A stretch of DNA of 64,000 nucleotides from a virus (Duplodnaviria > Caudoviricetes). The stretch lies in IMG/VR virus record IMGVR_UViG_3300027759_003844, positions 32,001 to 96,000 of that record; one strand, written 5' to 3'. The notes under the pieces were generated by a model that did no database searches, had not been told where the DNA came from, and saw only the letters and a list, made by a program, of their open reading frames with translations. Positions 1-64,000 of this stretch are shown here, in pieces (positions within the stretch are counted from its first letter, which is position 1; the number at the start of each line of letters is the position of its first letter). Both the position numbers and the translations under genes were made by a program.

Positions 1-1421
1 CAATATCCACGCAATCTTGTATCATAAATAGCAGTCATTAATGTATCAAAGTCTGTTTTCTTAACGCTATGAAAATCAGCATTAATACTTTGAGCTCTTA
101 AGCTTTGAATCATTTCAATAGATTGCCATCTGTCAAAAGTAACTTTAGCAACATCAAATTTTCTACATAAGTCTAGAATCATTTGTCTAATGGATGCAAA
201 ATTAATTTCTTGGTTAACAGATGCTTCCCATGAGTAAACCAAATCAACATTAATAATAGGAAGATTTTCAACACCCATTAATGTTTTAACTTCCTTAAGT
301 CCAGTGCAATGCACCATGCTAAGCGCAGCTCTGTCTCTCTTTAAGGCTAAGTCAATATGAATAAATCTTACCTGACCATCTGTTTTATTAAACCAAGGTT
401 TAAAATTACCTTCTTCATCAACAGGATCTTCACTATACATGAAAGCTTTTCTAACTAATTCAGGATCTCTAAAGTAAGCATCTTCCATATTAGGAGGCTC
501 ACATTCAAATCTAGCTCTAGCCTCAACAGGATTTCTAATATATTCCGATTCTAATTGTTCACGCTTAATTGTAGGATTAACTTCCCATGTTGCAGCTTTA
601 ATAGTCCAAGTCTTTGGCTCTTTCTTTTCTCTAGAATTATAATATCTTTGTTGAATAAAGTCACCTTTATATCGGGGGAAAGACAATAGAATAACTTTAC
701 CTACTTCTGGAAAGCGAGACATAATAGAAAGCTTAGACATATTATAAATTGCAGACGCAGATCCTTTTGATCTCGTTTCTCCACGCAATTCAGCATCTGT
801 TTTAAAAGCAGCAATTTCATCCAAAATAATTGTCATTACTTCATAACCTTCCCAACCTTCAGATTCAGAGTGACCAGAAAAACATCTAACAGGTTTAGAA
901 AAGAAAAATATTTCTGATACTCTTGGTTCAAATCCAACTTTATTAAAATAAGGAGATCTAAGTAATAAGTTCTTTAATGGTTCAAAGAATACTCTCTGAG
1001 CTTGCTGAGCGTTTACAGCAAGGTTTAGAAGGTCAATATACACACCATGAGCCTTACCATAATAAATTAATGGATCTCTAAGGCAATGAATAAGATATAC
1101 AGTATAAGCCATTGATATTCTTGCGCAATGGTCTTTCCCAGATCCTTTACCTAACATACAAATAACTTCATTATCAGTATATGTTTTATACCACTCTTTT
1201 CCTTTTTCTTCCCCTAATAAAGAAATTAGTGTTCTTTCTTTGTAAATCTGTGTAGAATGTCTTACAATCTCTAATTGAATATCAGAAAGCGGAGGTAAAC
1301 CCAAATATTCTTTATCTTGTACAAATGTTTGAATATCAACAGGTGTTTCTGTAAGATCATCTTGACGCAAAAGCCTATCAAAATCTGCAAGTTCAAGATT
1401 CATTCCCATGAAATCAGACAT
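1..1421 (-). CDS. terL: Terminase large subunit (3' end runs off the window start)
   Basis: Not in the ORF track. Hand translation from ATG 1421 is open to the edge: MSDFMGMNLE..., Walker A LGKGSGKD, Walker B TIILDE, nuclease motifs FIHIDLA and TFDRWQS. Confidence 0.9.
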   Translation of the reverse strand, partial: MSDFMGMNLELADFDRLLRQDDLTETPVDIQTFVQDKEYLGLPPLSDIQLEIVRHSTQIYKERTLISLLGEEKGKEWYKTYTDNEVICMLGKGSGKDHCARISMAYTVYLIHCLRDPLIYYGKAHGVYIDLLNLAVNAQQAQRVFFEPLKNLLLRSPYFNKVGFEPRVSEIFFFSKPVRCFSGHSESEGWEGYEVMTIILDEIAAFKTDAELRGETRSKGSASAIYNMSKLSIMSRFPEVGKVILLSFPRYKGDFIQQRYYNSREKKEPKTWTIKAATWEVNPTIKREQLESEYIRNPVEARARFECEPPNMEDAYFRDPELVRKAFMYSEDPVDEEGNFKPWFNKTDGQVRFIHIDLALKRDRAALSMVHCTGLKEVKTLMGVENLPIINVDLVYSWEASVNQEINFASIRQMILDLCRKFDVAKVTFDRWQSIEMIQSLRAQSINADFHSVKKTDFDTLMTAIYDTRLRGY

Positions 1422-1503
1422 GCAAAGCACCACCCTTTTTGTAATCTAGATTTTTTAAACCTTTATGATAGAGGGTTTTGAGTCTAAGTTTTTTGACTTT
1501 CAT
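1414..1503 (-). CDS. Possible 29-aa basic peptide between terS-like gene and terL
   Basis: ATG directly follows the upstream TAA; MKVKKLRLKTLYHKGLKNLDYKKGGALHV; its 3' end overlaps the terL start. Confidence 0.3.
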   Translation of the reverse strand: MKVKKLRLKTLYHKGLKNLDYKKGGALHV

Positions 1504-2055
1504 TTAAACATTTTCCGAATTCATAATTTCAAAAGCAATTTCAAGTTCAACACGAACTTCATTAGCAACATCAGGGTGCTTTCCAATCACATCCCGTAAT
1601 ACTTTTGAAAGAATTTGGTTAACATTTTCCGCTTTCTGCATCCGAGCGATGTACTGGTTATCAGTGGTGTTGCCAGTAAGAAGTTTATGCAGCTGAGCTT
1701 TTTTAGTAGCCAGCTCGCCAGCTAATTTGATAGCTTGAATTCTTGCAGGAATCATACCGTGATCGGTAGCGATATTGATAGTTTCCCAGGCTTCCTTACT
1801 TAATTGATCAAACTCTTGCAAAGCTTTTATTGTATTAAACTGCAGCTTCTCTAGGAAGTAGGGGTCAGACTCAGCCTGCTTATTAAGGATCTTCTTATAC
1901 TCTACAACATACGATTTAGCTTTATCAACAGTTAAAGAGAGCAGTGTTGATATTTCAGAGTAGTTATAACCTTTAACAAAAAGCAAACCAGCTTCTTCAA
2001 CATGCTTCAATTCTTCTATTAGGCTTTCACCCTGGTATCTTTCAATATCTGCCAT
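1504..2055 (-). CDS. Putative terminase small subunit (N-terminal HTH, helical body)
   Basis: HTH-like GYNYSEISTLLSLT, coiled-coil body, directly upstream of terL. Confidence 0.55.
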   Translation of the reverse strand: MADIERYQGESLIEELKHVEEAGLLFVKGYNYSEISTLLSLTVDKAKSYVVEYKKILNKQAESDPYFLEKLQFNTIKALQEFDQLSKEAWETINIATDHGMIPARIQAIKLAGELATKKAQLHKLLTGNTTDNQYIARMQKAENVNQILSKVLRDVIGKHPDVANEVRVELEIAFEIMNSENV

Positions 2056-3083
2056 AATCTTTCAGCGTATTCCTTTGTTACTTTTTCCCAAGTCATATTC
2101 TCGTTAATATGCTTAGCACCTTTCAGTGTCTTATTTGAAACATCATCGTAGTTTTTAACTACATATAACATTTTATCACATAAATCATCAAAACTTGGCT
2201 CCGCCCACTCTCCAGTGTTATGATATATACCAGTCATGTTCATGTTAGACCATTTGTAATCCAAAGGTACAGACATTTCTGCATACTCCTCGCAGGCAGT
2301 AGCGTTAGTACAGATCGTTGGAATACCTTTCGCTATCGCCTGAAACGGTATCAACCCCCACCCTTCTCCACTTGTAGGATATAACAAGCAATCTGCTTCA
2401 TCATATAATGCAGAAAGAAGGCTTTCGCTTATCTTCCAATCTATAACTTCAATCCTAGGATGCCCATGAATGGATGACTGATCGCTCGTACCTTTATGAA
2501 GGCGAGCGTCTGGCGGTCCATTAGATTTGTAAATCAGTTTATAATTTTCATCACGACTAAAAAGATGTAGGAATGCATCAACAGCCATTTGAGAATTTTT
2601 TCTTGTTGAAGGAGAACCCATGCTCAGAAATGTAAATGGCTTATGAGAGTTCTTTCTAGTAGGTGAATACAGTTCTGGGTCAACGCCTAAGTTAAAAGCA
2701 TAGACTGGTTTGTGCACCCCAGAGTTTATAAATACATTTTTCATAAACTCAGATGTAGTCCATATCTCGTCCATCCGATTCATCTGGTCAACCCAATCTT
2801 TTCTCAAAGCGGTTGTTTCCCAATAAGTGAACCCAATTGAATACTTAGAGCCGTAAACATAACCTTCTGGAAGGCAATTGTTTATTATAATAGGACTATT
2901 AGTATTTGTATTAACACTCATATAATCAATACCAAAATCCATTTTTTCTATTTCTTCTGGAACATCAACAAGATACTCAGAAATAGGAACTCCATGCTTG
3001 ATTAAATTAGAAATAATCCTTAAAGAAGAATCGCCATACCCCTCACCAGACCGAGCCGCTCCTCCACTATTCCAAAATATCAA
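2019..3083 (-). CDS. Glycosyltransferase, GT4/GT-B type
   Basis: RKNSQ, LYPTSGEGWGLIPFQAIAKGIPTI, final TWEKV helix. Confidence 0.85.
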   Translation of the reverse strand: MIFWNSGGAARSGEGYGDSSLRIISNLIKHGVPISEYLVDVPEEIEKMDFGIDYMSVNTNTNSPIIINNCLPEGYVYGSKYSIGFTYWETTALRKDWVDQMNRMDEIWTTSEFMKNVFINSGVHKPVYAFNLGVDPELYSPTRKNSHKPFTFLSMGSPSTRKNSQMAVDAFLHLFSRDENYKLIYKSNGPPDARLHKGTSDQSSIHGHPRIEVIDWKISESLLSALYDEADCLLYPTSGEGWGLIPFQAIAKGIPTICTNATACEEYAEMSVPLDYKWSNMNMTGIYHNTGEWAEPSFDDLCDKMLYVVKNYDDVSNKTLKGAKHINENMTWEKVTKEYAERLWQILKDTRVKA

Positions 3084-3087
3084 TTAC

Positions 3088-3852
3088 TTAATCCTCTTTG
3101 GTAAACTTTGGAAATGTTAATGGCACCCCAGTCACTTCAGCAACTTTCTCCAAAACATCTCTATCATAACCATGAAGCTTTGTAAACTCTACTCTGTAGT
3201 TGTGCCAGCCCTGAACACCGTTCCAAAACTTCTTATCAGTAGTATTCTCAAGTTCAATCAATTCGTCAGATTCAAGTAAGAAGCTTAGAACTCCCAATGG
3301 CATATATACAACCAGATTGTAACCTTCATCTTTGCCTTCAGAAAAATCTTTCAAATAATCCTGGAACATCTTGATAGTGTTAATCACTGCATCGCCAGTA
3401 AAATATTCAATAGCGCCATTAGCGTTTCTAATTCTTGGGCAATAGTTGTCTACAGTCGTGATCGTTCCAAATGTCCTGCACACCATCGGTCTGTACCCAT
3501 AAACGGTGCATCCACCTTTATAGAAAGCGCAATGCCGACTAGTCTCTCCACCAGCAACCCAGTCTTTATCATACATTGCAGTAGTGAGATCGGAGACTAC
3601 TTCGTTCATCCACTTCTCAGCAAAAATACGACCCTTATCTTCAAGATACAAATAATATTGCTGGCGCAACTTAAATGCGATATTCGCACACTCAGCCATG
3701 TGAATAACCAGACCAATCTTGCAACACTCGCCAGAGCCGAGGCATTTAAATTTAGTTTCATTCTGCTTGGACTCAATAACTCTTACTTGATTATAAATCA
3801 TGTCAAGCTTTGCAAAGTTAGAAATATCTTTAGTAGTTACACTTCTTCTCAT
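3088..3852 (-). CDS. YkgJ-family cysteine-cluster (Zn/Fe-S binding) protein
   Basis: KCLGSGECC ... HCAFYKGGCTVYGYRPMVCRTFG matches the CxxCxxCC/RPxxCR family; second Cys replaced by Ser. Confidence 0.75.
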   Translation of the reverse strand: MRRSVTTKDISNFAKLDMIYNQVRVIESKQNETKFKCLGSGECCKIGLVIHMAECANIAFKLRQQYYLYLEDKGRIFAEKWMNEVVSDLTTAMYDKDWVAGGETSRHCAFYKGGCTVYGYRPMVCRTFGTITTVDNYCPRIRNANGAIEYFTGDAVINTIKMFQDYLKDFSEGKDEGYNLVVYMPLGVLSFLLESDELIELENTTDKKFWNGVQGWHNYRVEFTKLHGYDRDVLEKVAEVTGVPLTFPKFTKED

Positions 3853-4145
3853 TTTCCCATCCTTTTTCTTTGTAGTTCACTTCTCTTCCGCAGCTCTCTC
3901 TTGCGCTTCTCAGCGTCAATCTGAGCCGCAGACTTCGCTCTCTTAGGACCAGCCGTTGTTAAACTTCTACCCTTACCTCTGAACTTAAGTAAATCATATT
4001 TCTTAACCCAGTTGTAAAGAGCTTGCGGTGTTACTTCAATGTTGTATGTATCTTTTAATATTTTGCATATATCAGTTAAATTCATTCTTCTCTGGACATA
4101 CATCTCATACAGGAACGATCTATCCTTATACGGTTCATTAGCCAT
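3849..4145 (-). CDS. Small HTH DNA-binding protein
   Basis: NLTDICKIL...VTPQALYNWVKKY plus basic tail; start reassigned to MANEPY at 4145. Confidence 0.6.
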   Translation of the reverse strand: MANEPYKDRSFLYEMYVQRRMNLTDICKILKDTYNIEVTPQALYNWVKKYDLLKFRGKGRSLTTAGPKRAKSAAQIDAEKRKRELRKRSELQRKRMGK

Positions 4146-4734
4146 TAGAAGCCTGCTGTATCTTTTTTGTTGCGTACCATAAGCCAATACCTGCTGCATC
4201 TATGATATCATCATCATTGATACCAATATCGCCTGTAGCAAAATATTTTGATACAAGCATGCGCACTCTGCGCTTTCTTTCATTCTTTAATTTTATCTGG
4301 AGAGCACCTGGCTTCCCGTCATTCATAAAAATCTCTTTATCTTTCTTGCCCAGATTCTTATACCCAATACCCGCCTTCCAAACTAAAGGATTGACATCTG
4401 ACACTGTACAATTACCAGCACTTATCACTCCCCAACTGTAACCAATTATATAAGATATGATCCTGCTTGATTCAAAATTCTGAACATAAATTGACTGCTC
4501 AATTATTGCATGTTTCGGTGTGTATTCTTTTACAATATCAGATAACCCTTTGTTAATAACCGAAAACTTTATTGAAACATCTTTATCTTTTTTATAATCA
4601 ATTTTCCCGCAGGCAATTAAAGAAATATCAGTCATGCTAATATCATAAATAACCCAAGCAAGGGAATGCGAAGATGGGTCAATAGCGAGTATCCTAGTTT
4701 CTTTTACAGATGAGACAAGCGACTTGATACTCAA
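4138..4734 (-). CDS. ruvC: RuvC-like Holliday junction resolvase
   Basis: ILAIDPS, AIIEQ and DDIIDAAGIG acidic motifs. Confidence 0.8.
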   Translation of the reverse strand: MSIKSLVSSVKETRILAIDPSSHSLAWVIYDISMTDISLIACGKIDYKKDKDVSIKFSVINKGLSDIVKEYTPKHAIIEQSIYVQNFESSRIISYIIGYSWGVISAGNCTVSDVNPLVWKAGIGYKNLGKKDKEIFMNDGKPGALQIKLKNERKRRVRMLVSKYFATGDIGINDDDIIDAAGIGLWYATKKIQQASNG

Positions 4735-5042
4735 TCCATACCACGCCTAGCGTTTTCTTCAGACCATCCCCATGAGACTAATCTATTTACAAAGCGCTTT
4801 CTCTTACACTGTTCGCAAATATTTTCCTTATTATATATGGATAATACAGCAGTGCATGTTTTTGTTTTACAAATTCTTTTCTTGTTTTTATTAGCTTTCT
4901 TCTCGTAGTAACTTGCTAATAAATTTCTATTTGTGACAACCTTGCGACACTCCGCTGAACAGTAGATAGCGTTATAAACTTTTGCATGAAACTCTTTACC
5001 GCACTCTTCATAAGCGCAAATCTTAAAAGATTTATCATCCAT
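4731..5042 (-). CDS. Cys-rich zinc-binding protein
   Basis: CAYEEC, YCSAEC, CKTKTC, CEQC. Confidence 0.6.
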   Translation of the reverse strand: MDDKSFKICAYEECGKEFHAKVYNAIYCSAECRKVVTNRNLLASYYEKKANKNKKRICKTKTCTAVLSIYNKENICEQCKRKRFVNRLVSWGWSEENARRGMD

Positions 5043-5059
5043 TTACGCTTTCGCATAAA

Positions 5060-5809
5060 TTAAAAAGGCTCGTTCCCCTTCTCTTCATCATTACGATCTC
5101 CTCCTGCCCAGCAGTGAGCAACCAGATCGCAGGAGTTACAGTTAGCCGATGTCCTTTTGTATGGTTGCACTGGAATTTCCTTGCTCAAGTAAGAGCCGTG
5201 GAACTTCCTATATTTTTTAAATAATTTATCAATAAACGGTTGATCCCTCTCAATAAAGATTGGAAGAATTTGTTGATTGTTTTTGTTTTCATAGATTACG
5301 AAACCTGAATCTAGGTTGAGGCACTCCATGTAAATTTGGGCTTGTCGGTAATGTTCATCTTTAGGTTTATTATGCAGTTGTCTATAATGAAAACCTTCTT
5401 GACTTATTGATTTAAGTTCAATTAGTTTCTCGCCATACCAATTAATTATACCATCTGCAGTACCCTCAATTGGAGGATCGGTATGATTAACCTTAATTTC
5501 TTCCCCAACAAGGATACCCATACCCCGAAGATAACTATAAAGTCTTTCATGGACAGCATGACCATTATCAAAAATACGATAGGTCTGGGAGCTAAATGAA
5601 GGGGTTACTTCTACTCCTTCAAACATATAATACCAGTAGCGAGCGCACTGGTTTGTGTAGCTAGGATGAAACCCATTAACCTTTTTAAAGTTAGGGGTAT
5701 TTCTTAACGCTAAGTGGTCATTAATTGCTTCAACTAAATCTGCCATAACCACTGGACCATCAACAGGGGCAACTGCTTTTGGTGCTCTTAATTGTTGTAT
5801 TGCTTTCAT
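5060..5809 (-). CDS. Cas4-like PD-(D/E)xK exonuclease
   Basis: N-terminal Cys (NQCAR), GHAVH, GTADG..ELKS, QAQIY, C-terminal CNSCDLVAHC. Confidence 0.85.
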   Translation of the reverse strand: MKAIQQLRAPKAVAPVDGPVVMADLVEAINDHLALRNTPNFKKVNGFHPSYTNQCARYWYYMFEGVEVTPSFSSQTYRIFDNGHAVHERLYSYLRGMGILVGEEIKVNHTDPPIEGTADGIINWYGEKLIELKSISQEGFHYRQLHNKPKDEHYRQAQIYMECLNLDSGFVIYENKNNQQILPIFIERDQPFIDKLFKKYRKFHGSYLSKEIPVQPYKRTSANCNSCDLVAHCWAGGDRNDEEKGNEPF

Positions 5810-6126
5810 GAGTTTGTTCCTCTTGCTGCCAGTTTAAGGGCGTTAATATTCTCGGATAATGCTTCATACATAGTTTTCCATACATCATTAACGAACTTGT
5901 CCTGCTCGCTCATAATACTAGATCTTCTTTTAAATGCTTGTGATTTTACAATCATAAGTGTTCTATAACCAGCTAACATATTGGCATACTTGATTGCTTG
6001 CATCCCAATGTAATGGTCAGGGTTTTCAATAATGTCTTGGACAATACGAATACACTCTGTAAATTCTTTTGCCTTATCACCCATCTGTTCAGACAGGAAG
6101 ACTGTATCAACAACAATATCAGGCAT
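5806..6126 (-). CDS. Hypothetical protein
   Basis: 106-aa ORF overlapping both neighbours. Confidence 0.7.
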   Translation of the reverse strand: MPDIVVDTVFLSEQMGDKAKEFTECIRIVQDIIENPDHYIGMQAIKYANMLAGYRTLMIVKSQAFKRRSSIMSEQDKFVNDVWKTMYEALSENINALKLAARGTNS

Positions 6127-6469
6127 GTAGACTCTTTCTTAGATCTTCTGTAATAACAACAGCCTGCTTCATATCATTATCTTCACGATATAATGCAAGA
6201 GCAATGATTGCATACGATGCAAGGTCTATAAGGGAATCCTCTACACCTTCATTAACCAATTTACTTCCCTTAGCGGCACTTTGTAGGCGAATTACTTTAT
6301 CATTAGCACGAATTAAAGTGCCTACCCAACCTGGAACACCCCATTCAACTGACGCACGAACATTAGCAAGAGGATCGCTCGCAGTGCCATAGTCCTGTCC
6401 TTTCTTTGTATGAAGCGCTCGTAGCTCTTCTAGAATCTGAAAAAACATCGGGTTCCCATATTGGTTCAT
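6119..6469 (-). CDS. Nucleotide-modification-associated domain 1 (DUF1599/Nmad1-like) protein
   Basis: KKGQDYG ... RANDKVIRL ... EGVEDSLIDLASYAII. Confidence 0.7.
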   Translation of the reverse strand: MNQYGNPMFFQILEELRALHTKKGQDYGTASDPLANVRASVEWGVPGWVGTLIRANDKVIRLQSAAKGSKLVNEGVEDSLIDLASYAIIALALYREDNDMKQAVVITEDLRKSLHA

Positions 6470-6615
6470 GCTGTTACCATCTTTCTTTGAATTCCAACCA
6501 TCCAGAAAATTATATACAATCCGATATATTGATCATCATGACCAATGCCAAACCCTAGTGTTTTCCAACCAGATAATTTGTCACAGAAAAAACTGTACTT
6601 ATATTTCCTACTCAT
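6466..6615 (-). CDS. 49-aa hypothetical protein
   Basis: Below ORF-track cutoff; fills the gap, ATGA overlap with the next gene; MSRKYKYSFFCDKLSGW... Confidence 0.55.
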   Translation of the reverse strand: MSRKYKYSFFCDKLSGWKTLGFGIGHDDQYIGLYIIFWMVGIQRKMVTA

Positions 6616-6907
6616 ACTCGCTTCCCTTCACTAGTTCTTGAAACACTTCCCAATCTATTATAGCAACCTTTGTCTCGGAGTTCTCACCGAATACAACAGA
6701 AATACATGGATATTTATAACTAGCATTCCATGCATCTTTACGCATTTTATTCCAAGCCTTTAATGTGAGAGTGAATGTTCTTTCGTTATGTTTATAATCA
6801 AGCAAAAACTTATTCAACGAAGCATCACCCTTTCTTAAACCACGACCAGAGTTCTTTACAGCCTTTGCTTTGTCCCTCTTGATTTCTTCTTGTTCAGTTC
6901 TTTTCAC
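6608..6907 (-). CDS. Small Hjc-like PD-(D/E)xK nuclease / putative resolvase
   Basis: NSGRG..KGD...LLDYK...W.K...A pattern. Confidence 0.65.
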   Translation of the reverse strand: MKRTEQEEIKRDKAKAVKNSGRGLRKGDASLNKFLLDYKHNERTFTLTLKAWNKMRKDAWNASYKYPCISVVFGENSETKVAIIDWEVFQELVKGSEYE

Positions 6908-6978
6908 AAAAACATCTTAATAAGAAAAAATAAATAAACAATAGCTCCAGCAATAACAATAAGATTATGCTTGTTCAT
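6904..6978 (-). CDS. Possible 24-aa single-TM peptide
   Basis: MNKHNLIVIAGAIVYLFFLIKMFL; fills the gap with GTGA overlap. Confidence 0.4.
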   Translation of the reverse strand: MNKHNLIVIAGAIVYLFFLIKMFL

Positions 6979-7330
6979 AGCCATACTCCGACATCACTTC
7001 TTTAGACAAGGTTTTCATCCACCCGCCCTTTCCTTTAGCCAAAACTCCAGGCTCTCCAGTATATTCACATGTCTGCAAAGAAAGCCTTTCAAACTTATTA
7101 ATCACATCACGCATCGCATAATAATCTTTTGAACTTGAATCTATATAATACCTTAATCCACCAAACTTTTCTTTGACTTGATAAAGTTTATAATCTGGAT
7201 CAATGGTAGCCAACTCCCTATGGCAATCAACAATCAATTGATGCCAGCCCTGATTGCAGTCAATGGTCTGGAAGAAAGGCTCAGAAATATAAGACCGAAC
7301 TTCTTCAATTTCATCATCTAGGTGACTCAC
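6965..7330 (-). CDS. Conserved phage hypothetical protein
   Basis: GW...QVKEKFGGLRYY...TCEYTG motif, common in phages. Confidence 0.7.
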   Translation of the reverse strand: MSHLDDEIEEVRSYISEPFFQTIDCNQGWHQLIVDCHRELATIDPDYKLYQVKEKFGGLRYYIDSSSKDYYAMRDVINKFERLSLQTCEYTGEPGVLAKGKGGWMKTLSKEVMSEYGYEQA

Positions 7331-7339
7331 TACTCGCTC

Positions 7340-8254
7340 CTACTCTTTTATTTGTTTTTCAATAGCCTTCATTTGCTTATCGGTAAGCTCAATCGCACCC
7401 ATACCATTCCACTTACTATCATCATAAGTATACCAAGCACCCTTGCGAACAATAATATTCATCTCAATCGCAATATCAATCAACTCACGGCGAGCATCAA
7501 TTTGCCCCAATTGTGGCAGCACATAATAATATCCAGTAGAACCAATCGTAGGCAACTGCTTAGTCTTCTCAATAGTCCAAACAGCCCGTTGCGAAGTAAT
7601 CATATTATTCGGCTCACGCTCCATCTCGCCCTTAGACATAGAAAGAAACAACTTAATAATATTATGCATATTATGATGCACAACATTACCCATTTTTGCC
7701 TTAGTAATAGCGTACATACCACTCAAGTCAACCGTTTGATGAGCAACAAACAACATGATGTTACGCTCCTTATGAAGATAGTTCACCAGCTTCTGTAAAA
7801 AGTAGCCTTGCGAACGAGCCGACAAACCCATCGCCTTACCACCCTCAGGCTTATCATAAAACTCTTCCTTCACAATATTAGACAACGAATCAAACAAGAA
7901 AATATGCTTCTCCTTATCATCAGTCAAATACCCAATCAAACTTTTCATAATATCCTCAACAATAGTAGACTGAATCACCACCACATCAGAAATATCTAGA
8001 CCACACTTCTCAGCATACACATCACTATACGAAGACTCCGAATCAACAATAATCGGACGATACCCCATCTTCTGCGCCTCAGCCATAATTCTAAAACACA
8101 TAGTCGTTTTACCCACAGAAGGAGTACCCCAAAACAAGTGAGTCGCACCAGTATTTAATCCGCCACCTAAAGCCCGATTCAAACCGACACTGGGAGTCGG
8201 AATAACATCATGGATCGGCATCAAATCGCCTTTTCTTTTATCTACAAGTAACAT
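7340..8254 (-). CDS. recA: RecA/UvsX-like recombinase
   Basis: LNRALGGG, Walker A GTPSVGKTT, VDSE, Walker B FLFDSL, C-terminal KGAWY. Confidence 0.9.
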   Translation of the reverse strand: MLLVDKRKGDLMPIHDVIPTPSVGLNRALGGGLNTGATHLFWGTPSVGKTTMCFRIMAEAQKMGYRPIIVDSESSYSDVYAEKCGLDISDVVVIQSTIVEDIMKSLIGYLTDDKEKHIFLFDSLSNIVKEEFYDKPEGGKAMGLSARSQGYFLQKLVNYLHKERNIMLFVAHQTVDLSGMYAITKAKMGNVVHHNMHNIIKLFLSMSKGEMEREPNNMITSQRAVWTIEKTKQLPTIGSTGYYYVLPQLGQIDARRELIDIAIEMNIIVRKGAWYTYDDSKWNGMGAIELTDKQMKAIEKQIKE

Positions 8255-8263
8255 ATTTCTCCT

Positions 8264-8698
8264 TTATTGAAACATTCTATCTAGTATTCTTGATTTAATA
8301 ATTGTTGTTGAAATCTCTTCTGTATACGGGACAAACATCACGCCAATCTTATGCTCATCAAGCCATTCTTGTGTGAATCCCATTTGCTTATAGTAATCTT
8401 TACTTTGCCAGTCGGAACCAACGATTACAAGATCAGCTTTTGCCTCTATGATAGCAGGTTTAGAATCAGCACCGCCCGAGTTTACAATTACTTTATCCAC
8501 CCATTTACAAGAAGAAACAACTTCCATTCTTTCAGCCAAACTACAAATTGGAGGCTCTTTATATTGAGAGCAGAATTGATCTGTATTAACAGATACAACT
8601 AAATAGCCATCGTCACCAGCAGCTTTTTTACACCTCTCTAACAATCTAGCGTGACCAGAATGGAATAGATCAAATGTCCCGCCTGTGTATACAATCAT
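8264..8698 (-). CDS. HxGH nucleotidyltransferase (TagD/RfaE-domain-II-like cytidylyltransferase)
   Basis: YTGGTFDLFHSGH, GSDW, ISTT. Confidence 0.85.
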   Translation of the reverse strand: MIVYTGGTFDLFHSGHARLLERCKKAAGDDGYLVVSVNTDQFCSQYKEPPICSLAERMEVVSSCKWVDKVIVNSGGADSKPAIIEAKADLVIVGSDWQSKDYYKQMGFTQEWLDEHKIGVMFVPYTEEISTTIIKSRILDRMFQ

Positions 8699-9417
8699 CT
8701 TGCACCCATTGAGGCATTAACAAAATTCCATTGATTGGCATCATTGAATGTAAATTTCTCCACACCTTCAATATCAGATAGAGCATCACAGTACTCAGAC
8801 ATCACACTACCAAAATCTTTAAACTGAAAGAGGTTTGTGTCATTAACAAGAACAGTAGGAACCTCTGGAACACTCACCGTACTACAACCAATACCAGCCC
8901 AGGCTAAGACATTCCTAGAATCAAGATGTTTCACCCCGATTTTAAAATCCATGACTTCTCTTCTCCAGATATTCATACTTGCCAAAGTTGCAGCAACTAA
9001 ATACGATTTATCATTAAGTTTATTTATCAACTCTATCATTGTACCAGAAAACCCAGGCAATACTTCTCCAGAGTGTGGGGCAAATTGCATTACACGATCA
9101 ACTCCGTTCAGCATCGGCATGATAGTATCAATCGCTCCAGGAATTAAAATATCATCGTCACCAAGCACCCAGACATAATCACCAGTGCCAGCAGTAATTC
9201 CATGCAAACAATTACCATCGCAACCGATATTTTGTTTTCTAATGGAATAATCAGTGATGTAGTCCTTGTATTCGTACACCACTTGTCTTGCGTAACCATC
9301 TTGGTCGTTATCAGATACAATAATTTCAATATTAGAATTAGTTTGAGATATTATACTATCCAAACAGTAATCTAGAGAATCTCTTTTATAAGTTGGTATG
9401 TATATTGTAAGAAGCAC
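8695..9417 (-). CDS. Glycosyltransferase family 2
   Basis: IYIPTYKR, IVSDN, NIGCDGN, YVWVLGDDD. Confidence 0.85.
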   Translation of the reverse strand: MLLTIYIPTYKRDSLDYCLDSIISQTNSNIEIIVSDNDQDGYARQVVYEYKDYITDYSIRKQNIGCDGNCLHGITAGTGDYVWVLGDDDILIPGAIDTIMPMLNGVDRVMQFAPHSGEVLPGFSGTMIELINKLNDKSYLVAATLASMNIWRREVMDFKIGVKHLDSRNVLAWAGIGCSTVSVPEVPTVLVNDTNLFQFKDFGSVMSEYCDALSDIEGVEKFTFNDANQWNFVNASMGAR

Positions 9418-12400
9418 TAGGCTACTACTTTCACCAAGTTTTTTCGCTCTATATAATTATCTATATTGATGATGGAAGAATCAGACTCTACTTTGTACGA
9501 GTCCATGCGAGTCAGTGTTTGCTTTTCTTCAATCTTTGAAAGCCTTGCTGCATACCACTGCCCTTGCTTTATCACACCCTTAAGCTTTGCATAAGGTCTT
9601 GGGAAAATAACAACTTTAAAGATTTCCTTACCATCCCAGCAATAAAGGTTAGCCATTGTTTTATCTTTAGAAGTTGTGAAGACTCTAGAGTGCATTACAT
9701 ACATCAATGTCTTTTCATCACCAACATAACCCAACCCAGTTTCATGTAGCCAGTTATATTCATGGTCATCACCCTTTTGTCTAAGAGTAATAAACTTATG
9801 TAAGTCAGTGTCAATGAAATTATATGCATCACAGAACGAATGTAGTGTTCTATCCCCGATCAAAGCATAAACATAATCTCTATTCGCCATTTCAGTATTC
9901 CTGTCAGCGAATACAGTAGCTGACCCCGAGAAGTCTTCAAATTCAATTCTTAGATATTGCGGAGTCTTTTTCGTTGATCGCACAATTGCTTTAATAAGCG
10001 TCAATGGAGAATTTATTTCATGGAACTCAGAAAGATTGCCTACGAACTCATCCATCTCATTATTCTCTTCACCCGATTTAATAGAGAAACCAAGAACTGG
10101 CAGATAGTAACGCTCATGCTCGTATTGAGAAATATGATTCATTGAAACATACGCCCCAACTTTCTCAAGATTAAGACGGAGAGGCGCTTTGACAGCAGAC
10201 TTAGAACACTTATTATTAAACTCATCTAAGCAAGTAAATGGTCTCTTAGTTAGAATTTCCTTAATTGCAGAAGCACCACAGCCAGCGACATTCGTTAAAC
10301 CAAACCTAATAGCATCAAGCCCTGTTCGGCTGTCAGTTGTAAAGTATTCTTCGGAATAGTTTACATCTGGAGGAAGAATTGCAATACCTAGACGCTGGGC
10401 TTCCATAAGGTACGCAGTGATCTTTTCAGTAGAATCTTCATTATATAGTAATGACCAGATGAACTCTAGAGGGTAGTTTACCTTTAACCACATGGTCTGA
10501 TAGGACAGCATTGAGTAGGCTACAGCATGAGATTTATTGAACATATATAGAGCTGACATTTCAAACTCAGCCCACATTTTCCTTGCCTCTGCTTTTGGAA
10601 TGATTGCATTATTGACAAACTTATCTTTAAAATCTTTAAATTCACTGATGTCTCTTTTCTTTCCAATAATCTTTCTTAGCTTATCTGCATCTGACCAAGT
10701 GAAACCCGAAATCAACACAGACATCTGCATCAATTGCTCTTGGAAAATGACAGTACCATATGTTTCTTTTAATATTTCTTCAACGGACTTGTCAGGATAA
10801 TACGGTTGAGTAAATCCCTTCTTGCAATCAATATACTTCTGACCTTGCGATAACAAGGCTCCTGGTCTTACCAGAGCGTTACTTACTACAAGATCGCTAA
10901 AGTTATCAATACCCATTCTTTCAATTAGATTACGATAAGCTGCTGCATCGGTTTGGAAAACTCCAACGGTGTTGCCTTTATTAAAGTTTTCAAACACAAT
11001 AGGGTCATCTAGAGCCAATGATTGAGCCTCTACATCAATGCCTAGACGCTCTGTAACCTTCGCTAAGCAATCTTTAATCACAGATACGGTCTTTAGACCA
11101 AGAATATCTATTTTAATCAACCCAACAGCCTCTGCATCAGTCATATCAAATGCAGTAACGGTTGTTCGCTCTCCACCATCAGTTTCTTTTCTTGTTTCAA
11201 TAGGACAAACTTCGTTCAATGGAACAGACGATACAACCATACCTGCAGCATGGATTCCAACATTTCTAATTCTACCTTCAAGCCTTGTAGCCAGCTTAGG
11301 CACATCAGGATACTTGTTACAGAAAATCTTACCCTTGGGTGACTCAATTAACTCTTCAATTGTTTCAAAAAATGGAGTGATATTGTTAGTCTCTTCGTAA
11401 GAAACTTGCAATACTCTAGCAACATCTTTCACTACTGACTTAGGCTTGAATGTACCATAAGTAGTAATTGCAGCAACATGGTCTTTACCCCATCTATTCC
11501 TAAGATATTCTTTAACTTCGTTTCTTCTCTTATCCTCAAAGTCCAAGTCAATATCTGGATAGTCGTTACGCTCAGGGTTGATGAAGCGAGCGAATAGTAA
11601 ATTATATTTAATCGGGTCAACTTTAGAAATGTTCAATAGATAGGCAAGCAAGCTTCCACCTACAGAACCTCTACCAGTCCCACGACCAACATTGTTAGCG
11701 TCAGCCCAGGATGTTAGATCCCAAACAATAAGGAAATAATCAGCAAAGCCGAGTTGTTTAATAATTCCAAGTTCCTCGTCAAGTCTTACCTTGTATTCTT
11801 CACCTAAACCAAGTTCCTTCAGTCTAAACTCAGTCATCTCTCGTAGGTACTCATCTGAATTTAATGACTTTAGATATTTAGGGAGCAGATTTCTACGCTT
11901 GGTAATCTCGGCACTGCATTTGCTCGCTACCTCAATTGTATTTTCAAGAATGTCTGGTCTATCATAACCAGCATCTTTAAACCATGACAGTACCGTTTCT
12001 GCATTTGCAACATACGGATTAATATCATCAAAGCGCAAATTTCTTTCAGGATAAAGATGATTTACCTTTTCAAGAAGGTCATTACCACACTTGTGAAGCG
12101 TAGTAGCGTTTTCTTTAGCAAGATTAGTAATAGAAGCCCCGAGACTAGGGTACTGCGAAATGAGAAGCAGAACCTCTTCACAAGCTTTATCAGCGTGTGT
12201 TGGGAAATGGCAGTCAGCAGTCGCTACAGCCTTCTTATTAAAAGCCTTAGACAAATCTAATAGCCCATCATTAATCTCTTTAGGGTTCCACGCTTGTAAT
12301 TCAAAATAGAAATCATCTTTAAAGATTTTAGTAAATCTATCTGCCAACATTTCTGCACGACCAGTATTGCCAGCCTCAATCGCTTTAGCAATAGAGCTTC

Positions 12401-12815
12401 CTCTACAGCCCGACAATGAAACAATATCGTCATCCACCATACTCTCTAGTAAATCAAAATCAATTCTAGGCTTATAATAAAAATTGTCTTGCCATGATAT
12501 TTGTGATAATTTAAAAAGCTTCTTTAGCCCAGCATCATTTTTTGCAAGAAGGATTAAGTGAAAACGCTCATGCTTCCCATCACCATCGTCTTTAACAGAA
12601 GGTACAAAATACGCTTCAACGCCAAATATAGGTCGCACTGCATGCTTCTTACACGCATCCTGAAAACGGAGAACGCCTGCCATTGTTCCGTGATCTGTGA
12701 GTGCTGCTGCAAATTGCCCATTCGTGCTAGAAATTTGTGCGATCTCTTCAGGAGTAGACATCCCATCCAGTAGCGAGTGTTCGCTATGGCAATGAAGGTG
12801 AACAAACTCTGTCAC
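9417..12815 (-). CDS. dnaE: DNA polymerase III alpha subunit (C family)
   Basis: PHP HLHCHSEHSLLDG/TDHG, GRGS, PDIDLD, KIDILGL, FNKSHA. Confidence 0.95.
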   Translation of the reverse strand: MTEFVHLHCHSEHSLLDGMSTPEEIAQISSTNGQFAAALTDHGTMAGVLRFQDACKKHAVRPIFGVEAYFVPSVKDDGDGKHERFHLILLAKNDAGLKKLFKLSQISWQDNFYYKPRIDFDLLESMVDDDIVSLSGCRGSSIAKAIEAGNTGRAEMLADRFTKIFKDDFYFELQAWNPKEINDGLLDLSKAFNKKAVATADCHFPTHADKACEEVLLLISQYPSLGASITNLAKENATTLHKCGNDLLEKVNHLYPERNLRFDDINPYVANAETVLSWFKDAGYDRPDILENTIEVASKCSAEITKRRNLLPKYLKSLNSDEYLREMTEFRLKELGLGEEYKVRLDEELGIIKQLGFADYFLIVWDLTSWADANNVGRGTGRGSVGGSLLAYLLNISKVDPIKYNLLFARFINPERNDYPDIDLDFEDKRRNEVKEYLRNRWGKDHVAAITTYGTFKPKSVVKDVARVLQVSYEETNNITPFFETIEELIESPKGKIFCNKYPDVPKLATRLEGRIRNVGIHAAGMVVSSVPLNEVCPIETRKETDGGERTTVTAFDMTDAEAVGLIKIDILGLKTVSVIKDCLAKVTERLGIDVEAQSLALDDPIVFENFNKGNTVGVFQTDAAAYRNLIERMGIDNFSDLVVSNALVRPGALLSQGQKYIDCKKGFTQPYYPDKSVEEILKETYGTVIFQEQLMQMSVLISGFTWSDADKLRKIIGKKRDISEFKDFKDKFVNNAIIPKAEARKMWAEFEMSALYMFNKSHAVAYSMLSYQTMWLKVNYPLEFIWSLLYNEDSTEKITAYLMEAQRLGIAILPPDVNYSEEYFTTDSRTGLDAIRFGLTNVAGCGASAIKEILTKRPFTCLDEFNNKCSKSAVKAPLRLNLEKVGAYVSMNHISQYEHERYYLPVLGFSIKSGEENNEMDEFVGNLSEFHEINSPLTLIKAIVRSTKKTPQYLRIEFEDFSGSATVFADRNTEMANRDYVYALIGDRTLHSFCDAYNFIDTDLHKFITLRQKGDDHEYNWLHETGLGYVGDEKTLMYVMHSRVFTTSKDKTMANLYCWDGKEIFKVVIFPRPYAKLKGVIKQGQWYAARLSKIEEKQTLTRMDSYKVESDSSIINIDNYIERKNLVKVVA

Positions 12816-13340
12816 TTAAATCTCCAGTTCGTAAAGTGAATCAATACAAGGTAAATCATTCCAGAACTGCTTATTGTACCATGCCTTGCGCAAGTAACAG
12901 TTGATTCCATTATCTCTTAATGAAATTACTTCATTCGGATTATCCTCAACCACAAATACTGGGTTGATTTCAGAAATAATTTCATGCTTAGCATGCATCT
13001 TAGCAAACTTTGGTCTTAATGTATTTATACGCCAATCATCCAGCCAAGGCTCTACGGACCTGACAGATGCTTCAGTTCTTCTTGCAGTTACTATATGCAC
13101 ATCAATGCCATCAGAGAACCATTTATTAACCTGATACCAAGCATCTTCAAATGGTTTTAGGTTCTTCCAAAACAGTTCATTTGAAAATAACTTTAAGGCT
13201 TCTTTATCTTTTGTGTCTGTAGTAAACCAACTTGAATAATCTTCCTGTACCCCGCAAACATAATGCAAGTAGTCAGAAACGGCTGTGTCTATGTCAGCAA
13301 TGACACCATCAAGGTCTAAAACAATAGAATTATTTTTCAT
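12816..13340 (-). CDS. HAD-family 5'(3')-nucleotidase-like phosphatase
   Basis: LDLDGV, IVTAR, VEDN. Confidence 0.75.
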   Translation of the reverse strand: MKNNSIVLDLDGVIADIDTAVSDYLHYVCGVQEDYSSWFTTDTKDKEALKLFSNELFWKNLKPFEDAWYQVNKWFSDGIDVHIVTARRTEASVRSVEPWLDDWRINTLRPKFAKMHAKHEIISEINPVFVVEDNPNEVISLRDNGINCYLRKAWYNKQFWNDLPCIDSLYELEI

Positions 13341-13354
13341 ATATTCCTTTTGTT

Positions 13355-13379
13355 AAAGGGCAGGGGTTTCCCCCTGCCC
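13355..13379 (-). terminator. GC-rich hairpin after the SSB gene (weak intrinsic terminator or mRNA stabiliser)
   Basis: Minus strand GGGCAGGGG-GAAA-CCCCTGCCC followed by TTT. Confidence 0.65.
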
Positions 13380-13391
13380 GATGAATAACAA

Positions 13392-14039
13392 TCACCAAGA
13401 GTCTTTGTTAAGCTCTCCAGTAGTGAGGAATATTTGTTGCTTCTCATAAGAGAGTGTCATGTAAACACTTTCCAAATCATGCATTGGCAATTCTTTAACT
13501 GCCTTTGGCATTTCAGAAACATTCAAAGGAATTAGGCTATAGTTTGTGTCAGATGCTGACGATCCAGTTCGTGAATACTTATACTCACGGTCTGTGATTG
13601 TGCCAAACTCTTTAGCATATTCAATCAAAGTTAAACCAACATGTCGTTGATTAAATGTAGTGTCAAGAATTCGTGGTTCCCAAACTCCTGGCTCTACTTC
13701 TACTACAATGTTGATTAGCAAGTGTGGCTTAGGCTTCCAAGCCTTGTCTGTAACTGATTGCTCAGTTGCCCAACAACGATAGTTAAACTTCTCAAACGAA
13801 GCGGTGGAGGCTACTCTCCACTTCCAGTTAACTGGCGATGTAACAACTGGTACTGAAATACCCGTACCGATCTCTTCATTATAATTACTTGCATCTTCGG
13901 TAAGCTCTTGGCGAAACCGAATCTTGAAAGAATCTCCTGATTGAAGAGTAAAGTATTTCTTAACTCCTTTCCCTGTACCCTGTGCAGGAATAACTGCTTT
14001 TTCAAGGTCTTTTAATGTTTTGATTGATGTAAATGACAT
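13392..14039 (-). CDS. Putative single-stranded DNA-binding protein
   Basis: KIRFRQE, YKYSRTGSSASDTNYSL, acidic/aromatic tail DSW; lies between primase and polymerase. Confidence 0.65.
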   Translation of the reverse strand: MSFTSIKTLKDLEKAVIPAQGTGKGVKKYFTLQSGDSFKIRFRQELTEDASNYNEEIGTGISVPVVTSPVNWKWRVASTASFEKFNYRCWATEQSVTDKAWKPKPHLLINIVVEVEPGVWEPRILDTTFNQRHVGLTLIEYAKEFGTITDREYKYSRTGSSASDTNYSLIPLNVSEMPKAVKELPMHDLESVYMTLSYEKQQIFLTTGELNKDSW

Positions 14040-14047
14040 ATTGTCTC

Positions 14048-14950
14048 CTATATGATTAATTGTTTGTTTGTGATACTGTCTTTTATTTGTTGTATATCCA
14101 TTTCCCCAGGATCTTTATAACCCTCGGGAATCTGTGCTGCGTACAGTTCTTTACCGCAACAAGATTTTATTATAGCACCTTTCATAGCCTGTCCTGCGTC
14201 ATCATTGTCAGAAAATATAATTATTCTGTCAAAGTACTTTTTTAGCATTGTGACTTGTTGAGGTGAAACTTGAGCTCCTAGCGATGCAACAACATTGGGG
14301 TATCCAGCCTCATGCACTTTCATTGCATCAACACTTCCTTCTACTATTATAACATCACTATAGTTCTTGGCATTCTGTATATTGAACAACACTATGGCTC
14401 TCTTGAACCCAGTATTATAAAGATACCTTGGCTCTTGGTCGCTACTTATCGCCCTACCAATTAACCCAACAACCTTATATTGCGGATTTCTTACTGGAAT
14501 AACAATCCTATTTTTACCTTTAGAGAAGCCCACTTCAAAATGCGACAATGTGTCTAGCGAAAGACCACGCTCTACAAAAGGTAGCAATACTTGCTTGATA
14601 TTATCGCTATCATAATCAAGAGCAATACTGTCTAAAGTAATTTCTTTTTCTGGAACAATCGGTCTGAACGCCCGATCAAGTTCATTCCTTAATGCCGAAG
14701 GGTCAAGCTTTACTTCACGACCATAAGACTTGCCTGTAATTTGTCGGTATAGTTTTTTGAAATTACCCTTTTCACCACAGGATGGATTGAAACACTGCCA
14801 TAGTCCAGTCTTTTTGTTTAAATAGAAAGAAGGCGTATTCCTGTTTTTATGAAACGGACAATAAAATGTAATTTCATTACCCGACTCAGTATGAACATGG
14901 ATACCAAATTTTTGGAGGAGATCCTTGATTTCAGTTTCTAAGTTCATCAT
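14048..14950 (-). CDS. dnaG: DNA primase (CHC2 Zn finger + Toprim)
   Basis: CPFH...CFNPSC, IVEGSVD, DNDDAG; start reassigned to 14950. Confidence 0.9.
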   Translation of the reverse strand: MMNLETEIKDLLQKFGIHVHTESGNEITFYCPFHKNRNTPSFYLNKKTGLWQCFNPSCGEKGNFKKLYRQITGKSYGREVKLDPSALRNELDRAFRPIVPEKEITLDSIALDYDSDNIKQVLLPFVERGLSLDTLSHFEVGFSKGKNRIVIPVRNPQYKVVGLIGRAISSDQEPRYLYNTGFKRAIVLFNIQNAKNYSDVIIVEGSVDAMKVHEAGYPNVVASLGAQVSPQQVTMLKKYFDRIIIFSDNDDAGQAMKGAIIKSCCGKELYAAQIPEGYKDPGEMDIQQIKDSITNKQLII

Positions 14951-15128
14951 CAAAAACGATTGAGAATGAAAATATGTTTGCTTCTTTATCATAGTCAGTA
15001 ATCAACTTTGTCTTTCCTGTAAAACCATACTTTGCCCTTGCTTCATCTTCCATCCAAGGTCTTAGTTTTGCAATTGTTTCTATATCTTTTGCAGTACCTG
15101 ATATTTTAGCATCAATTAAATGTCCCAT
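14931..15128 (-). CDS. Hypothetical protein
   Basis: Short ORF overlapping helicase and primase ends; likely start MGHLID. Confidence 0.6.
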   Translation of the reverse strand: MGHLIDAKISGTAKDIETIAKLRPWMEDEARAKYGFTGKTKLITDYDKEANIFSFSIVFDDELRN

Positions 15129-16333
15129 TCTTCTGCCCACTTTCCAGTCTCTAGATTCCATCTAAGATAAAAACCAAAATGCCCAGCTCTTCTAACCTTG
15201 CGTGACACAACCTGAAACACATCTGAAGAAGGTTCACGATGGATAGCTAACACAAGGTCGGCATCATAAGCTAACTGCTTACTCCATGCGACCTCTTCCA
15301 ATTCGGGCGGTCTCTCAGAGTGCCCCTCAGCCATTGTAACTGCTGCAACATCTATGATAGGGATGTTGTTCTTCACAGCCATGCGCTTAAACGCTTTAGA
15401 GAGGTTCTTAGCCTTCTCTGTTTCAGTTTTAGCACCACTAGAATCATCAAACAAGCCGTGGTAATCAAGAATTACCATATCTGGGTGATACTGATCAATC
15501 TTAGCCTGCACCATGTTCTGGTCTGCTGTTTCAAGACCTTCCGATGTTACAAGGTGGATGGCATGCTTGCCAGTGAAAGTAGCCTCTGCCCACTTCTCAT
15601 ACTTGTCTACGATAGCAGGGTTGGCTCGTACTAGATCGCTATTGGTGAAGTTACCCTCGCCGTTGTTTAGCAAAGTGTCTAGTCTTTGACCTTCCTGCAT
15701 CTTATTCATTTCAAGTGAAATGATCAATGGTCTATACCCTGCCTTCCAAGCATTAACTGCAAACAATCTTGCAATAAATGATTTTCCAACACCAGTCCAA
15801 CCAAGAAGAACAATAAAGTCTCCAGGTTGCCAACCACCAAATGTTTTATCAATTACATGGATACCACTTGGCACACCTTGCAATTCATCACCACCACGGA
15901 GGGCTCTTTCTCTTAAACTATCTGCTCTTTCTTTCCAGTCACCAGCCAAGTCTGTATCTTTAAGGCTACTGGAGAACTTGTACAGCCGAGATGTTTCTTC
16001 CATGAGAAAAGAGAGCGATTCTTTTGGACCTAACTCCCCAAGTATTGAGTGAGCTTTGGAAACAATAGTTCTTGTTTGATATGATAATGATTCTCGCTTT
16101 GCATCATCAAGATAATACTTCAAAGGCTCAGGAGTAGCGACAAACTCAAAGTCTGGGTGGTGATGCTTTACAGTATCCTTAGACGGAACCTTCTTATGTT
16201 CGTCAAAGTGACTGATAACAAAGTTCCAAATATCCCGATACTCAACAAACACATTTTCCGCACCTGCGTTTACTGCCTCGGCATAACCATCTTGATCAAT
16301 AATGCAGTTGAGTAATCTAATCTCATAGTTCAT
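15116..16333 (-). CDS. dnaB: DnaB-like replicative helicase
   Basis: GWTGVGKS, SLEM, ILDY, DADLVL. Confidence 0.9.
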   Translation of the reverse strand: MNYEIRLLNCIIDQDGYAEAVNAGAENVFVEYRDIWNFVISHFDEHKKVPSKDTVKHHHPDFEFVATPEPLKYYLDDAKRESLSYQTRTIVSKAHSILGELGPKESLSFLMEETSRLYKFSSSLKDTDLAGDWKERADSLRERALRGGDELQGVPSGIHVIDKTFGGWQPGDFIVLLGWTGVGKSFIARLFAVNAWKAGYRPLIISLEMNKMQEGQRLDTLLNNGEGNFTNSDLVRANPAIVDKYEKWAEATFTGKHAIHLVTSEGLETADQNMVQAKIDQYHPDMVILDYHGLFDDSSGAKTETEKAKNLSKAFKRMAVKNNIPIIDVAAVTMAEGHSERPPELEEVAWSKQLAYDADLVLAIHREPSSDVFQVVSRKVRRAGHFGFYLRWNLETGKWAEEWDI

Positions 16334-16635
16334 TCAGATTCCATTCTCTTTTTGGTTTGTTCTACTATTTCTTTAAAAGCGTTGACAGACTTAGATTCAA
16401 ATTTTGTTTTATCAACATATGATCTTGATTCTATCGCAAAATCAAATACCAAGAATGGTCCAGTCTTTGATTTTATAAATAATTGCACCGCATTGAACAA
16501 CTCTTCTTTTTTATAAAATTCAGCTAATGCGTCTGCAACAGATTCCTGTCTTGGAGAATCTGGAATAAAAAGCTTATTTGACTTTTTGCAAGATTCCTTG
16601 AAGAATTTTATTAGTTCTAGACCAGTTACTTCCAT
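16330..16635 (-). CDS. Hypothetical protein
   Basis: 101-aa ORF, ATGA overlap with helicase. Confidence 0.65.
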   Translation of the reverse strand: MEVTGLELIKFFKESCKKSNKLFIPDSPRQESVADALAEFYKKEELFNAVQLFIKSKTGPFLVFDFAIESRSYVDKTKFESKSVNAFKEIVEQTKKRMESE

Positions 16636-16873
16636 TAGATTTCTTTGACTCCTTCCAAGTAAGCATTAGGAAATCATACTCTGATATCCCTGCATTAACT
16701 CCGACATAAGGTTTATTTTCCCATGCATTCAAGAAACATTCTACTCTTACTTTGCATTGTGAACAGCCGTGCTTGGCGTATTGTACATCTTCAATATCAT
16801 ACGATAGCCAAGCAATTGGCTGTTCATCATTTGCACAAACTGCAATTACTCGCCAATCACTTTGGGCTTTCAT
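16574..16873 (-). CDS. whiB: Divergent WhiB-family transcription factor
   Basis: W-x5-C-x23-C-x2-C-x5-C, with GVNAG at the G(V/I)WGG position. Confidence 0.75.
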   Translation of the reverse strand: MKAQSDWRVIAVCANDEQPIAWLSYDIEDVQYAKHGCSQCKVRVECFLNAWENKPYVGVNAGISEYDFLMLTWKESKKSNGSNWSRTNKILQGILQKVK

Positions 16874-17069
16874 TATCTAGTTCTTGCAACTTGGCTTCAA
16901 TCTGGGAATCAATTGAAGCCCAAACCTTCGCCCATGCTTCAGGGTCGTTAGGATCTGATGCCTGCGTTCGTGCGCCTGCATCAAGCCTTAGTGATTCATA
17001 ATTACCAAGATTCTTGGTAATACCCAATGAAGCCCAAATTTCTGTGCCTTTTTCTTTATCTGTTGTCAT
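16857..17069 (-). CDS. Conserved phage hypothetical protein
   Basis: TKNLGNYESLRLD motif. Confidence 0.7.
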   Translation of the reverse strand: MTTDKEKGTEIWASLGITKNLGNYESLRLDAGARTQASDPNDPEAWAKVWASIDSQIEAKLQELDNESPK

Positions 17070-17076
17070 AACATCC

Positions 17077-17511
17077 TCATCTATGAAGTTTGATTTTTTG
17101 ATCTAATAACTTTATTTTATTACTAACCCCAATACTACTTTGAGTAATGGGGCGACCTTGTGTTCTTTGATTGAAAAATTCAACCATTTCATATACTGCA
17201 CTCTCATCATAATACCTCCAGTTAGAATAGCCTGGATATTCATCTCCAAACTTACTAGCGGAAGGAATTAAATTCTTTCTTTCGTATTTCCTAAGAGTGT
17301 CAGGTCTACGCTCAACAATCTTAGCAACTTCACCAACAGTATACAACCTTATAATTAAAATTTCCGATTGCTCATATGGAATTGTTATAATTTCTTTGTT
17401 GGTTAGTTTTTCAATAAAAATTTTATTCTTGGGCTTAGAAATCTTTTTAATTTTGACAATAGACCCAGCGTACTTATAAAATTTATTTGCGATTGGTTTC
17501 TTGGATATCAT
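17077..17511 (-). CDS. MerR-family HTH protein
   Basis: YTVGEVAKIVERRPDTLRKYERKNLIP...WRYY. Confidence 0.85.
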   Translation of the reverse strand: MISKKPIANKFYKYAGSIVKIKKISKPKNKIFIEKLTNKEIITIPYEQSEILIIRLYTVGEVAKIVERRPDTLRKYERKNLIPSASKFGDEYPGYSNWRYYDESAVYEMVEFFNQRTQGRPITQSSIGVSNKIKLLDQKIKLHR

Positions 17512-17701
17512 GGCGTTCCTCCACAGTTTTGAAATTCAAATACCGCAATACTTTATTTAACTTTTTGACTTCTACATCAATTGATGTAGCACATCTCAAG
17601 CAAGTCAGGTCAATATAGTTTTTCTGGAAAGCATAATACTGCTGACCAGTAAACATACGCCCAGCACAATGCTGACAATAGATACCAGTAGCTTTTACCA
17701 T
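17483..17701 (-). CDS. Zinc-ribbon protein
   Basis: CQHCAGRM...TCLRC. Confidence 0.65.
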   Translation of the reverse strand: MVKATGIYCQHCAGRMFTGQQYYAFQKNYIDLTCLRCATSIDVEVKKLNKVLRYLNFKTVEERHDIQETNRK

Positions 17702-17702
17702 A

Positions 17703-18869
17703 TTAGTTTAACCAGCAGTTATACTCGGCTGTAACGATACCATTCTCAGGATGTACGAAATACAGTGACTGAGATGGTCTACCAGCAGCAGCAAGGACTT
17801 CTGCAGCATATGTATTAACTGACTCGGGGCTACCTGAAATTCTTAACTGAACAGTGTTGAATGTCATCTTGGTAGGAGTATGGAAGTGACCAATGAAGAT
17901 ATCATCAAAATCTTCATCCAATGCCCCGATCTTCCAGCCATACGCTTTCTTTTGGAAAGAGTGGAAGGCTGACAAACTACCGAATTGATCACCGTGACAA
18001 AGCATTGCTTTGTAGTTACCGATTGTATCAACGGCGTACCAATGTCTTTCACCACGACCATCAGGAATCTTAAACTCAACACGCTTTTCTTTTTCAAACA
18101 TTAATTGAGTAATACGATAAAGCATTCTGTCACCATTAGTCTCAGGGTCATGGTCTCGTCTTGCACGACCACCGATAGAACCATGATTACCAATAACACC
18201 AACAAATGTTACCTTCTCAAAATTTTCCAACATCTTGTTGATAAAATTCTTCATGATGCGTGGACCATCAACAGTAATTTGTCTATACAAACCACCATCA
18301 ACTAAGAATGATTGACCTGGAAAGATTAACTCACCTTCAATAATATCTCCTAAAGCCCAAATTCTAAGTTCCTTTACAGGGTGATCTTTTCTTTGGATTT
18401 CTGTAAGTTGGATTACCTTCTCAGCAAAAAGCTCAATGCGCTCTTCGCAAACTTTAGAGTTATAGTCAGGGGTGACTTTAGCAAGTTGCCAGTCTGCTAG
18501 AACTGCAACAGCGACTTCTTCGCCCTTGGTTTTTCTATCAAGCTTTGGCTTGTTTACTGGTACATACTTAACTGTTTCAATATCTTCTTTTACAGCACGA
18601 TAGATAGCACCAGCTAGATCATCACTCTTTGTTTTCAACTTTGTGTATTCGCTAAGAAGCTTGTTATAAGAAAGCCTCAATTCACTATCGCTTGACGGAA
18701 TTGCTCCAGTCAATGGGTCTGGTTGAATATCAAACAATCCATTATCCCTTCTATGTTTACATAATCCATTAACATCTATTGATTGACGACATAACTTGTC
18801 AGCGTATTTATGATTCGCTGTTTGTGGTTCAAACTCTATTCCACAACCTTCACCTGCACAAACTTTCAT
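17703..18869 (-). CDS. Calcineurin-like metallophosphoesterase with N-terminal Zn-binding and coiled-coil region
   Basis: DWQ, LGD, GNHG, HGD, GHFH; start at MKVCAG after an AAGGAG RBS. Confidence 0.8.
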   Translation of the reverse strand: MKVCAGEGCGIEFEPQTANHKYADKLCRQSIDVNGLCKHRRDNGLFDIQPDPLTGAIPSSDSELRLSYNKLLSEYTKLKTKSDDLAGAIYRAVKEDIETVKYVPVNKPKLDRKTKGEEVAVAVLADWQLAKVTPDYNSKVCEERIELFAEKVIQLTEIQRKDHPVKELRIWALGDIIEGELIFPGQSFLVDGGLYRQITVDGPRIMKNFINKMLENFEKVTFVGVIGNHGSIGGRARRDHDPETNGDRMLYRITQLMFEKEKRVEFKIPDGRGERHWYAVDTIGNYKAMLCHGDQFGSLSAFHSFQKKAYGWKIGALDEDFDDIFIGHFHTPTKMTFNTVQLRISGSPESVNTYAAEVLAAAGRPSQSLYFVHPENGIVTAEYNCWLN

Positions 18870-18921
18870 AAGGACTCCTTTGGGTTCTTTACAGCATATC
18901 ATAAGGATATACTAAAAGTTG

Positions 18922-19347
18922 CTACGGGAGTCTTTTTTTAATAATTATAGCTTTTGATGCATTTTTCTTTTTAGTGTGAGGTTTTACTTTGTTAGCAGTT
19001 TCCCTCATTTTAGCACGATGAGTATCCGACATCTTATTCCCCTCTTTATGCAAGGCGCTATGCTCTTGAGGAGTACACAAAAATAAATTAGATAAACGAT
19101 TATCTACCTTGATTTCATTAATGTGATGGACAGTTTCCCACGGCTGAAGATACCTGCCCAAGTATTGCTCAATTACAAGCCTATGCTCATAAGTATAACC
19201 ACGAATGTTCTTAGGGTGATCTGGTTTTAAAACCCGAACATACCCCTTATCGTCAATATATTTTCCACCGTTGTAATTAGGACTGTCCTCTCCAGAAAGA
19301 AATTTGGTTGACCAGTCAATGTCTTTTCTTTTAGAAGCTAAACCCAT
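18922..19347 (-). CDS. HNH endonuclease with NUMOD3-like tail (possible homing endonuclease)
   Basis: EHRLV...VHHINEIKVDNRLSNL...H; KMSDTHRAKM. Confidence 0.85.
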   Translation of the reverse strand: MGLASKRKDIDWSTKFLSGEDSPNYNGGKYIDDKGYVRVLKPDHPKNIRGYTYEHRLVIEQYLGRYLQPWETVHHINEIKVDNRLSNLFLCTPQEHSALHKEGNKMSDTHRAKMRETANKVKPHTKKKNASKAIIIKKRLP

Positions 19348-19356
19348 TTTATTGTA

Positions 19357-20031
19357 TTATGCAATCCCGCCAACATCTTCAACATATAGCTGAAGTGGAA
19401 TGGTTCCACTAGAAACAATAACAGAATATGCTGGCAGGTTGGCTGTAGATGCGCCAGAGTTTCTATCCACAGCGGCGAAGAATGAACTATTCTGAAACCC
19501 AGAAACATTACTTGCTAAAACTACGGAGTACGATCCAGAACCAAACTTGGAATCATAAGCGTTATTACGCAAAGTGTTATTAGCAATTGTTGCGTTAGCC
19601 CCAGCTGAGACATCAATGTAAGTAAATGGTGGAGGAGTAAAAGAAAAAGTGCTAATAACAGTATTAGCCCCACCTGAAACGCCTGAGCGAAGAGTTAATA
19701 TATAGGTGCTATCTTCAGCACCCTTAGTATCAACTGTAAAGCCTGGAAAGTTAACTGTTACCCGATAGTAACGACTAACCCCGATAGTCACACGATTATC
19801 CCCACCACCAGTGCCAGAATCGTCTTTTAAGCTAATAATCTCATGAGCAGATTGGTAATCTTGGAATGGTCCAACTGTGCTAGTGACTGTTTTTAGTTTT
19901 TTAACACCTTGTGGGTTATCGTCAGTAGACTCTTTAACTTGTTGAATATTTGTAGACATTTGCTGAAGCCTGTCCCCTGTAATTGGGGTTCCATCAGTCC
20001 ATGAAATTTGTGTATAGTTCTCGTAAGCCAT
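19357..20031 (-). CDS. Minor tail / fibre-associated protein
   Basis: N-terminal WTDGTPITGDRL fibre motif; beta-rich; end of tail module. Confidence 0.55.
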   Translation of the reverse strand: MAYENYTQISWTDGTPITGDRLQQMSTNIQQVKESTDDNPQGVKKLKTVTSTVGPFQDYQSAHEIISLKDDSGTGGGDNRVTIGVSRYYRVTVNFPGFTVDTKGAEDSTYILTLRSGVSGGANTVISTFSFTPPPFTYIDVSAGANATIANNTLRNNAYDSKFGSGSYSVVLASNVSGFQNSSFFAAVDRNSGASTANLPAYSVIVSSGTIPLQLYVEDVGGIA

Positions 20032-20038
20032 TTATCTA

Positions 20039-21757
20039 TTATACCTTACTTTCTAGTTCTTTGACACGATTGTTTAGATCATGTATAGCTGATATTAGAT
20101 GAGGAATGAGAACAGTGTAGTCAACTGACGCATATCTTGGTTTTTGCCAAACACCCTCTCCAGGAACAAATTCATAAAAATCAGAACCAAATAGTTCCAT
20201 TTCTTCTAATGAAAAACCTTCTGGATGTTCCGAATACCTGTGAACCCACCCCTCATATGCATAGTCATCAATTACGGCTTCAGGGTAAAGTATCTTTAAC
20301 TCATCAGCAATAACTCCAACTCCACAACTGCGATCCTGCAACCATTGAGGTGCCTTTTCATTCCAATCAAATTCATAAGTATTTATAGAATAAAAATTAT
20401 CTAATACAGATGTTGAAACATTTCTTATATTATCCTTGACTCTTCTATCCGAAGTTATTGTGTTAGTAATGGTACCACTAACAGAAGCATCATTGTTTAC
20501 AACAAATGTCAATCTTCCACCAGAGTTTCTCCAACCAAATGCCATTGGGAATCCATCATGTGTTAAATTTGTTGCATTGTATTTCCAGCCAGATCCAGTA
20601 ATATCAACATAAGTAGGTTGAGCGCCAGTTACTATAGGTCTTATACTATATGCGTAATGACGATTATCTGAATCAATTGCAATATATGACCCTACCGCAA
20701 GATAGGCACTCGCATGCACACTGCCACCAGTTAAGTAGCTAAATGACCCACCATAGCTAACTTTCATTATTGAAGAGCTGATCTCTGAAGTCCAGCCTAG
20801 ATAGTTGACTTCAAAAACATTTTCGCTAACACTTCCGACTGCAGGATATAATGCTACATATCTACCAGCAGTGTCATTGTAGATACCATCAGAATCTATA
20901 GTCCAGGCTCCAATTGAACCATCAGCTGCATAAATAGAGCCATACAATAGGGCATTATTTGCAGATAGATTTCCAGATGCATCAACGCTAAAATTACCAC
21001 TTGATGTTGCGATTGAACCATCAGCAAAAAGTACAGTAGCACCACCACCAGAAGTTAGATCGCCATTAGAATCAATGACAAGTCCTGGGGTAGATAGTGA
21101 AGATGCTTCAATAGTGCCCGATATATTTGCACCAGTTGCAGATAAGACTCCAGCTGCGCTAACACTAAAATTACCATTTACAATTTTACCGTTGGCATAC
21201 AATGCAAAATTATCGGCAGTTAGATTACCAGCGGAATCAATATCAATACCTGGAGTATGAACAGATGCAGCATCTATTTGCCCTCTAATAAAGGTTGTAT
21301 CAAAAACAGCTTGACCCTGCCCAGATACAGCCCAGCCAACTGTACCAGCAGTAGTGATGACACCATTGGCGAGAACTGTCCCATCAAAGTTATTACTTCT
21401 AATTACATTATTAACAAGAATAATGTTTGCAGATAATTCATTTGCTGTTAATGTACCTGTCACAATAGAATTTGCTTCAATTGATCTTGAAACAATATGG
21501 GCAGAGCCATTTACCACTCCTGGCTGAAGAATTATGTTGGCGGGTTTCAACACCGCATTATTAACTGTATCTATAATAAAATTTTCAAATGAAACATAAT
21601 TTCTTGTTTGGTCTGCAATACGAGAAGGATCTCCGAAAATGCCCCACGAAAAGTCAAATAAAGAATACTTAGATGTATCAATAAAACTAGAGTTCTCTCC
21701 ATCATGAGAGTGACCACCCCGACCAGGATAAAAGTAGATAGTATTTTCACTAGCCAT
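20039..21757 (-). CDS. Tail fibre/spike with C-terminal intramolecular chaperone (peptidase S74)
   Basis: Beta repeats (FSVDASGNLSA), SDRRVKDNI, GVIADEL, VDYTVLIPHL. Confidence 0.85.
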   Translation of the reverse strand: MASENTIYFYPGRGGHSHDGENSSFIDTSKYSLFDFSWGIFGDPSRIADQTRNYVSFENFIIDTVNNAVLKPANIILQPGVVNGSAHIVSRSIEANSIVTGTLTANELSANIILVNNVIRSNNFDGTVLANGVITTAGTVGWAVSGQGQAVFDTTFIRGQIDAASVHTPGIDIDSAGNLTADNFALYANGKIVNGNFSVSAAGVLSATGANISGTIEASSLSTPGLVIDSNGDLTSGGGATVLFADGSIATSSGNFSVDASGNLSANNALLYGSIYAADGSIGAWTIDSDGIYNDTAGRYVALYPAVGSVSENVFEVNYLGWTSEISSSIMKVSYGGSFSYLTGGSVHASAYLAVGSYIAIDSDNRHYAYSIRPIVTGAQPTYVDITGSGWKYNATNLTHDGFPMAFGWRNSGGRLTFVVNNDASVSGTITNTITSDRRVKDNIRNVSTSVLDNFYSINTYEFDWNEKAPQWLQDRSCGVGVIADELKILYPEAVIDDYAYEGWVHRYSEHPEGFSLEEMELFGSDFYEFVPGEGVWQKPRYASVDYTVLIPHLISAIHDLNNRVKELESKV

Positions 21758-24700
21758 TAAGAAACACCTCGTAAGACTAAATTCTGCGTTACAGTATCAC
21801 CAATAGTTGTACTATGAGAAATCACCCAATAATCAGTATTAACTATGTCTAACGCATTAAGTGCCGTTATTCTAATTCTATCACCCAATTGAACCTTTGG
21901 CATTGCCGTAACTGATATATTAATAATTGGAACTGGTAGTTGTGTTTTTTCAATAATAAAATCAGCCAGTTTTTTTGCATGAACAGAGTCTGTAATGAAT
22001 GGGCTTTGAATTGTTAAATCTTTAATCCCATATTTTTTGATACTTGCATCTGTTGAAGCCGACTGTTCTTTAACTTGAGTATTTTGCTCAGTCATCTCAA
22101 CAGCAATGCCGCCAATTGTTGTTGCGTAAGGATACTGCGTTTCTGGGTTTGTACCCTGCAACCAAGCAAGCTTACCCTGCTCAACATCGGTAGTAGCAGA
22201 AACAATTAATTCAGCTCCATACGCATACGGTAAGTATCTGGATATTTCAACTCGGGCTGGAGAGTCAAAAAGAATTGCAGAAACAAACGGGCTCCTAATA
22301 TTATAAGCTGGAGACTTATCAAACTTAAGGTCGTAATATCTAGATTCTCTAACTTTTGTTCCCGAAGTATGAGCAGCAGCAGTCGTTTGAAATTGTCCAC
22401 GCTCTAACCCATTAAAAGACACCGCTGTTTTTGAGATGTACTTAATGATCTCATCATCAATTTTAAGATAACCAGTCTTTGGGTAAACTGGATCTAGCGT
22501 AGTAGAAACATACATAACGGAATTAGCCCCGCTTGCGTTACTTGCAAGATTTGCAGTAAGAGCAGTAACTGCTAATGAAGCGTTGTCTGGAGCTGTCCAC
22601 AAATTCTGCACCGTAGATGAAGATGTCTGGATAGCGCCCACTGGAACAATAACCTTGTTACACTGTAAAGAAACAACATAGTTAGCTTCTGTTATATTTG
22701 TTGAATCACTAATTGATGTTTGAATAACAGCATGTTGATTAATTGTAGGTTCAAAGAATCGGTAGTAATGCTCGTATCTTGCATGGTCAGTTTCATCTAC
22801 ATAAACACGACCCATATCAGCAAATGTAATCCCATCCATAATGCCTCTAATGGTATCCTCGTTGCCATACAAGAATGCAAATTGAGTAAGAGGTTGCATT
22901 TTTGCCTCAGTATATCTATCACTTACTTGAGCAGAAGTGAGGCATTCATTATAGATAGCAAACTCATCAGCATAAAGACTTCTAATAGTTGCTGGGGCTA
23001 CTTCTGCACCAGCCGTATAGGTTGCCCCTCTCCCACCAATTGTAATTGGCTTTGAAGCCCAAGAAACAATTTCGCCAGCGACAACCTCTGTGTCTGACAG
23101 AGCCCCATTAACATAATATTTGAGGCTCTCCCCATCAAAAGTAGCAACTAGATGTGATGCAGAAGAATTAGACAATGCAGTGTTAGAAGAAACAGTTTCT
23201 GTTGCAACAACAGAGTTCGCAATTGCTTTAACTTTAAAACCATGAGATGTAGAGTTATTGAAAAATTCAAAACCAGCAGTAGATGTTGAATTGTTCCAAG
23301 AACTCAAATATTCTCCATCACTACTAAAAGACCCATTGTGGAATTTCCCATAAAATTCAATTGACCATCTTGCATCAGCAGTCACATCAAGGCTTGCATC
23401 GCTCGGTATTCTAATATATGAATTTGATTCCAGCAAAACTGATTGATCATCTAGATCAGAAACCAAAAATGAAGGTTGACTTAATTTTGGTGAATTAATA
23501 TATATTGCATTATTCCTATGATTATTGGCATCAGCAACAGTAAGAGTTCTAGATGGGTCTTTAGTCCCGATACTATCCAGTGCAGCAATCGTGCAACACT
23601 CGTTTGCACTTACCAGAACATCTGACCCACCACTTAACGCTTTGTATAGAGTTATATCAAATGAAGCAACTCCGCCAGTGTTAAAAGAATGATAGAATTC
23701 AATTCTTATCTTTCTTGGAACACCAGCGGTAAGGTTAACAGTGCTTGACGCAAACCTTGTAGATGTTGTCGTTAGATTATAGCGATTAAGAATTATAATA
23801 TCATCTAAATAAACTCTAACCCCGCCATATGCTATTCTAATAATAATTTGTTGTAAACCAGAATCTGTTGGTATATAATACCCATCAAATACACCATTAT
23901 AATATTCAGAATAAACAGTACCGTCAGTGCCTGTAAAGGTATAATCATTTAAATCTAGAGCATATGCACTAGATGATGATATTGCTTTAGAGAGCGCCGT
24001 AATTGTTGGAGAAGTAAATTTTTCTACCTCAAGGGCTTTATCCATCGGGGACAATTCTTTATCAATGGCATCTGCCAGAATATCTTTAACGGAAACATCT
24101 TTCTTATTTGATGGCATCCCCCAAAACCGTGCCCTTAATCCAGTCGCTGGGATGATATTATTACCACTCCTATCAACAGTATCTTCATTAAAAGAATACG
24201 ATGCAACAGCTCCTCTTGCACGAGCGCCCTGTTTGTAGTTTTGCAATCTCTCAATATCTGCCTTTGGGAAATTTGCCCTTAATAAAAGATTTTCAACAGC
24301 ATCATCTGCATAAGAATTCTGTAAAAAGAAACCGTAGTTGATTGTTCGTTCAGACAAATACTTTGTCCAATCCTGTAAATTAGCACTCACTGTCATGTCT
24401 GTACCAATTGACCATTCATCAACATAGAATGTCCCATTTTTTACATATTCATAAATATCAAAACGAACAAGACTTCCAGTGCTGTGATTTTTAGCAACAG
24501 AACCACCATACCCACGCTCCAATACTGTTACAACACTAGAGTTAGACACTGAAGAACAAAGGATTACTTCCTCTGATTGTGTATCACGATCAATAACAAC
24601 AATAAATTCATTACCAGACCCACCAGTAGGAATATTGGATTTATCCAGAACAGTGAATGACATATCTGTATCAGTAATACTGCTAGTAATCTGAGTCTCT

Positions 24701-25668
24701 AAATAGGATGCATTAATATTATTACTGCTTGGTTTTTTAATTCTCCATCCAGTAAAGACCTCAACCTCTAAATCTTTTACCATATATTTACCATAAAGAG
24801 ATGATGTATTAAATAAATTGAAAACCTTTGTTGTATTATCTAATGTTAAATCAACAACAGCAGTCTCTGACCCGCCGATTGGCAAACTGGTGGAATGGAC
24901 ATCCCGAGTTCTATTCACTGAGTACGAAATAATGTAGTCACTAATATCTTCTTCGTACAAAGGAATGATTTCTTGGATTCTTGCATAATCTTGCGGATAT
25001 GAAGTTGAATGAATAATCACTTTAATCTTTGAAATATTCTGTGTTGTTAATGCACTTGATAAGATGTGGTCCATGTAATACCCACCAATAGGAATCTCTC
25101 CAACTTCACTCAAAACTAAATTTAAAGAACCATCATACGCTTCAACAGTATATGTTGATATTTGACCATAAAATTCTGATGTTACAATTCTAATTTTATT
25201 TACTTTTCTTGTTGTAAAAGTTGCTTGGATATATGGATCAGTAGTAAATCCATATCCACTATGTGTAGCGTGAGCATTAGAAGTACTTGTACTATTTGAC
25301 CACCATCCGAATTCAAGACTGCTTCCAATTTGTGTATTAGCCAAATCATTAGTAGTGAGCGATGGCATTGCATACCAACTACCATCCGCTTTAATCACAT
25401 CACCATTTATATCTTTAGCACCAGCAACTGCCCAAGTAAACGATTGTCTTTTAATTCCGTTAAAAGCTTCGGTAACAGGGAAGAAGAAGCCCCGAGTCGG
25501 GTAGGCTGTATTTGCAGGGGCATCGTTTGTTGTAACAACCAGGTTGTCAAGGTGACGACTATCCAGCCATTTGATAATAACTCTTGGCTTTATCTTCTGG
25601 GCTGGTGCAACAATCGCTGAATTAAATGAAGTAGAGAACTCCTTGCCATATAGTCCAGATGTTAACAT
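21757..25668 (-). CDS. Large tail-tip/hub protein with PA14-like and LamG-like domains
   Basis: FDGYYIP...GGVRVYLDD...KIRIEF (PA14-like); HLVATFDGESLKYYVNG...DEFAIYN (LamG-like); SIKKYG/QLGDRI hub motifs. Confidence 0.75.
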   Translation of the reverse strand: MLTSGLYGKEFSTSFNSAIVAPAQKIKPRVIIKWLDSRHLDNLVVTTNDAPANTAYPTRGFFFPVTEAFNGIKRQSFTWAVAGAKDINGDVIKADGSWYAMPSLTTNDLANTQIGSSLEFGWWSNSTSTSNAHATHSGYGFTTDPYIQATFTTRKVNKIRIVTSEFYGQISTYTVEAYDGSLNLVLSEVGEIPIGGYYMDHILSSALTTQNISKIKVIIHSTSYPQDYARIQEIIPLYEEDISDYIISYSVNRTRDVHSTSLPIGGSETAVVDLTLDNTTKVFNLFNTSSLYGKYMVKDLEVEVFTGWRIKKPSSNNINASYLETQITSSITDTDMSFTVLDKSNIPTGGSGNEFIVVIDRDTQSEEVILCSSVSNSSVVTVLERGYGGSVAKNHSTGSLVRFDIYEYVKNGTFYVDEWSIGTDMTVSANLQDWTKYLSERTINYGFFLQNSYADDAVENLLLRANFPKADIERLQNYKQGARARGAVASYSFNEDTVDRSGNNIIPATGLRARFWGMPSNKKDVSVKDILADAIDKELSPMDKALEVEKFTSPTITALSKAISSSSAYALDLNDYTFTGTDGTVYSEYYNGVFDGYYIPTDSGLQQIIIRIAYGGVRVYLDDIIILNRYNLTTTSTRFASSTVNLTAGVPRKIRIEFYHSFNTGGVASFDITLYKALSGGSDVLVSANECCTIAALDSIGTKDPSRTLTVADANNHRNNAIYINSPKLSQPSFLVSDLDDQSVLLESNSYIRIPSDASLDVTADARWSIEFYGKFHNGSFSSDGEYLSSWNNSTSTAGFEFFNNSTSHGFKVKAIANSVVATETVSSNTALSNSSASHLVATFDGESLKYYVNGALSDTEVVAGEIVSWASKPITIGGRGATYTAGAEVAPATIRSLYADEFAIYNECLTSAQVSDRYTEAKMQPLTQFAFLYGNEDTIRGIMDGITFADMGRVYVDETDHARYEHYYRFFEPTINQHAVIQTSISDSTNITEANYVVSLQCNKVIVPVGAIQTSSSTVQNLWTAPDNASLAVTALTANLASNASGANSVMYVSTTLDPVYPKTGYLKIDDEIIKYISKTAVSFNGLERGQFQTTAAAHTSGTKVRESRYYDLKFDKSPAYNIRSPFVSAILFDSPARVEISRYLPYAYGAELIVSATTDVEQGKLAWLQGTNPETQYPYATTIGGIAVEMTEQNTQVKEQSASTDASIKKYGIKDLTIQSPFITDSVHAKKLADFIIEKTQLPVPIINISVTAMPKVQLGDRIRITALNALDIVNTDYWVISHSTTIGDTVTQNLVLRGVS

Positions 25669-26763
25669 TTAAACCTCTTCCAGCGTCATTGCGCAATCAA
25701 AATAGTATACACCACTAACCAAATCCCTTCTTAACAATTTTTCATTAAAATTAGTAATAAAGACACTTACTGACTCTTCGGTATAGGGGGTTATACCATT
25801 TTCATCTTGATTGATAATTGTTAAAGTATGGATATCTGAATCCATTGCTGCATCTTTCAAATAGTTTCTAGACTCCCTGTAGTCAACTGTTTCATCACTC
25901 TTATTGGGAATAAAGCTCCATTTGGCATTAAATGTTCTCTTGGACCCGCCATACTGAGCGGAATTCTTGTAATACCTAGACGAATCTCCTGCCCAATTAT
26001 TATTTTCTATAAATACTGGAGTTGTAGAAATGTCAAATGTTCTTGACTGGTTCGTTAAAGGCACACCATCTAACAACAGTAGGGCTCGTATCAGTGAAGA
26101 GTCAGCTGTAATGTTCGGGCTGAACCGAATCATCTGCGCCCTTGTCTCGCTATTAGATGTATTAATATTTATTCTAATTGTTGCAAGGAATATATGAGCA
26201 TTTACAGTACTAGCATTTGGCACCGTTGTAACATTGCCAAGTACTGATATTAACGAACTTACAAACCTAATTCTTAATGCAGATACAGGAACATCAGATG
26301 TGCATAGGATATTAGTATTGCTATAAGCAATCTTTGTTACAACTGTAGCAGCCGAAGCCGCAGAATCTATTGCGGATGCAGCCAATGCTATTTTCATTCC
26401 TACCGTAACAACGCTTGATGTACAATCTATTGCAGATGAAGCATATGCTATTTTTGTACCAACAGTAACTACACTTGATGTTATATATATTGGTACCAAG
26501 AACGGCTGGATCTTAGTTCCAAGCGTCAATGTTGTTGAAAGAATATCGCTTATATCTATTTGAGCATGAGCAATCTTATAAGAAGTAGCAGTTAATACAG
26601 CATCAGCTGATAGTGCAATTGTCCCATGAGAAAGTTTGATAGAAGTAACTTGTAGGGTTACATTCCCAGAAACCGCAATTAAACCGAACTGTGTTTTGTC
26701 CGCAAAATAGAAATCTACACCACTATTTAGAGGTTCACTAAAACTATAGAAACTGTCTGCCAT
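25669..26763 (-). CDS. Minor tail protein: ~21-aa repeats plus distal-tail-like C-terminal domain
   Basis: KIAYASSAIDCTSSVVTVG-type repeats; C-terminus resembles 26766..27176. Confidence 0.6.
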   Translation of the reverse strand: MADSFYSFSEPLNSGVDFYFADKTQFGLIAVSGNVTLQVTSIKLSHGTIALSADAVLTATSYKIAHAQIDISDILSTTLTLGTKIQPFLVPIYITSSVVTVGTKIAYASSAIDCTSSVVTVGMKIALAASAIDSAASAATVVTKIAYSNTNILCTSDVPVSALRIRFVSSLISVLGNVTTVPNASTVNAHIFLATIRININTSNSETRAQMIRFSPNITADSSLIRALLLLDGVPLTNQSRTFDISTTPVFIENNNWAGDSSRYYKNSAQYGGSKRTFNAKWSFIPNKSDETVDYRESRNYLKDAAMDSDIHTLTIINQDENGITPYTEESVSVFITNFNEKLLRRDLVSGVYYFDCAMTLEEV

Positions 26764-26765
26764 TG

Positions 26766-27176
26766 TTATTTCTCTTTAAGAGAAATCTCAACATTGTAAT
26801 AAGCACACTGGTTGGGAATATCTCTTCTAATTAATGTTTCTGAATATGACTCTACATAAACAACTGTATTATAGAAGGCATCATCAGGGTCCAATTTAAT
26901 TGATAGCGTAGCTGACGATGGAGCTCTAGCAAGATCATAAAGATAGTTCCGACTCTTACGACCATCAATAGTTTCTGATGGCTTGTCTGGAAGGTAGGTG
27001 AAAGAGAAGGTGTAATTATTCTTTGCGTTCTTAATAAACCTTTTTCTATTCCCGTTTAAAAGTTCGGTATTAGCAGCAGATGTAATCATACCACCACTGA
27101 ATATACGGTTATGCTCGGTAATCTCTTGCCCATTAAGGACAACAAGATGGGTGATATTAGGTTGTTGAATAGCCAT
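26766..27176 (-). CDS. Distal-tail (Dit)-like protein
   Basis: Directly follows TMP; NG..KR...K..YTFSF and final xLxE pattern. Confidence 0.6.
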   Translation of the reverse strand: MAIQQPNITHLVVLNGQEITEHNRIFSGGMITSAANTELLNGNRKRFIKNAKNNYTFSFTYLPDKPSETIDGRKSRNYLYDLARAPSSATLSIKLDPDDAFYNTVVYVESYSETLIRRDIPNQCAYYNVEISLKEK

Positions 27177-30100
27177 TAGTTAATACCATTATAGCTTGTA
27201 AATGTTCTAGACTCATTACCAGCAGCCTTATTCATTTTTGGAAGAACATTAACATTGTAACTCTTCATCATTGACTTAAACCATTCTTCTTCCCCAACAA
27301 ATGTTTCAACATTGATATTGACTGTTGATACACTGGTTGACCCACCACCAGAATAGGACGGGGAACCAGAAGGAACATTAAACTTTGAGCGGTTGATTGA
27401 CTGCATTGTTCTTACGCCCATGCTTCTTACAGCATCAGCATTAACAACATATTCACCACCATGCAAGATTGCAGGAACTTCCATTGAAGGAGCACCAGGA
27501 ACATAACCACCAGATTTAAAGCGATTACCAATCCATTCTGTATGCTTCTTAACACCGCTATACATATTGTTTCTAGAAAACAAGCGGCTGATCGCGTTAT
27601 CGCTCAAAGCAGCAATTTGGTGGGGACCATAAGAGTCTGCTATATTATAAGTTCCTTTTCCATAAGTTATCGCATTATGGTAGAAAGGTGAATCAAAGTG
27701 AGGACCAAAACCAGTATTTAACTGTTTTCCAAACACCCTAAGCAACTCATCTGCACCTGCAGTATTAGACCCATGCTCTCCGCCTCTAAAGAAAGCTTGA
27801 TCACTTAGCTTTCCTGTTTGGGATAAAGCATTCATTGCATCATTAACTTTTTGACCTGGAGAAGACCCACCCGTGAAAGTTTTAAATGAACCAGTTGGTA
27901 TTTTCAGACCCTCACCAGGTTTTGGAGTAAACCATGTATCAACAGTGTATAAATTATCCAAAGCCCCAGGGTTAGCGTCAATAACATCCTTAAGCCTCGC
28001 AACAATATAATGAGCATTTTCAATATTTGCTCTTTGTTGATGCCCTTGGACAATGTGGTTTATTGACATATGAATAGTATCTCTAATGTATTCCATAGTC
28101 CCAGTCGGGGTCTCGCTAGGAAATATTGTTTTATAGTCAGCCGTAGGTCTTAAGGCAATATTGCCAGCAGCATCAAGTGGTGGAGCAAACTGAGTCTCAT
28201 GAACTAGAAATAAATCATCTAGATTAAGTGAATCTAAACCACCACGCTTAACACTGCCTAATAAATTTTGCATTGGGTATGAAAAAGTTGAATCATCTTT
28301 TGCTTGCTGTATTATTTTTCTCCCAGCCTGCGCATAGTTATTAAACTGCATCATGGAGTTAGTATCGCCTCTTTGACCAGCATAAAGCAGTGCGTCAATC
28401 AAGTTTGTTGCAGCTCCACCTTCCTTTTTGTATGCTATATGAGCGGAAATCCAATCTCTTGATATTGCTTGACCTTCCTTGCTGAACTGGCTTAATCCAC
28501 TTATGTCATATGGGTTTAAATCAACATTTTTAAAATTATATGGTACATTAAAGCCTCCACCATTTCTCGGAAGTCCAAACCCAATATTTTCTGCTCCAAT
28601 TTTATACATTTCAAAAGACTCAGTTACAATTTGCTCTGCATCCCTCATCGCCTCTCTTGAAATAACTTGGGGGGTCAGTGGAGGACGGAATAACTCTAAG
28701 CCATTACCTGGTGCTTTTGGAAGTTTTTGGTAAAATGTTCCTGAAGTGCTTATTCTATCAAGATCGCCAAAAGGGTTTTTAATGCTTGAAAACATATTGC
28801 CCAAAGATCTAAAAATATTCGGCGGTTGAGCTTTTCCTTCAAGTTTAATCGCTTGTTGCCCTCTAGCAGCTTCAATTGCTTCTCCTAATTCTTTGGCTAT
28901 TTGACCTCTTGTTTTACCGTTTGTAACAACTTCCTGCAAAACACCCACTGGTTTGTCTGTCCATGAAATAGGGCTTTCTGCAAATGTGCTTGGCTTTAAC
29001 CCTCTAGCCCCTCCAATATAGATAGACCCAACTCTGTCCCCAGCATTAAGCGCACTATCTGCATACGGAAGTAATTTTTCTACTGCATTATCTGCTGTAG
29101 TTTTTGCGGCATCAAAAGTCCAAACTTTAGGAATAGCATTAATACCTTCTGCGGATGCAGGATTAGGGAGTAATGTTTTTAGACCCTGAATAGGCGATGC
29201 ATGATATACAAGATCAAATGCTTCTTTTTCTGCCAATACAGCAGCTTCTCGTGCCAAAGCATTGTTCATGGCAGCTGTGAACCCTGGTCTCATTATTTGA
29301 CCAAGAGTCAACTCTGTTGCGGTAAGCCCCATTTTCTCTACTGCTGCAATACCAAACGGTCTTAAAAGAGGTTTTGCAACAGCTGACACTCCAGCATTAA
29401 TTTCTGGTCCAAGAAGTGTGGTTATAATATTAAATGCATCACCCATATTCATAAGTTTATTATTAGCAACTTGTCCAAACCCGTCAGATTTACCGCCAGG
29501 AAGATTGAGACCAGTCAAGTTATTAATACCACGAATATAATTGATACCATTTTCTAAATCATGTTGATTTCTATTTTGTAAATTCTTAATTGGGTTATAA
29601 CTTAATCTTCTATCAAATAAAGCAAGTGGTGATTCAACAACACCCATTGCAATGTTATTTGCACTATTGCCAAATTTAACAAACGATTGCTGTAAGTCAA
29701 AGAGCGATTTAACTACGAACCCACCAGCTTTTGCAAATATACTCTTCTTTTCTGGCTTGACAACTGGTGCTATTGGTCCAATAAAGTTCTTAGCAAGCCC
29801 CGCATTTTTCAAGTCAGCATTTCTTTGAGCATTCCTTTGTTCTTGCGCTTTAGCGACTTGCCCTATTCTACTTGCCTCAGAAAGATGAATAACTTCAGCA
29901 GCTTTACTTGCTGCAGCAGTATTGGCATAAATACCTAAATGGTTTTTGTAACCACCATTAGCATATGCGTTAAAAGCATTAGTGTCAGATAAAATCTTTC
30001 CTTGAACAACTGTTGGCAATAATACTTCACCCTTGCCAATCCCAAAAGATGCAGAGCGAACAGTAGATACACCACCTTCACCTGCAAGATTGTTCTTAAC

Positions 30101-33100
30101 GAGTGGAAGTGATTTTAAGTTAATTGTTGGAGAAGCAACAACAGGAATTGATGTTGCATACGGACCCTGTAACGGTTGTGGTGTTTTCTTAGTAGAGTTA
30201 GCAAGAATTTTATCTTCACCACCGAACGGAATACCACCCTTCTTTGGTGCAACATATCCACCTTTAGCAAATTTTGGGATAAGGTTGTTGTTAAGCTTTT
30301 CTAATGCACCAAGACCCAATCTTGAAACAGCTTTTGCATTAAGGATATATTCCCCGCCATGAAGTAATGCTGGAACTCCTTCTTGAGTAGGGGCATTAAT
30401 GAACCCGCTTCCGATATAACTGCTCTCATCACTCCTGCTTGGAATTACTCCACCTTTTGCATAACCACGAAATGGTCCAGTTGGTTTTTTAACAACTGGC
30501 ACAACTGGTTTGGTATATCCAGTACCAAAAGCAAACTCTTGATAGGTTAATGGTTTTAAGCCCCGTGCAACTCGGCTTGCGTTATTATTTTCAAATGCAT
30601 CAGCCCTACCACCTGCGCCACCAGTAGTTGAAGGGGTACTACTCGTATCCGAAGGAGTCCCCCCAGCGTTTGCTGCAGCCTCTTGAGCTGCTGCTGCAGC
30701 ATCTGCCTGAACTTTAAGAGCTAACCACTTCTTGGTGGTTTCATCAAGATGACCACGCATCTCCGCAAACAAATCTGCATTTATTGCAACAGTATTTCTT
30801 AAACTATTAGTAATAGATATATTGCCATCAATAATAGCTTGCTCATAAATTGTTTTCCAATTGGTAACAAATTTCAATGATGCTTCTGCAAAAGGAGTTA
30901 AGAACTCTTCATCAACAATCCGCAAAATTTCTGTTTTAGCAACATCAAAATTACCAACCAAACCAGTAGAAACTAAACCAAACGCATCAATAACTGTTTG
31001 TTTCTTGTCCCCAAAAACTCCGCCTATATCGGCAAGCATTCCAAGAGTTGCGCCAATAATAGAATTTTCTTCTGGATTACCACCCAAGCCGTACTTTTTC
31101 TGTGCTTCTATAACAAGATCATCAAGGTTCATGCTGAAGGCACCAATAACTTTGTTCGGCATCTTGTCATTTATTGTTGTAACAAATGTTTCAAACATAT
31201 TGCCAAACTCTGTACTATTAGCTAGAGCTGCATCCGTAGTAATCGTATGCAATTTGTTAACTTGGTCTTGGTAATCCTGAATTGTTATAGGAGGGAACTT
31301 AGTGACTAAAGCCGCAGCCTCTTGGAACTTGACAAGTGATTCATCAAAGAACTTTCCAGCAGCTTCCTTAGCCTCATTGATAGCGGTCTTAAGAGCATCA
31401 AGATTTTCTTTTGCTAATTCCTCACTACGCTTTGTCTCAATAGCCTTCATGTCTTCAGTAAATGATTTCTCGTCTAGACCTTGTTCTAGTTGCAACATTC
31501 TTGCATCATCAACCCGACCTTCATAAACAGCTAATGCATAGTTTCTGCGATACTGTTCATCAGTGAGAGCCTTGTCATCAATACGCTTACGCTTCTCTGA
31601 CTCATAAGCCATTGTTTTCGTGAGAGACTCTTGCGCTTTTTCTAATTTATCAAGCGTTTCAATTTGGACTTGGAATACTTTTAGCGCAGCATCTTTTTGT
31701 TTCTTAAGAGCATTTTCTGCTTGCGTGAGATACTTATCTACAGCGTTCTTTAATTCACCAGCAACATAGTCTTGAAGTTCCTGAACGGCACCATCAATCT
31801 CTTTCTTCATTGCCCCAGCAAGATCTAACGCATCAGCAAAGCCATCGCCTGTGGATTGTGCGATTGCCTCGCCAGCCTCTTCGGCTTCAGGCTTAACATC
31901 ATCACCTAAGCCTTTAACCTTTCCTTTTGATTTTTTGACACCTTTACTAATACCCTTATCAAGACCGTTGGTGATAGCTCCCGCAATAGCGTCAACAGCA
32001 CCCATTGCAGCACCCTTGCCAGCATCTACCATGCCATACAAACCATCAATTACATTATCAATACCATTACCAACAGACTTTAAAAATCCCATTCCAGGAA
32101 GTTTTGATAGCCAACCAAAAGCTTTAGCAACAGCTTTCGGTATAAGTGTAAAATAACCAATGACTAACTTTATGCCAAAAGCAACAACTTGAATTACACC
32201 TTTAATTAATAGAGCAAAACCCTGTACAACAAATTTAACAACCTGATAGACAGCAGCTTTCAGGAAATCAAAAGCATCTCCCCAATTACCTTTAAATATA
32301 GAAACAACAAACATCACAATATTTATAATCATATATAAATAAGGCTGAATAACATTCATTACAAACTTCTGGAACATCCCAGCAACCCATTTAACAGCTG
32401 TTGCTATTCCGCCAAATGCTGCGGCAAGACCGCTTATTGCATCTCCCCCCTCTGCTCCGCCTTTCCCAAACATTGCAAAAAGATCAAGGAATGGTCTTGC
32501 AATTTCCAATAAAGCGTTTTTAAATATATCAAATGCTTCTTTTATTTTTGCAAAAGCACCAGAACCAGCTTCTCTAAATTTATCAAAGTTTTTTACAATA
32601 ACTAAAACAGCAATACCTATTGCGGCAATTACAACACCAATACCTGTTGATATCATTGCCAACTTCATTAACTTTAGTGCTAAAGTGCCAAGCTTTGTTG
32701 CGCTTGCAAACCCCTTCATAGCGCCAATTGCCATTTTAATAGGACCAACACCGCCTTGAGCCATCTGTTGAACTCTCAGTGCTCGCATAGCTGATTGAGC
32801 ACCTAAAATAGAGTTACGATATCCCTGCATAGCTTTTGCTGGAGCACCACCAATAGATCTCACTGTTTCCATTGCGCCAAGTTTTGCCGATGTCATCTTG
32901 CCAGCAATACCACCACGAGCAAGACGCATACCTTGATTCTCTGTAATTTGACGCTCTATGCCTTTACGAGTTGTTCTTATTACTTCCCCGCCCGTTCCTC
33001 TAGTGAGACCTCTTGCAGCAAATCTTGATTCTCTTAATGCTGAAGCATCTGCGACTTCGCCAAGCAGTTGTTTCCCACCTTTTGCATACCCACCAGTCAT

Positions 33101-35791
33101 ATTCATAACCCGACCAGCGGAGTTAACTTTCATTCCTTTTTTGGAAAGCATCCCAGTTTCATTGCGAACATATTGTTCTCCAGCAAATTTTTGTGCTGCA
33201 TTAAAAGGGTCCATTATTGCTTTATTTGCTTTAGATGCAACTCTTCTTGCACCTGTTGCAGCTGACATTTCGGATTTTAATTTTGAAGCATCTGCTGATG
33301 AAACAAATTTACCACTAGAATCAACCAGTCTACCCGCAGCGTTTGTTTTGTATCCTGATTTCTTATAAACATCTCTTGCTGTTGGCAGAGCAGTTCTATC
33401 GGATAAATCATGAGGGACATCTGGTACAACCATCCCAGCCATTTTAATATTTTTACCAACTCTTCCTGGCGTACCTACTGTACCAGCGGCTTGATTAGCC
33501 GCAATTCCTGCGGCATCCAAGGTATCCATTGATTTCATTCCTGCTCTAGTACCAGCCTCAAGCGCACCTGAAGCTTTATTCCTAAAACTATTATAAAACT
33601 TATCTATTTTTTGGCGAGCAGCTTCAGCAGAAGAACCAAAAGCGATCAACCCGCCTTCAGCATTTCTTATCTTAGGAAGAAAAAATGCAAAACTTCTACC
33701 TAAAACTCCAATAGAGGCTTGCATCGTACCCAGCGCAATAACGATTGGACCAAGCGCTGCAAGAAACAAGAGTACGCCACCAATAATTTTAGCAATATTA
33801 TCCTTAGTAGATTGAGCTAAGCCGTCCCAATATATTTGGAATTGCTCAATCTTTGCCGACAACCATTTTATTGCAGGACCAGCGGCTCTTAATATTTCAG
33901 CCGCAAATAATTTAAAGTTATTTTTTATTTTCTGGACAGAAACAGATAGAGAAGCTAAAGATACCTCTAATTCCTGACTCGCTATTTCACCAGCTGTTAG
34001 TGGTCCAGCCAGCTGGACCATCATTGCTTTCCCAGCCTCTGTTGTAATACCAGCAAAAGAATCTACTCCGCTCTGACGATCTGCTTTAACTTTTTTCGCA
34101 ACAGCCTCTCGTGCTTTCATTGCACCTTCAATATCTATGGTACTTAACTTACCACCAGTACCAGTACCCTTGTATCCTTCAACAGTCGTACCAACAGTGC
34201 CAGAAGCAACACGAGCAAGAATACCAATATCTTTAAAATTATTAATAGTTTCTTTCAAAGATGTATTGTTTAATTCATTATACGCACGAATAGCATCTTC
34301 TGCTGGTTTCGCAAGCTTAGATTCTGCTGAAGCTGTGTTTTTTAATTCTTTATTAAACATTGACAGTTGTTCAATTGCAATGTACATTCTTGGTCCCTGT
34401 CTTTTTTCAAACAATTGAGACATCAACTTCAAGGCACCTTCTTGCCCCGCAGCAGAATCTTTAACCCTGCTAAACACATCAACAATGGCTTCAAGTCCAA
34501 CTAAGCTAGTTTTTGTTGTATTCTTAAATGACTCAGTTGCCTCAGTATTAACTCCGTACTGCTTTGACAGTTGAGCCATGAAGTCTATGTTCTTTTTAGT
34601 TGGAAGAATTAATCTCTGCAAAGAAGTTTTAATTGAAGTTGCTGAAGCTCCAACATCTAGACCTGCAGCAGCCATAGGAGCAAGCATGGCTGCTGCTTCT
34701 GTCATAGACAAACCAAAAGCTGTTGCCATTGATCCAACTTCTGGAAGTGCTTTAGCGAGGTCTTGAAGAGTCAGCGTGGTAACATTTTCAATAGCATTAA
34801 ACATATTGAGCTGAACTTGCGCTGCCTTAATCGCCATTGTTTCTCTTTCACGAGCATCTGTAACTAACCTAAATGCACCATTGGCTTCTAAGGCTCTTTT
34901 AGCATTAAAGTAAAGAGCTTGAGATAAATCTTTTGCCTCACCAATATCCATTCCACCAAGTTTTTCAATAGTTGTTGTTAATTCGGTTAGTATTACAACA
35001 TTGTCTTGCCCCACGATTCCAAGTTCAGCAAACTCTGCTGCCAATCCAACAACAATCTCTTTTGAAACACCAAATTTAGAGCTAACTTTGGTTAGTTCTT
35101 TGTCCAGTGCCTTGAAATTAGCCAGCATTATGTTCATCTGCTCTAGTTGCTTCTCAGTTGGCAGCTTATCTCCCACCACACCAACTTTTATAGCAGCCTG
35201 TTCAGCACTCATTGCAACGCTATCAAATACTTTTGAAAGCCTAGTAGCTTCTTTGTCTACTGCCAGCAGTGATTGGAAACCTAATCTGCCAAACAGCATG
35301 ATAGGAGCTGTCAAGTTAATCATTAAGCTTCTACCAACGAACTGGAAGTCCTTACCCATCTTCTGCATTTTCAACGAAACGCTGGCAACATCTGAACCGA
35401 AAGCTCTAACTCTTGCACCACGCATAGCGGCACTCATAGCCTGGAGTTGTGCTCTAGTTGATGTTAACTCTCTACCCAGAGCAGTAGTAGGACCACCAGC
35501 AGATCTGATTGCTCCTGTATAAGCAATAATATTGGTTTTAAGTCTTCTAGACTCTTCACCAAGAGCTCTTTGATTTTCTTTTAACCCCTTTATTGTCTTG
35601 GCATGATCATTCATACCACGATTTGTTATACCTAACGCTTTATTTACAGCCCGACTTTGCGTGTCCAATTTGGACATTGGAATCGTGATTTCTCTTAAAT
35701 TGGCGGTTAGTGCTTTAACAGATGCGCTAAGATTAGCTACATCCTTAATTCCGTTAGTGTGGACATTGATTATAAGATCTACATCAGACAT
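27176..35791 (-). CDS. Tape measure protein with C-terminal cargo domains
   Basis: 2871 aa after the chaperone pair; helical core, hydrophobic segments, A(L/I)LHGGEY(I/V)xNA motifs. Confidence 0.92.
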   Translation of the reverse strand: MSDVDLIINVHTNGIKDVANLSASVKALTANLREITIPMSKLDTQSRAVNKALGITNRGMNDHAKTIKGLKENQRALGEESRRLKTNIIAYTGAIRSAGGPTTALGRELTSTRAQLQAMSAAMRGARVRAFGSDVASVSLKMQKMGKDFQFVGRSLMINLTAPIMLFGRLGFQSLLAVDKEATRLSKVFDSVAMSAEQAAIKVGVVGDKLPTEKQLEQMNIMLANFKALDKELTKVSSKFGVSKEIVVGLAAEFAELGIVGQDNVVILTELTTTIEKLGGMDIGEAKDLSQALYFNAKRALEANGAFRLVTDARERETMAIKAAQVQLNMFNAIENVTTLTLQDLAKALPEVGSMATAFGLSMTEAAAMLAPMAAAGLDVGASATSIKTSLQRLILPTKKNIDFMAQLSKQYGVNTEATESFKNTTKTSLVGLEAIVDVFSRVKDSAAGQEGALKLMSQLFEKRQGPRMYIAIEQLSMFNKELKNTASAESKLAKPAEDAIRAYNELNNTSLKETINNFKDIGILARVASGTVGTTVEGYKGTGTGGKLSTIDIEGAMKAREAVAKKVKADRQSGVDSFAGITTEAGKAMMVQLAGPLTAGEIASQELEVSLASLSVSVQKIKNNFKLFAAEILRAAGPAIKWLSAKIEQFQIYWDGLAQSTKDNIAKIIGGVLLFLAALGPIVIALGTMQASIGVLGRSFAFFLPKIRNAEGGLIAFGSSAEAARQKIDKFYNSFRNKASGALEAGTRAGMKSMDTLDAAGIAANQAAGTVGTPGRVGKNIKMAGMVVPDVPHDLSDRTALPTARDVYKKSGYKTNAAGRLVDSSGKFVSSADASKLKSEMSAATGARRVASKANKAIMDPFNAAQKFAGEQYVRNETGMLSKKGMKVNSAGRVMNMTGGYAKGGKQLLGEVADASALRESRFAARGLTRGTGGEVIRTTRKGIERQITENQGMRLARGGIAGKMTSAKLGAMETVRSIGGAPAKAMQGYRNSILGAQSAMRALRVQQMAQGGVGPIKMAIGAMKGFASATKLGTLALKLMKLAMISTGIGVVIAAIGIAVLVIVKNFDKFREAGSGAFAKIKEAFDIFKNALLEIARPFLDLFAMFGKGGAEGGDAISGLAAAFGGIATAVKWVAGMFQKFVMNVIQPYLYMIINIVMFVVSIFKGNWGDAFDFLKAAVYQVVKFVVQGFALLIKGVIQVVAFGIKLVIGYFTLIPKAVAKAFGWLSKLPGMGFLKSVGNGIDNVIDGLYGMVDAGKGAAMGAVDAIAGAITNGLDKGISKGVKKSKGKVKGLGDDVKPEAEEAGEAIAQSTGDGFADALDLAGAMKKEIDGAVQELQDYVAGELKNAVDKYLTQAENALKKQKDAALKVFQVQIETLDKLEKAQESLTKTMAYESEKRKRIDDKALTDEQYRRNYALAVYEGRVDDARMLQLEQGLDEKSFTEDMKAIETKRSEELAKENLDALKTAINEAKEAAGKFFDESLVKFQEAAALVTKFPPITIQDYQDQVNKLHTITTDAALANSTEFGNMFETFVTTINDKMPNKVIGAFSMNLDDLVIEAQKKYGLGGNPEENSIIGATLGMLADIGGVFGDKKQTVIDAFGLVSTGLVGNFDVAKTEILRIVDEEFLTPFAEASLKFVTNWKTIYEQAIIDGNISITNSLRNTVAINADLFAEMRGHLDETTKKWLALKVQADAAAAAQEAAANAGGTPSDTSSTPSTTGGAGGRADAFENNNASRVARGLKPLTYQEFAFGTGYTKPVVPVVKKPTGPFRGYAKGGVIPSRSDESSYIGSGFINAPTQEGVPALLHGGEYILNAKAVSRLGLGALEKLNNNLIPKFAKGGYVAPKKGGIPFGGEDKILANSTKKTPQPLQGPYATSIPVVASPTINLKSLPLVKNNLAGEGGVSTVRSASFGIGKGEVLLPTVVQGKILSDTNAFNAYANGGYKNHLGIYANTAAASKAAEVIHLSEASRIGQVAKAQEQRNAQRNADLKNAGLAKNFIGPIAPVVKPEKKSIFAKAGGFVVKSLFDLQQSFVKFGNSANNIAMGVVESPLALFDRRLSYNPIKNLQNRNQHDLENGINYIRGINNLTGLNLPGGKSDGFGQVANNKLMNMGDAFNIITTLLGPEINAGVSAVAKPLLRPFGIAAVEKMGLTATELTLGQIMRPGFTAAMNNALAREAAVLAEKEAFDLVYHASPIQGLKTLLPNPASAEGINAIPKVWTFDAAKTTADNAVEKLLPYADSALNAGDRVGSIYIGGARGLKPSTFAESPISWTDKPVGVLQEVVTNGKTRGQIAKELGEAIEAARGQQAIKLEGKAQPPNIFRSLGNMFSSIKNPFGDLDRISTSGTFYQKLPKAPGNGLELFRPPLTPQVISREAMRDAEQIVTESFEMYKIGAENIGFGLPRNGGGFNVPYNFKNVDLNPYDISGLSQFSKEGQAISRDWISAHIAYKKEGGAATNLIDALLYAGQRGDTNSMMQFNNYAQAGRKIIQQAKDDSTFSYPMQNLLGSVKRGGLDSLNLDDLFLVHETQFAPPLDAAGNIALRPTADYKTIFPSETPTGTMEYIRDTIHMSINHIVQGHQQRANIENAHYIVARLKDVIDANPGALDNLYTVDTWFTPKPGEGLKIPTGSFKTFTGGSSPGQKVNDAMNALSQTGKLSDQAFFRGGEHGSNTAGADELLRVFGKQLNTGFGPHFDSPFYHNAITYGKGTYNIADSYGPHQIAALSDNAISRLFSRNNMYSGVKKHTEWIGNRFKSGGYVPGAPSMEVPAILHGGEYVVNADAVRSMGVRTMQSINRSKFNVPSGSPSYSGGGSTSVSTVNINVETFVGEEEWFKSMMKSYNVNVLPKMNKAAGNESRTFTSYNGIN

Positions 35792-35836
35792 ATTTGTACC
35801 AAGGTAAATTATCCCATTTTATTGAGTAATAAGCAA

Positions 35837-36474
35837 TCATGATTCTTCAGAATAACCAAGACCAATAGCAGCGTTCATAATGTCCCAACTGCGCATAGCG
35901 TCAATCGGAGCCCGATCTTCTGGGGCATACCAGTCTTCTTCAAAGTCAACATCGGCACCTTGAGAAGCAGCCAGAGCTTTCATGTTTTTACTAAACTCAT
36001 TTGAGCAAGCACGGAACAACAAAAACAATTCATGCAAAAGTAGAGATTCCTCTAAGTGCTCTAAACTAGTCCATGCGCCAACCTGCACAAACACTTCCGA
36101 CTCATACTTCAGAAGGGGGATATCATTCCAAGTTAGAGGATCTTCATCCCCATCCCCATTTATGCGTTTGGGTTTGGGTCGTTCCCCATAGCGGCAGCCA
36201 TGACTTCACCAAATGTACGCAAGTCAAGAATATCTTCAAGTGCATCCTTGTCTGCAGCCAATGCTGGGTCTGATTTACGCAATGCAATGGAAGCAGCACT
36301 GACCATTTTATCAATGTCTTCGTCAGTCATTCCAGTTTCATTATCAGATTTCATTTCATTTGCAACCTTCATAAACTCTCTGAGGTGCTTGATTGTTAAA
36401 GCCTTTACGACTCTCGTTTTGCCATCAGAAAAAGTAATCTCAGTGCCTTTAAACAAATCAGTATTTGTTGTCAT
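35837..36474 (-). CDS. Tail assembly chaperone G (36160..36474) and GT fusion via -1 frameshift
   Basis: G ends GAC CCA AAC CCA AAC GCA TAA; the -1 frame is open (PKRINGDGDEDPLTWNDIPLLKYESEVFVQVGAW) and joins ORF 35837..36094. Confidence 0.85.
36166..36178 (-). other. Programmed -1 frameshift site: two overlapping C CCA AAC heptamers
   Basis: Plus strand gtttgggtttggg; both heptamers are in X XXY YYZ phase. Confidence 0.8.
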
Positions 36475-36510
36475 TTTATATTGCTCCTTGTTTCATAGTG
36501 GGGATATAGA

Positions 36511-36553
36511 AAACTCCCAAGTTTCAGTATATCATACCGATCCTTGGGAGTTT
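36511..36553. promoter_or_regulatory. 11-bp inverted repeat enclosing an extended -10 element
   Basis: aaactcccaag-N21-cttgggagttt; the loop reads TATGATATACT on the minus strand. Confidence 0.5.
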
Positions 36554-36582
36554 CCCTAGTACAAATAATTTATTGGTTTAAA

Positions 36583-37161
36583 TTAGATTTGGTCAATGAT
36601 TTTGCCGTACTCATAACCCGAATCGCCTGTTACTGGCAAAATACGGAATGAAGTTTCAAATACGGTAGCTTCTGCTCTTTTCATTGCAATCATAGATGTT
36701 GTCATTGAGATTGCTCTCTTTGTGTTGAACTTACGAGTCTTTGTCACTGAGGCTGTTGAGCCAGGTGCTTGACCAGTTACTTGCAATGCATACTCAAAAG
36801 GGTTCACGCTTTGTGCACCGAAATGGAATGTTGTTGTGTTAGCTGCTGTGGTGTTTGCCTTAAGGTTGGCTCCACCCATCGTAGTGTCGTAACTCCAAGC
36901 TTGTGCGAGGTTCTTTAATGTACCCTCAGCAAGAGTTGTCTTAACCATAACTTTAACCTTTGATTGAATGACTCGTGCAGCATCGCCGTACTGGTCAATT
37001 TCAATGTCAACCATGTCTGGTTCCCACGAAATTTCAAGACCACCTTGGGTTGCGCCCACATCTGTCAAGCTATCAAAATCTGCATTTGTCATCGTGATGT
37101 TGGAAAGACCAGTCTTAACTGTTGCCTCACCGACCACGATATTGGAAGTTGTTACTGCCAT
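36583..37161 (-). CDS. Major tail (tube) protein
   Basis: NIVVG, DVGATQGG, TTLAE.TL.NL; upstream of chaperone and TMP. Confidence 0.85.
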   Translation of the reverse strand: MAVTTSNIVVGEATVKTGLSNITMTNADFDSLTDVGATQGGLEISWEPDMVDIEIDQYGDAARVIQSKVKVMVKTTLAEGTLKNLAQAWSYDTTMGGANLKANTTAANTTTFHFGAQSVNPFEYALQVTGQAPGSTASVTKTRKFNTKRAISMTTSMIAMKRAEATVFETSFRILPVTGDSGYEYGKIIDQI

Positions 37162-37176
37162 TTTATTTTCCTCCTG

Positions 37177-37371
37177 TTATTCAAGGATAAAAATTTTTTT
37201 ACCCTTGCGATCCCGCCATTTAGAAATCTTAATGGCGTTATCTAATTTTATTTCATTAGAGCGGCGACCTATTCCTACGCCTTTTTGCCACTCAAAATCA
37301 TAAAGATCTTTTCCTAATTTTACGGCATACCCTGGGGTTTTGCCGATGTATGTAATTACAGTATACTTCAT
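37177..37371 (-). CDS. Hypothetical 64-aa basic protein
   Basis: ORF track; fills the gap. Confidence 0.6.
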   Translation of the reverse strand: MKYTVITYIGKTPGYAVKLGKDLYDFEWQKGVGIGRRSNEIKLDNAIKISKWRDRKGKKIFILE

Positions 37372-37396
37372 ATCCTTTTATGATACCACAAATTCT

Positions 37397-37807
37397 CTAC
37401 AGACTGACCGAGAACACAGAAAAATCAAGATCCATCTGGTACCAGCCTTCTTTTTCAAGAGGTTCTGAGAGCCCAGTTCCAACTAATTGTGATGAAACTA
37501 CTCTTACATTTGCGCTTGGAACAGTTCCCTGTATCTGATCACCCCGACCAAGTAAATAAATCATTCTTTCCGAAATTTGAAACAACCGATCCACATTACT
37601 ATCGTAGACAGAGTAGCGAATTGCGTCATAACGATTCCAATAAGACTCCACTGATGGGATTGAGGGGTTGTAATAATAGATTGCAAATGGTGGGGTTTCA
37701 GTGCCATAACCAAGAACTGGGAAGAAGTTCATTACTTTCCCAGCAATACTCGTCAGTGTTGCATCGGCTTTTAAAAATGTGTTTATATCATAGACGCTAA
37801 TTGGCAT
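37397..37807 (-). CDS. Tail terminator-like protein
   Basis: LKADATL...PPFAIY pattern and position. Confidence 0.65.
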   Translation of the reverse strand: MPISVYDINTFLKADATLTSIAGKVMNFFPVLGYGTETPPFAIYYYNPSIPSVESYWNRYDAIRYSVYDSNVDRLFQISERMIYLLGRGDQIQGTVPSANVRVVSSQLVGTGLSEPLEKEGWYQMDLDFSVFSVSL

Positions 37808-37809
37808 AG

Positions 37810-38328
37810 TTAAGCTCCTCTTACTCCGCCTCTTACGCCAAAACCTTGCTTTGTAAGAGCAGCAGAAATCTGCTTCAAGATTACAGCCTTTGCAACTTCC
37901 TTAAGTTGCTGTTTCTTGGATTTGATAGCGACAAGTCTAGCTTCATAAAAGAAAATACGACTTCCACCTGACCAGCCTGGTCTTGTTGCCATAACACCAC
38001 CATCTCTAGCATAAATTTTTGCTTTGCCTTTTCTACCCGTCAACAAGATAGATGCACCAATTTGAGTATTACGCCCATAGTCACCAGTCTCTGCTTGCGC
38101 TGGTGGTTTGATTTTTAGTCTCATTCCAGTTGGACCATATGGTATTACATCGTATTCTAAATATTTAGCTGCAGCACCAACCGTTTTAAACGCATCTTTG
38201 AGTTTTCCCTTTGAAGATTCAAGCGCTTCTCTTTGAGCAGCCTGTACTCTAATCGGAAACATAGAATAATAAAGAGCAGCCATCTCTAATTGTATTGAAG
38301 CATTCTTACTTATTTGAACACTAAGCAT
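37810..38328 (-). CDS. Neck/tail-completion protein (HK97 gp10-like position)
   Basis: Basic protein; synteny only; start at MLSVQ. Confidence 0.5.
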   Translation of the reverse strand: MLSVQISKNASIQLEMAALYYSMFPIRVQAAQREALESSKGKLKDAFKTVGAAAKYLEYDVIPYGPTGMRLKIKPPAQAETGDYGRNTQIGASILLTGRKGKAKIYARDGGVMATRPGWSGGSRIFFYEARLVAIKSKKQQLKEVAKAVILKQISAALTKQGFGVRGGVRGA

Positions 38329-38695
38329 TTTCAACCACCTTTCTACAGGTAAGAAGAACATGTCTCACTTTCCCATTCAAACCAGTTTGTTTATGAATGT
38401 TAATAATTTCAACAGGACCAGCCTCAATCACATTGCCGTAGCGGTCAACTATGTTTTGAATACGATTACTATAAGATGCGTACTGTAAATCCTTATATGA
38501 TATATAGAATTCAACTTCATCAATGTTATCAACATAAGGGAATGTTCTTCTATCAGAAGAAATAGCTTGATACTTTGCTTGAATTGTTCCTGACTTTGAA
38601 TAAGTCACAGCTCTTTGCCCTGCTGCATTTGTAGTAGTTGTTTTAACATAAACATCTATTTCATGCGGAAGTTTTAAATACACTCCATTAGACAT
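38321..38695 (-). CDS. Head closure (stopper) protein
   Basis: TTNAAGQ...HVLLTC pattern, size and synteny. Confidence 0.65.
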   Translation of the reverse strand: MSNGVYLKLPHEIDVYVKTTTTNAAGQRAVTYSKSGTIQAKYQAISSDRRTFPYVDNIDEVEFYISYKDLQYASYSNRIQNIVDRYGNVIEAGPVEIINIHKQTGLNGKVRHVLLTCRKVVENA

Positions 38696-39621
38696 CAGAC
38701 AACATAATCCATAATAAACAATGTGTAATCCATCAACAAAACATCTGCATCAATATTCCCAGTTGATTCATAAAAGTTTGTATTGGTTTGATATTCAATA
38801 GTGTCCATATCTACTCTATGGATGCCATGCCTTCTAAACTCAGAATCATCATTCATCATGTCTTCAAGTAGCAAGTCCGCTGCCTGCTCAATATTATTAG
38901 GAACAAATTGCCAACCAAAACTGCCTTCAATTTTATAGGAGTCAGCAGCGTTAAATTTGTTTGTTGTAATGATCGTTTGAACACTATCCAAAGTTGATCG
39001 CTTAAACTGAATATAGTATGTACTTCCAAAACTGTGCGGTTCCTTTGCTTTCTCTATGGCGGTATAAGATGCATCTGACGAGTCGTACAGAATTGCTGCA
39101 TCGCTCATCCCTGCATTTAAAGTAACTTTAGTTAAATCCACAATTGGGTAAGGCAAATGTAAAGTTTTCTTATTTGTCCCAGGAAGTTCAATATACTTTG
39201 ATGGATAATAGTCAAATTGCTGACCACAGAATGTGTTAATGATATTTCTTACTTTCTTTTCCATTTTATCAAACTTGTCGTACCAGTCATCTTCCAGTTC
39301 TGGATGGTCCTCAAAGAAGTCATCAGCCGTGATATAAGGGGTGTAGACATTTATATATTGCGATTTTGTATAGGAAGTGCCAGATACAGTATATGTAAAA
39401 TCAGCACGATGCCTGCCTGCTGAATTTAGAACATAATGACCAGATGCCAACTGCCCATAAGTGATTGTATAAACACCCGCCGAGGTCCTAGTTGCTGCCG
39501 TTGGTCCACTTACAAGCGAACCAAACTCATGATACAACTTTACAGAGACCGCATTTGAAGTTGGGTCAGAAGGAAGCGTTAAAGTAAGCGTCTTGCTTGT
39601 ATCTAATTTTACATCATCCAT
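38695..39621 (-). CDS. Head-to-tail adaptor with N-terminal Ig-like domain
   Basis: INTFCGQQF, GWQFVPNNIEQAA, TGNIDADVLLMDY. Confidence 0.7.
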   Translation of the reverse strand: MDDVKLDTSKTLTLTLPSDPTSNAVSVKLYHEFGSLVSGPTAATRTSAGVYTITYGQLASGHYVLNSAGRHRADFTYTVSGTSYTKSQYINVYTPYITADDFFEDHPELEDDWYDKFDKMEKKVRNIINTFCGQQFDYYPSKYIELPGTNKKTLHLPYPIVDLTKVTLNAGMSDAAILYDSSDASYTAIEKAKEPHSFGSTYYIQFKRSTLDSVQTIITTNKFNAADSYKIEGSFGWQFVPNNIEQAADLLLEDMMNDDSEFRRHGIHRVDMDTIEYQTNTNFYESTGNIDADVLLMDYTLFIMDYVV

Positions 39622-39656
39622 AATACTCAATTATATCAGAGAAGGTATTCTAAGCC

Positions 39657-39818
39657 TTAGAATGTCTGCATGGCTACAGATACTTGAATATCAGCAATTT
39701 GGTTTTTAAAATCGGTTGAATTCAACACCCATTTTTCCCCATCCCATGTCCATGTTTTTGTATTAGAAGAATATTGCTGATTTAAAGTCGGGGAGGATGG
39801 AAAATCAATAGCAGCCAT
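39657..39818 (-). CDS. 53-aa fibre-associated mini-protein
   Basis: Below ORF-track cutoff; MAAIDFPSSPTLNQQYSSNTKTWTWDGEKW, a motif common at phage fibre N-termini. Confidence 0.65.
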   Translation of the reverse strand: MAAIDFPSSPTLNQQYSSNTKTWTWDGEKWVLNSTDFKNQIADIQVSVAMQTF

Positions 39819-39868
39819 GATTAATATCTATTATAGATTATAATGAACTTTTTTACGAATTTTCATGC

Positions 39869-40699
39869 TTATCTTGCCCATAATTGGACAAATTGAATAG
39901 CGTGGGCTTCAGAACCATTCTGGAAACCACGGGTTTCAGTTGACCCAGAAGACCAACCATGATGTACACCGTGACCACTCCAGTGCCAAGTAAATAGTCT
40001 TGCCGTTCCATTTCCTGAACCAAAATCATTATCACGGAATCCAGAAACATCTGTAGATGTTTGAGTCCCACCTAGCCAAATATTTGGATAACGGCGATTA
40101 ACTCCTGTCCCTGCATTAGTTCCAGCGTCTGTTGGAGTAGAACCAAATTGATCAACCCACGCAAATGCTGATTGATTAGTTATCTTATGATAAAAACTAT
40201 CTCCAACTCCAGAATATCCATCTGTAGCATTACTGATTCTATTTGCTACAAGATAGTTTGCGCCGTCAAAATTTTTCCATCCGCTATCTGTTCCGTTCAT
40301 TAAATAATTAACAAATGAAGAACTCACTTTGCTTATGCCTGTGGAAAAAGCATTTGCTTGCTGCAGTCCAGAAAGAGATAGTTCGTTATTTGTTCCAAAC
40401 CAACCACCACTGTTATCAGAAGATTGACGACCTTTACCAATAAGAACCCAACCTCCACCAAGATTGGTCATATCGCACCAAAGAAGAACTGCTGCTCCAC
40501 TATATCCTGTTGGCTTTATCCAATAATTACCACTTGTTTTTATTTCAAGTTCATTACACAAGTAAAGGGCACTTGGTGCAGCCAACGCTTCAGTAGAACC
40601 GTCAAGTGCAGGAGGAAGGTTATTCCCTATCTTAAAATTTCTATGTTTTTTTAACGACCAAATACCAGAAGCGCCTCTTGATGATGGAAATTGCGGCAT
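39869..40699 (-). CDS. Fibrinogen-like domain putative adhesin
   Basis: SGNYWIKP...WCDMTNLGGGWVLI. Confidence 0.7.
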   Translation of the reverse strand: MPQFPSSRGASGIWSLKKHRNFKIGNNLPPALDGSTEALAAPSALYLCNELEIKTSGNYWIKPTGYSGAAVLLWCDMTNLGGGWVLIGKGRQSSDNSGGWFGTNNELSLSGLQQANAFSTGISKVSSSFVNYLMNGTDSGWKNFDGANYLVANRISNATDGYSGVGDSFYHKITNQSAFAWVDQFGSTPTDAGTNAGTGVNRRYPNIWLGGTQTSTDVSGFRDNDFGSGNGTARLFTWHWSGHGVHHGWSSGSTETRGFQNGSEAHAIQFVQLWAR

Positions 40700-41676
40700 T
40701 AGAAAGTGATACTCCCAGTAGCATTGAATACATAAATTCTATATCCATTTAACAGGTTTACTGTTGGAGAACCAGTAGTTGTAGCAGCCGTAAAAGAGTC
40801 TGAGTAGCGAACTACAACAATTCCTGAACCACCTCCGCCAGATGCTTGGTTATGACCAGTTCCTCCACCACCGCCTCCAGTGTTTGCGGCACCAGCACCA
40901 CCTGGTGCTTCACCTGCGGTGCTTCCTGCTGAACCATTGTTAGATCCGCCTGTGCCGCCAACTCCAGCACCAGTTGAGACATGACCTCCACCGCCTCCTC
41001 CACCACCTCTTCCTCCGTCAGAACCTGCACTGTAGTAGCCACCGCCTCCACCTCCGCCTGCGTAAACCAGTGTTGCTCCTGTTATGGATGAAGCCCTCCC
41101 ATCTCCGCCTTTTGTTGTTAAAGCGCCATCTCCACTTCCTCCTGGACCACCTGCTCCACCTCCACCATGCCCAGATGTCGGAGTACCAGTTCTTCCACCA
41201 AAAGTTGATGAACCGCCAGCGTTTCCATAACCACCAGATGCCGAGGTTGGTTGTAACCCGCCTCCACCAGCAGGTCGGGTTGATGCATTTGACACCCCAC
41301 CACATCCGCCTCCGCTACCACCAGCGCCTCCAGCATTATCTGGGTATCTTCCCCCAGCCCCACCACCAAGCGCAATAATACTTACAGTTCCACCAGTGAT
41401 GCTTGAGTTTGACCCAGTAGCATCTCCAGCACTGGCAAGAGCAACTGTTATTGTGTAAGTAATTCCAGCAGCAACAGACACTGTTCCTTCAATAAATCCA
41501 CCGCCTCCTCCACCGCCACCGACATAATTACCACCACCACCTCCGCCGCCTACTACTAAATATTCAACTGCATTTGGTTTTTGAGATACCCAATTAAAAC
41601 CAGATACAGAATCTCGTACTTCATTCAAACTCCATAAACCAGATGCCCCAATACTTTGCCCAGGGAACTGCGGCAT
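40699..41676 (-). CDS. Glycine-rich virion protein
   Basis: YLVVGGGGGGG, YAGGGGGG, NTGGGGGG, GGSGIVVVRY. Confidence 0.75.
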   Translation of the reverse strand: MPQFPGQSIGASGLWSLNEVRDSVSGFNWVSQKPNAVEYLVVGGGGGGGNYVGGGGGGGGFIEGTVSVAAGITYTITVALASAGDATGSNSSITGGTVSIIALGGGAGGRYPDNAGGAGGSGGGCGGVSNASTRPAGGGGLQPTSASGGYGNAGGSSTFGGRTGTPTSGHGGGGAGGPGGSGDGALTTKGGDGRASSITGATLVYAGGGGGGGYYSAGSDGGRGGGGGGGGHVSTGAGVGGTGGSNNGSAGSTAGEAPGGAGAANTGGGGGGTGHNQASGGGGSGIVVVRYSDSFTAATTTGSPTVNLLNGYRIYVFNATGSITF

Positions 41677-42029
41677 TAACTAATCTCCTCATAACTGCAT
41701 ACTGCTTCAAGGTCAGAGTTAGCAGAAGCAGTAAGGCGCAAAGAGTCTCCCTCTTCTAGATAAATAGATTTACTAACAATATCTAGTGTTGCATCTGCTG
41801 GGACAGAAACCGTTTTTGCAATATGATAAGCAGTTGTTGAACGATACAAGTCAACATTTACATCAGCTGAGTTTACACCATCAATATTGGAGACATAAAG
41901 GGCATTAACTTTAAATACTTTTCCGCTTGAACCAGAATTCGTAACAATTGCTGTTGCAGAAGTCGTTACAGCAAGAACCGCTGTCTTGCCTGTAATTGTT
42001 GTTACGCTCACTATATTTGGTGCCGCCAT
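41676..42029 (-). CDS. Small beta-rich virion adaptor-like protein
   Basis: MAAPNIV...IYLEEGDSL...SYEEIS; resembles 57659..57991. Confidence 0.6.
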   Translation of the reverse strand: MAAPNIVSVTTITGKTAVLAVTTSATAIVTNSGSSGKVFKVNALYVSNIDGVNSADVNVDLYRSTTAYHIAKTVSVPADATLDIVSKSIYLEEGDSLRLTASANSDLEAVCSYEEIS

Positions 42030-42032
42030 GTC

Positions 42033-43310
42033 TTATCCTCCGAATACTATTGCCATTGCTATGGCTTTTCCTGTTGATGCTTTTTCATTAATCTGTGTCT
42101 GAATGGCGCTTGTGACACCATCTAAATAACCAATCTCTGTTGATGTAACATTAGCAATTGATGTTGTCGCTGGAAGGACAATTGTTCCTGTGAATGTAGC
42201 ATTTGCAAGAGTAGCTTTAAGATCCAACGCTGTCTGTGTAGCATTTGAAATTGGTTTTCCAAGGTCTGTTGTGTTATCAACGCTTCCAAGACCAACCATT
42301 GTTTTTGTAATACCCCCAACAGTTCCTGTAAATGTTGGTGAAGCAAGGGGCGCTTTTAGACCAATGCTAGTTGTAAGCGTTGTAGACAGAGCGGCATCAT
42401 TCCCAAGAGCAGTAGCAATTTCTCCAAGAGTATCTAATGTTGCACCAGCACTATTTACAAGTGCTGCAACTTCTGCACGAACAAATGCTGTAGTAGCAAC
42501 TTGAGTTGTGTTAGTTGCTTGTGTTGCCGTAGGAGCAGTTGGTGTTCCTGTGAGCGCTGGAGAAGCCAACAAAGCGTAACCAGAAGCATTCACCCACGCT
42601 GTACCGTTCCACTTAAGTAAATCACCGTTAGCGGCAGAAGTAATTGTTACATCCGCAACATCATCAAGAGCATCAATTACCGTAGATGCAAGACCAGTTG
42701 ACACTGCGTCAGTAACAAATGCTGTAGTAGCAATCTGTGTTGTATTGGTATTTGCTGAAGCTGTTGGAGCAGATGGAGTCCCAGTGAATGTTGGCGAAGC
42801 AATATTTGCCTTCAGGTTGTCTGCCGTAGTAACAAATGCTGTAGTAGCAATTTGTGTAGTGCTTGTGCTTGCATTCGCTGTTGGTGCTGCTGGAACTCCA
42901 GTAAATGTTGGTGAAGCAATTCTTGCTATTGCAGAAGATAGTCGTGCATCTGGTAAAGTCCCAGAAATTAATGCACTTGCATCTGTTGTTGCCGCAGCAT
43001 CTGACCCATCAGCGCCATCAGCGCCAGATACTTCAACCCAGAATGAATCATAATAAATAAATTGCTTGCCAGTATCTGATTCAAACCATAAATCACCAGA
43101 AGATGGGCTTGCTGGTGGTGTTGTAGCAATTGTTATACTACCGCTACCGCCTTGAGCAGATAATGCAGAACTTAGTACAGAAATTGTATTACTAGAATTT
43201 TTGTAATACAAAATACCATCAGCATAGTTAACAGCAAGCTCCCCTACCTCAAGTGAGGTAGGGGCGCTATTCGCTGTTCCTGAATTCCTTAATTTAATTA
43301 CATTAGCCAT
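42033..43310 (-). CDS. Tail fibre protein
   Basis: Mtd-N-like start (GELAVN..DG), three ASP..TG.P.APTA...TTQ.ATTAFV repeats, TLDTLGEIATAL. Confidence 0.75.
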   Translation of the reverse strand: MANVIKLRNSGTANSAPTSLEVGELAVNYADGILYYKNSSNTISVLSSALSAQGGSGSITIATTPPASPSSGDLWFESDTGKQFIYYDSFWVEVSGADGADGSDAAATTDASALISGTLPDARLSSAIARIASPTFTGVPAAPTANASTSTTQIATTAFVTTADNLKANIASPTFTGTPSAPTASANTNTTQIATTAFVTDAVSTGLASTVIDALDDVADVTITSAANGDLLKWNGTAWVNASGYALLASPALTGTPTAPTATQATNTTQVATTAFVRAEVAALVNSAGATLDTLGEIATALGNDAALSTTLTTSIGLKAPLASPTFTGTVGGITKTMVGLGSVDNTTDLGKPISNATQTALDLKATLANATFTGTIVLPATTSIANVTSTEIGYLDGVTSAIQTQINEKASTGKAIAMAIVFGG

Positions 43311-43323
43311 TCAAGCCTCTTAA

Positions 43324-45189
43324 TTAGAAAGTACCGCCATCAATTGTAGCAGTGTTCGCAGCAAGCGCTGTGAGCTGTGAGCTAAAGGCTTGGACATCCG
43401 TGCCGATTGCAAGACCTAACGCAGTTCTTGCATTACCAGCAGTTGTTGAACCAGTACCACCGTAAGCGATACCGATAGCAGTGCCTTGCCATACACCAGT
43501 GCCAATTGTTCCTACAGATGTAAGACTTGAAGTAATGACACTTGAAGCAAGTGTTGTATTTGAAAGCACTGACGACCCGCCAATGTAAAATGACTTACCA
43601 GCAAGAATATTAAAATGCTCTGATGATGTCCAAGCATCTGTTGCGTCAACCCAGTTAAGTGTCTTATCTGTTGCACCCTTAATTGTAAATCCAGCACCAT
43701 CTGCTGTTATGTCAGTTGGTGACGCAACATTGGCAAGAACAACATTCTTATCTTCAACAACAAGTGTTGCTGTATTAAGAGTTGTCGTATTACCCTGGAC
43801 TGTCAAATCTCCAGAAACAGTAAGGTTGTTTGAAATAGTAACATTAGCTGGAAGACTAAGTGTTACCGCACCGACACCAGAGTTTGACACTGCAATTTCA
43901 TTAGCAGTTCCCGTCAGACCCGTTACAAGGTTTGTTGCTCTATCACTAATTTGTGAGGCAGTGATTGAAATTGTTGAGTTAGCAGCAGCTGTCAAACGAC
44001 CCTGCGCATCAACTGTAAATGTTCCAACAGTACCTGCGCCTCCATAACCACCAGCAGTAACGGCAGTATTGTCAAGATCAAGTGTGACCTTATCTGTTGC
44101 ACCACCAGCAGTTGCTGTGAGACCAGTACCGCCAGAGATTGTTAGTGTATCTCCCGCAGTAATTGTCTGGCTAGTTCCAGTATCGCCAGCAAGAGTAAAT
44201 GATTGAGCAGCTACTGAGTAGTTAACTTTTGTATTAGCATCATCATATGTAACTGTAATTCCAGACTGTGAGCCATTAGTTACCAATGTGCCATAAGCAT
44301 CTTGTGCGGCTTCTGCAAAATCAGAAACTGCGCTTGATGCAATTGAAATTGATGTAGATACTGCATTGGTCAAACGACCCTGAGCATCAACAGTGAATGT
44401 TCCAACAGAGGATGCATTTCCATATGTAGCAGCTGTAACAGCTGTATTGGCAAGATTTAAAGTGACAGCACCAGATGTTCCACCACCAGACAATCCAGTT
44501 CCAGCGGTTACTGATTCAATATCACCAGCATCGTTGGTAAAGCTAATTACACCAGTTGAAGTGTTATAGGCAAGATCTCCAGAAACACTAATTGATGCTC
44601 TTGTATTTGCTGTAAAATCACTAACTTGTGAAGACAAGATAGAAATTGTATTGCTAGCTGCTCCTGTCAAACGACCTTGAGCGTCAACAGTGAACGCACC
44701 AACAGTAGATGCATTACCATATGTACCAGCAATAACAGCTGTATTATCAAGATTGATTGTTAATGTATCAGTTGCGCTCGCAACAGATGAAAGACCAGTT
44801 CCACCAGAAATAGTAAGTGTATCACTTAAGCTAACTGTTTGGTTTGAGCCGCTATCTCCAGCAACTGTAATTGATCCAGAAACTGCGCTAACAGCCTGAT
44901 CAACATAAAGCTTAGTTGCAGCATGTGTATTTGATGTTGGGGTAGGAACAATTACTGTACCAGTAAATGTCTTGTTACCAGAAATTGTTTGTGCACCCGT
45001 CAGTGTGGTGAATGCACCAAGACCACCGATTGCTTCAACAGTAGTTGCAGTTCCACCTGCACCACCAGTTCCCTTACCGTAGTAAAGAATATTATCTACT
45101 TCGTTAAATGCTAATTCTGCATTCTCCAAACTTGTAGGTGCACCAGTATTGCCAGTTGCCCTTCTTTTAATTCTCAATGTATTTGCCAT
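43324..45189 (-). CDS. Tail fibre protein
   Basis: Mtd-N-like start (AELAFN), three NTAV.A..YG.A..VG.FTVDAQGRLT.A repeats, ends TIDGGTF. Confidence 0.75.
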   Translation of the reverse strand: MANTLRIKRRATGNTGAPTSLENAELAFNEVDNILYYGKGTGGAGGTATTVEAIGGLGAFTTLTGAQTISGNKTFTGTVIVPTPTSNTHAATKLYVDQAVSAVSGSITVAGDSGSNQTVSLSDTLTISGGTGLSSVASATDTLTINLDNTAVIAGTYGNASTVGAFTVDAQGRLTGAASNTISILSSQVSDFTANTRASISVSGDLAYNTSTGVISFTNDAGDIESVTAGTGLSGGGTSGAVTLNLANTAVTAATYGNASSVGTFTVDAQGRLTNAVSTSISIASSAVSDFAEAAQDAYGTLVTNGSQSGITVTYDDANTKVNYSVAAQSFTLAGDTGTSQTITAGDTLTISGGTGLTATAGGATDKVTLDLDNTAVTAGGYGGAGTVGTFTVDAQGRLTAAANSTISITASQISDRATNLVTGLTGTANEIAVSNSGVGAVTLSLPANVTISNNLTVSGDLTVQGNTTTLNTATLVVEDKNVVLANVASPTDITADGAGFTIKGATDKTLNWVDATDAWTSSEHFNILAGKSFYIGGSSVLSNTTLASSVITSSLTSVGTIGTGVWQGTAIGIAYGGTGSTTAGNARTALGLAIGTDVQAFSSQLTALAANTATIDGGTF

Positions 45190-45488
45190 TAGTAGTTTCC
45201 TCCATCCATTAATAACGATGCTGCACTATGAACATGATCTGCCCTTGCTGCTAGCACACTTACACCTATAACCCCAGTCCGAGCAATGTCGGCAGGAGTA
45301 GTATCTGCAAAAGATAAACTTGCTAAGTTTATTGTTGCTGGTGCTGATGTGAGCACCGTAGTATCGTTTGTTTGTACCGTTATCGCTGTAATTTCAGATG
45401 CAACAGTAATATTAGAAATATCCGAGGTAATAGAAAGTGAGGTTATATCACCACTACTAACCTGAACGGTTGTAGTCTCTGCTGGCAT
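45189..45488 (-). CDS. Small virion protein
   Basis: ARADHVH fibre motif; ends DGGNY. Confidence 0.55.
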   Translation of the reverse strand: MPAETTTVQVSSGDITSLSITSDISNITVASEITAITVQTNDTTVLTSAPATINLASLSFADTTPADIARTGVIGVSVLAARADHVHSAASLLMDGGNY

Positions 45489-45820
45489 TATCTACTCACC
45501 TCTCCAACAACTATGCAAGACCCAGTAATTAGTGTTGTAATAGTAGCGCCATTAGTTTCTTGAAAATCATAAACATAAGTTCCAGCTGCTATATTGGCAG
45601 TAGATGCTGCTGACAAAGAAAGCACAACAATACCATTTGCGGCATTAGTAAGAGTTGATGTAAAAGTAGCAGCAATTGTGTCAGAATTTCTTTTCTTTCT
45701 AACTTGACCAGTATAAGTTCTACTTGTAATGTTCACATTTGCATTAGCGCTATCTTTTATACGCAATTCATGCGTATAAGTATCGCCCTGGTAAATACTA
45801 ATATCTCTAGTTGCAGCCAT
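45488..45820 (-). CDS. Small BppU-like/Ig-fold virion protein
   Basis: IYQGDT...GQVRK...YVYDFQ...LITG. Confidence 0.6.
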   Translation of the reverse strand: MAATRDISIYQGDTYTHELRIKDSANANVNITSRTYTGQVRKKRNSDTIAATFTSTLTNAANGIVVLSLSAASTANIAAGTYVYDFQETNGATITTLITGSCIVVGEVSR

Positions 45821-45851
45821 AATACCTCTCTAAGATTTTATCTTAAATTGG

Positions 45852-46691
45852 TTATGCTAGCAACGCAGCCCAAGTTGGTTGATCAACTTCACCCGTCACT
45901 GGAACACCTTTTGCTTTTTGAAATTGCTTTACAATTTCTTGTGTTTTAGGTCCAAAATCACCATCTTCTTTGCAAGGGAAACCTTTTTCATTTAATAAAG
46001 ATTGAGCCTTTCTAACCGCTTGACCTTTATTATCTTTGATAATGACAGGCTGTGAAGCAGCGGCAGTAACATTTGGTTTTGGTTCAGCAACTTTTGCTTC
46101 AGCAGCAGCTTTCTGTTCCGCTACAGTTCCAAACATCCCGACTGGTTTTGGATTGCGAGCAACATACTCTTGTACAGCAGCAGTTGGGTTATCCCCAGAT
46201 ACATAACGAATGTGCCAAGGTTCCTCTGGAACAACTTCCCAACTCCACCCGAATTTTTCAACATTAGCAATTAACCAATTAATTCTTTTCTTTTCGGAGG
46301 CATTAGCAATATCCACAGCCAACCCGAGATTATGTTGCGACTTACCTGGTGTCGCTAGCATCGCCATACCTTTCTTCAAATACCAAGTTTTACCTTCAAA
46401 AGTTTTTGTTGAACCAGTACCTGTATTTTCAAGACTGTAGCGACTTAAAAATCCAGCCTTTTGGCTGTCATAACTGCGATATAAATCACCGCTGCTCGTG
46501 GGCTTAAGCTCTACGCCAGCAGCTTTTGCAGCCTCAACCATTGCATTCCAAGCATCAGCTGCAAGATAAAATAACTTTCCACCTGACGGAATGTCCCGCA
46601 ACAAACTTGGGTGTAACTTACCTGGCTCTACATTTCTTAATGCGGCAGGCATCTTAACGGGAACGATATAATCCCATTCAACTTTAGCCAT
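45852..46691 (-). CDS. Endolysin: M15-family peptidase + peptidoglycan-binding domain
   Basis: YRSY, PGKSQHNLGLAVD, EPWH; DGDFGPKT...FQ...TGEVD..TW. Confidence 0.85.
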   Translation of the reverse strand: MAKVEWDYIVPVKMPAALRNVEPGKLHPSLLRDIPSGGKLFYLAADAWNAMVEAAKAAGVELKPTSSGDLYRSYDSQKAGFLSRYSLENTGTGSTKTFEGKTWYLKKGMAMLATPGKSQHNLGLAVDIANASEKKRINWLIANVEKFGWSWEVVPEEPWHIRYVSGDNPTAAVQEYVARNPKPVGMFGTVAEQKAAAEAKVAEPKPNVTAAASQPVIIKDNKGQAVRKAQSLLNEKGFPCKEDGDFGPKTQEIVKQFQKAKGVPVTGEVDQPTWAALLA

Positions 46692-46930
46692 TACTTATCT
46701 CCTCCAACTTTCCTGTTAAACACAGCATCAATTTCATCTAAACTAAGTTTACCATCATCTAAGAAAGCTCGTGAGAGTCCTTCTACTACAACAGCAACCC
46801 CAGCAATGCCCGCCATAAAACAGGCTTTCCATAAAGGTATATCGGCTATAGCGCCAGCTCCAATAACACCGAGAGCTGACGCAGAAAAAGTAGCCAATAT
46901 TCTAAAAAGAATATTCTGTATTTGTTTCAC
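46691..46930 (-). CDS. Holin-like membrane protein
   Basis: Two hydrophobic segments, DDGKL..DEID tail, upstream of lysin. Confidence 0.6.
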   Translation of the reverse strand: MKQIQNILFRILATFSASALGVIGAGAIADIPLWKACFMAGIAGVAVVVEGLSRAFLDDGKLSLDEIDAVFNRKVGGDK

Positions 46931-46958
46931 TTAAAACTCCTAAATTATTTTGGTTGTA

Positions 46959-47156
46959 TTACTTAGAACGACCAAAAGCAGCATCGTTTGGATTCAACCA
47001 ACGCATGATTACAGGTGCAAGAGCAGCAACTCCAGCAGTACCAATAGCTTTCAAATCATGATTACCTGTCATGTAAACTGCCAGCGCAGCTCCGATGAAA
47101 GATCTTGACCAAGACGCAAGCATCCTCTTATTATTCTCATTCAACAAAGTAGACAA
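46959..47156 (-). CDS. Holin-like membrane protein
   Basis: SWSRSF...RWLNPND..FG; TTG start after AAGGAGGT RBS. Confidence 0.6.
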   Translation of the reverse strand: MSTLLNENNKRMLASWSRSFIGAALAVYMTGNHDLKAIGTAGVAALAPVIMRWLNPNDAAFGRSK

Positions 47157-47208
47157 AAGACCACCTCCTTGCCCCAACGGGCGATACTACATTATATCGT
47201 AACTATTA

Positions 47209-47376
47209 TTATTCATCATCCTTCTTGATCATTTGACCAACAAGGTGAATTACAGCTGCAATTACTGTTATTTTAATTGCAGAATTAAGAGTTGGACCAG
47301 ACAGAGTAATAAATACCATAAAAGATCCAGCTAAAGTCCATGTTAAATCATGCATTTCTTTTAACAATTTTTTCAT
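47209..47376 (-). CDS. 55-aa two-TM membrane protein
   Basis: Below ORF-track cutoff; MKKLLKEMHDLTWTLAGSFMVFITLSG...; ATGA overlap with upstream gene. Confidence 0.65.
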   Translation of the reverse strand: MKKLLKEMHDLTWTLAGSFMVFITLSGPTLNSAIKITVIAAVIHLVGQMIKKDDE

Positions 47377-49532
47377 TTTATTCTCCTCCGAGGCTGACCC
47401 TTACGCCTCTTAATTTTAGATGATTTTTCATTATCTGGCATACCGCCTCCACCAGCAGGGGAGCCTCCACTTCCACCCGATGATCCGCCAGATAGTGGTG
47501 CAGCGCCAGCAGCAGTTGTAAGTGTTGTAGTAATTGCGGCTACAGCAACAAATGTTCTTCTTACCCCAACATTAATTTCTGAATCAGTCGGGACATAAAT
47601 ATCAAACACACCTTCAAATATATTAAGTTCTTCTTCAAATGCCTCTTTCACTTCCGTAGAAGCGTCTACAAGAGCTAGTGAAATTGCAAGACCATCTTCT
47701 GCTGTAACTTCAGAGACTACAATCACATCAAAGACTTCAGTTGCTTGCGATCCATCAATGCTTTCAAGAACTTTAGGGCTTGTTGCTAATTCAGTTGCTT
47801 GATCAGCAGAAACACCACCATCTTGATTGATAACTAAATCAACTACTTGTGAAACTTGATCCGAACTAATTGTATCTGATTCCAAAACATTAACTACCGC
47901 AGCAAATGCTTCTTGCGTGAGAGGCTGTTCAAGTACAGCCGTAAAAGTTGAAGTCAACACCTCATCAGATACTTCCTCGTCAAAGATAGCCGTAATAACC
48001 GCTGTGAGTTCTTCAGTGGATACAGGTTGTGAAAGTACATCTTCAGCAAGAGAAATCGTTTCTGCATCAGATAAGTCCCCGTCAAAAGCCGCAGTAAATA
48101 CTGCTGTCAATTCTGCTGATGAAAGGTCAGAATTTAATAAGTTTTCAACAATTGCACCCATCTCTTCTACACTTGCTTCTGCACTAAAGACGGTATCCAT
48201 TACAATTGTAAGTTCTTCACCCGAAAGATTAGAACTCAGCAAACTGACAAGGACTTCAGACACCTGCTCTGTATCAGATGTATCGGCAAGTACGGCATCC
48301 ATCACCGCAGTAAACTGTTCCGTTGAAAGGTCAGCACTTAAAATATTGTCAAGTGCAGCCGTTATTTCTTCTGTTGAAGCGTCAGATGTAAAAGTATTAT
48401 CAAGAATATTATTCAGTTCATTATTAGATATCTGCTCCCCAGGAAGAGGGATTGTTACATCTGGCTCTAAATTTGGCTCTAAATTTGGTACAAACGGTAG
48501 CGTTTCATCTGGACCAATAGCAGTGTTTGGATCAGGCAGGATGGTGTTCGGATCAACTTCTTCTGGAATTGAGCTTGTGGTTTCAGCGGGTATTTCTATA
48601 ATAACTGGTTCTGGATCTGGAATTACATCTGGGCTGGGTTGTGGAAACACCTCTGTAGGAGCCTCTGGGAGCACTTCTGGTGTATTTATAACCTCAACTG
48701 TGGTTGTCGGAGCCTCTGGTGTAATTATAACAACTTCAGTGGTTGTAGTTGATATTGGAATATCTATTGTGGTCGTAACCGATACTGTAGTGTTGGGAGA
48801 AATAGTGGTAGTTGTTGTTGTGGTAGTTGGAACAGTTGTTGTAGTCGTAGTAGAGGTAGTCGTAGTAGTGCTGGTAGTAGTAGTAGTAGTTGTTTCTGGA
48901 ATAGTCGTAGTTGTACTTGTTGTACTTGTTGTTGTAGTTGTACTTGTTGTAGTTGTACTTGTTGTAGTAGTTGTACTTGTTGTAGTTGTACTTGTTGTAG
49001 TTGTGGTGCTAGTCGTACTTGTAGTAGAAGTTGTTGTAGTAGATTCAACAATACCATTCCATAAAGATAAACCGCTAATTGTAAGATGACCAGGTTGGCA
49101 GCAAGAGTCAGTAGAGTACTGCCTAAAAGTGAACACATCACCCTCATTGACGGGTATAGACTTAGTTCCTGTCGCATTGTTTGCGTTCGTAAGCTGGATA
49201 TATACACCATTTACTGCATATTGTGGTGGGTCATACCATGCGCCATCATTCGTTTGATATGCCCATGTGAAATCTATTGTGTCCACATCCGCAGGGATTG
49301 TGGTTTCAATTTTGACCCAATGAGCCGCACCGCTACAGCCGTTATAGTCAGGTCCGTGTAGGGTAATTGCATCACCAACTAACTCAATAGAGCCTCCGCA
49401 TGCTTTTGATTGGCTGTATGTCCACTCGCCAAGCGCATCGGCTTTAGCAGAATACGGTGTTGGATAAAACCAAGCAAAAATAAGTGCGGGCAGAATTACC
49501 CAAGAACCTTTTCTAAACCTAATGTTTTTCAC
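47373..49532 (-). CDS. Large exported/membrane-anchored protein with Thr-rich stalk and acidic helical repeats
   Basis: Signal-peptide-like N-terminus, Cys-containing beta domain, poly-Thr, P/E-rich region, acidic repeats, hydrophobic segment and basic tail. Confidence 0.75.
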   Translation of the reverse strand: MKNIRFRKGSWVILPALIFAWFYPTPYSAKADALGEWTYSQSKACGGSIELVGDAITLHGPDYNGCSGAAHWVKIETTIPADVDTIDFTWAYQTNDGAWYDPPQYAVNGVYIQLTNANNATGTKSIPVNEGDVFTFRQYSTDSCCQPGHLTISGLSLWNGIVESTTTTSTTSTTSTTTTTSTTTTSTTTTTSTTTTSTTTTTSTTSTTTTIPETTTTTTTSTTTTTSTTTTTTVPTTTTTTTTISPNTTVSVTTTIDIPISTTTTEVVIITPEAPTTTVEVINTPEVLPEAPTEVFPQPSPDVIPDPEPVIIEIPAETTSSIPEEVDPNTILPDPNTAIGPDETLPFVPNLEPNLEPDVTIPLPGEQISNNELNNILDNTFTSDASTEEITAALDNILSADLSTEQFTAVMDAVLADTSDTEQVSEVLVSLLSSNLSGEELTIVMDTVFSAEASVEEMGAIVENLLNSDLSSAELTAVFTAAFDGDLSDAETISLAEDVLSQPVSTEELTAVITAIFDEEVSDEVLTSTFTAVLEQPLTQEAFAAVVNVLESDTISSDQVSQVVDLVINQDGGVSADQATELATSPKVLESIDGSQATEVFDVIVVSEVTAEDGLAISLALVDASTEVKEAFEEELNIFEGVFDIYVPTDSEINVGVRRTFVAVAAITTTLTTAAGAAPLSGGSSGGSGGSPAGGGGMPDNEKSSKIKRRKGQPRRRIK
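48803..49040. repeat. Low-complexity ACN-codon tandem repeat encoding the poly-Thr/Ser tract
   Basis: Repeated gttgtacttgttgtagtt-type units. Confidence 0.85.
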
Positions 49533-49624
49533 ATATAGATTATAGTTTATATACGATTAATTAGAAAATATACTTTTAACCCTATTGATTAATAATACTA
49601 TAAACGCTATTCCAAAAGGACACA

Positions 49625-49918
49625 TTAGTTAAACCACCACCAATTTTTAAGAATAGATAGAGAAGCTAAAATTACCCACAAAATATTAAACCAGATAATA
49701 GTCGGCATTGTCTTAATAGTTGAAGTTACGATTAAAGAAAAACTTGACGCTAACGCAAACACATACAACCACCACCACTGAACTCCAAAAAGAAGACCTG
49801 GGAATATGATTGCAATCTTGGTCATGAAAGCCCAAGCTTCAATGATGTTTACCTTAGACCAATACTCACGAGTACCCCATTTTTTTGAGATATGTACAAT
49901 ATCATTTAACTTCATCAT
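49625..49918 (-). CDS. Small multi-TM membrane protein
   Basis: About three hydrophobic, Trp-rich segments. Confidence 0.65.
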   Translation of the reverse strand: MMKLNDIVHISKKWGTREYWSKVNIIEAWAFMTKIAIIFPGLLFGVQWWWLYVFALASSFSLIVTSTIKTMPTIIWFNILWVILASLSILKNWWWFN

Positions 49919-51495
49919 GGCTTGCCTCCATAATATTTATCTTTCAAGTATTCATATAAAGTAGGGCATTTTAACGCTTTCTTTTCCCAAAGCAATCTTC
50001 TAGACTCCATTAAATCAAATGTTGGCTGAAGTAGTTGGGCAACATTTTGCCCAGTAACAAATTCCCTTATTTTAAGATAGACACGATTTGCCGTATAAAA
50101 ATGCATTCCGACACCAACCCAGATTGCAGAAGTCCACCTAAGCGGATACGAATCATCTCTTTTAAATGTTTGCATATTAAATCTAAAATTATTTATATTT
50201 TCGTTATGATCAATATCATTATGCATAGAAGTTACATGTCGCCAATATTCAGTATCATCTCTTTTACTTAGGCAATAATGTATTTTAACAAAATCGGTAA
50301 AATCATCAAACCTTTGCGTTACTGATTTATTAAAAACATCAATATCCCATTGATTAATAAAATCATGATCTAGTATTTTCAATAATTCATATATGATTTC
50401 CTGAATTGAATACAGACCATTACTTTCTAAAGGTTCTATGAACCCAGCAGAAAGACCCACGGCAACAACATTTTTCACCCAAATTCTTTCATGCCTTCCC
50501 GCTTTAAATGTTAAATTTCTAAATTTAAGATTATCAATATCTTCTTCAGTTCTTGCTACTTTTAATTTAAATTTTAAATAATTTTTTAATTCATTAAGCG
50601 CATCTTCATCAGTTGTAAATTTATCACTATAGACATAACCAATCCCAAGTCTTGAGTACAAGCCTATATTCCAAACCCAACCATTATCTAATGCAACACA
50701 GCGAGTTTTGTTATTTAATTCAATATTTTTTTCTTTGTACGGTATCTGAACTGCCCACGCATGATTGTTCGGCAAAAAAGATTCATATGATATATATTTT
50801 TCTTTTAATGTTTGTTCAAGCAGTAGGCTTAAAAACCCAGTGCAGTCTATATATAAATCAGCTTTAATTTTAGATTTATTTTCTAAAATCAAACTCTCAA
50901 TTCCATAATCATCAGTTGGTATCTCAACAACCTTGGATAAAATATGGGTGATGCCTCTTGGTATACAATAGTTATTTTTCAACCATTGACCAAATTTTAC
51001 TGCATCAAAATGCAAAGATGTATCTCTTATTGAGTTAAAATTTGGGAATAGATTATCTTCATTATCTGTAAATCTATTATGCTTAACCAATAAAGCTTGT
51101 GGGTAATGAGATTCTGCAAACTCCGTAATAGGGGTTTCTGGATACAGTAACTTCTTAATCTGCCAATCCTGAACCCCGTCTTGATTCAAGTCATACAGAC
51201 CTTGACCAAATGGATATATAAAATCATTTAAATCATCTTTACGATAAAACTCGGAAAACTCCACCGCAATTTTTATAGATGCATCCGTATAAGCAAAAAA
51301 ATCAGATCTATCAATTTCAAGAAGTTCAAAAAAGTAATTGATCCGATCAAATGTACTTTCTCCAACACCAATAATTGGGTCATCTGGACTTTCAATCAAT
51401 GTAATATTTTTATCTGGAAAAAACTTAACCAGGGCGGCAGCTGTCATCCACCCAGCAGAACCACCGCCGACTATTGCAATTGAATCAACTTTCAT
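49915..51495 (-). CDS. Flavin-dependent tryptophan-halogenase-family protein
   Basis: IVGGGSAG, GVGEST, Lys at the catalytic position (DASIK), DCTGF, GWVWNI, FIEPLES. Confidence 0.9.
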   Translation of the reverse strand: MKVDSIAIVGGGSAGWMTAAALVKFFPDKNITLIESPDDPIIGVGESTFDRINYFFELLEIDRSDFFAYTDASIKIAVEFSEFYRKDDLNDFIYPFGQGLYDLNQDGVQDWQIKKLLYPETPITEFAESHYPQALLVKHNRFTDNEDNLFPNFNSIRDTSLHFDAVKFGQWLKNNYCIPRGITHILSKVVEIPTDDYGIESLILENKSKIKADLYIDCTGFLSLLLEQTLKEKYISYESFLPNNHAWAVQIPYKEKNIELNNKTRCVALDNGWVWNIGLYSRLGIGYVYSDKFTTDEDALNELKNYLKFKLKVARTEEDIDNLKFRNLTFKAGRHERIWVKNVVAVGLSAGFIEPLESNGLYSIQEIIYELLKILDHDFINQWDIDVFNKSVTQRFDDFTDFVKIHYCLSKRDDTEYWRHVTSMHNDIDHNENINNFRFNMQTFKRDDSYPLRWTSAIWVGVGMHFYTANRVYLKIREFVTGQNVAQLLQPTFDLMESRRLLWEKKALKCPTLYEYLKDKYYGGKP

Positions 51496-51505
51496 AACAC
51501 CTCTT

Positions 51506-52027
51506 TTAAATTGGTATAAGCCCTGTATTCCCAAACGGGACATTTATTTGTTCGGTTATGTCGTAACCAATAGTTATTCTATGCCCGCTGAATGGCTCAA
51601 CCGCTTCTACTTTATGCATCTTATGACCTTCGCCAAAATATATTTGCCCAATTTTATTTTCAATTTCAAAATCTTCAAATATAGTTTTACTGTTTTTAGG
51701 ATCTATACAGACATATCCATGCCAATCCCATAGATGGTTATGCCAGTTTAGCAGGTTATCTTTAGTTTGAAAATTCAACCATGCCTGCATCCAAAGAGGT
51801 TGGTCGTACCCAAGATTATTCCGTACAATTGTTTTAATTTCATTAAACAGTTTATACATTAACAAATCTGTGGATGTAATAGAAAATACATTATAGATGG
51901 GATATGCTTTTGTTGTATCTTCTGCACCGAATTTCTTTTTAATAAAAGACTTGCCTGTGGTCAATAAATCAATATAGTGTTGTTGATTTTCAACTATTGT
52001 CGGAGATATTACTATTTCTTTTATCAT
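51506..52027 (-). CDS. Putative 2OG-Fe(II)/cupin oxygenase
   Basis: AWLN, WHNH, HKV, RITIGYD. Confidence 0.65.
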   Translation of the reverse strand: MIKEIVISPTIVENQQHYIDLLTTGKSFIKKKFGAEDTTKAYPIYNVFSITSTDLLMYKLFNEIKTIVRNNLGYDQPLWMQAWLNFQTKDNLLNWHNHLWDWHGYVCIDPKNSKTIFEDFEIENKIGQIYFGEGHKMHKVEAVEPFSGHRITIGYDITEQINVPFGNTGLIPI

Positions 52028-52779
52028 AAAGTTAATAAATTATCTTGAATTTCTTGTAAAATAATTCCTCGGATTGAAGATTTATGAAAATTCTCATATC
52101 TACTTTTAAGATTATACCATCTAGGTTCAGCTTTGAAACGAACCATTGATGCCGATATATCATGCAATCTAACAGTTGGTTTAAATCTTTTAAATATAAT
52201 TTTTTTATCAGTGTTAAACTTAAAATACACCAGCGGCTCATCTTTTTCAATTTTTAGATAATCATTCCCGCTCCACAATTGCATTTCTAAGTTTAATGGT
52301 CTAAGCCATTGCCCACAATCATATGTTCCAGGCACTATTGATGCATAGTTAGTATAATTGGTTTTGTGAAAATATGGAGAAGTCATCGTCACCTCAAGTG
52401 GTTCTTCTGCGAAAAAGATATACGACAGCTGATACTCTATTAAAGAGTGATTAGTTAATGTTGGAGCATGTCGCAGCATACCAGGCACTACCGTATGGGA
52501 CTCAGTATCTCCATATAACATCCCTACTTGACCTTCCTCATTTACAGAAACTTTCATTTCGGATAATGCAGGATTTAAAAATAAATATATCTGCTCTAAC
52601 TCATTCTTTACAGCGGGACACTGCATGTAGTTTTTAGTAACAATTGGCGGATGAAAATGTTGCAACAAATCTTGATAGCAAGGAATTGGATTATGAAATA
52701 AAAAATCAAGGTTAAAATCTTCACGGGGATCCCACCACGGAGCCCAATACACAACAACCGATTCTGATGAGGGGTTCAT
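52024..52779 (-). CDS. Hypothetical protein in the oxygenase cassette
   Basis: QCPA...PG.YD.G.W.RP.N...EPL.Y motif; function unknown. Confidence 0.6.
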   Translation of the reverse strand: MNPSSESVVVYWAPWWDPREDFNLDFLFHNPIPCYQDLLQHFHPPIVTKNYMQCPAVKNELEQIYLFLNPALSEMKVSVNEEGQVGMLYGDTESHTVVPGMLRHAPTLTNHSLIEYQLSYIFFAEEPLEVTMTSPYFHKTNYTNYASIVPGTYDCGQWLRPLNLEMQLWSGNDYLKIEKDEPLVYFKFNTDKKIIFKRFKPTVRLHDISASMVRFKAEPRWYNLKSRYENFHKSSIRGIILQEIQDNLLTL

Positions 52780-53393
52780 TATTTAAATTTCGGACCGAGC
52801 ACCCAGACAACAAGGGAGCTACGAGTCCCCTCCGTAACTGGGCTGACCTTGTGATCAATATACGATGGGAACACCACCATTGATCCAATAGATTGTGGAG
52901 TAATATTGACTGGGTTATTTTCATGATCCCTCACAACATACAAATCACCGCCGATGTATTCATCTCTATTGCAAAGAATTACTGACGCAGAAAGTTTTCT
53001 ATTTTGCATAACCATGTTCACTGGAACATCTGCCTGCCCAAACTCCATATCGCAGTGCCAGTCATAGTAATTATTATCAGGACCATATTCTGTGTATTGC
53101 ATATTTGCAAACCCATACAAATCAAATTGAAAATAAAATTCATTAGCCCATTCCAAAGCGCCCATTATTTTTTCAAAAATCCATCGTGTTTCCTCAGTAG
53201 GAACCAAAAAACTATTTTTTGATTTTCTAATTGATTCATTAATAACAGTTGATACAAGTGCGGAATCTGATAAACCTGCAGATTTACCAATCTGAATAAT
53301 TCGCAGACATTCCTCTTCTGTAAAAACATCGTCCAGCGTTACTGACGGATGGTTAGACGAAAGCATTTCGCTAAATTGTGGATTTAATTTCAT
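52779..53393 (-). CDS. 2OG-Fe(II) oxygenase (prolyl-hydroxylase-like)
   Basis: WHCD, RKLS, GGDL, FPS..HKVSPV..GTRSSLV.W. Confidence 0.9.
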   Translation of the reverse strand: MKLNPQFSEMLSSNHPSVTLDDVFTEEECLRIIQIGKSAGLSDSALVSTVINESIRKSKNSFLVPTEETRWIFEKIMGALEWANEFYFQFDLYGFANMQYTEYGPDNNYYDWHCDMEFGQADVPVNMVMQNRKLSASVILCNRDEYIGGDLYVVRDHENNPVNITPQSIGSMVVFPSYIDHKVSPVTEGTRSSLVVWVLGPKFK

Positions 53394-53815
53394 ACAATAT
53401 CTCCATTAAGTAGTTCGTAAAATTTATTAATATGATCTGGGTTAATTTCATAAACATTTTCATGATTCACCTCACCAGTGATTGTTTTAGTAATCATTGA
53501 TCGGTAATCAGGATAGTCTTGATATATAAACCTATTGTAGACCAAAATAGAGTCCAGGAAGTCCCGAAGCTTTGATGGATTATGCCTATGATACTCAGTC
53601 ATAGCCTTAGTCATAATATCAGTTTCAAATTTAAATTGATCAATCATTGCTTGATGAATATCAAAAATCAAACTTGGATGCTCGTCAATTAATTCATTAA
53701 AGCGCAGACCGTCAGAAATAAAAAAAACTTCATTGTCAATGATAACGCATGGACCATGTAGGGTTGACTGAATTACATATTCTTTAACTTGATTTGGCTT
53801 ATTAAATTTTCTCAT
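53390..53815 (-). CDS. Hypothetical protein
   Basis: ORF track; leaderless-type promoter upstream. Confidence 0.65.
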   Translation of the reverse strand: MRKFNKPNQVKEYVIQSTLHGPCVIIDNEVFFISDGLRFNELIDEHPSLIFDIHQAMIDQFKFETDIMTKAMTEYHRHNPSKLRDFLDSILVYNRFIYQDYPDYRSMITKTITGEVNHENVYEINPDHINKFYELLNGDIV

Positions 53816-53844
53816 AAACCAAGCATATCACACAGGGTGTGTAT

Positions 53845-54138
53845 TTATTCTGTCATTTTATTATATTTTTCGGGGTTAACTTCCATCCAGTCAATGACAC
53901 AGTGCTCTGTATTGTTAGGAATGGTGTCACTCTCAACAATATAATTTGCCGCCCGCAAGACATTGATGCAATCAACAATTGAACAGATGTAAGGGCTACC
54001 TAAGTTGCCATATTCTTCGTTCAATATTTCTTGTTTTGAAATTTGTAAATAAAACAAAATTGACTCAAGGATGGCTCTTGTTGCATCATCGCTTTCAAAA
54101 AAAATCTTTACACTCTTTACATTACCATCACTACGCAT
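53845..54138 (-). CDS. Hypothetical protein
   Basis: ORF track; overlaps neighbour. Confidence 0.6.
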   Translation of the reverse strand: MRSDGNVKSVKIFFESDDATRAILESILFYLQISKQEILNEEYGNLGSPYICSIVDCINVLRAANYIVESDTIPNNTEHCVIDWMEVNPEKYNKMTE

Positions 54139-54313
54139 CTTTTAACGCCTCCCATTTATTTAACGGACACTGACTGCTCTTCAATAAAGTTTTAATTTTC
54201 ATAAAACATCCACACTCTAAGCATGTTGCTGTGCTCTTGTAGAAACTTGAACAGTCTCTACAAATTGACATTCTCAGTAACGATAAATCTTGTATTTCTT
54301 TATATTTATTCAT
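54131..54313 (-). CDS. Small Cys-rich protein (DUF6171-like)
   Basis: R..IC..C...C..CGCF..K.....CP..KW. Confidence 0.7.
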   Translation of the reverse strand: MNKYKEIQDLSLLRMSICRDCSSFYKSTATCLECGCFMKIKTLLKSSQCPLNKWEALKDA

Positions 54314-54315
54314 AT

Positions 54316-55227
54316 TTAATTCGGTGTATACTCAAAAGATTCAATAGCAGTATGAGCGCTTACAGTAGAAGGACCAGTTAGCATTCCGTGCTTATTCGCT
54401 CTGTCTGGGGTTCCCGCAGTTGCTGTATAGCTTGCAACAGTTCCACCAGTATTCATTTGCGCAGTAATGATTGCGCTTGCTGGTTGAGTGTTGGCTTGAA
54501 CATATGCAACATAATCAGTAGCAGTTAATGTATTTGCAACCTCCACCGTTGAAACAGTAGAAACAGTACCTGCTGTTTTTTTAACCACTCCAATTTGATG
54601 ACGATACCAAGTTGATGCTGTTGCACCATATGATGTCACACATGATGATCCAGAAAGTGTTCGTCCAGGATAGGAGTTGCAGTTATATGCGGCAGGCTGA
54701 ACAGTGTATGTTGCAGCATACGAGTATACCCAACAGCATTGGAAACAACCCCAACCAAATGGGCTTCCACCACCAGGGCAGGAAGTTACACCGTATGGTC
54801 CACCACTCGCAGGGCTTGATATAGTACAAGTAGTGCCATACAGAGTTCCACCGCTTGGGCAACTATACGGGGCAGCAGTGAAGGTGGATTTTTGACTATG
54901 CGCTCCCCACCAATTGTTGGCATCTGTCACCCAAAAAGAAACACCATGACCTGAATTTGTTGCAGTTGTGGAAGTTGATTTAACAATAACATCTTTAGTA
55001 TTAGTGTCTACAACGGCAACTGGGTAGGAAGATCCTGCAGTGATTGAGTAGGCTTTATTTCCAATAATACCCCATGTACCACTTGTTGCCACCCATGTAG
55101 CTGATGTTTGAGGAAGGGTCAAAGCGCTATCTCCTGCAGTAAAGCTGTCTATAAAAGCTTTCAACTTAGTTGTAAGTCTTTTTGCTCCAAATGCTCCACT
55201 TGCTTTAACACTGCTAAAGATAGCCAT
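54316..55227 (-). CDS. Putative receptor-binding/virion protein with Cys-rich insert
   Basis: Beta-rich body with CPSGGTLYGTTC-type units; follows a fibre gene. Confidence 0.6.
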   Translation of the reverse strand: MAIFSSVKASGAFGAKRLTTKLKAFIDSFTAGDSALTLPQTSATWVATSGTWGIIGNKAYSITAGSSYPVAVVDTNTKDVIVKSTSTTATNSGHGVSFWVTDANNWWGAHSQKSTFTAAPYSCPSGGTLYGTTCTISSPASGGPYGVTSCPGGGSPFGWGCFQCCWVYSYAATYTVQPAAYNCNSYPGRTLSGSSCVTSYGATASTWYRHQIGVVKKTAGTVSTVSTVEVANTLTATDYVAYVQANTQPASAIITAQMNTGGTVASYTATAGTPDRANKHGMLTGPSTVSAHTAIESFEYTPN

Positions 55228-55239
55228 AATCCTCCGTAA

Positions 55240-57261
55240 TTAGTAGTTGACGCTTGCAGCGCCAAACACACTCCAAGCCGACCCTGTTCGGAGAAGGTTG
55301 AATGTATAAATATCAATTTTCCCAGAACTTGATGTTGCAGCAACTGCATTACCACCAGACCACTTAATTGTTTGACCAACGCCATCAATTTGGAAAGCGC
55401 TTGGGTAGTATCCTGTAGCGCCTTGTGTAATGATTGCTGAGAAAGTAATAATTCTATCGTTAGTTGTTGGAACATTTGTTAAGTTAATAGTAAAGTTAGC
55501 TGATGGTGCAGAGTAGTAAGAAATTAATGTATCTGCATATGACACGGTGGAAACATTGGAGGTTATTGTTGCAGATGCAACGACTTCTGAAACTTCAGCC
55601 ATTGTTAAACGACCATTGACCGTTGTATTACCAGTAATTGTTACATCACCAGTAACATTCAATGTTCCGCCAACATGCACATTGTTTGCAGTAGCGATAC
55701 CGCCAGTAACAACAAGAGCAGCAGCCGTGGTGCTTGAGGCAGCCGTGGTATTAGAAATAGTTACAATTCCAGCAACATTAGCAAGACCGCTTGCTTCAAG
55801 ATTACCAACAATCAAGTTAGCGTTTGATGCAGCAGCAAAGTTTGCTGTTGATGTAGGAGCTTCTGTCAGACCAGTAAATAATCTAAACTTACCAGAATCA
55901 GAAGCATCTCTTAACAGACCAGCATATTTCGTGCCGCTGCTTGTATACTTACCAGCAAAACCAAGGTCTAGTGAATCACCAGAGTTGGTATTACCCATGA
56001 AAATAATTGGGTCAGAAACTGTCAAGTTATTTGACGAGAACGCTCCACCACCAACAGTGATTGTACCCGTGATGCTTGTATTACCAGTAATGAACACATT
56101 ACCACCAATACCAACACCACCAACAACAGTCAAAGCACCAGTTGTTGCGCTTGTAGAGTTGGTTGCAATATTGATTGCAACAGATGTGTTTGGAGTGATA
56201 ACCATTTGAGTTTTATCACTTAACAAACCGCCTGCCGCAAAGATAATTTTATTCTGTGTTCCATTACCACCAGTAGCAAGAATTAAGTTTCCCTTGCCTG
56301 TAGTGTTTGCTGGGGCTTCCATGAAAATATAACCATCATGACCACCAGTAACTGTGAATGAGGCATCAGCAAAGTTAGCCGATGTAATACCCATATCAAT
56401 CCAACCAGCATCATCAGTGCCTGCATCGGCATACGCAATAATATCTGTTGAGCTGTTTGCATTTGTTCCCAAGTTTCTAAAAGCAATTTGGGAATAATCT
56501 GTTGTATTTGATTGAACAGTTAAAGTTGGGTTTGTTAATGTACCACCAAAGGCGCTTGCACCATTACCAACAGTTGCTGATGAAGTTGCGTTCAAAGCTA
56601 ATGTTATCACTGATGTATTAGCAGTTAAGGTGGTTGCGAGTACCGTGCCAGACACGGTTGCATTAGCAATTGACAATGTATTTGTCCAAGAAACATCTGT
56701 ACCATCAGTTTTTAATACCTTGTTTGCATTGCCAGTTTGTGCTGGGATTTCTCCAGTCCCGCCTTGGGAAAACAGAGCCCAGTATGGCGCTGCCAAGTCA
56801 GTTGCAAAAGTGCTTGTACTAGTATGATCACTTGTTGAAATATATGCGTTACCATTAACGAATGCAAGATCATTAACCAAATAAGCAGTTGTCCCCGCCC
56901 AGTTACCTCTCCAATTAGTTCCACTAACAAAAGCTTGCCATTTAGCAGCAGCTAAGTTAGTTGAGAAAGTTCCAGAGGTGTGCGCTTCTAAACAAATATA
57001 ACTTATTCCACCACGCACAACAATATCATCAAGTTTATAGGCGGTTGATGTTGCCCAAGTTCCTCTAAAATCCTGTCCATCAGCCAGCAAAGACCAATAA
57101 GTAGCATTTGTTGGCAAGTTACCAGCAGCGGAGGTCGTGCTAATATAAACATATGATTTTGCCCCATAGGACACAACATCATTCAATTCATAGGTAGTGC
57201 CACCAGCATATACGCCTTGATGAAAAAACCTTAATCTTCCTAAATCTATTGCCTGTGCCAT
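55240..57261 (-). CDS. Long fibre protein with N-terminal carbohydrate-binding-like repeats
   Basis: Three G.(W/Y)...T.Y...D(V/I/L) repeats, TGALTVVGGVGIGG repeats, IKWSGG...DIYTF C-terminal domain. Confidence 0.75.
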   Translation of the reverse strand: MAQAIDLGRLRFFHQGVYAGGTTYELNDVVSYGAKSYVYISTTSAAGNLPTNATYWSLLADGQDFRGTWATSTAYKLDDIVVRGGISYICLEAHTSGTFSTNLAAAKWQAFVSGTNWRGNWAGTTAYLVNDLAFVNGNAYISTSDHTSTSTFATDLAAPYWALFSQGGTGEIPAQTGNANKVLKTDGTDVSWTNTLSIANATVSGTVLATTLTANTSVITLALNATSSATVGNGASAFGGTLTNPTLTVQSNTTDYSQIAFRNLGTNANSSTDIIAYADAGTDDAGWIDMGITSANFADASFTVTGGHDGYIFMEAPANTTGKGNLILATGGNGTQNKIIFAAGGLLSDKTQMVITPNTSVAINIATNSTSATTGALTVVGGVGIGGNVFITGNTSITGTITVGGGAFSSNNLTVSDPIIFMGNTNSGDSLDLGFAGKYTSSGTKYAGLLRDASDSGKFRLFTGLTEAPTSTANFAAASNANLIVGNLEASGLANVAGIVTISNTTAASSTTAAALVVTGGIATANNVHVGGTLNVTGDVTITGNTTVNGRLTMAEVSEVVASATITSNVSTVSYADTLISYYSAPSANFTINLTNVPTTNDRIITFSAIITQGATGYYPSAFQIDGVGQTIKWSGGNAVAATSSSGKIDIYTFNLLRTGSAWSVFGAASVNY

Positions 57262-57666
57262 TTACGCAACCTCCAAAATCAAATGCGATTTATTACTAGT
57301 ATACCATGAGTAGCTTAATTCAGATTGACTTGTAAGCCAGTTGACATAAACACTAGTATTATTATAATCTAAAACCTCTCCTGCTACCAAATTTGCCAAA
57401 CTTGCTGCTAGACTTTCTCTTCCAACAAATCTAAAACCACCATCGGGATTTGCAACAAGTGTTCCGTCACCACTTCTATAGTCTGGAATCTGAATCGGAT
57501 CAGTATCCGACAATGCCTGGACTGTTAATCTCCCAGTAGCAGGGTCAAACTGCCATCCATGAAAGTATGCGCCATCTAGAATTTCATGAATTTTTGGATC
57601 CCAAGTAACTGCTGCTCCAGAAGCATTACCGCTACCACTACCACCAGAATTGACTAAACTAGGCAT
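57262..57666 (-). CDS. Hypothetical virion protein
   Basis: Position in structural cluster. Confidence 0.55.
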   Translation of the reverse strand: MPSLVNSGGSGSGNASGAAVTWDPKIHEILDGAYFHGWQFDPATGRLTVQALSDTDPIQIPDYRSGDGTLVANPDGGFRFVGRESLAASLANLVAGEVLDYNNTSVYVNWLTSQSELSYSWYTSNKSHLILEVA

Positions 57667-57991
57667 ACTCTACCCCGCTAATATTAAAAGTTAAAGAGCT
57701 ATTGCTAGATGCAACATAAATCTTGCTATTTGCTGGAATCACAATGGCTGTGTTGTAATACAAAACATCATTTTTAATAACAACGGCGTTGCTAATAATC
57801 TTGTTATTCGCTCCAGCAGCAGTTGCTCCTACGAGGATATGAATATCCGCTGTAGCATTTGCCGTATCGCTGGTGTTGCAAATGTTAATTGATTTAATAA
57901 TTGAGTAATTTCCAACAGTGTTAGCAACTGTATATACATTAGCAGCAGTTGTATTCCCAAGATAGAACGATTTAGGAACTAAGTTAGCCAT
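57659..57991 (-). CDS. Small beta-rich virion adaptor-like protein
   Basis: YTV...IIKSINICN...ISGVE; resembles 41676..42029. Confidence 0.6.
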   Translation of the reverse strand: MANLVPKSFYLGNTTAANVYTVANTVGNYSIIKSINICNTSDTANATADIHILVGATAAGANNKIISNAVVIKNDVLYYNTAIVIPANSKIYVASSNSSLTFNISGVEYA

Positions 57992-58333
57992 TTATACCCC
58001 CATCCACATTAAAACTTCATTATCATAGGTAGTTGTATTCATGTCTTGAATACTTAAAGCGTCTAGAACATGATCAACAAATGCAGAGGTGCTGTGCGCC
58101 ACTGCGCTAGTATTATCATAACCACGAATGCAGCCATCAAAAGTAGTTGATGTCTTTGAAGAAACTAAAACTTTTTCTTCATCAGGAGTTCCTCTATCAA
58201 CAACAACAACAAAAGGATTATTGCCAGAAGGGTAAGAAGTAGTATCTGCTACTGGTAGCGAAGTTACAGAGTTATTAACCCCAGCAGTTAAAACCGTTCT
58301 TGTAGCTGCACCAGTAAAATCTCTTCTCAGCAT
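57992..58333 (-). CDS. Small virion protein (E...RG..T.A..H module)
   Basis: Same module occurs twice in 21757..25668. Confidence 0.6.
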   Translation of the reverse strand: MLRRDFTGAATRTVLTAGVNNSVTSLPVADTTSYPSGNNPFVVVVDRGTPDEEKVLVSSKTSTTFDGCIRGYDNTSAVAHSTSAFVDHVLDALSIQDMNTTTYDNEVLMWMGV

Positions 58334-58342
58334 ACTAATCTC

Positions 58343-58726
58343 CTAGTCAATGCTGATATCAAGATCGCCTGTTGCGATTCTTAAAGTATCCCCAGCATCT
58401 GTTGTTTTGTTGGCTGTGAGAGTTCCCCACAACAATAAGTTTCCAGAGGTAAGTGCATCAAACACACCAATAGCTACAGTCGTAGCAGCAGGCATTCCTG
58501 CAAAGTCAATATTGGCAGTATTAGATGTTGTTCCGCTTGCCGCAGCAGAAAATGTAGCTGTTTGACGAGCATATGAGCCGCCAGTAACTTGAGTTCCACC
58601 ACCAGCGTCTGTTGGAACAACGGTATAAAGCCCCACATAAACAGTGGTTGGCTTAGTATATGTGGCTGTGCCTAAGAAATGATCAAGCAATTTGTTCTCT
58701 AGATAGTCTGAAAGATTCCCTGCCAT
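58343..58726 (-). CDS. Conserved virion structural protein
   Basis: LSDYLENKLLDH, GGSYARQ, DALTSGNLL. Confidence 0.7.
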   Translation of the reverse strand: MAGNLSDYLENKLLDHFLGTATYTKPTTVYVGLYTVVPTDAGGGTQVTGGSYARQTATFSAAASGTTSNTANIDFAGMPAATTVAIGVFDALTSGNLLLWGTLTANKTTDAGDTLRIATGDLDISID

Positions 58727-58729
58727 AAA

Positions 58730-59095
58730 TTAGCCCTCCAAGTTATTATAATACATTTCTTTTTCTTCGTCATTAGCTAATCTGAAATTAGAAAGTCTTA
58801 AAAGTAAATTTGCTTCTGCAAAAGAGACCTCTCTCATTGGAGATTCTCTTGTAAACCTAATTCCTGTTCCCGTTGTATAACCTATTCCACTTTCAAAATA
58901 AATTACAAGGGATTCAGTATCACTAGAAACGGCTGCTAATTTAACAGACCGTTCCGTTTCTTTTCCGTCATCAACCAAGCCATCATTATCCCCATCAACA
59001 GGGATCACTTCTTTCTTAACTGCAGCTTTCTTGACTGGAGCCTTCTTGCGAGGGGCTGCTGTTTCAGTTGTAACTACATTGTCTCTGTTTACCAT
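58730..59095 (-). CDS. Hypothetical protein with K/A-rich stretch and DxDxDG motif
   Basis: APRKKAPVKKAAVKK; DGDNDG; start moved downstream of the hairpin. Confidence 0.6.
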   Translation of the reverse strand: MVNRDNVVTTETAAPRKKAPVKKAAVKKEVIPVDGDNDGLVDDGKETERSVKLAAVSSDTESLVIYFESGIGYTTGTGIRFTRESPMREVSFAEANLLLRLSNFRLANDEEKEMYYNNLEG

Positions 59096-59141
59096 AAACC
59101 ATCCTATTCTATAAATTCTTATATCCAGTATAACATGAGAG

Positions 59142-59173
59142 AGGGTGGAGAGTGATCGCTCACACTCCACCCT
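59142..59173 (-). terminator. Stable hairpin after the capsid gene, lacking a U-tract
   Basis: Minus strand AGGGTGGAG-T-GTGA-GCGA-TCAC-T-CTCCACCCT. Confidence 0.65.
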
Positions 59174-59193
59174 TTCTACATTAATTATTTATA

Positions 59194-60240
59194 TTAAAGA
59201 GTGCGCAGTTTGACATTCTTTGCAAGAACATAAGAAGCGAGGTTCTCAATGTTGTTTGCAACACGCATAAACTGTGTGTACTCAATAGTGTCAGTCTTTG
59301 GTTGGAACTGACGGTAGAGGGTGATGTCACGATGGATACCAATAACTCTATTGTTTGGGAATGTTAATTCAACATAACCATGTGAACCAGCAGCGGATGA
59401 ATAGTCACCCGAAACTGTTTCTGGCATGAGTGGAATTTCTACCAATGGAATACCATAAGGAGAAAGACCAGTAGCACCTGGACCACCGTTTCCACGGATT
59501 GAACCATTCAAGAATGCTTGCTCACCATATGTTGATGCTGGGGCTGGTGCTCCAGATGTTGCAGCTGTTGCCGAGTTAGGATTCTGCAAGCTGAAAGCTG
59601 TGTCTTGCACAACTGCCGAGCCTGTGAAGAATCGCAATTCGTTACGGCGTTGCAAATACTTGCTTGGCATGTTACGAAGAACTCTGTCGTAGGTTGCACG
59701 GGAAACATTGTTTCCTGCTTCATCAACAACAGTTGCACCTGCAAGAGCTAACTTACTGAAACCATCAAGAGCCTTCAAAAGACCATTGTTTGATGATGTG
59801 TTGCCATTAATCAAAAGATCGTCAAGATCGTTTGCTGTTTGGCGAGCCATCATTTGTGCAAGGTGATCTTCTAGCGAAGCACCCTCAATGTTGTCCTCAA
59901 GCGACTCTGTGCTCAATTCCCAATCCAAACGAAGCTTCACGCTGTTCAACGAAACTTTAGAAAAAGTTACCGCTGCGTTTGAACCAGTATCACTGGCTTC
60001 TGTTGCTTTTGCCATAATTCTTGTACCGACTGACACCTTGTCAATGTCAACCTGAGGTGTACGCATGCGCACAACTCTTGAACTCTGCATCAAAGTTGAT
60101 TGGTCTACCACGAAATCAATAAACCGATTTGATTGCTCTGCATTAAGGAGACCACCGATAGAGCTTACACCGCTACCCGAGTTCACCACTGCCGTTGTTA
60201 CTTCATTAGCTTTTGCTAAAATTTCATTTTGTGTTGCCAT
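59194..60240 (-). CDS. Major capsid protein (HK97-fold expected)
   Basis: GGLLNAEQSNRFID, SLEDNIEG, DLLING, YGIPLVEIP; follows protease/scaffold. Confidence 0.9.
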   Translation of the reverse strand: MATQNEILAKANEVTTAVVNSGSGVSSIGGLLNAEQSNRFIDFVVDQSTLMQSSRVVRMRTPQVDIDKVSVGTRIMAKATEASDTGSNAAVTFSKVSLNSVKLRLDWELSTESLEDNIEGASLEDHLAQMMARQTANDLDDLLINGNTSSNNGLLKALDGFSKLALAGATVVDEAGNNVSRATYDRVLRNMPSKYLQRRNELRFFTGSAVVQDTAFSLQNPNSATAATSGAPAPASTYGEQAFLNGSIRGNGGPGATGLSPYGIPLVEIPLMPETVSGDYSSAAGSHGYVELTFPNNRVIGIHRDITLYRQFQPKTDTIEYTQFMRVANNIENLASYVLAKNVKLRTL

Positions 60241-60254
60241 ATGATGATCCTCCC

Positions 60255-62294
60255 TTATGACCTATAACCCAAAGAGCTAATTAACTCTTGTGGTAAATAC
60301 ATATTGCTCCAGAATGACTTTGGTGCGGACTTAACTAGCTCCTCGCCATCTTCATCATCTTCTGGGTCAACGCTTTTTTTGACAGCGCCTGCTTGAGCAA
60401 ACTCCTCAACCTTTGCTGTCTGAACCTCTAAGGCTTTCTCAGTTGTCTCCAACTTCTCAGCCAATTCAATTTTCTGATCCTCAACGCTCTTTGTTACAGC
60501 CTCAATTTTAGCATCAACATTCGCTTCTACTTCCAGTTTAAATGAAGTTGCGAAGTCGGTAAGCTTTTGATCAATGACTGAACCAAGGGCTTCTTTAAGA
60601 ACTTCAATATCCATATCTTGTTCCTCCACTTGTTCAACAATCACATCGGCTTCTACTGAAGCTTCTGTATCCTGCTCGGACTTTTCCAGTCCTAAATTAT
60701 CAATTGGACCTACCCAATTAATAAACTTCTTAATAAATGACATCTTATTATCTGTCAAAGAATTATCCATAGGGTTTACAATATCATATTTTTCTAAATT
60801 GTGCAATCCCTTATCCACATTACTTTCGCAATTACATGATTTTTCTACTTTCACAACACCTCCAGCATTTTCTATATTAGTTTCATCACCATCCTCAACA
60901 AGCAATGGGATTTCAACACCAGATACTTTTAATGATGAAGTTAATTGCCAGTCCCATGTTTGATGCATATCAATTCTTTCTGCAATAAAGTTAGCAACAC
61001 CTTGTTCGTTTTCTGCGTTTGCAACATTAAATGCATTTTTAAGCATTATAATCAAACCATAATTTTTCATATATAAATCAATAGCTAATGCTCTGGAGTC
61101 AGAAGTTGCTGAGTCATCTTCAATGCTAGCCATATCATTTCCTTCATCTAGCGATGGGGGGAATGCTCCCAGTTTTCTAATAAGTTCAGCCATTGGGTCA
61201 ATTGATCCATAAACATCTTCATAAATGTTTGCAAACAATTCGTGGTATTCTATAAAGTCTACACCCTCAACATTCCAATGCGCTCTATGTGCCGATGCAT
61301 AAAATACAACAACATTTGCCATCAAATTTTGAAGTGTTGAAACAAGATTTGTTACTTTAATAATTAACTCTTGATCTTGCATTAGTTCTGAAATGGCATC
61401 CAGCAAATTTTTGTCAAAATTATTTTCTGAAACATTTTTTTTAGTATTTGCATATCTTTCCAATAATCTACGACCTTTTGCTGCAAGAGCAGCAGCATCT
61501 GAGGAATTCTGAGGAACTGGCTCACCCCATGCTGCAGCTGAAAGCGCAAGTCGTGTTGGTTCGCCATTTGGCTTCTTCATTGGACCAGATGGGTTTGTAA
61601 AAAATCTTGTAAGGAATGAACCCTTTCGGCGCATTTTCTCTGGGGTATTGGCGGCTCCACGAACACCTGGCTTTAAGTTTGCGCCTTCTGTTTCTTTGAA
61701 GTGCCTTCTGCCAGCAGCAGTCAATCCGCCCTTTGGATCTTTTAACGGTTGTTTTGCTTTTTCAATCTGGCAATCTAAATCGCAATCAAGAGCGTAATTT
61801 AAATCCCCAACATTGTTCATTTTTACCAAATCAATTACTGCCATAGCATTTGCTGGATTATCTACTAAACTTAACTCACCAAGATCATATTCTTTAATAA
61901 TAGAAATTGGTCTGCCGTTATGCATCTTTCCTTCCATGACTTCTTTCTTTGTAATCCGACCACCAATTGAAAAAGCACGAAGTGTTCCATCAAGAACTTT
62001 TTGCCAAGTAGCCTCGGCACCTTTGGAGATATAAGCTTCCACTTGAATAGCGTTATACTCTTGACCATCCTCGCCTTTTAACTTTAAAGGTTTGTAACTA
62101 ATGGCTTTTCCAACAGCAATAGGGGCATGCATTTCACGAATGTTGCCTTGCCAATTTTTAAAAGCAATCTCTGATGCTGAGAAATCAACAATATCATTAG
62201 ACTTATCAACATTGTCAGCTGTAGCAATACCGCAGACAATGCGCTGCTCTGTCTTGATCATTGTAATTGGAAATGAAAAATTAAGATTGTCCAT
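60255..62294 (-). CDS. Prohead protease fused to DUF6321-like segment, Dps/ferritin-like domain and scaffold
   Basis: NIREMH, FSIGG, ELSLVDNPAN; GGLTAAGR...PTRLAL..W; HWNVEG..F...HELF...D..AE; acidic coiled-coil C-terminus. Confidence 0.85.
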   Translation of the reverse strand: MDNLNFSFPITMIKTEQRIVCGIATADNVDKSNDIVDFSASEIAFKNWQGNIREMHAPIAVGKAISYKPLKLKGEDGQEYNAIQVEAYISKGAEATWQKVLDGTLRAFSIGGRITKKEVMEGKMHNGRPISIIKEYDLGELSLVDNPANAMAVIDLVKMNNVGDLNYALDCDLDCQIEKAKQPLKDPKGGLTAAGRRHFKETEGANLKPGVRGAANTPEKMRRKGSFLTRFFTNPSGPMKKPNGEPTRLALSAAAWGEPVPQNSSDAAALAAKGRRLLERYANTKKNVSENNFDKNLLDAISELMQDQELIIKVTNLVSTLQNLMANVVVFYASAHRAHWNVEGVDFIEYHELFANIYEDVYGSIDPMAELIRKLGAFPPSLDEGNDMASIEDDSATSDSRALAIDLYMKNYGLIIMLKNAFNVANAENEQGVANFIAERIDMHQTWDWQLTSSLKVSGVEIPLLVEDGDETNIENAGGVVKVEKSCNCESNVDKGLHNLEKYDIVNPMDNSLTDNKMSFIKKFINWVGPIDNLGLEKSEQDTEASVEADVIVEQVEEQDMDIEVLKEALGSVIDQKLTDFATSFKLEVEANVDAKIEAVTKSVEDQKIELAEKLETTEKALEVQTAKVEEFAQAGAVKKSVDPEDDEDGEELVKSAPKSFWSNMYLPQELISSLGYRS
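60778..60806 (-). promoter_or_regulatory. Internal sigma70-type promoter within the protease gene
   Basis: TTGCAC-N17-TATTGT with extended TG; in-frame ATG 7 nt downstream at 60770. Confidence 0.5.
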
Positions 62295-62340
62295 AAAGAT
62301 AGTGAACCCTAGTATAATACATTATTATAATGCAAGCAAA

Positions 62341-62616
62341 TTATGCAACTGCATATACAGCAAGTGTAACGCTTGCTGTCATAACTTGAAAAGTTGTAAA
62401 ATCACCTTCAATTTCAACATAACCACCACCGCTATTAATTGCTGGAATGACCACTTGATGTGGACCACCATTCAATTTAACTGTAGCATTTGTTGTAGCA
62501 TGCGTATTATAAAAATGTATGCATTTAGTGTGACCATTAGTAGATACAACGCCAGATGCGCCGCTCGTACTAGTCACTGCTGTGTTGGAAAAAATAATTC
62601 CAGCTCCGTAACCCAT
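62341..62616 (-). CDS. Small hypothetical virion protein
   Basis: 91-aa beta-rich ORF between portal and protease. Confidence 0.6.
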   Translation of the reverse strand: MGYGAGIIFSNTAVTSTSGASGVVSTNGHTKCIHFYNTHATTNATVKLNGGPHQVVIPAINSGGGYVEIEGDFTTFQVMTASVTLAVYAVA

Positions 62617-64000
62617 TAAGAACCTCCTGTGGTATCTTGTGCTTGACCCCTCTCCGCCTGGTCTCCAGAATCTCTTGGGTCACTAGACCCTTGACGAGTA
62701 TCTGATATTGCATTTCTTGGCTGAGAAGTAATATTATTAGAATTTCCTACTGGAGCTCCTGGTCCAGCGGATTCTTTTTTAATCTTTGTTGGGAAAGGTA
62801 ATGGCTCATCACCATCTGTCCTTTCTGGCAATCCGAGTTGTTGACGAACTTCGTTTGGAGCAATAACTTCTGTTCTCAAATATCTATCATTAATTTTTGA
62901 TTGAATGTCTTCATCAATTAAATCAATCCGCTTGAATTGCAATACAACCATGTCGCTAAATTCAGCAATAACACGATTCAATCTTTTTTCAACAACCGAT
63001 TGATCTGGACCAATCACTTGTGTTTTAAATGTCTTATCAGCATCCCTAGACACTGCGAGGTTGGCATTATCATATACACCGACCTTGGGGGCAGGAACTC
63101 TGTTTGCAACAAGAATTTCATCTCGGTTTGATTTACGATATTTATCAAATGATGAATCTTGAACTCCAGCTTCTAATTTTTCAAATCTAATATCACTATC
63201 CGATCCAAGCGATGCTGGGATTGGGATAACCAAGGTTCCATGATTGCGACCCTTGACTTCTTTTCTAAAGTAATTAATCAATTCTTGTTTTGATTTATTA
63301 CTTAACTTTGCACCTTTAAGGATAATGGCATAGCGAGGAATAGCTTTGTTTTCAAAGTAATCAATGTTGTATTCTTTTGCAAACTTATCTCCAACAATTG
63401 CAGCAGCAGCAGATACTGCGGAAGGAATACCGTAATAAGTATTCTTGGGGGAGTAGGTTTTAAAATGAATAATTTCATTTGGGTTTGAATCAGTATTGAT
63501 TGGATCTTCTGTTTCTAAATCTTGAAAGTTTCTAAAGAATACAGCAGAGATTTTATTGCTCTTGGCAATCTGCACATACCCATCTCTTTTACGGCGAACA
63601 CGCATTAGTGTTCCAGGAATATGACCGATATAGCCAATCTCGCCAGCATTGTTTCTGCCGATTTCCATGTATCCGTTTCCAACAGTTAAGACATCTTGCC
63701 AAATCTTAATCATTGTTTCGTTAAAAGTTTCTTCTTTATTAGTATTTTCAAAAATATCTTCAAGTTTTTGTTTCTCATCTTGAATAGCTTTTCGCACTCT
63801 TGCTAATCTTTCTGGTTCCCCAGCGGCTTTCTCTAATCTTCTTTTAGCTTTAATAGTTTCAACAAACTCAAAACCAAGACCAACAGTGTTCATCACTCTT
63901 GCAGCAACTGAGGCATTATGAATAGCACTAGAGTCGTAAAGACCAGCAAGCGTATCTAAATCATATGGAGGGTTTACAATATCATAAAGACTATAACCAT
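62616..64000 (-). CDS. Portal protein (5' end beyond the window end)
   Basis: Frame open from 64000; GNGYMEI.RN..G, NEIIHFK, YYGIP, YFENKAIP, APNEVRQQLGL. Confidence 0.9.
   Translation of the reverse strand, partial: GYSLYDIVNPPYDLDTLAGLYDSSAIHNASVAARVMNTVGLGFEFVETIKAKRRLEKAAGEPERLARVRKAIQDEKQKLEDIFENTNKEETFNETMIKIWQDVLTVGNGYMEIGRNNAGEIGYIGHIPGTLMRVRRKRDGYVQIAKSNKISAVFFRNFQDLETEDPINTDSNPNEIIHFKTYSPKNTYYGIPSAVSAAAAIVGDKFAKEYNIDYFENKAIPRYAIILKGAKLSNKSKQELINYFRKEVKGRNHGTLVIPIPASLGSDSDIRFEKLEAGVQDSSFDKYRKSNRDEILVANRVPAPKVGVYDNANLAVSRDADKTFKTQVIGPDQSVVEKRLNRVIAEFSDMVVLQFKRIDLIDEDIQSKINDRYLRTEVIAPNEVRQQLGLPERTDGDEPLPFPTKIKKESAGPGAPVGNSNNITSQPRNAISDTRQGSSDPRDSGDQAERGQAQDTTGGS

Follow-up and report, generated by a model that had tools for sequence, protein, structure and literature searches.

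An exchangeable cargo cassette between two gpH-type modules in the tape measure protein of an uncultured freshwater phage

Why would a tape measure protein (TMP) hold some 900 residues between two copies of one motif, and what would such residues do for the phage? The question was raised by a TMP gene on a 64,000-nucleotide stretch of viral DNA (hereafter the window) from an uncultured freshwater phage of 109 kb. The answer that we prefer, at a probability of about one half, is that the TMP has a slot holding exchangeable cargo, which would be delivered to the host.

The tape measure protein and its duplicated module

As shown in Table 1, the gene is one uninterrupted frame on the minus strand. 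A first, sequence-only reading of the window had taken its product for a TMP, and the searches bore this out. The protein matched Pfam PhageMin_Tail (PF10145) at aa 268-446 (E 9.1e-12; 45.7 bits against a cut-off of 33.2) and eight PHROG tape-measure families (best E 8.5e-30). The gene also has the context of a tail gene, with small genes upstream (an Ig-domain protein of 192 aa and small ORFs) and tail-tip and fiber genes downstream (tail proteins of 136, 364 and 1303 aa and a tail fiber). This tail gene order is syntenic across 37 related loci. The ruler part has 77%/65% identity with the TMP of the relative L003. Judged from its sequence, the protein is a genuine TMP whose C-terminal region contains a plug-in slot.

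Table 1. Features of the tape measure gene, in window positions and TMP residues
Feature	TMP residues	Nucleotides	Strand	Remarks
TMP gene	2871 aa	27176..35791	minus	one uninterrupted open frame of 8616 nt (ORF list and translation)
Ruler part	1-1778	30458..35791	minus	aligns end to end with TMPs of relatives
Hydrophobic stretch	665-699	33695-33799		hydropathy scan; in ruler part
Hydrophobic stretch	1037-1073	32573-32683		hydropathy scan; in ruler part
Hydrophobic stretch	1143-1222	32126-32365		hydropathy scan; in ruler part
gpH-type module, copy 1	1779-1846	30254..30457	minus	profile match, E 2.6e-25
Cargo module A	1860-1990	29822..30214	minus	small domain conserved by sequence
Cargo module B1	~1995-2190	29222..29809	minus	Gly/Asn-rich, predicted helical
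Cargo module B2	~2191-2320	28832..29221	minus	small alpha/beta domain (predicted)
Cargo module C	~2375-2745	27557..28669	minus	multi-subdomain unit, confident predicted fold
Beta-rich core of module C	~2516-2648	27848-28246	minus	
gpH-type module, copy 2	2746-2812	27356..27556	minus	profile match, E 1.2e-29
Conserved C-terminal tail	2813-2871 (last 59 aa)	27179..27355	minus	putative hub-binding end, by analogy

The same reading had seen the end motif of the TMP twice, with a cassette of about 950 aa between the copies, and both observations held. BLASTP between the two stretches of ~67 aa gave an E value of 1e-12, with 21/54 identical residues and 35/54 positives. The module profile, built from stretches that include both window copies, found exactly two copies in the TMP, and the C-terminal regions of the PHROG TMP families matched at copy 1. 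The 17-mer VPALLHGGEYILNAKAV begins at aa 1806 (nt 30376), in the same open frame as the 17-mer VPAILHGGEYVVNADAV at aa 2772 (nt 27478). The copies are thus 949 aa apart by their 17-mer cores and 899 aa apart by the profile envelopes. Joints of the form [FY]xxGG[YV] flank the modules; copy 1 is bracketed by YAKGGV and FAKGGY, and copy 2 is preceded by FKSGGY.

At the DNA level the cores of ~50 nt are about three quarters identical and no long exact DNA repeat was found between the two copies, so the duplication appears to be old and retained at the protein level. Many of the differing bases, about one quarter of the core, lie within codons of identical residues, and the protein motif is retained, which suggests that both copies are under selection. 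We also considered a recent repeat or an assembly artefact as the source of the pair; the DNA divergence of the cores points away from both.

A profile of 25 module copies aligned with lambda gpH 731-776 in hhalign (probability 83.3%, E 8.6e-6, 46 columns), a moderate score. It gives moderate support to homology between the window module and one that gpH has once.

Like the modules, the end of the protein is conserved. Irrespective of cargo, the C-terminal tail keeps 77-88% identity in the majority of two-module relatives (93% in P0012, 63% in L027), and the stretch after the last module is 59-76 aa long in all complete relatives save P0027 (100 aa). We take it for a putative hub-binding end since residues 818-849 of lambda gpH bind the hub protein gpI (PMC12617516) and the last 35 residues of T5 pb2 bind the hub plug (PMC10038345).

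The four cargo modules and their predicted folds

The cargo comprises modules A, B1, B2 and C. Sequence searches with the 1132 C-terminal TMP residues found, outside the two gpH-type modules, no match in Pfam (0 families at E<=10), NCBIfam or PDB. Wall-hydrolase families (peptidase, lysozyme, transglycosylase) were likewise absent from the window cargo by Pfam.

Module A has the pattern GNIDL..RP.V.N..G..STVRS....GEVL.PTV...G.HLG...A...A..LH. Its homologues are many stand-alone proteins of ~110-125 aa plus fused forms. By tblastn it matched the C-terminal end of the 'IVP-C-like protein' of Klebsiella phage Klyazma, and a 937-aa virion protein of Salmonella phage SPN1S that adjoins internal virion proteins (two podovirus matches, 38-41% identity). 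By these matches module A is a conserved autonomous domain, common to podovirus internal virion proteins.

Module C (aa ~2371-2760 in the model) is a confidently predicted fold with pLDDT 87.9. It runs from a beta-rich N-terminal part through a helical bundle and a beta-rich core to a helical C-terminal part, has seven near-invariant polar residues, and gave no significant match to a solved structure. The AF2 model of B2, built on 3 sequences, reached a moderate pLDDT of ~70-78; H2197 (VYHxSP), Y2258 (GSIYIG) and E2287 (VLxE) lie on its predicted strands and are invariant in 3/3 sequences. No link between B2 and C was found by hhalign. The model of B1 has helices only, at low confidence (pLDDT ~26-43), and B1-like stretches are present in the cargo of other TMPs (P0005, P0007, P0049 and L024/L026). 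At least three globular, enzyme-like segments had been expected. C with its confident fold, B2 with its moderate one and A as a domain by sequence agree with this, but B1, a low-confidence helical stretch, does not.

Two of the segments had been read as ADP-ribosyltransferase (ART)-like. There is weak fold evidence for B2 and for the core of C, but sequence profiles do not support it. The best fold matches of B2 are minimal ARTs, which are NAD-using transferases, with scores below the confidence thresholds, and formyltransferase-type chains score equal to ART chains in VIA-align. The ART-like matches of the C core are weak and also sub-threshold. Neither B2 nor C matched curated ART sequence families (Pfam, NCBIfam, PDB sequence), and a search of the genome for PF01885 (Tpt1/KptA) found nothing at E<=10. 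Like the Arr rifampin ART and the Rhs toxins TreX/TreTu, minimal ARTs of ~125-140 aa that are among its best fold matches, B2 is small; unlike them, it matches no ART family profile, and its NAD binding is a prediction. The order of H, Y and E in B2 is the one expected of the H-Y-E type of ART, in which the triad sits on strands 1, 2 and 5. From the sub-threshold fold matches and the residue patterns, B2 and the core of C would most likely be NAD-using ART-fold enzymes acting on host or nucleic-acid targets.

Module C also recurs outside TMPs, in giant proteins of 3000-4700 aa. P0009 has GNAT, RNase_T and ADPrib_exo_Tox domains, P0008 and P0061 have GNAT and RNase_T, and P0015, P0017 and P0048 have RNase_T. 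Shorter proteins with module C but without the TMP module occur as well. A viral contig has a fusion of module C with a DnaQ-like exonuclease among genes for replication and nucleotide metabolism rather than virion genes, so module C by itself is no marker of injected proteins.

Turnover of the cargo among relatives

If the cassette is swappable, relatives should differ between conserved flanks, as the sequence-only reading had proposed. Alignment of their TMPs confirmed it. Two modules enclose differing cargo of 639-1693 aa in 17 of the 37 related loci; 7/37 have one module, 5/37 have two tandem modules without cargo between them, and 8/37 could not be put in a module class. Among database proteins the cargo is 580-1862 aa long, and two of them (P0027 and P0039) have three modules, with two cargos. 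In the tandem-module loci, a single stretch can be aligned with copy 1 and what precedes it and also with copy 2 and what follows it.

The cargo is mosaic in content: shared fractions vary from none to 0.99, and L027 and P0027a have nothing in common with the window cargo. The nearest relatives by their flanking tail genes (93-98% identity) have different cargo or none. L003-L006 are 93% identical downstream and 93-97% upstream, without any cargo. In L013, a near relative whose three downstream genes are 98.5%, 80% and 95% identical to those of the window, 15% of the 1693-aa cargo matches the window cargo and 28% of the window cargo matches that of L013. The TMP of P0012 has 80% identity over aa 1-1987 and 93% over its last 114 aa, with a different interval of 1823 aa. 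Transglycosylase-like and reprolysin-like metallopeptidase domains occurred only in the cargo of P0021 and P0027, where they fit envelope breaching rather than host takeover.

The duplicated motif had been named as the boundary of the cassette. It does mark the cassette site, and the right-hand edge is sharp, with breakpoints at aa ~2747-2759 in most relatives and at 2694 and 2742 in two. The left-hand breakpoints, however, fall at several module borders (aa 1853, 1868, 1987-1997 and 2098). A swappable cassette between the module copies is well supported by these comparisons. Related phages would gain, lose and exchange cargo by recombination, either in or close to the gpH-type module or where one cargo module meets the next; ruler, tail end and adjacent tail genes would be preserved throughout.

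Delivery of the cargo and its alternatives

We found no paper describing such TMP cargo cassettes, and known systems resemble the window TMP in part. Lambda gpH shares a module of ~45-65 aa (731-776, ATGGF...PAGIVHRGEFVFTKEATSRIGVGNL) with both window copies, and its place close to the C-terminus is similar too, with a Gly-rich region ahead of it and a short conserved end behind it in either protein. However, gpH has one module and no insert, whereas the window TMP has two with 899 aa between. For gpH itself PMC12617516 gives no known enzymatic activity.

T5 pb2 is alike in that its C-terminal piece bears an enzyme domain and is retained in the tip; pb2C binds the hub plug there, and the proposal is that it leaves first, into the periplasm (PMC10038345). 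The window cargo is enzyme-like by prediction. Its counterpart in pb2C is a single muralytic metallopeptidase fragment of 92 residues; the window cargo has ten times that size and several domains, shows no wall-hydrolase signature and is exchangeable among relatives. It had been supposed that accessory domains of TMPs are usually cell-wall hydrolases. This is fair, but gp96 of Thermus phage P23-45, in which a TMP and a functional virion RNA polymerase are joined, already carries a cytoplasm-acting enzyme into the host; relatives are known both with and without the fusion (PMC10770324). The cargo of gp96 is N-terminal, a single conserved enzyme and without bounding repeats, whereas that of the window TMP is C-terminal and mosaic, with a gpH-type module on either side.

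Polyvalent proteins are giants that accompany the DNA and combine a series of unrelated effector-type domains in a single chain (Iyer et al. 2017, PMC5512222), and proteins of this type (GNAT, ADPrib_exo_Tox, RNase_T) share module C with the window cargo. Measured by their definition, the window TMP has several cargo domains, putative effectors, in one virion-type protein. The carriers in that paper are MuF, portal, relaxase and DarB-type proteins, and 'tape measure' or 'tape-measure' occurs 0 times in its text; here the carrier is a TMP, with the cargo placed between repeated modules.

In the mechanism that we propose, what delimits the slot is the small module which lambda gpH has once, between the maturation cleavage region and the hub-binding end. 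In the window TMP this module is duplicated, with the ~900 aa of A, B1, B2 and C between the copies and the conserved 59 aa after copy 2. The extreme C-terminus would dock in the hub while the tail is assembled, as its lambda and T5 counterparts do. The cargo, if present in the virion, would probably have a compact or a partially unfolded form, and cleavage at the Gly-Gly joints may release it, as gpH and pb2 are cleaved. Three copies of a 900-aa cargo come to ~300 kDa, which by our estimate would need ~30 nm of a 4-nm lumen even when densely packed, a bulk that speaks against the proposal. On infection the cargo would be expelled first and enter the cell envelope before the channel-forming ruler and the DNA; A and B1 would more likely serve envelope passage. 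Since close relatives have other inserts or none at this site, the tail would probably carry exchangeable, ready-made proteins into the host.

The strongest alternative, though a rather unlikely one, is that the cargo is envelope-penetration machinery, expelled to the periplasm, where it would aid in breaching or bridging wall and membranes, and varying with host envelopes, and not a set of takeover or anti-defence effectors. T5 pb2C is a precedent (PMC10038345). The wall-active domains of P0021 and P0027, the Gly-rich, helical and poorly ordered B1, and the occurrence of module A in podovirus internal virion proteins, whose destination on ejection is the envelope, point the same way. However, the window's own cargo has no wall-hydrolase family match, module C keeps company with RNase_T in a replication block and in GNAT/ART giants, which are cytoplasmic-type activities, and the best (sub-threshold) fold matches of B2 are NAD-using transferases.

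That the cargo acts in assembly only, or is cut off and discarded like an intramolecular chaperone or spacer so that nothing is delivered, seems improbable. Lambda and T5 TMPs are indeed cleaved near the module in tail maturation, and three of the six lambda gpHC copies may be lost from the virion (PMC12617516 and, for T5, PMC10038345). But the cleaved C-terminal fragments of both stay in the virion, gpHC bound to gpI, according to the same papers. L003-L006 assemble without cargo, which is thus not needed for assembly. A confidently predicted fold with seven near-invariant polar residues would be surprising in a spacer, and so would a domain common to stand-alone and polyvalent proteins, as module C is.

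A mere lengthening of the ruler, giving longer tails with no separate function, is less probable still. TMP length determines tail length in lambda and other siphophages, as is established and stated in PMC12617516, and B1 is predicted helical. Yet C and B2 are predicted to be compact alpha/beta folds, not coiled coil; the first gpH-type module, whose lambda counterpart sits in the fragment cut from the ruler (same paper), precedes the cargo; and phages with 93-98% identity in their tail tube and tip genes differ by up to ~1800 aa of cargo. An assembly chimera, or separate genes mistaken for a single one, is hardly credible: the record is metagenome-derived and unitigs of public runs end at both motif cores, but the 8616-nt frame is uninterrupted, 17 loci from many contigs have the same architecture, and in a comparison with contigs of other public runs, X1, X2 and X3 (X1 may be the source sample) bridge motif 1 and cargo (nt 30253) at 100% identity and X5 bridges cargo and motif 2 (nt 27556) with 33 differing letters in 1227.

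The preferred reading, a slot for exchangeable cargo, has a wider form that we put forward as tentative and somewhat doubtful. The gpH-type module may be a portable loading-and-release unit, such that whatever polypeptide lies between two of them is enclosed in the distal tail lumen, cut free at the [FY]xxGG joints and shot into the host before the DNA. If so, siphophage TMPs would be a general modular effector-injection platform, an analogue of the specialised VgrG/PAAR/Rhs carriers of type VI secretion, and their cargo pool, with ART-fold enzymes that have gone unrecognised among its members, would be common to polyvalent proteins. B2 and module C, with its H...R..H..N...N...D...H site, would then modify host proteins or nucleic acids and so blunt defence.

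The tape measure gene and its two gpH-type modules

The window belongs to a virus record of 109,177 bp that is rated complete, and the minus strand encodes almost all of its long ORFs, the gene for the tape measure protein (TMP; see table) among them. PhageMin_Tail (Pfam) matched residues 268-446 of this protein with an E value of 9.1e-12, which exceeds the cut-off, and eight PHROG TMP families matched it as well, the best at E 8.5e-30. Hydrophobic stretches are located at residues 665-699, 1037-1073 and 1143-1222. An Ig-domain tail protein and small ORFs are encoded upstream of the gene, and tail-tip proteins of 136, 364 and 1303 aa and a fiber downstream. Megablast of the TMP gene against 50,697 phage records gave zero matches.

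The phage encodes its own replication set, with a DNA polymerase of 1132 aa (9417-12815, minus strand; phrog_405, E 1e-289) and genes for a primase, a DnaB-like helicase and an exonuclease close by. A 542-aa gene at 49915-51543 (minus strand) matched the PHROG "tryptophan halogenase" (E 1.3e-133), an uncommon auxiliary enzyme in phages. The 279-aa protein of 45852-46691 (minus strand) joins a stretch of a TMP PHROG (phrog_16823, positions 916-1070, E 6e-39) to an endolysin-like C-terminal half; this wall-hydrolase unit is here a gene of its own and is elsewhere embedded in TMPs.

Features of the tape measure protein (aa, residues of the TMP; nt, positions in the window)
Feature	Position	Strand	Description
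TMP gene	nt 27176-35791	minus	single open frame, 2871 aa
gpH-type module, copy 1	aa 1779-1846		17-mer core at aa 1806 (nt 30376)
Module A	aa 1860-1990		small, well conserved domain; stand-alone forms of ~110-125 aa
Module B1	aa ~1995-2190		helices at low confidence, pLDDT ~26-43
Module B2	aa ~2191-2320		small alpha/beta domain, pLDDT ~70-78
Module C	aa ~2375-2745		confident fold, pLDDT 87.9, pTM 0.85
gpH-type module, copy 2	aa 2746-2812		17-mer core at aa 2772 (nt 27478)

The sequence-only reading had reported a 17-residue motif that occurs twice in this protein, and both of its positions were borne out. Profile search showed each 17-mer to be the core of a ~65-aa module that is present twice, and the two copies matched each other in BLASTP at E 1e-12. 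The two cores share only about three quarters of their DNA letters, many of the mismatches fall in codons for identical residues, and no long exact DNA repeat was found between the copies, which argues that the duplication is old and that protein-level selection keeps both copies. Within the C-terminal 1132 aa, PHROG TMP profiles matched these two modules and nothing else, and Pfam and NCBIfam gave zero matches.

A profile of 25 module copies from the window and its relatives was aligned by hhalign with residues 731-776 of the lambda TMP, gpH (probability 83%, E 8.6e-6). Joints of the form [FY]xxGG[YV] flank each module of the window (YAKGGV, FAKGGY, FKSGGY), and like them lambda gpH has FATGGF at the equivalent place. 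According to PMC12617516, the matched stretch is included in gpHC, a C-terminal fragment of ~14 kDa that is cleaved off gpH in tail maturation and retained in the virion, where it binds the hub protein gpI through residues 818-849. The T5 TMP, pb2, is described in PMC10038345 as cleaved after R1127; its C-terminal fragment pb2C has a metallopeptidase motif, remains in the tip, where its last 35 residues contact the hub plug, and is proposed there to be the first to be expelled, into the periplasm.

Turnover of the cargo among related phages

An IMG/VR scan yielded 37 related loci, and the TMP frame of each was searched with the module profile. Two modules separated by 639-1693 aa were found at 17 loci. 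Seven (L030-L032, L034-L037) had a single module followed by 63-76 aa, five (L002-L006) had two tandem modules with zero cargo and a degenerate second copy, and the remaining 8 of the 37 were unclassifiable because the contig began within the gene or a neighbouring ORF was picked. An exhaustive HMMER search with residues 1860-2766 as query returned 883 proteins at E<=1e-3; the interval between modules ranged among them from 580 to 1862 aa, and P0027 and P0039 carried three modules, hence two inserts each.

At L003, one stretch aligns twice to the window, once to copy 1 together with the sequence upstream of it and once to copy 2 together with the sequence downstream, and the protein (...KFAKGGYVPSAPSM...) passes directly from the first module to the second. 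These tandem modules appear to be the empty site of the cassette. In the cargo-less nearest relatives L002-L006 the second tandem module (TMP residues ~1878-1935) has a degenerate core, with SFSAALQGGDYGISASAM replacing VPAILHGGEYVVNADAV; it may be the scar left by a lost cargo, or else an unfilled acceptor site.

Alignment of the TMPs of related phages, proposed with the sequence-only reading, revealed a stable backbone with variable inserts. In L003-L006 the flanking genes are 93-97% identical to those of the window and the cargo, i.e. the residues between the two modules, is absent. Three downstream genes of L013 are 98.5%, 80% and 95% identical to those of the window, and its cargo of 1693 aa matches that of the window over 15% of its own length and 28% of the window's. 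Identity of the database protein P0012 to the window TMP is 80% over residues 1-1987 and reaches 93% in the final 114 aa, but its interval differs and measures 1823 aa. All-against-all comparison of cargos gave a mosaic with shared fractions from none to 0.99. Recent domain mosaicism is clear in the window TMP; in 2023, a survey of mosaicism across phage proteins reported that it was unable to confirm a genuine recent case for any TMP (PMC10684548).

The duplicated motif had also been proposed as the cassette boundary. Right-hand breakpoints concentrate at residues ~2747-2759, immediately ahead of the second module, with exceptions at 2694 (L024/L026) and 2742 (L027). Left-hand breakpoints were found at various module borders (residues 1853, 1868, 1987-1997 and 2098). 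The motif therefore marks the slot, but exchange occurs also at borders between cargo modules. In P0101 (357 aa), probably a C-terminal fragment of a TMP, module A directly precedes a single gpH-type module, after which comes the conserved tail; cargo can therefore consist of module A alone.

The cassette is not an assembly artefact, as contig pieces of other public sequencing runs bridge both cargo junctions. Pieces from X1, X2 and X3 bridged the junction of motif 1 and cargo at 100% identity, where X1 may be the source sample, and a piece of X5, a lake run of 2025, bridged the junction of cargo and motif 2 with 33 of 1227 letters differing. X5 holds a lake-water strain 95-99% identical to the window, in which contig pieces cover module A as well as module C/motif 2. 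No piece of X5 covers nt ~28817-29877 (B1 and B2), and loose ends point away on both sides, at nt 28817 and 29877; this gap might be another cassette variant, although absent cover proves nothing. Contig cover was absent from X1 at nt 27476-27725. Unitigs of several runs terminate at the core of each motif copy (27475/27481 and 30341), which is consistent with strain-level branching, although breaks in short contigs of low depth have many causes.

Modules of the cargo

HMMER matches and local re-alignments divide the insert into modules A, B1, B2 and C. tblastn of the C-terminal 1132 aa against phages gave 15 records with matches to module A and gpH-type module 1 only, all at <60% identity. 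Module A is found at the C-terminal end of an "IVP-C-like protein" of Klebsiella phage Klyazma, and Salmonella phage SPN1S has it in a virion protein of 937 aa that adjoins internal virion proteins. B1 is also present in other TMP cargos. The cargo of some relatives contains a transglycosylase-like domain and reprolysin-like peptidases; across the relatives, the bulk of the cargo is Pfam-dark.

The exhaustive search gave only two homologues of B2, P0091 and P0106; a word-based search with residues 2141-2350 against longer proteins gave nothing at E<=1e-3 and missed both. The single related locus from a B2 alignment search was rejected as a chance IPKVWTF match in another protein. Invariant in B2 of the window and the two homologues are the H of VYHxSP, the Y of GSIYIG and the E of VLxE. 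B1 and B2 were modelled without A, because joint alignments of A, B1 and B2 misplaced the B2 homologues. The best three Foldseek matches of B2 in the PDB were rifampin ADP-ribosyltransferases (E 8.9e-3, 9.5e-3 and 0.08), followed by weaker matches to CC0527, Tpt1 and PARP1.

Seven polar residues of module C are near-invariant (H2531, R2570, H2574, N2578, N2607, D2618 and H2698). Foldseek against the PDB gave zero matches for it at E<=1e-3. Its two matches in BFVD at that threshold were both uncharacterised phage proteins, and all six matches of a word-based search were "hypothetical protein" or unnamed. The His on its first strand and the R..x..H on a later strand resemble the pattern of the "H-H-h" ADP-ribosyltransferases (ARTs) of the Tpt1/KptA type. 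A search of the genome with PF01885 (Tpt1/KptA) gave zero matches, hhalign of B2 with C gave a probability of 0.5%, i.e. without a link, and Pfam, PDB-sequence and hhalign comparisons gave no sequence profile that ties either module to an ART family. Profile searches of PDB sequences with A, B2 and C gave nothing relevant, and in the Protein Atlas modules A and C scored 0.78-0.81 against unnamed viral clusters, below the tool's lead level. The ART-like segments proposed from sequence held up in part: both B2 and C are predicted to fold and the best, weak fold matches of B2 are ARTs, but C gave no PDB match at E<=1e-3 and no ART sequence profile matched. With weak fold matches and residue patterns but zero sequence-profile links, B2 likely has an ART fold and C may have one. 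B2 and C are unannotated families in which the conserved residues are active-site-like.

Module C is found in other giant TMPs (P0005, P0006, P0013, P0021, P0116 and others) and in giant proteins that are not TMPs. Among the latter, P0008, P0009, P0015, P0017, P0048 and P0061 all have an RNase_T exonuclease domain; P0008, P0009 and P0061 add GNAT, and P0009 has ADPrib_exo_Tox as well. Shorter proteins without the TMP module also contain module C. The context of module C was searched at the level of loci with one polyvalent-type protein as query. L044, a viral contig of 75.7 kb, encodes at 7962-11576 (plus strand) a 1204-aa fusion of a DnaQ/RNase_T-type exonuclease to module C, amid genes for primase/helicase, ribonucleotide reductase, dCMP deaminase and an RNase E-like protein. 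This distribution, including the replication and nucleotide gene block of L044, hints that module C may act on nucleic acids or nucleotides. It fits the theme of polyvalent proteins (Iyer et al. 2017), a text in which tape measure proteins are mentioned zero times.

Possible delivery of the cargo

If the cargo is delivered, it would be expelled ahead of everything else, cut free or not at the Gly-Gly joints. A working cytoplasmic enzyme carried by a TMP, gp96 of P23-45, is described in PMC10770324. We estimate that three copies of the 899-aa cargo amount to about 300 kDa and would take up ~30 nm of a 4-nm lumen at typical protein density. On this volume estimate the cargo must be packed densely or lose part of its fold, and a tail that holds it may exceed the tails of cargo-less relatives somewhat in length. 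Rival readings would give the cargo an envelope-breaching role or a role in assembly only, or would make it an extension of the ruler.

Enzymes embedded in TMPs are already known, as are polyvalent proteins, and the cassette of the window is a variant of both kinds. No description of module-bounded TMP cargo cassettes was found in a search of the open-access literature on TMPs with polyvalent, ART or toxin/effector domains or mosaicism. B2 and C merit biochemical study for their own sake. If the cargo is delivered, the sequence between gpH-type modules would be a handle to new host-modifying or anti-defence enzymes, and the slot would suggest an engineering site for loading phages with chosen proteins. 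Delivery would give long-tailed phages a second route for ready-made proteins, beside head-packaged T4 Alt and MuF/polyvalent fusions, with a defined slot and fast domain exchange, and would account for some TMPs far exceeding the length that the tail needs.
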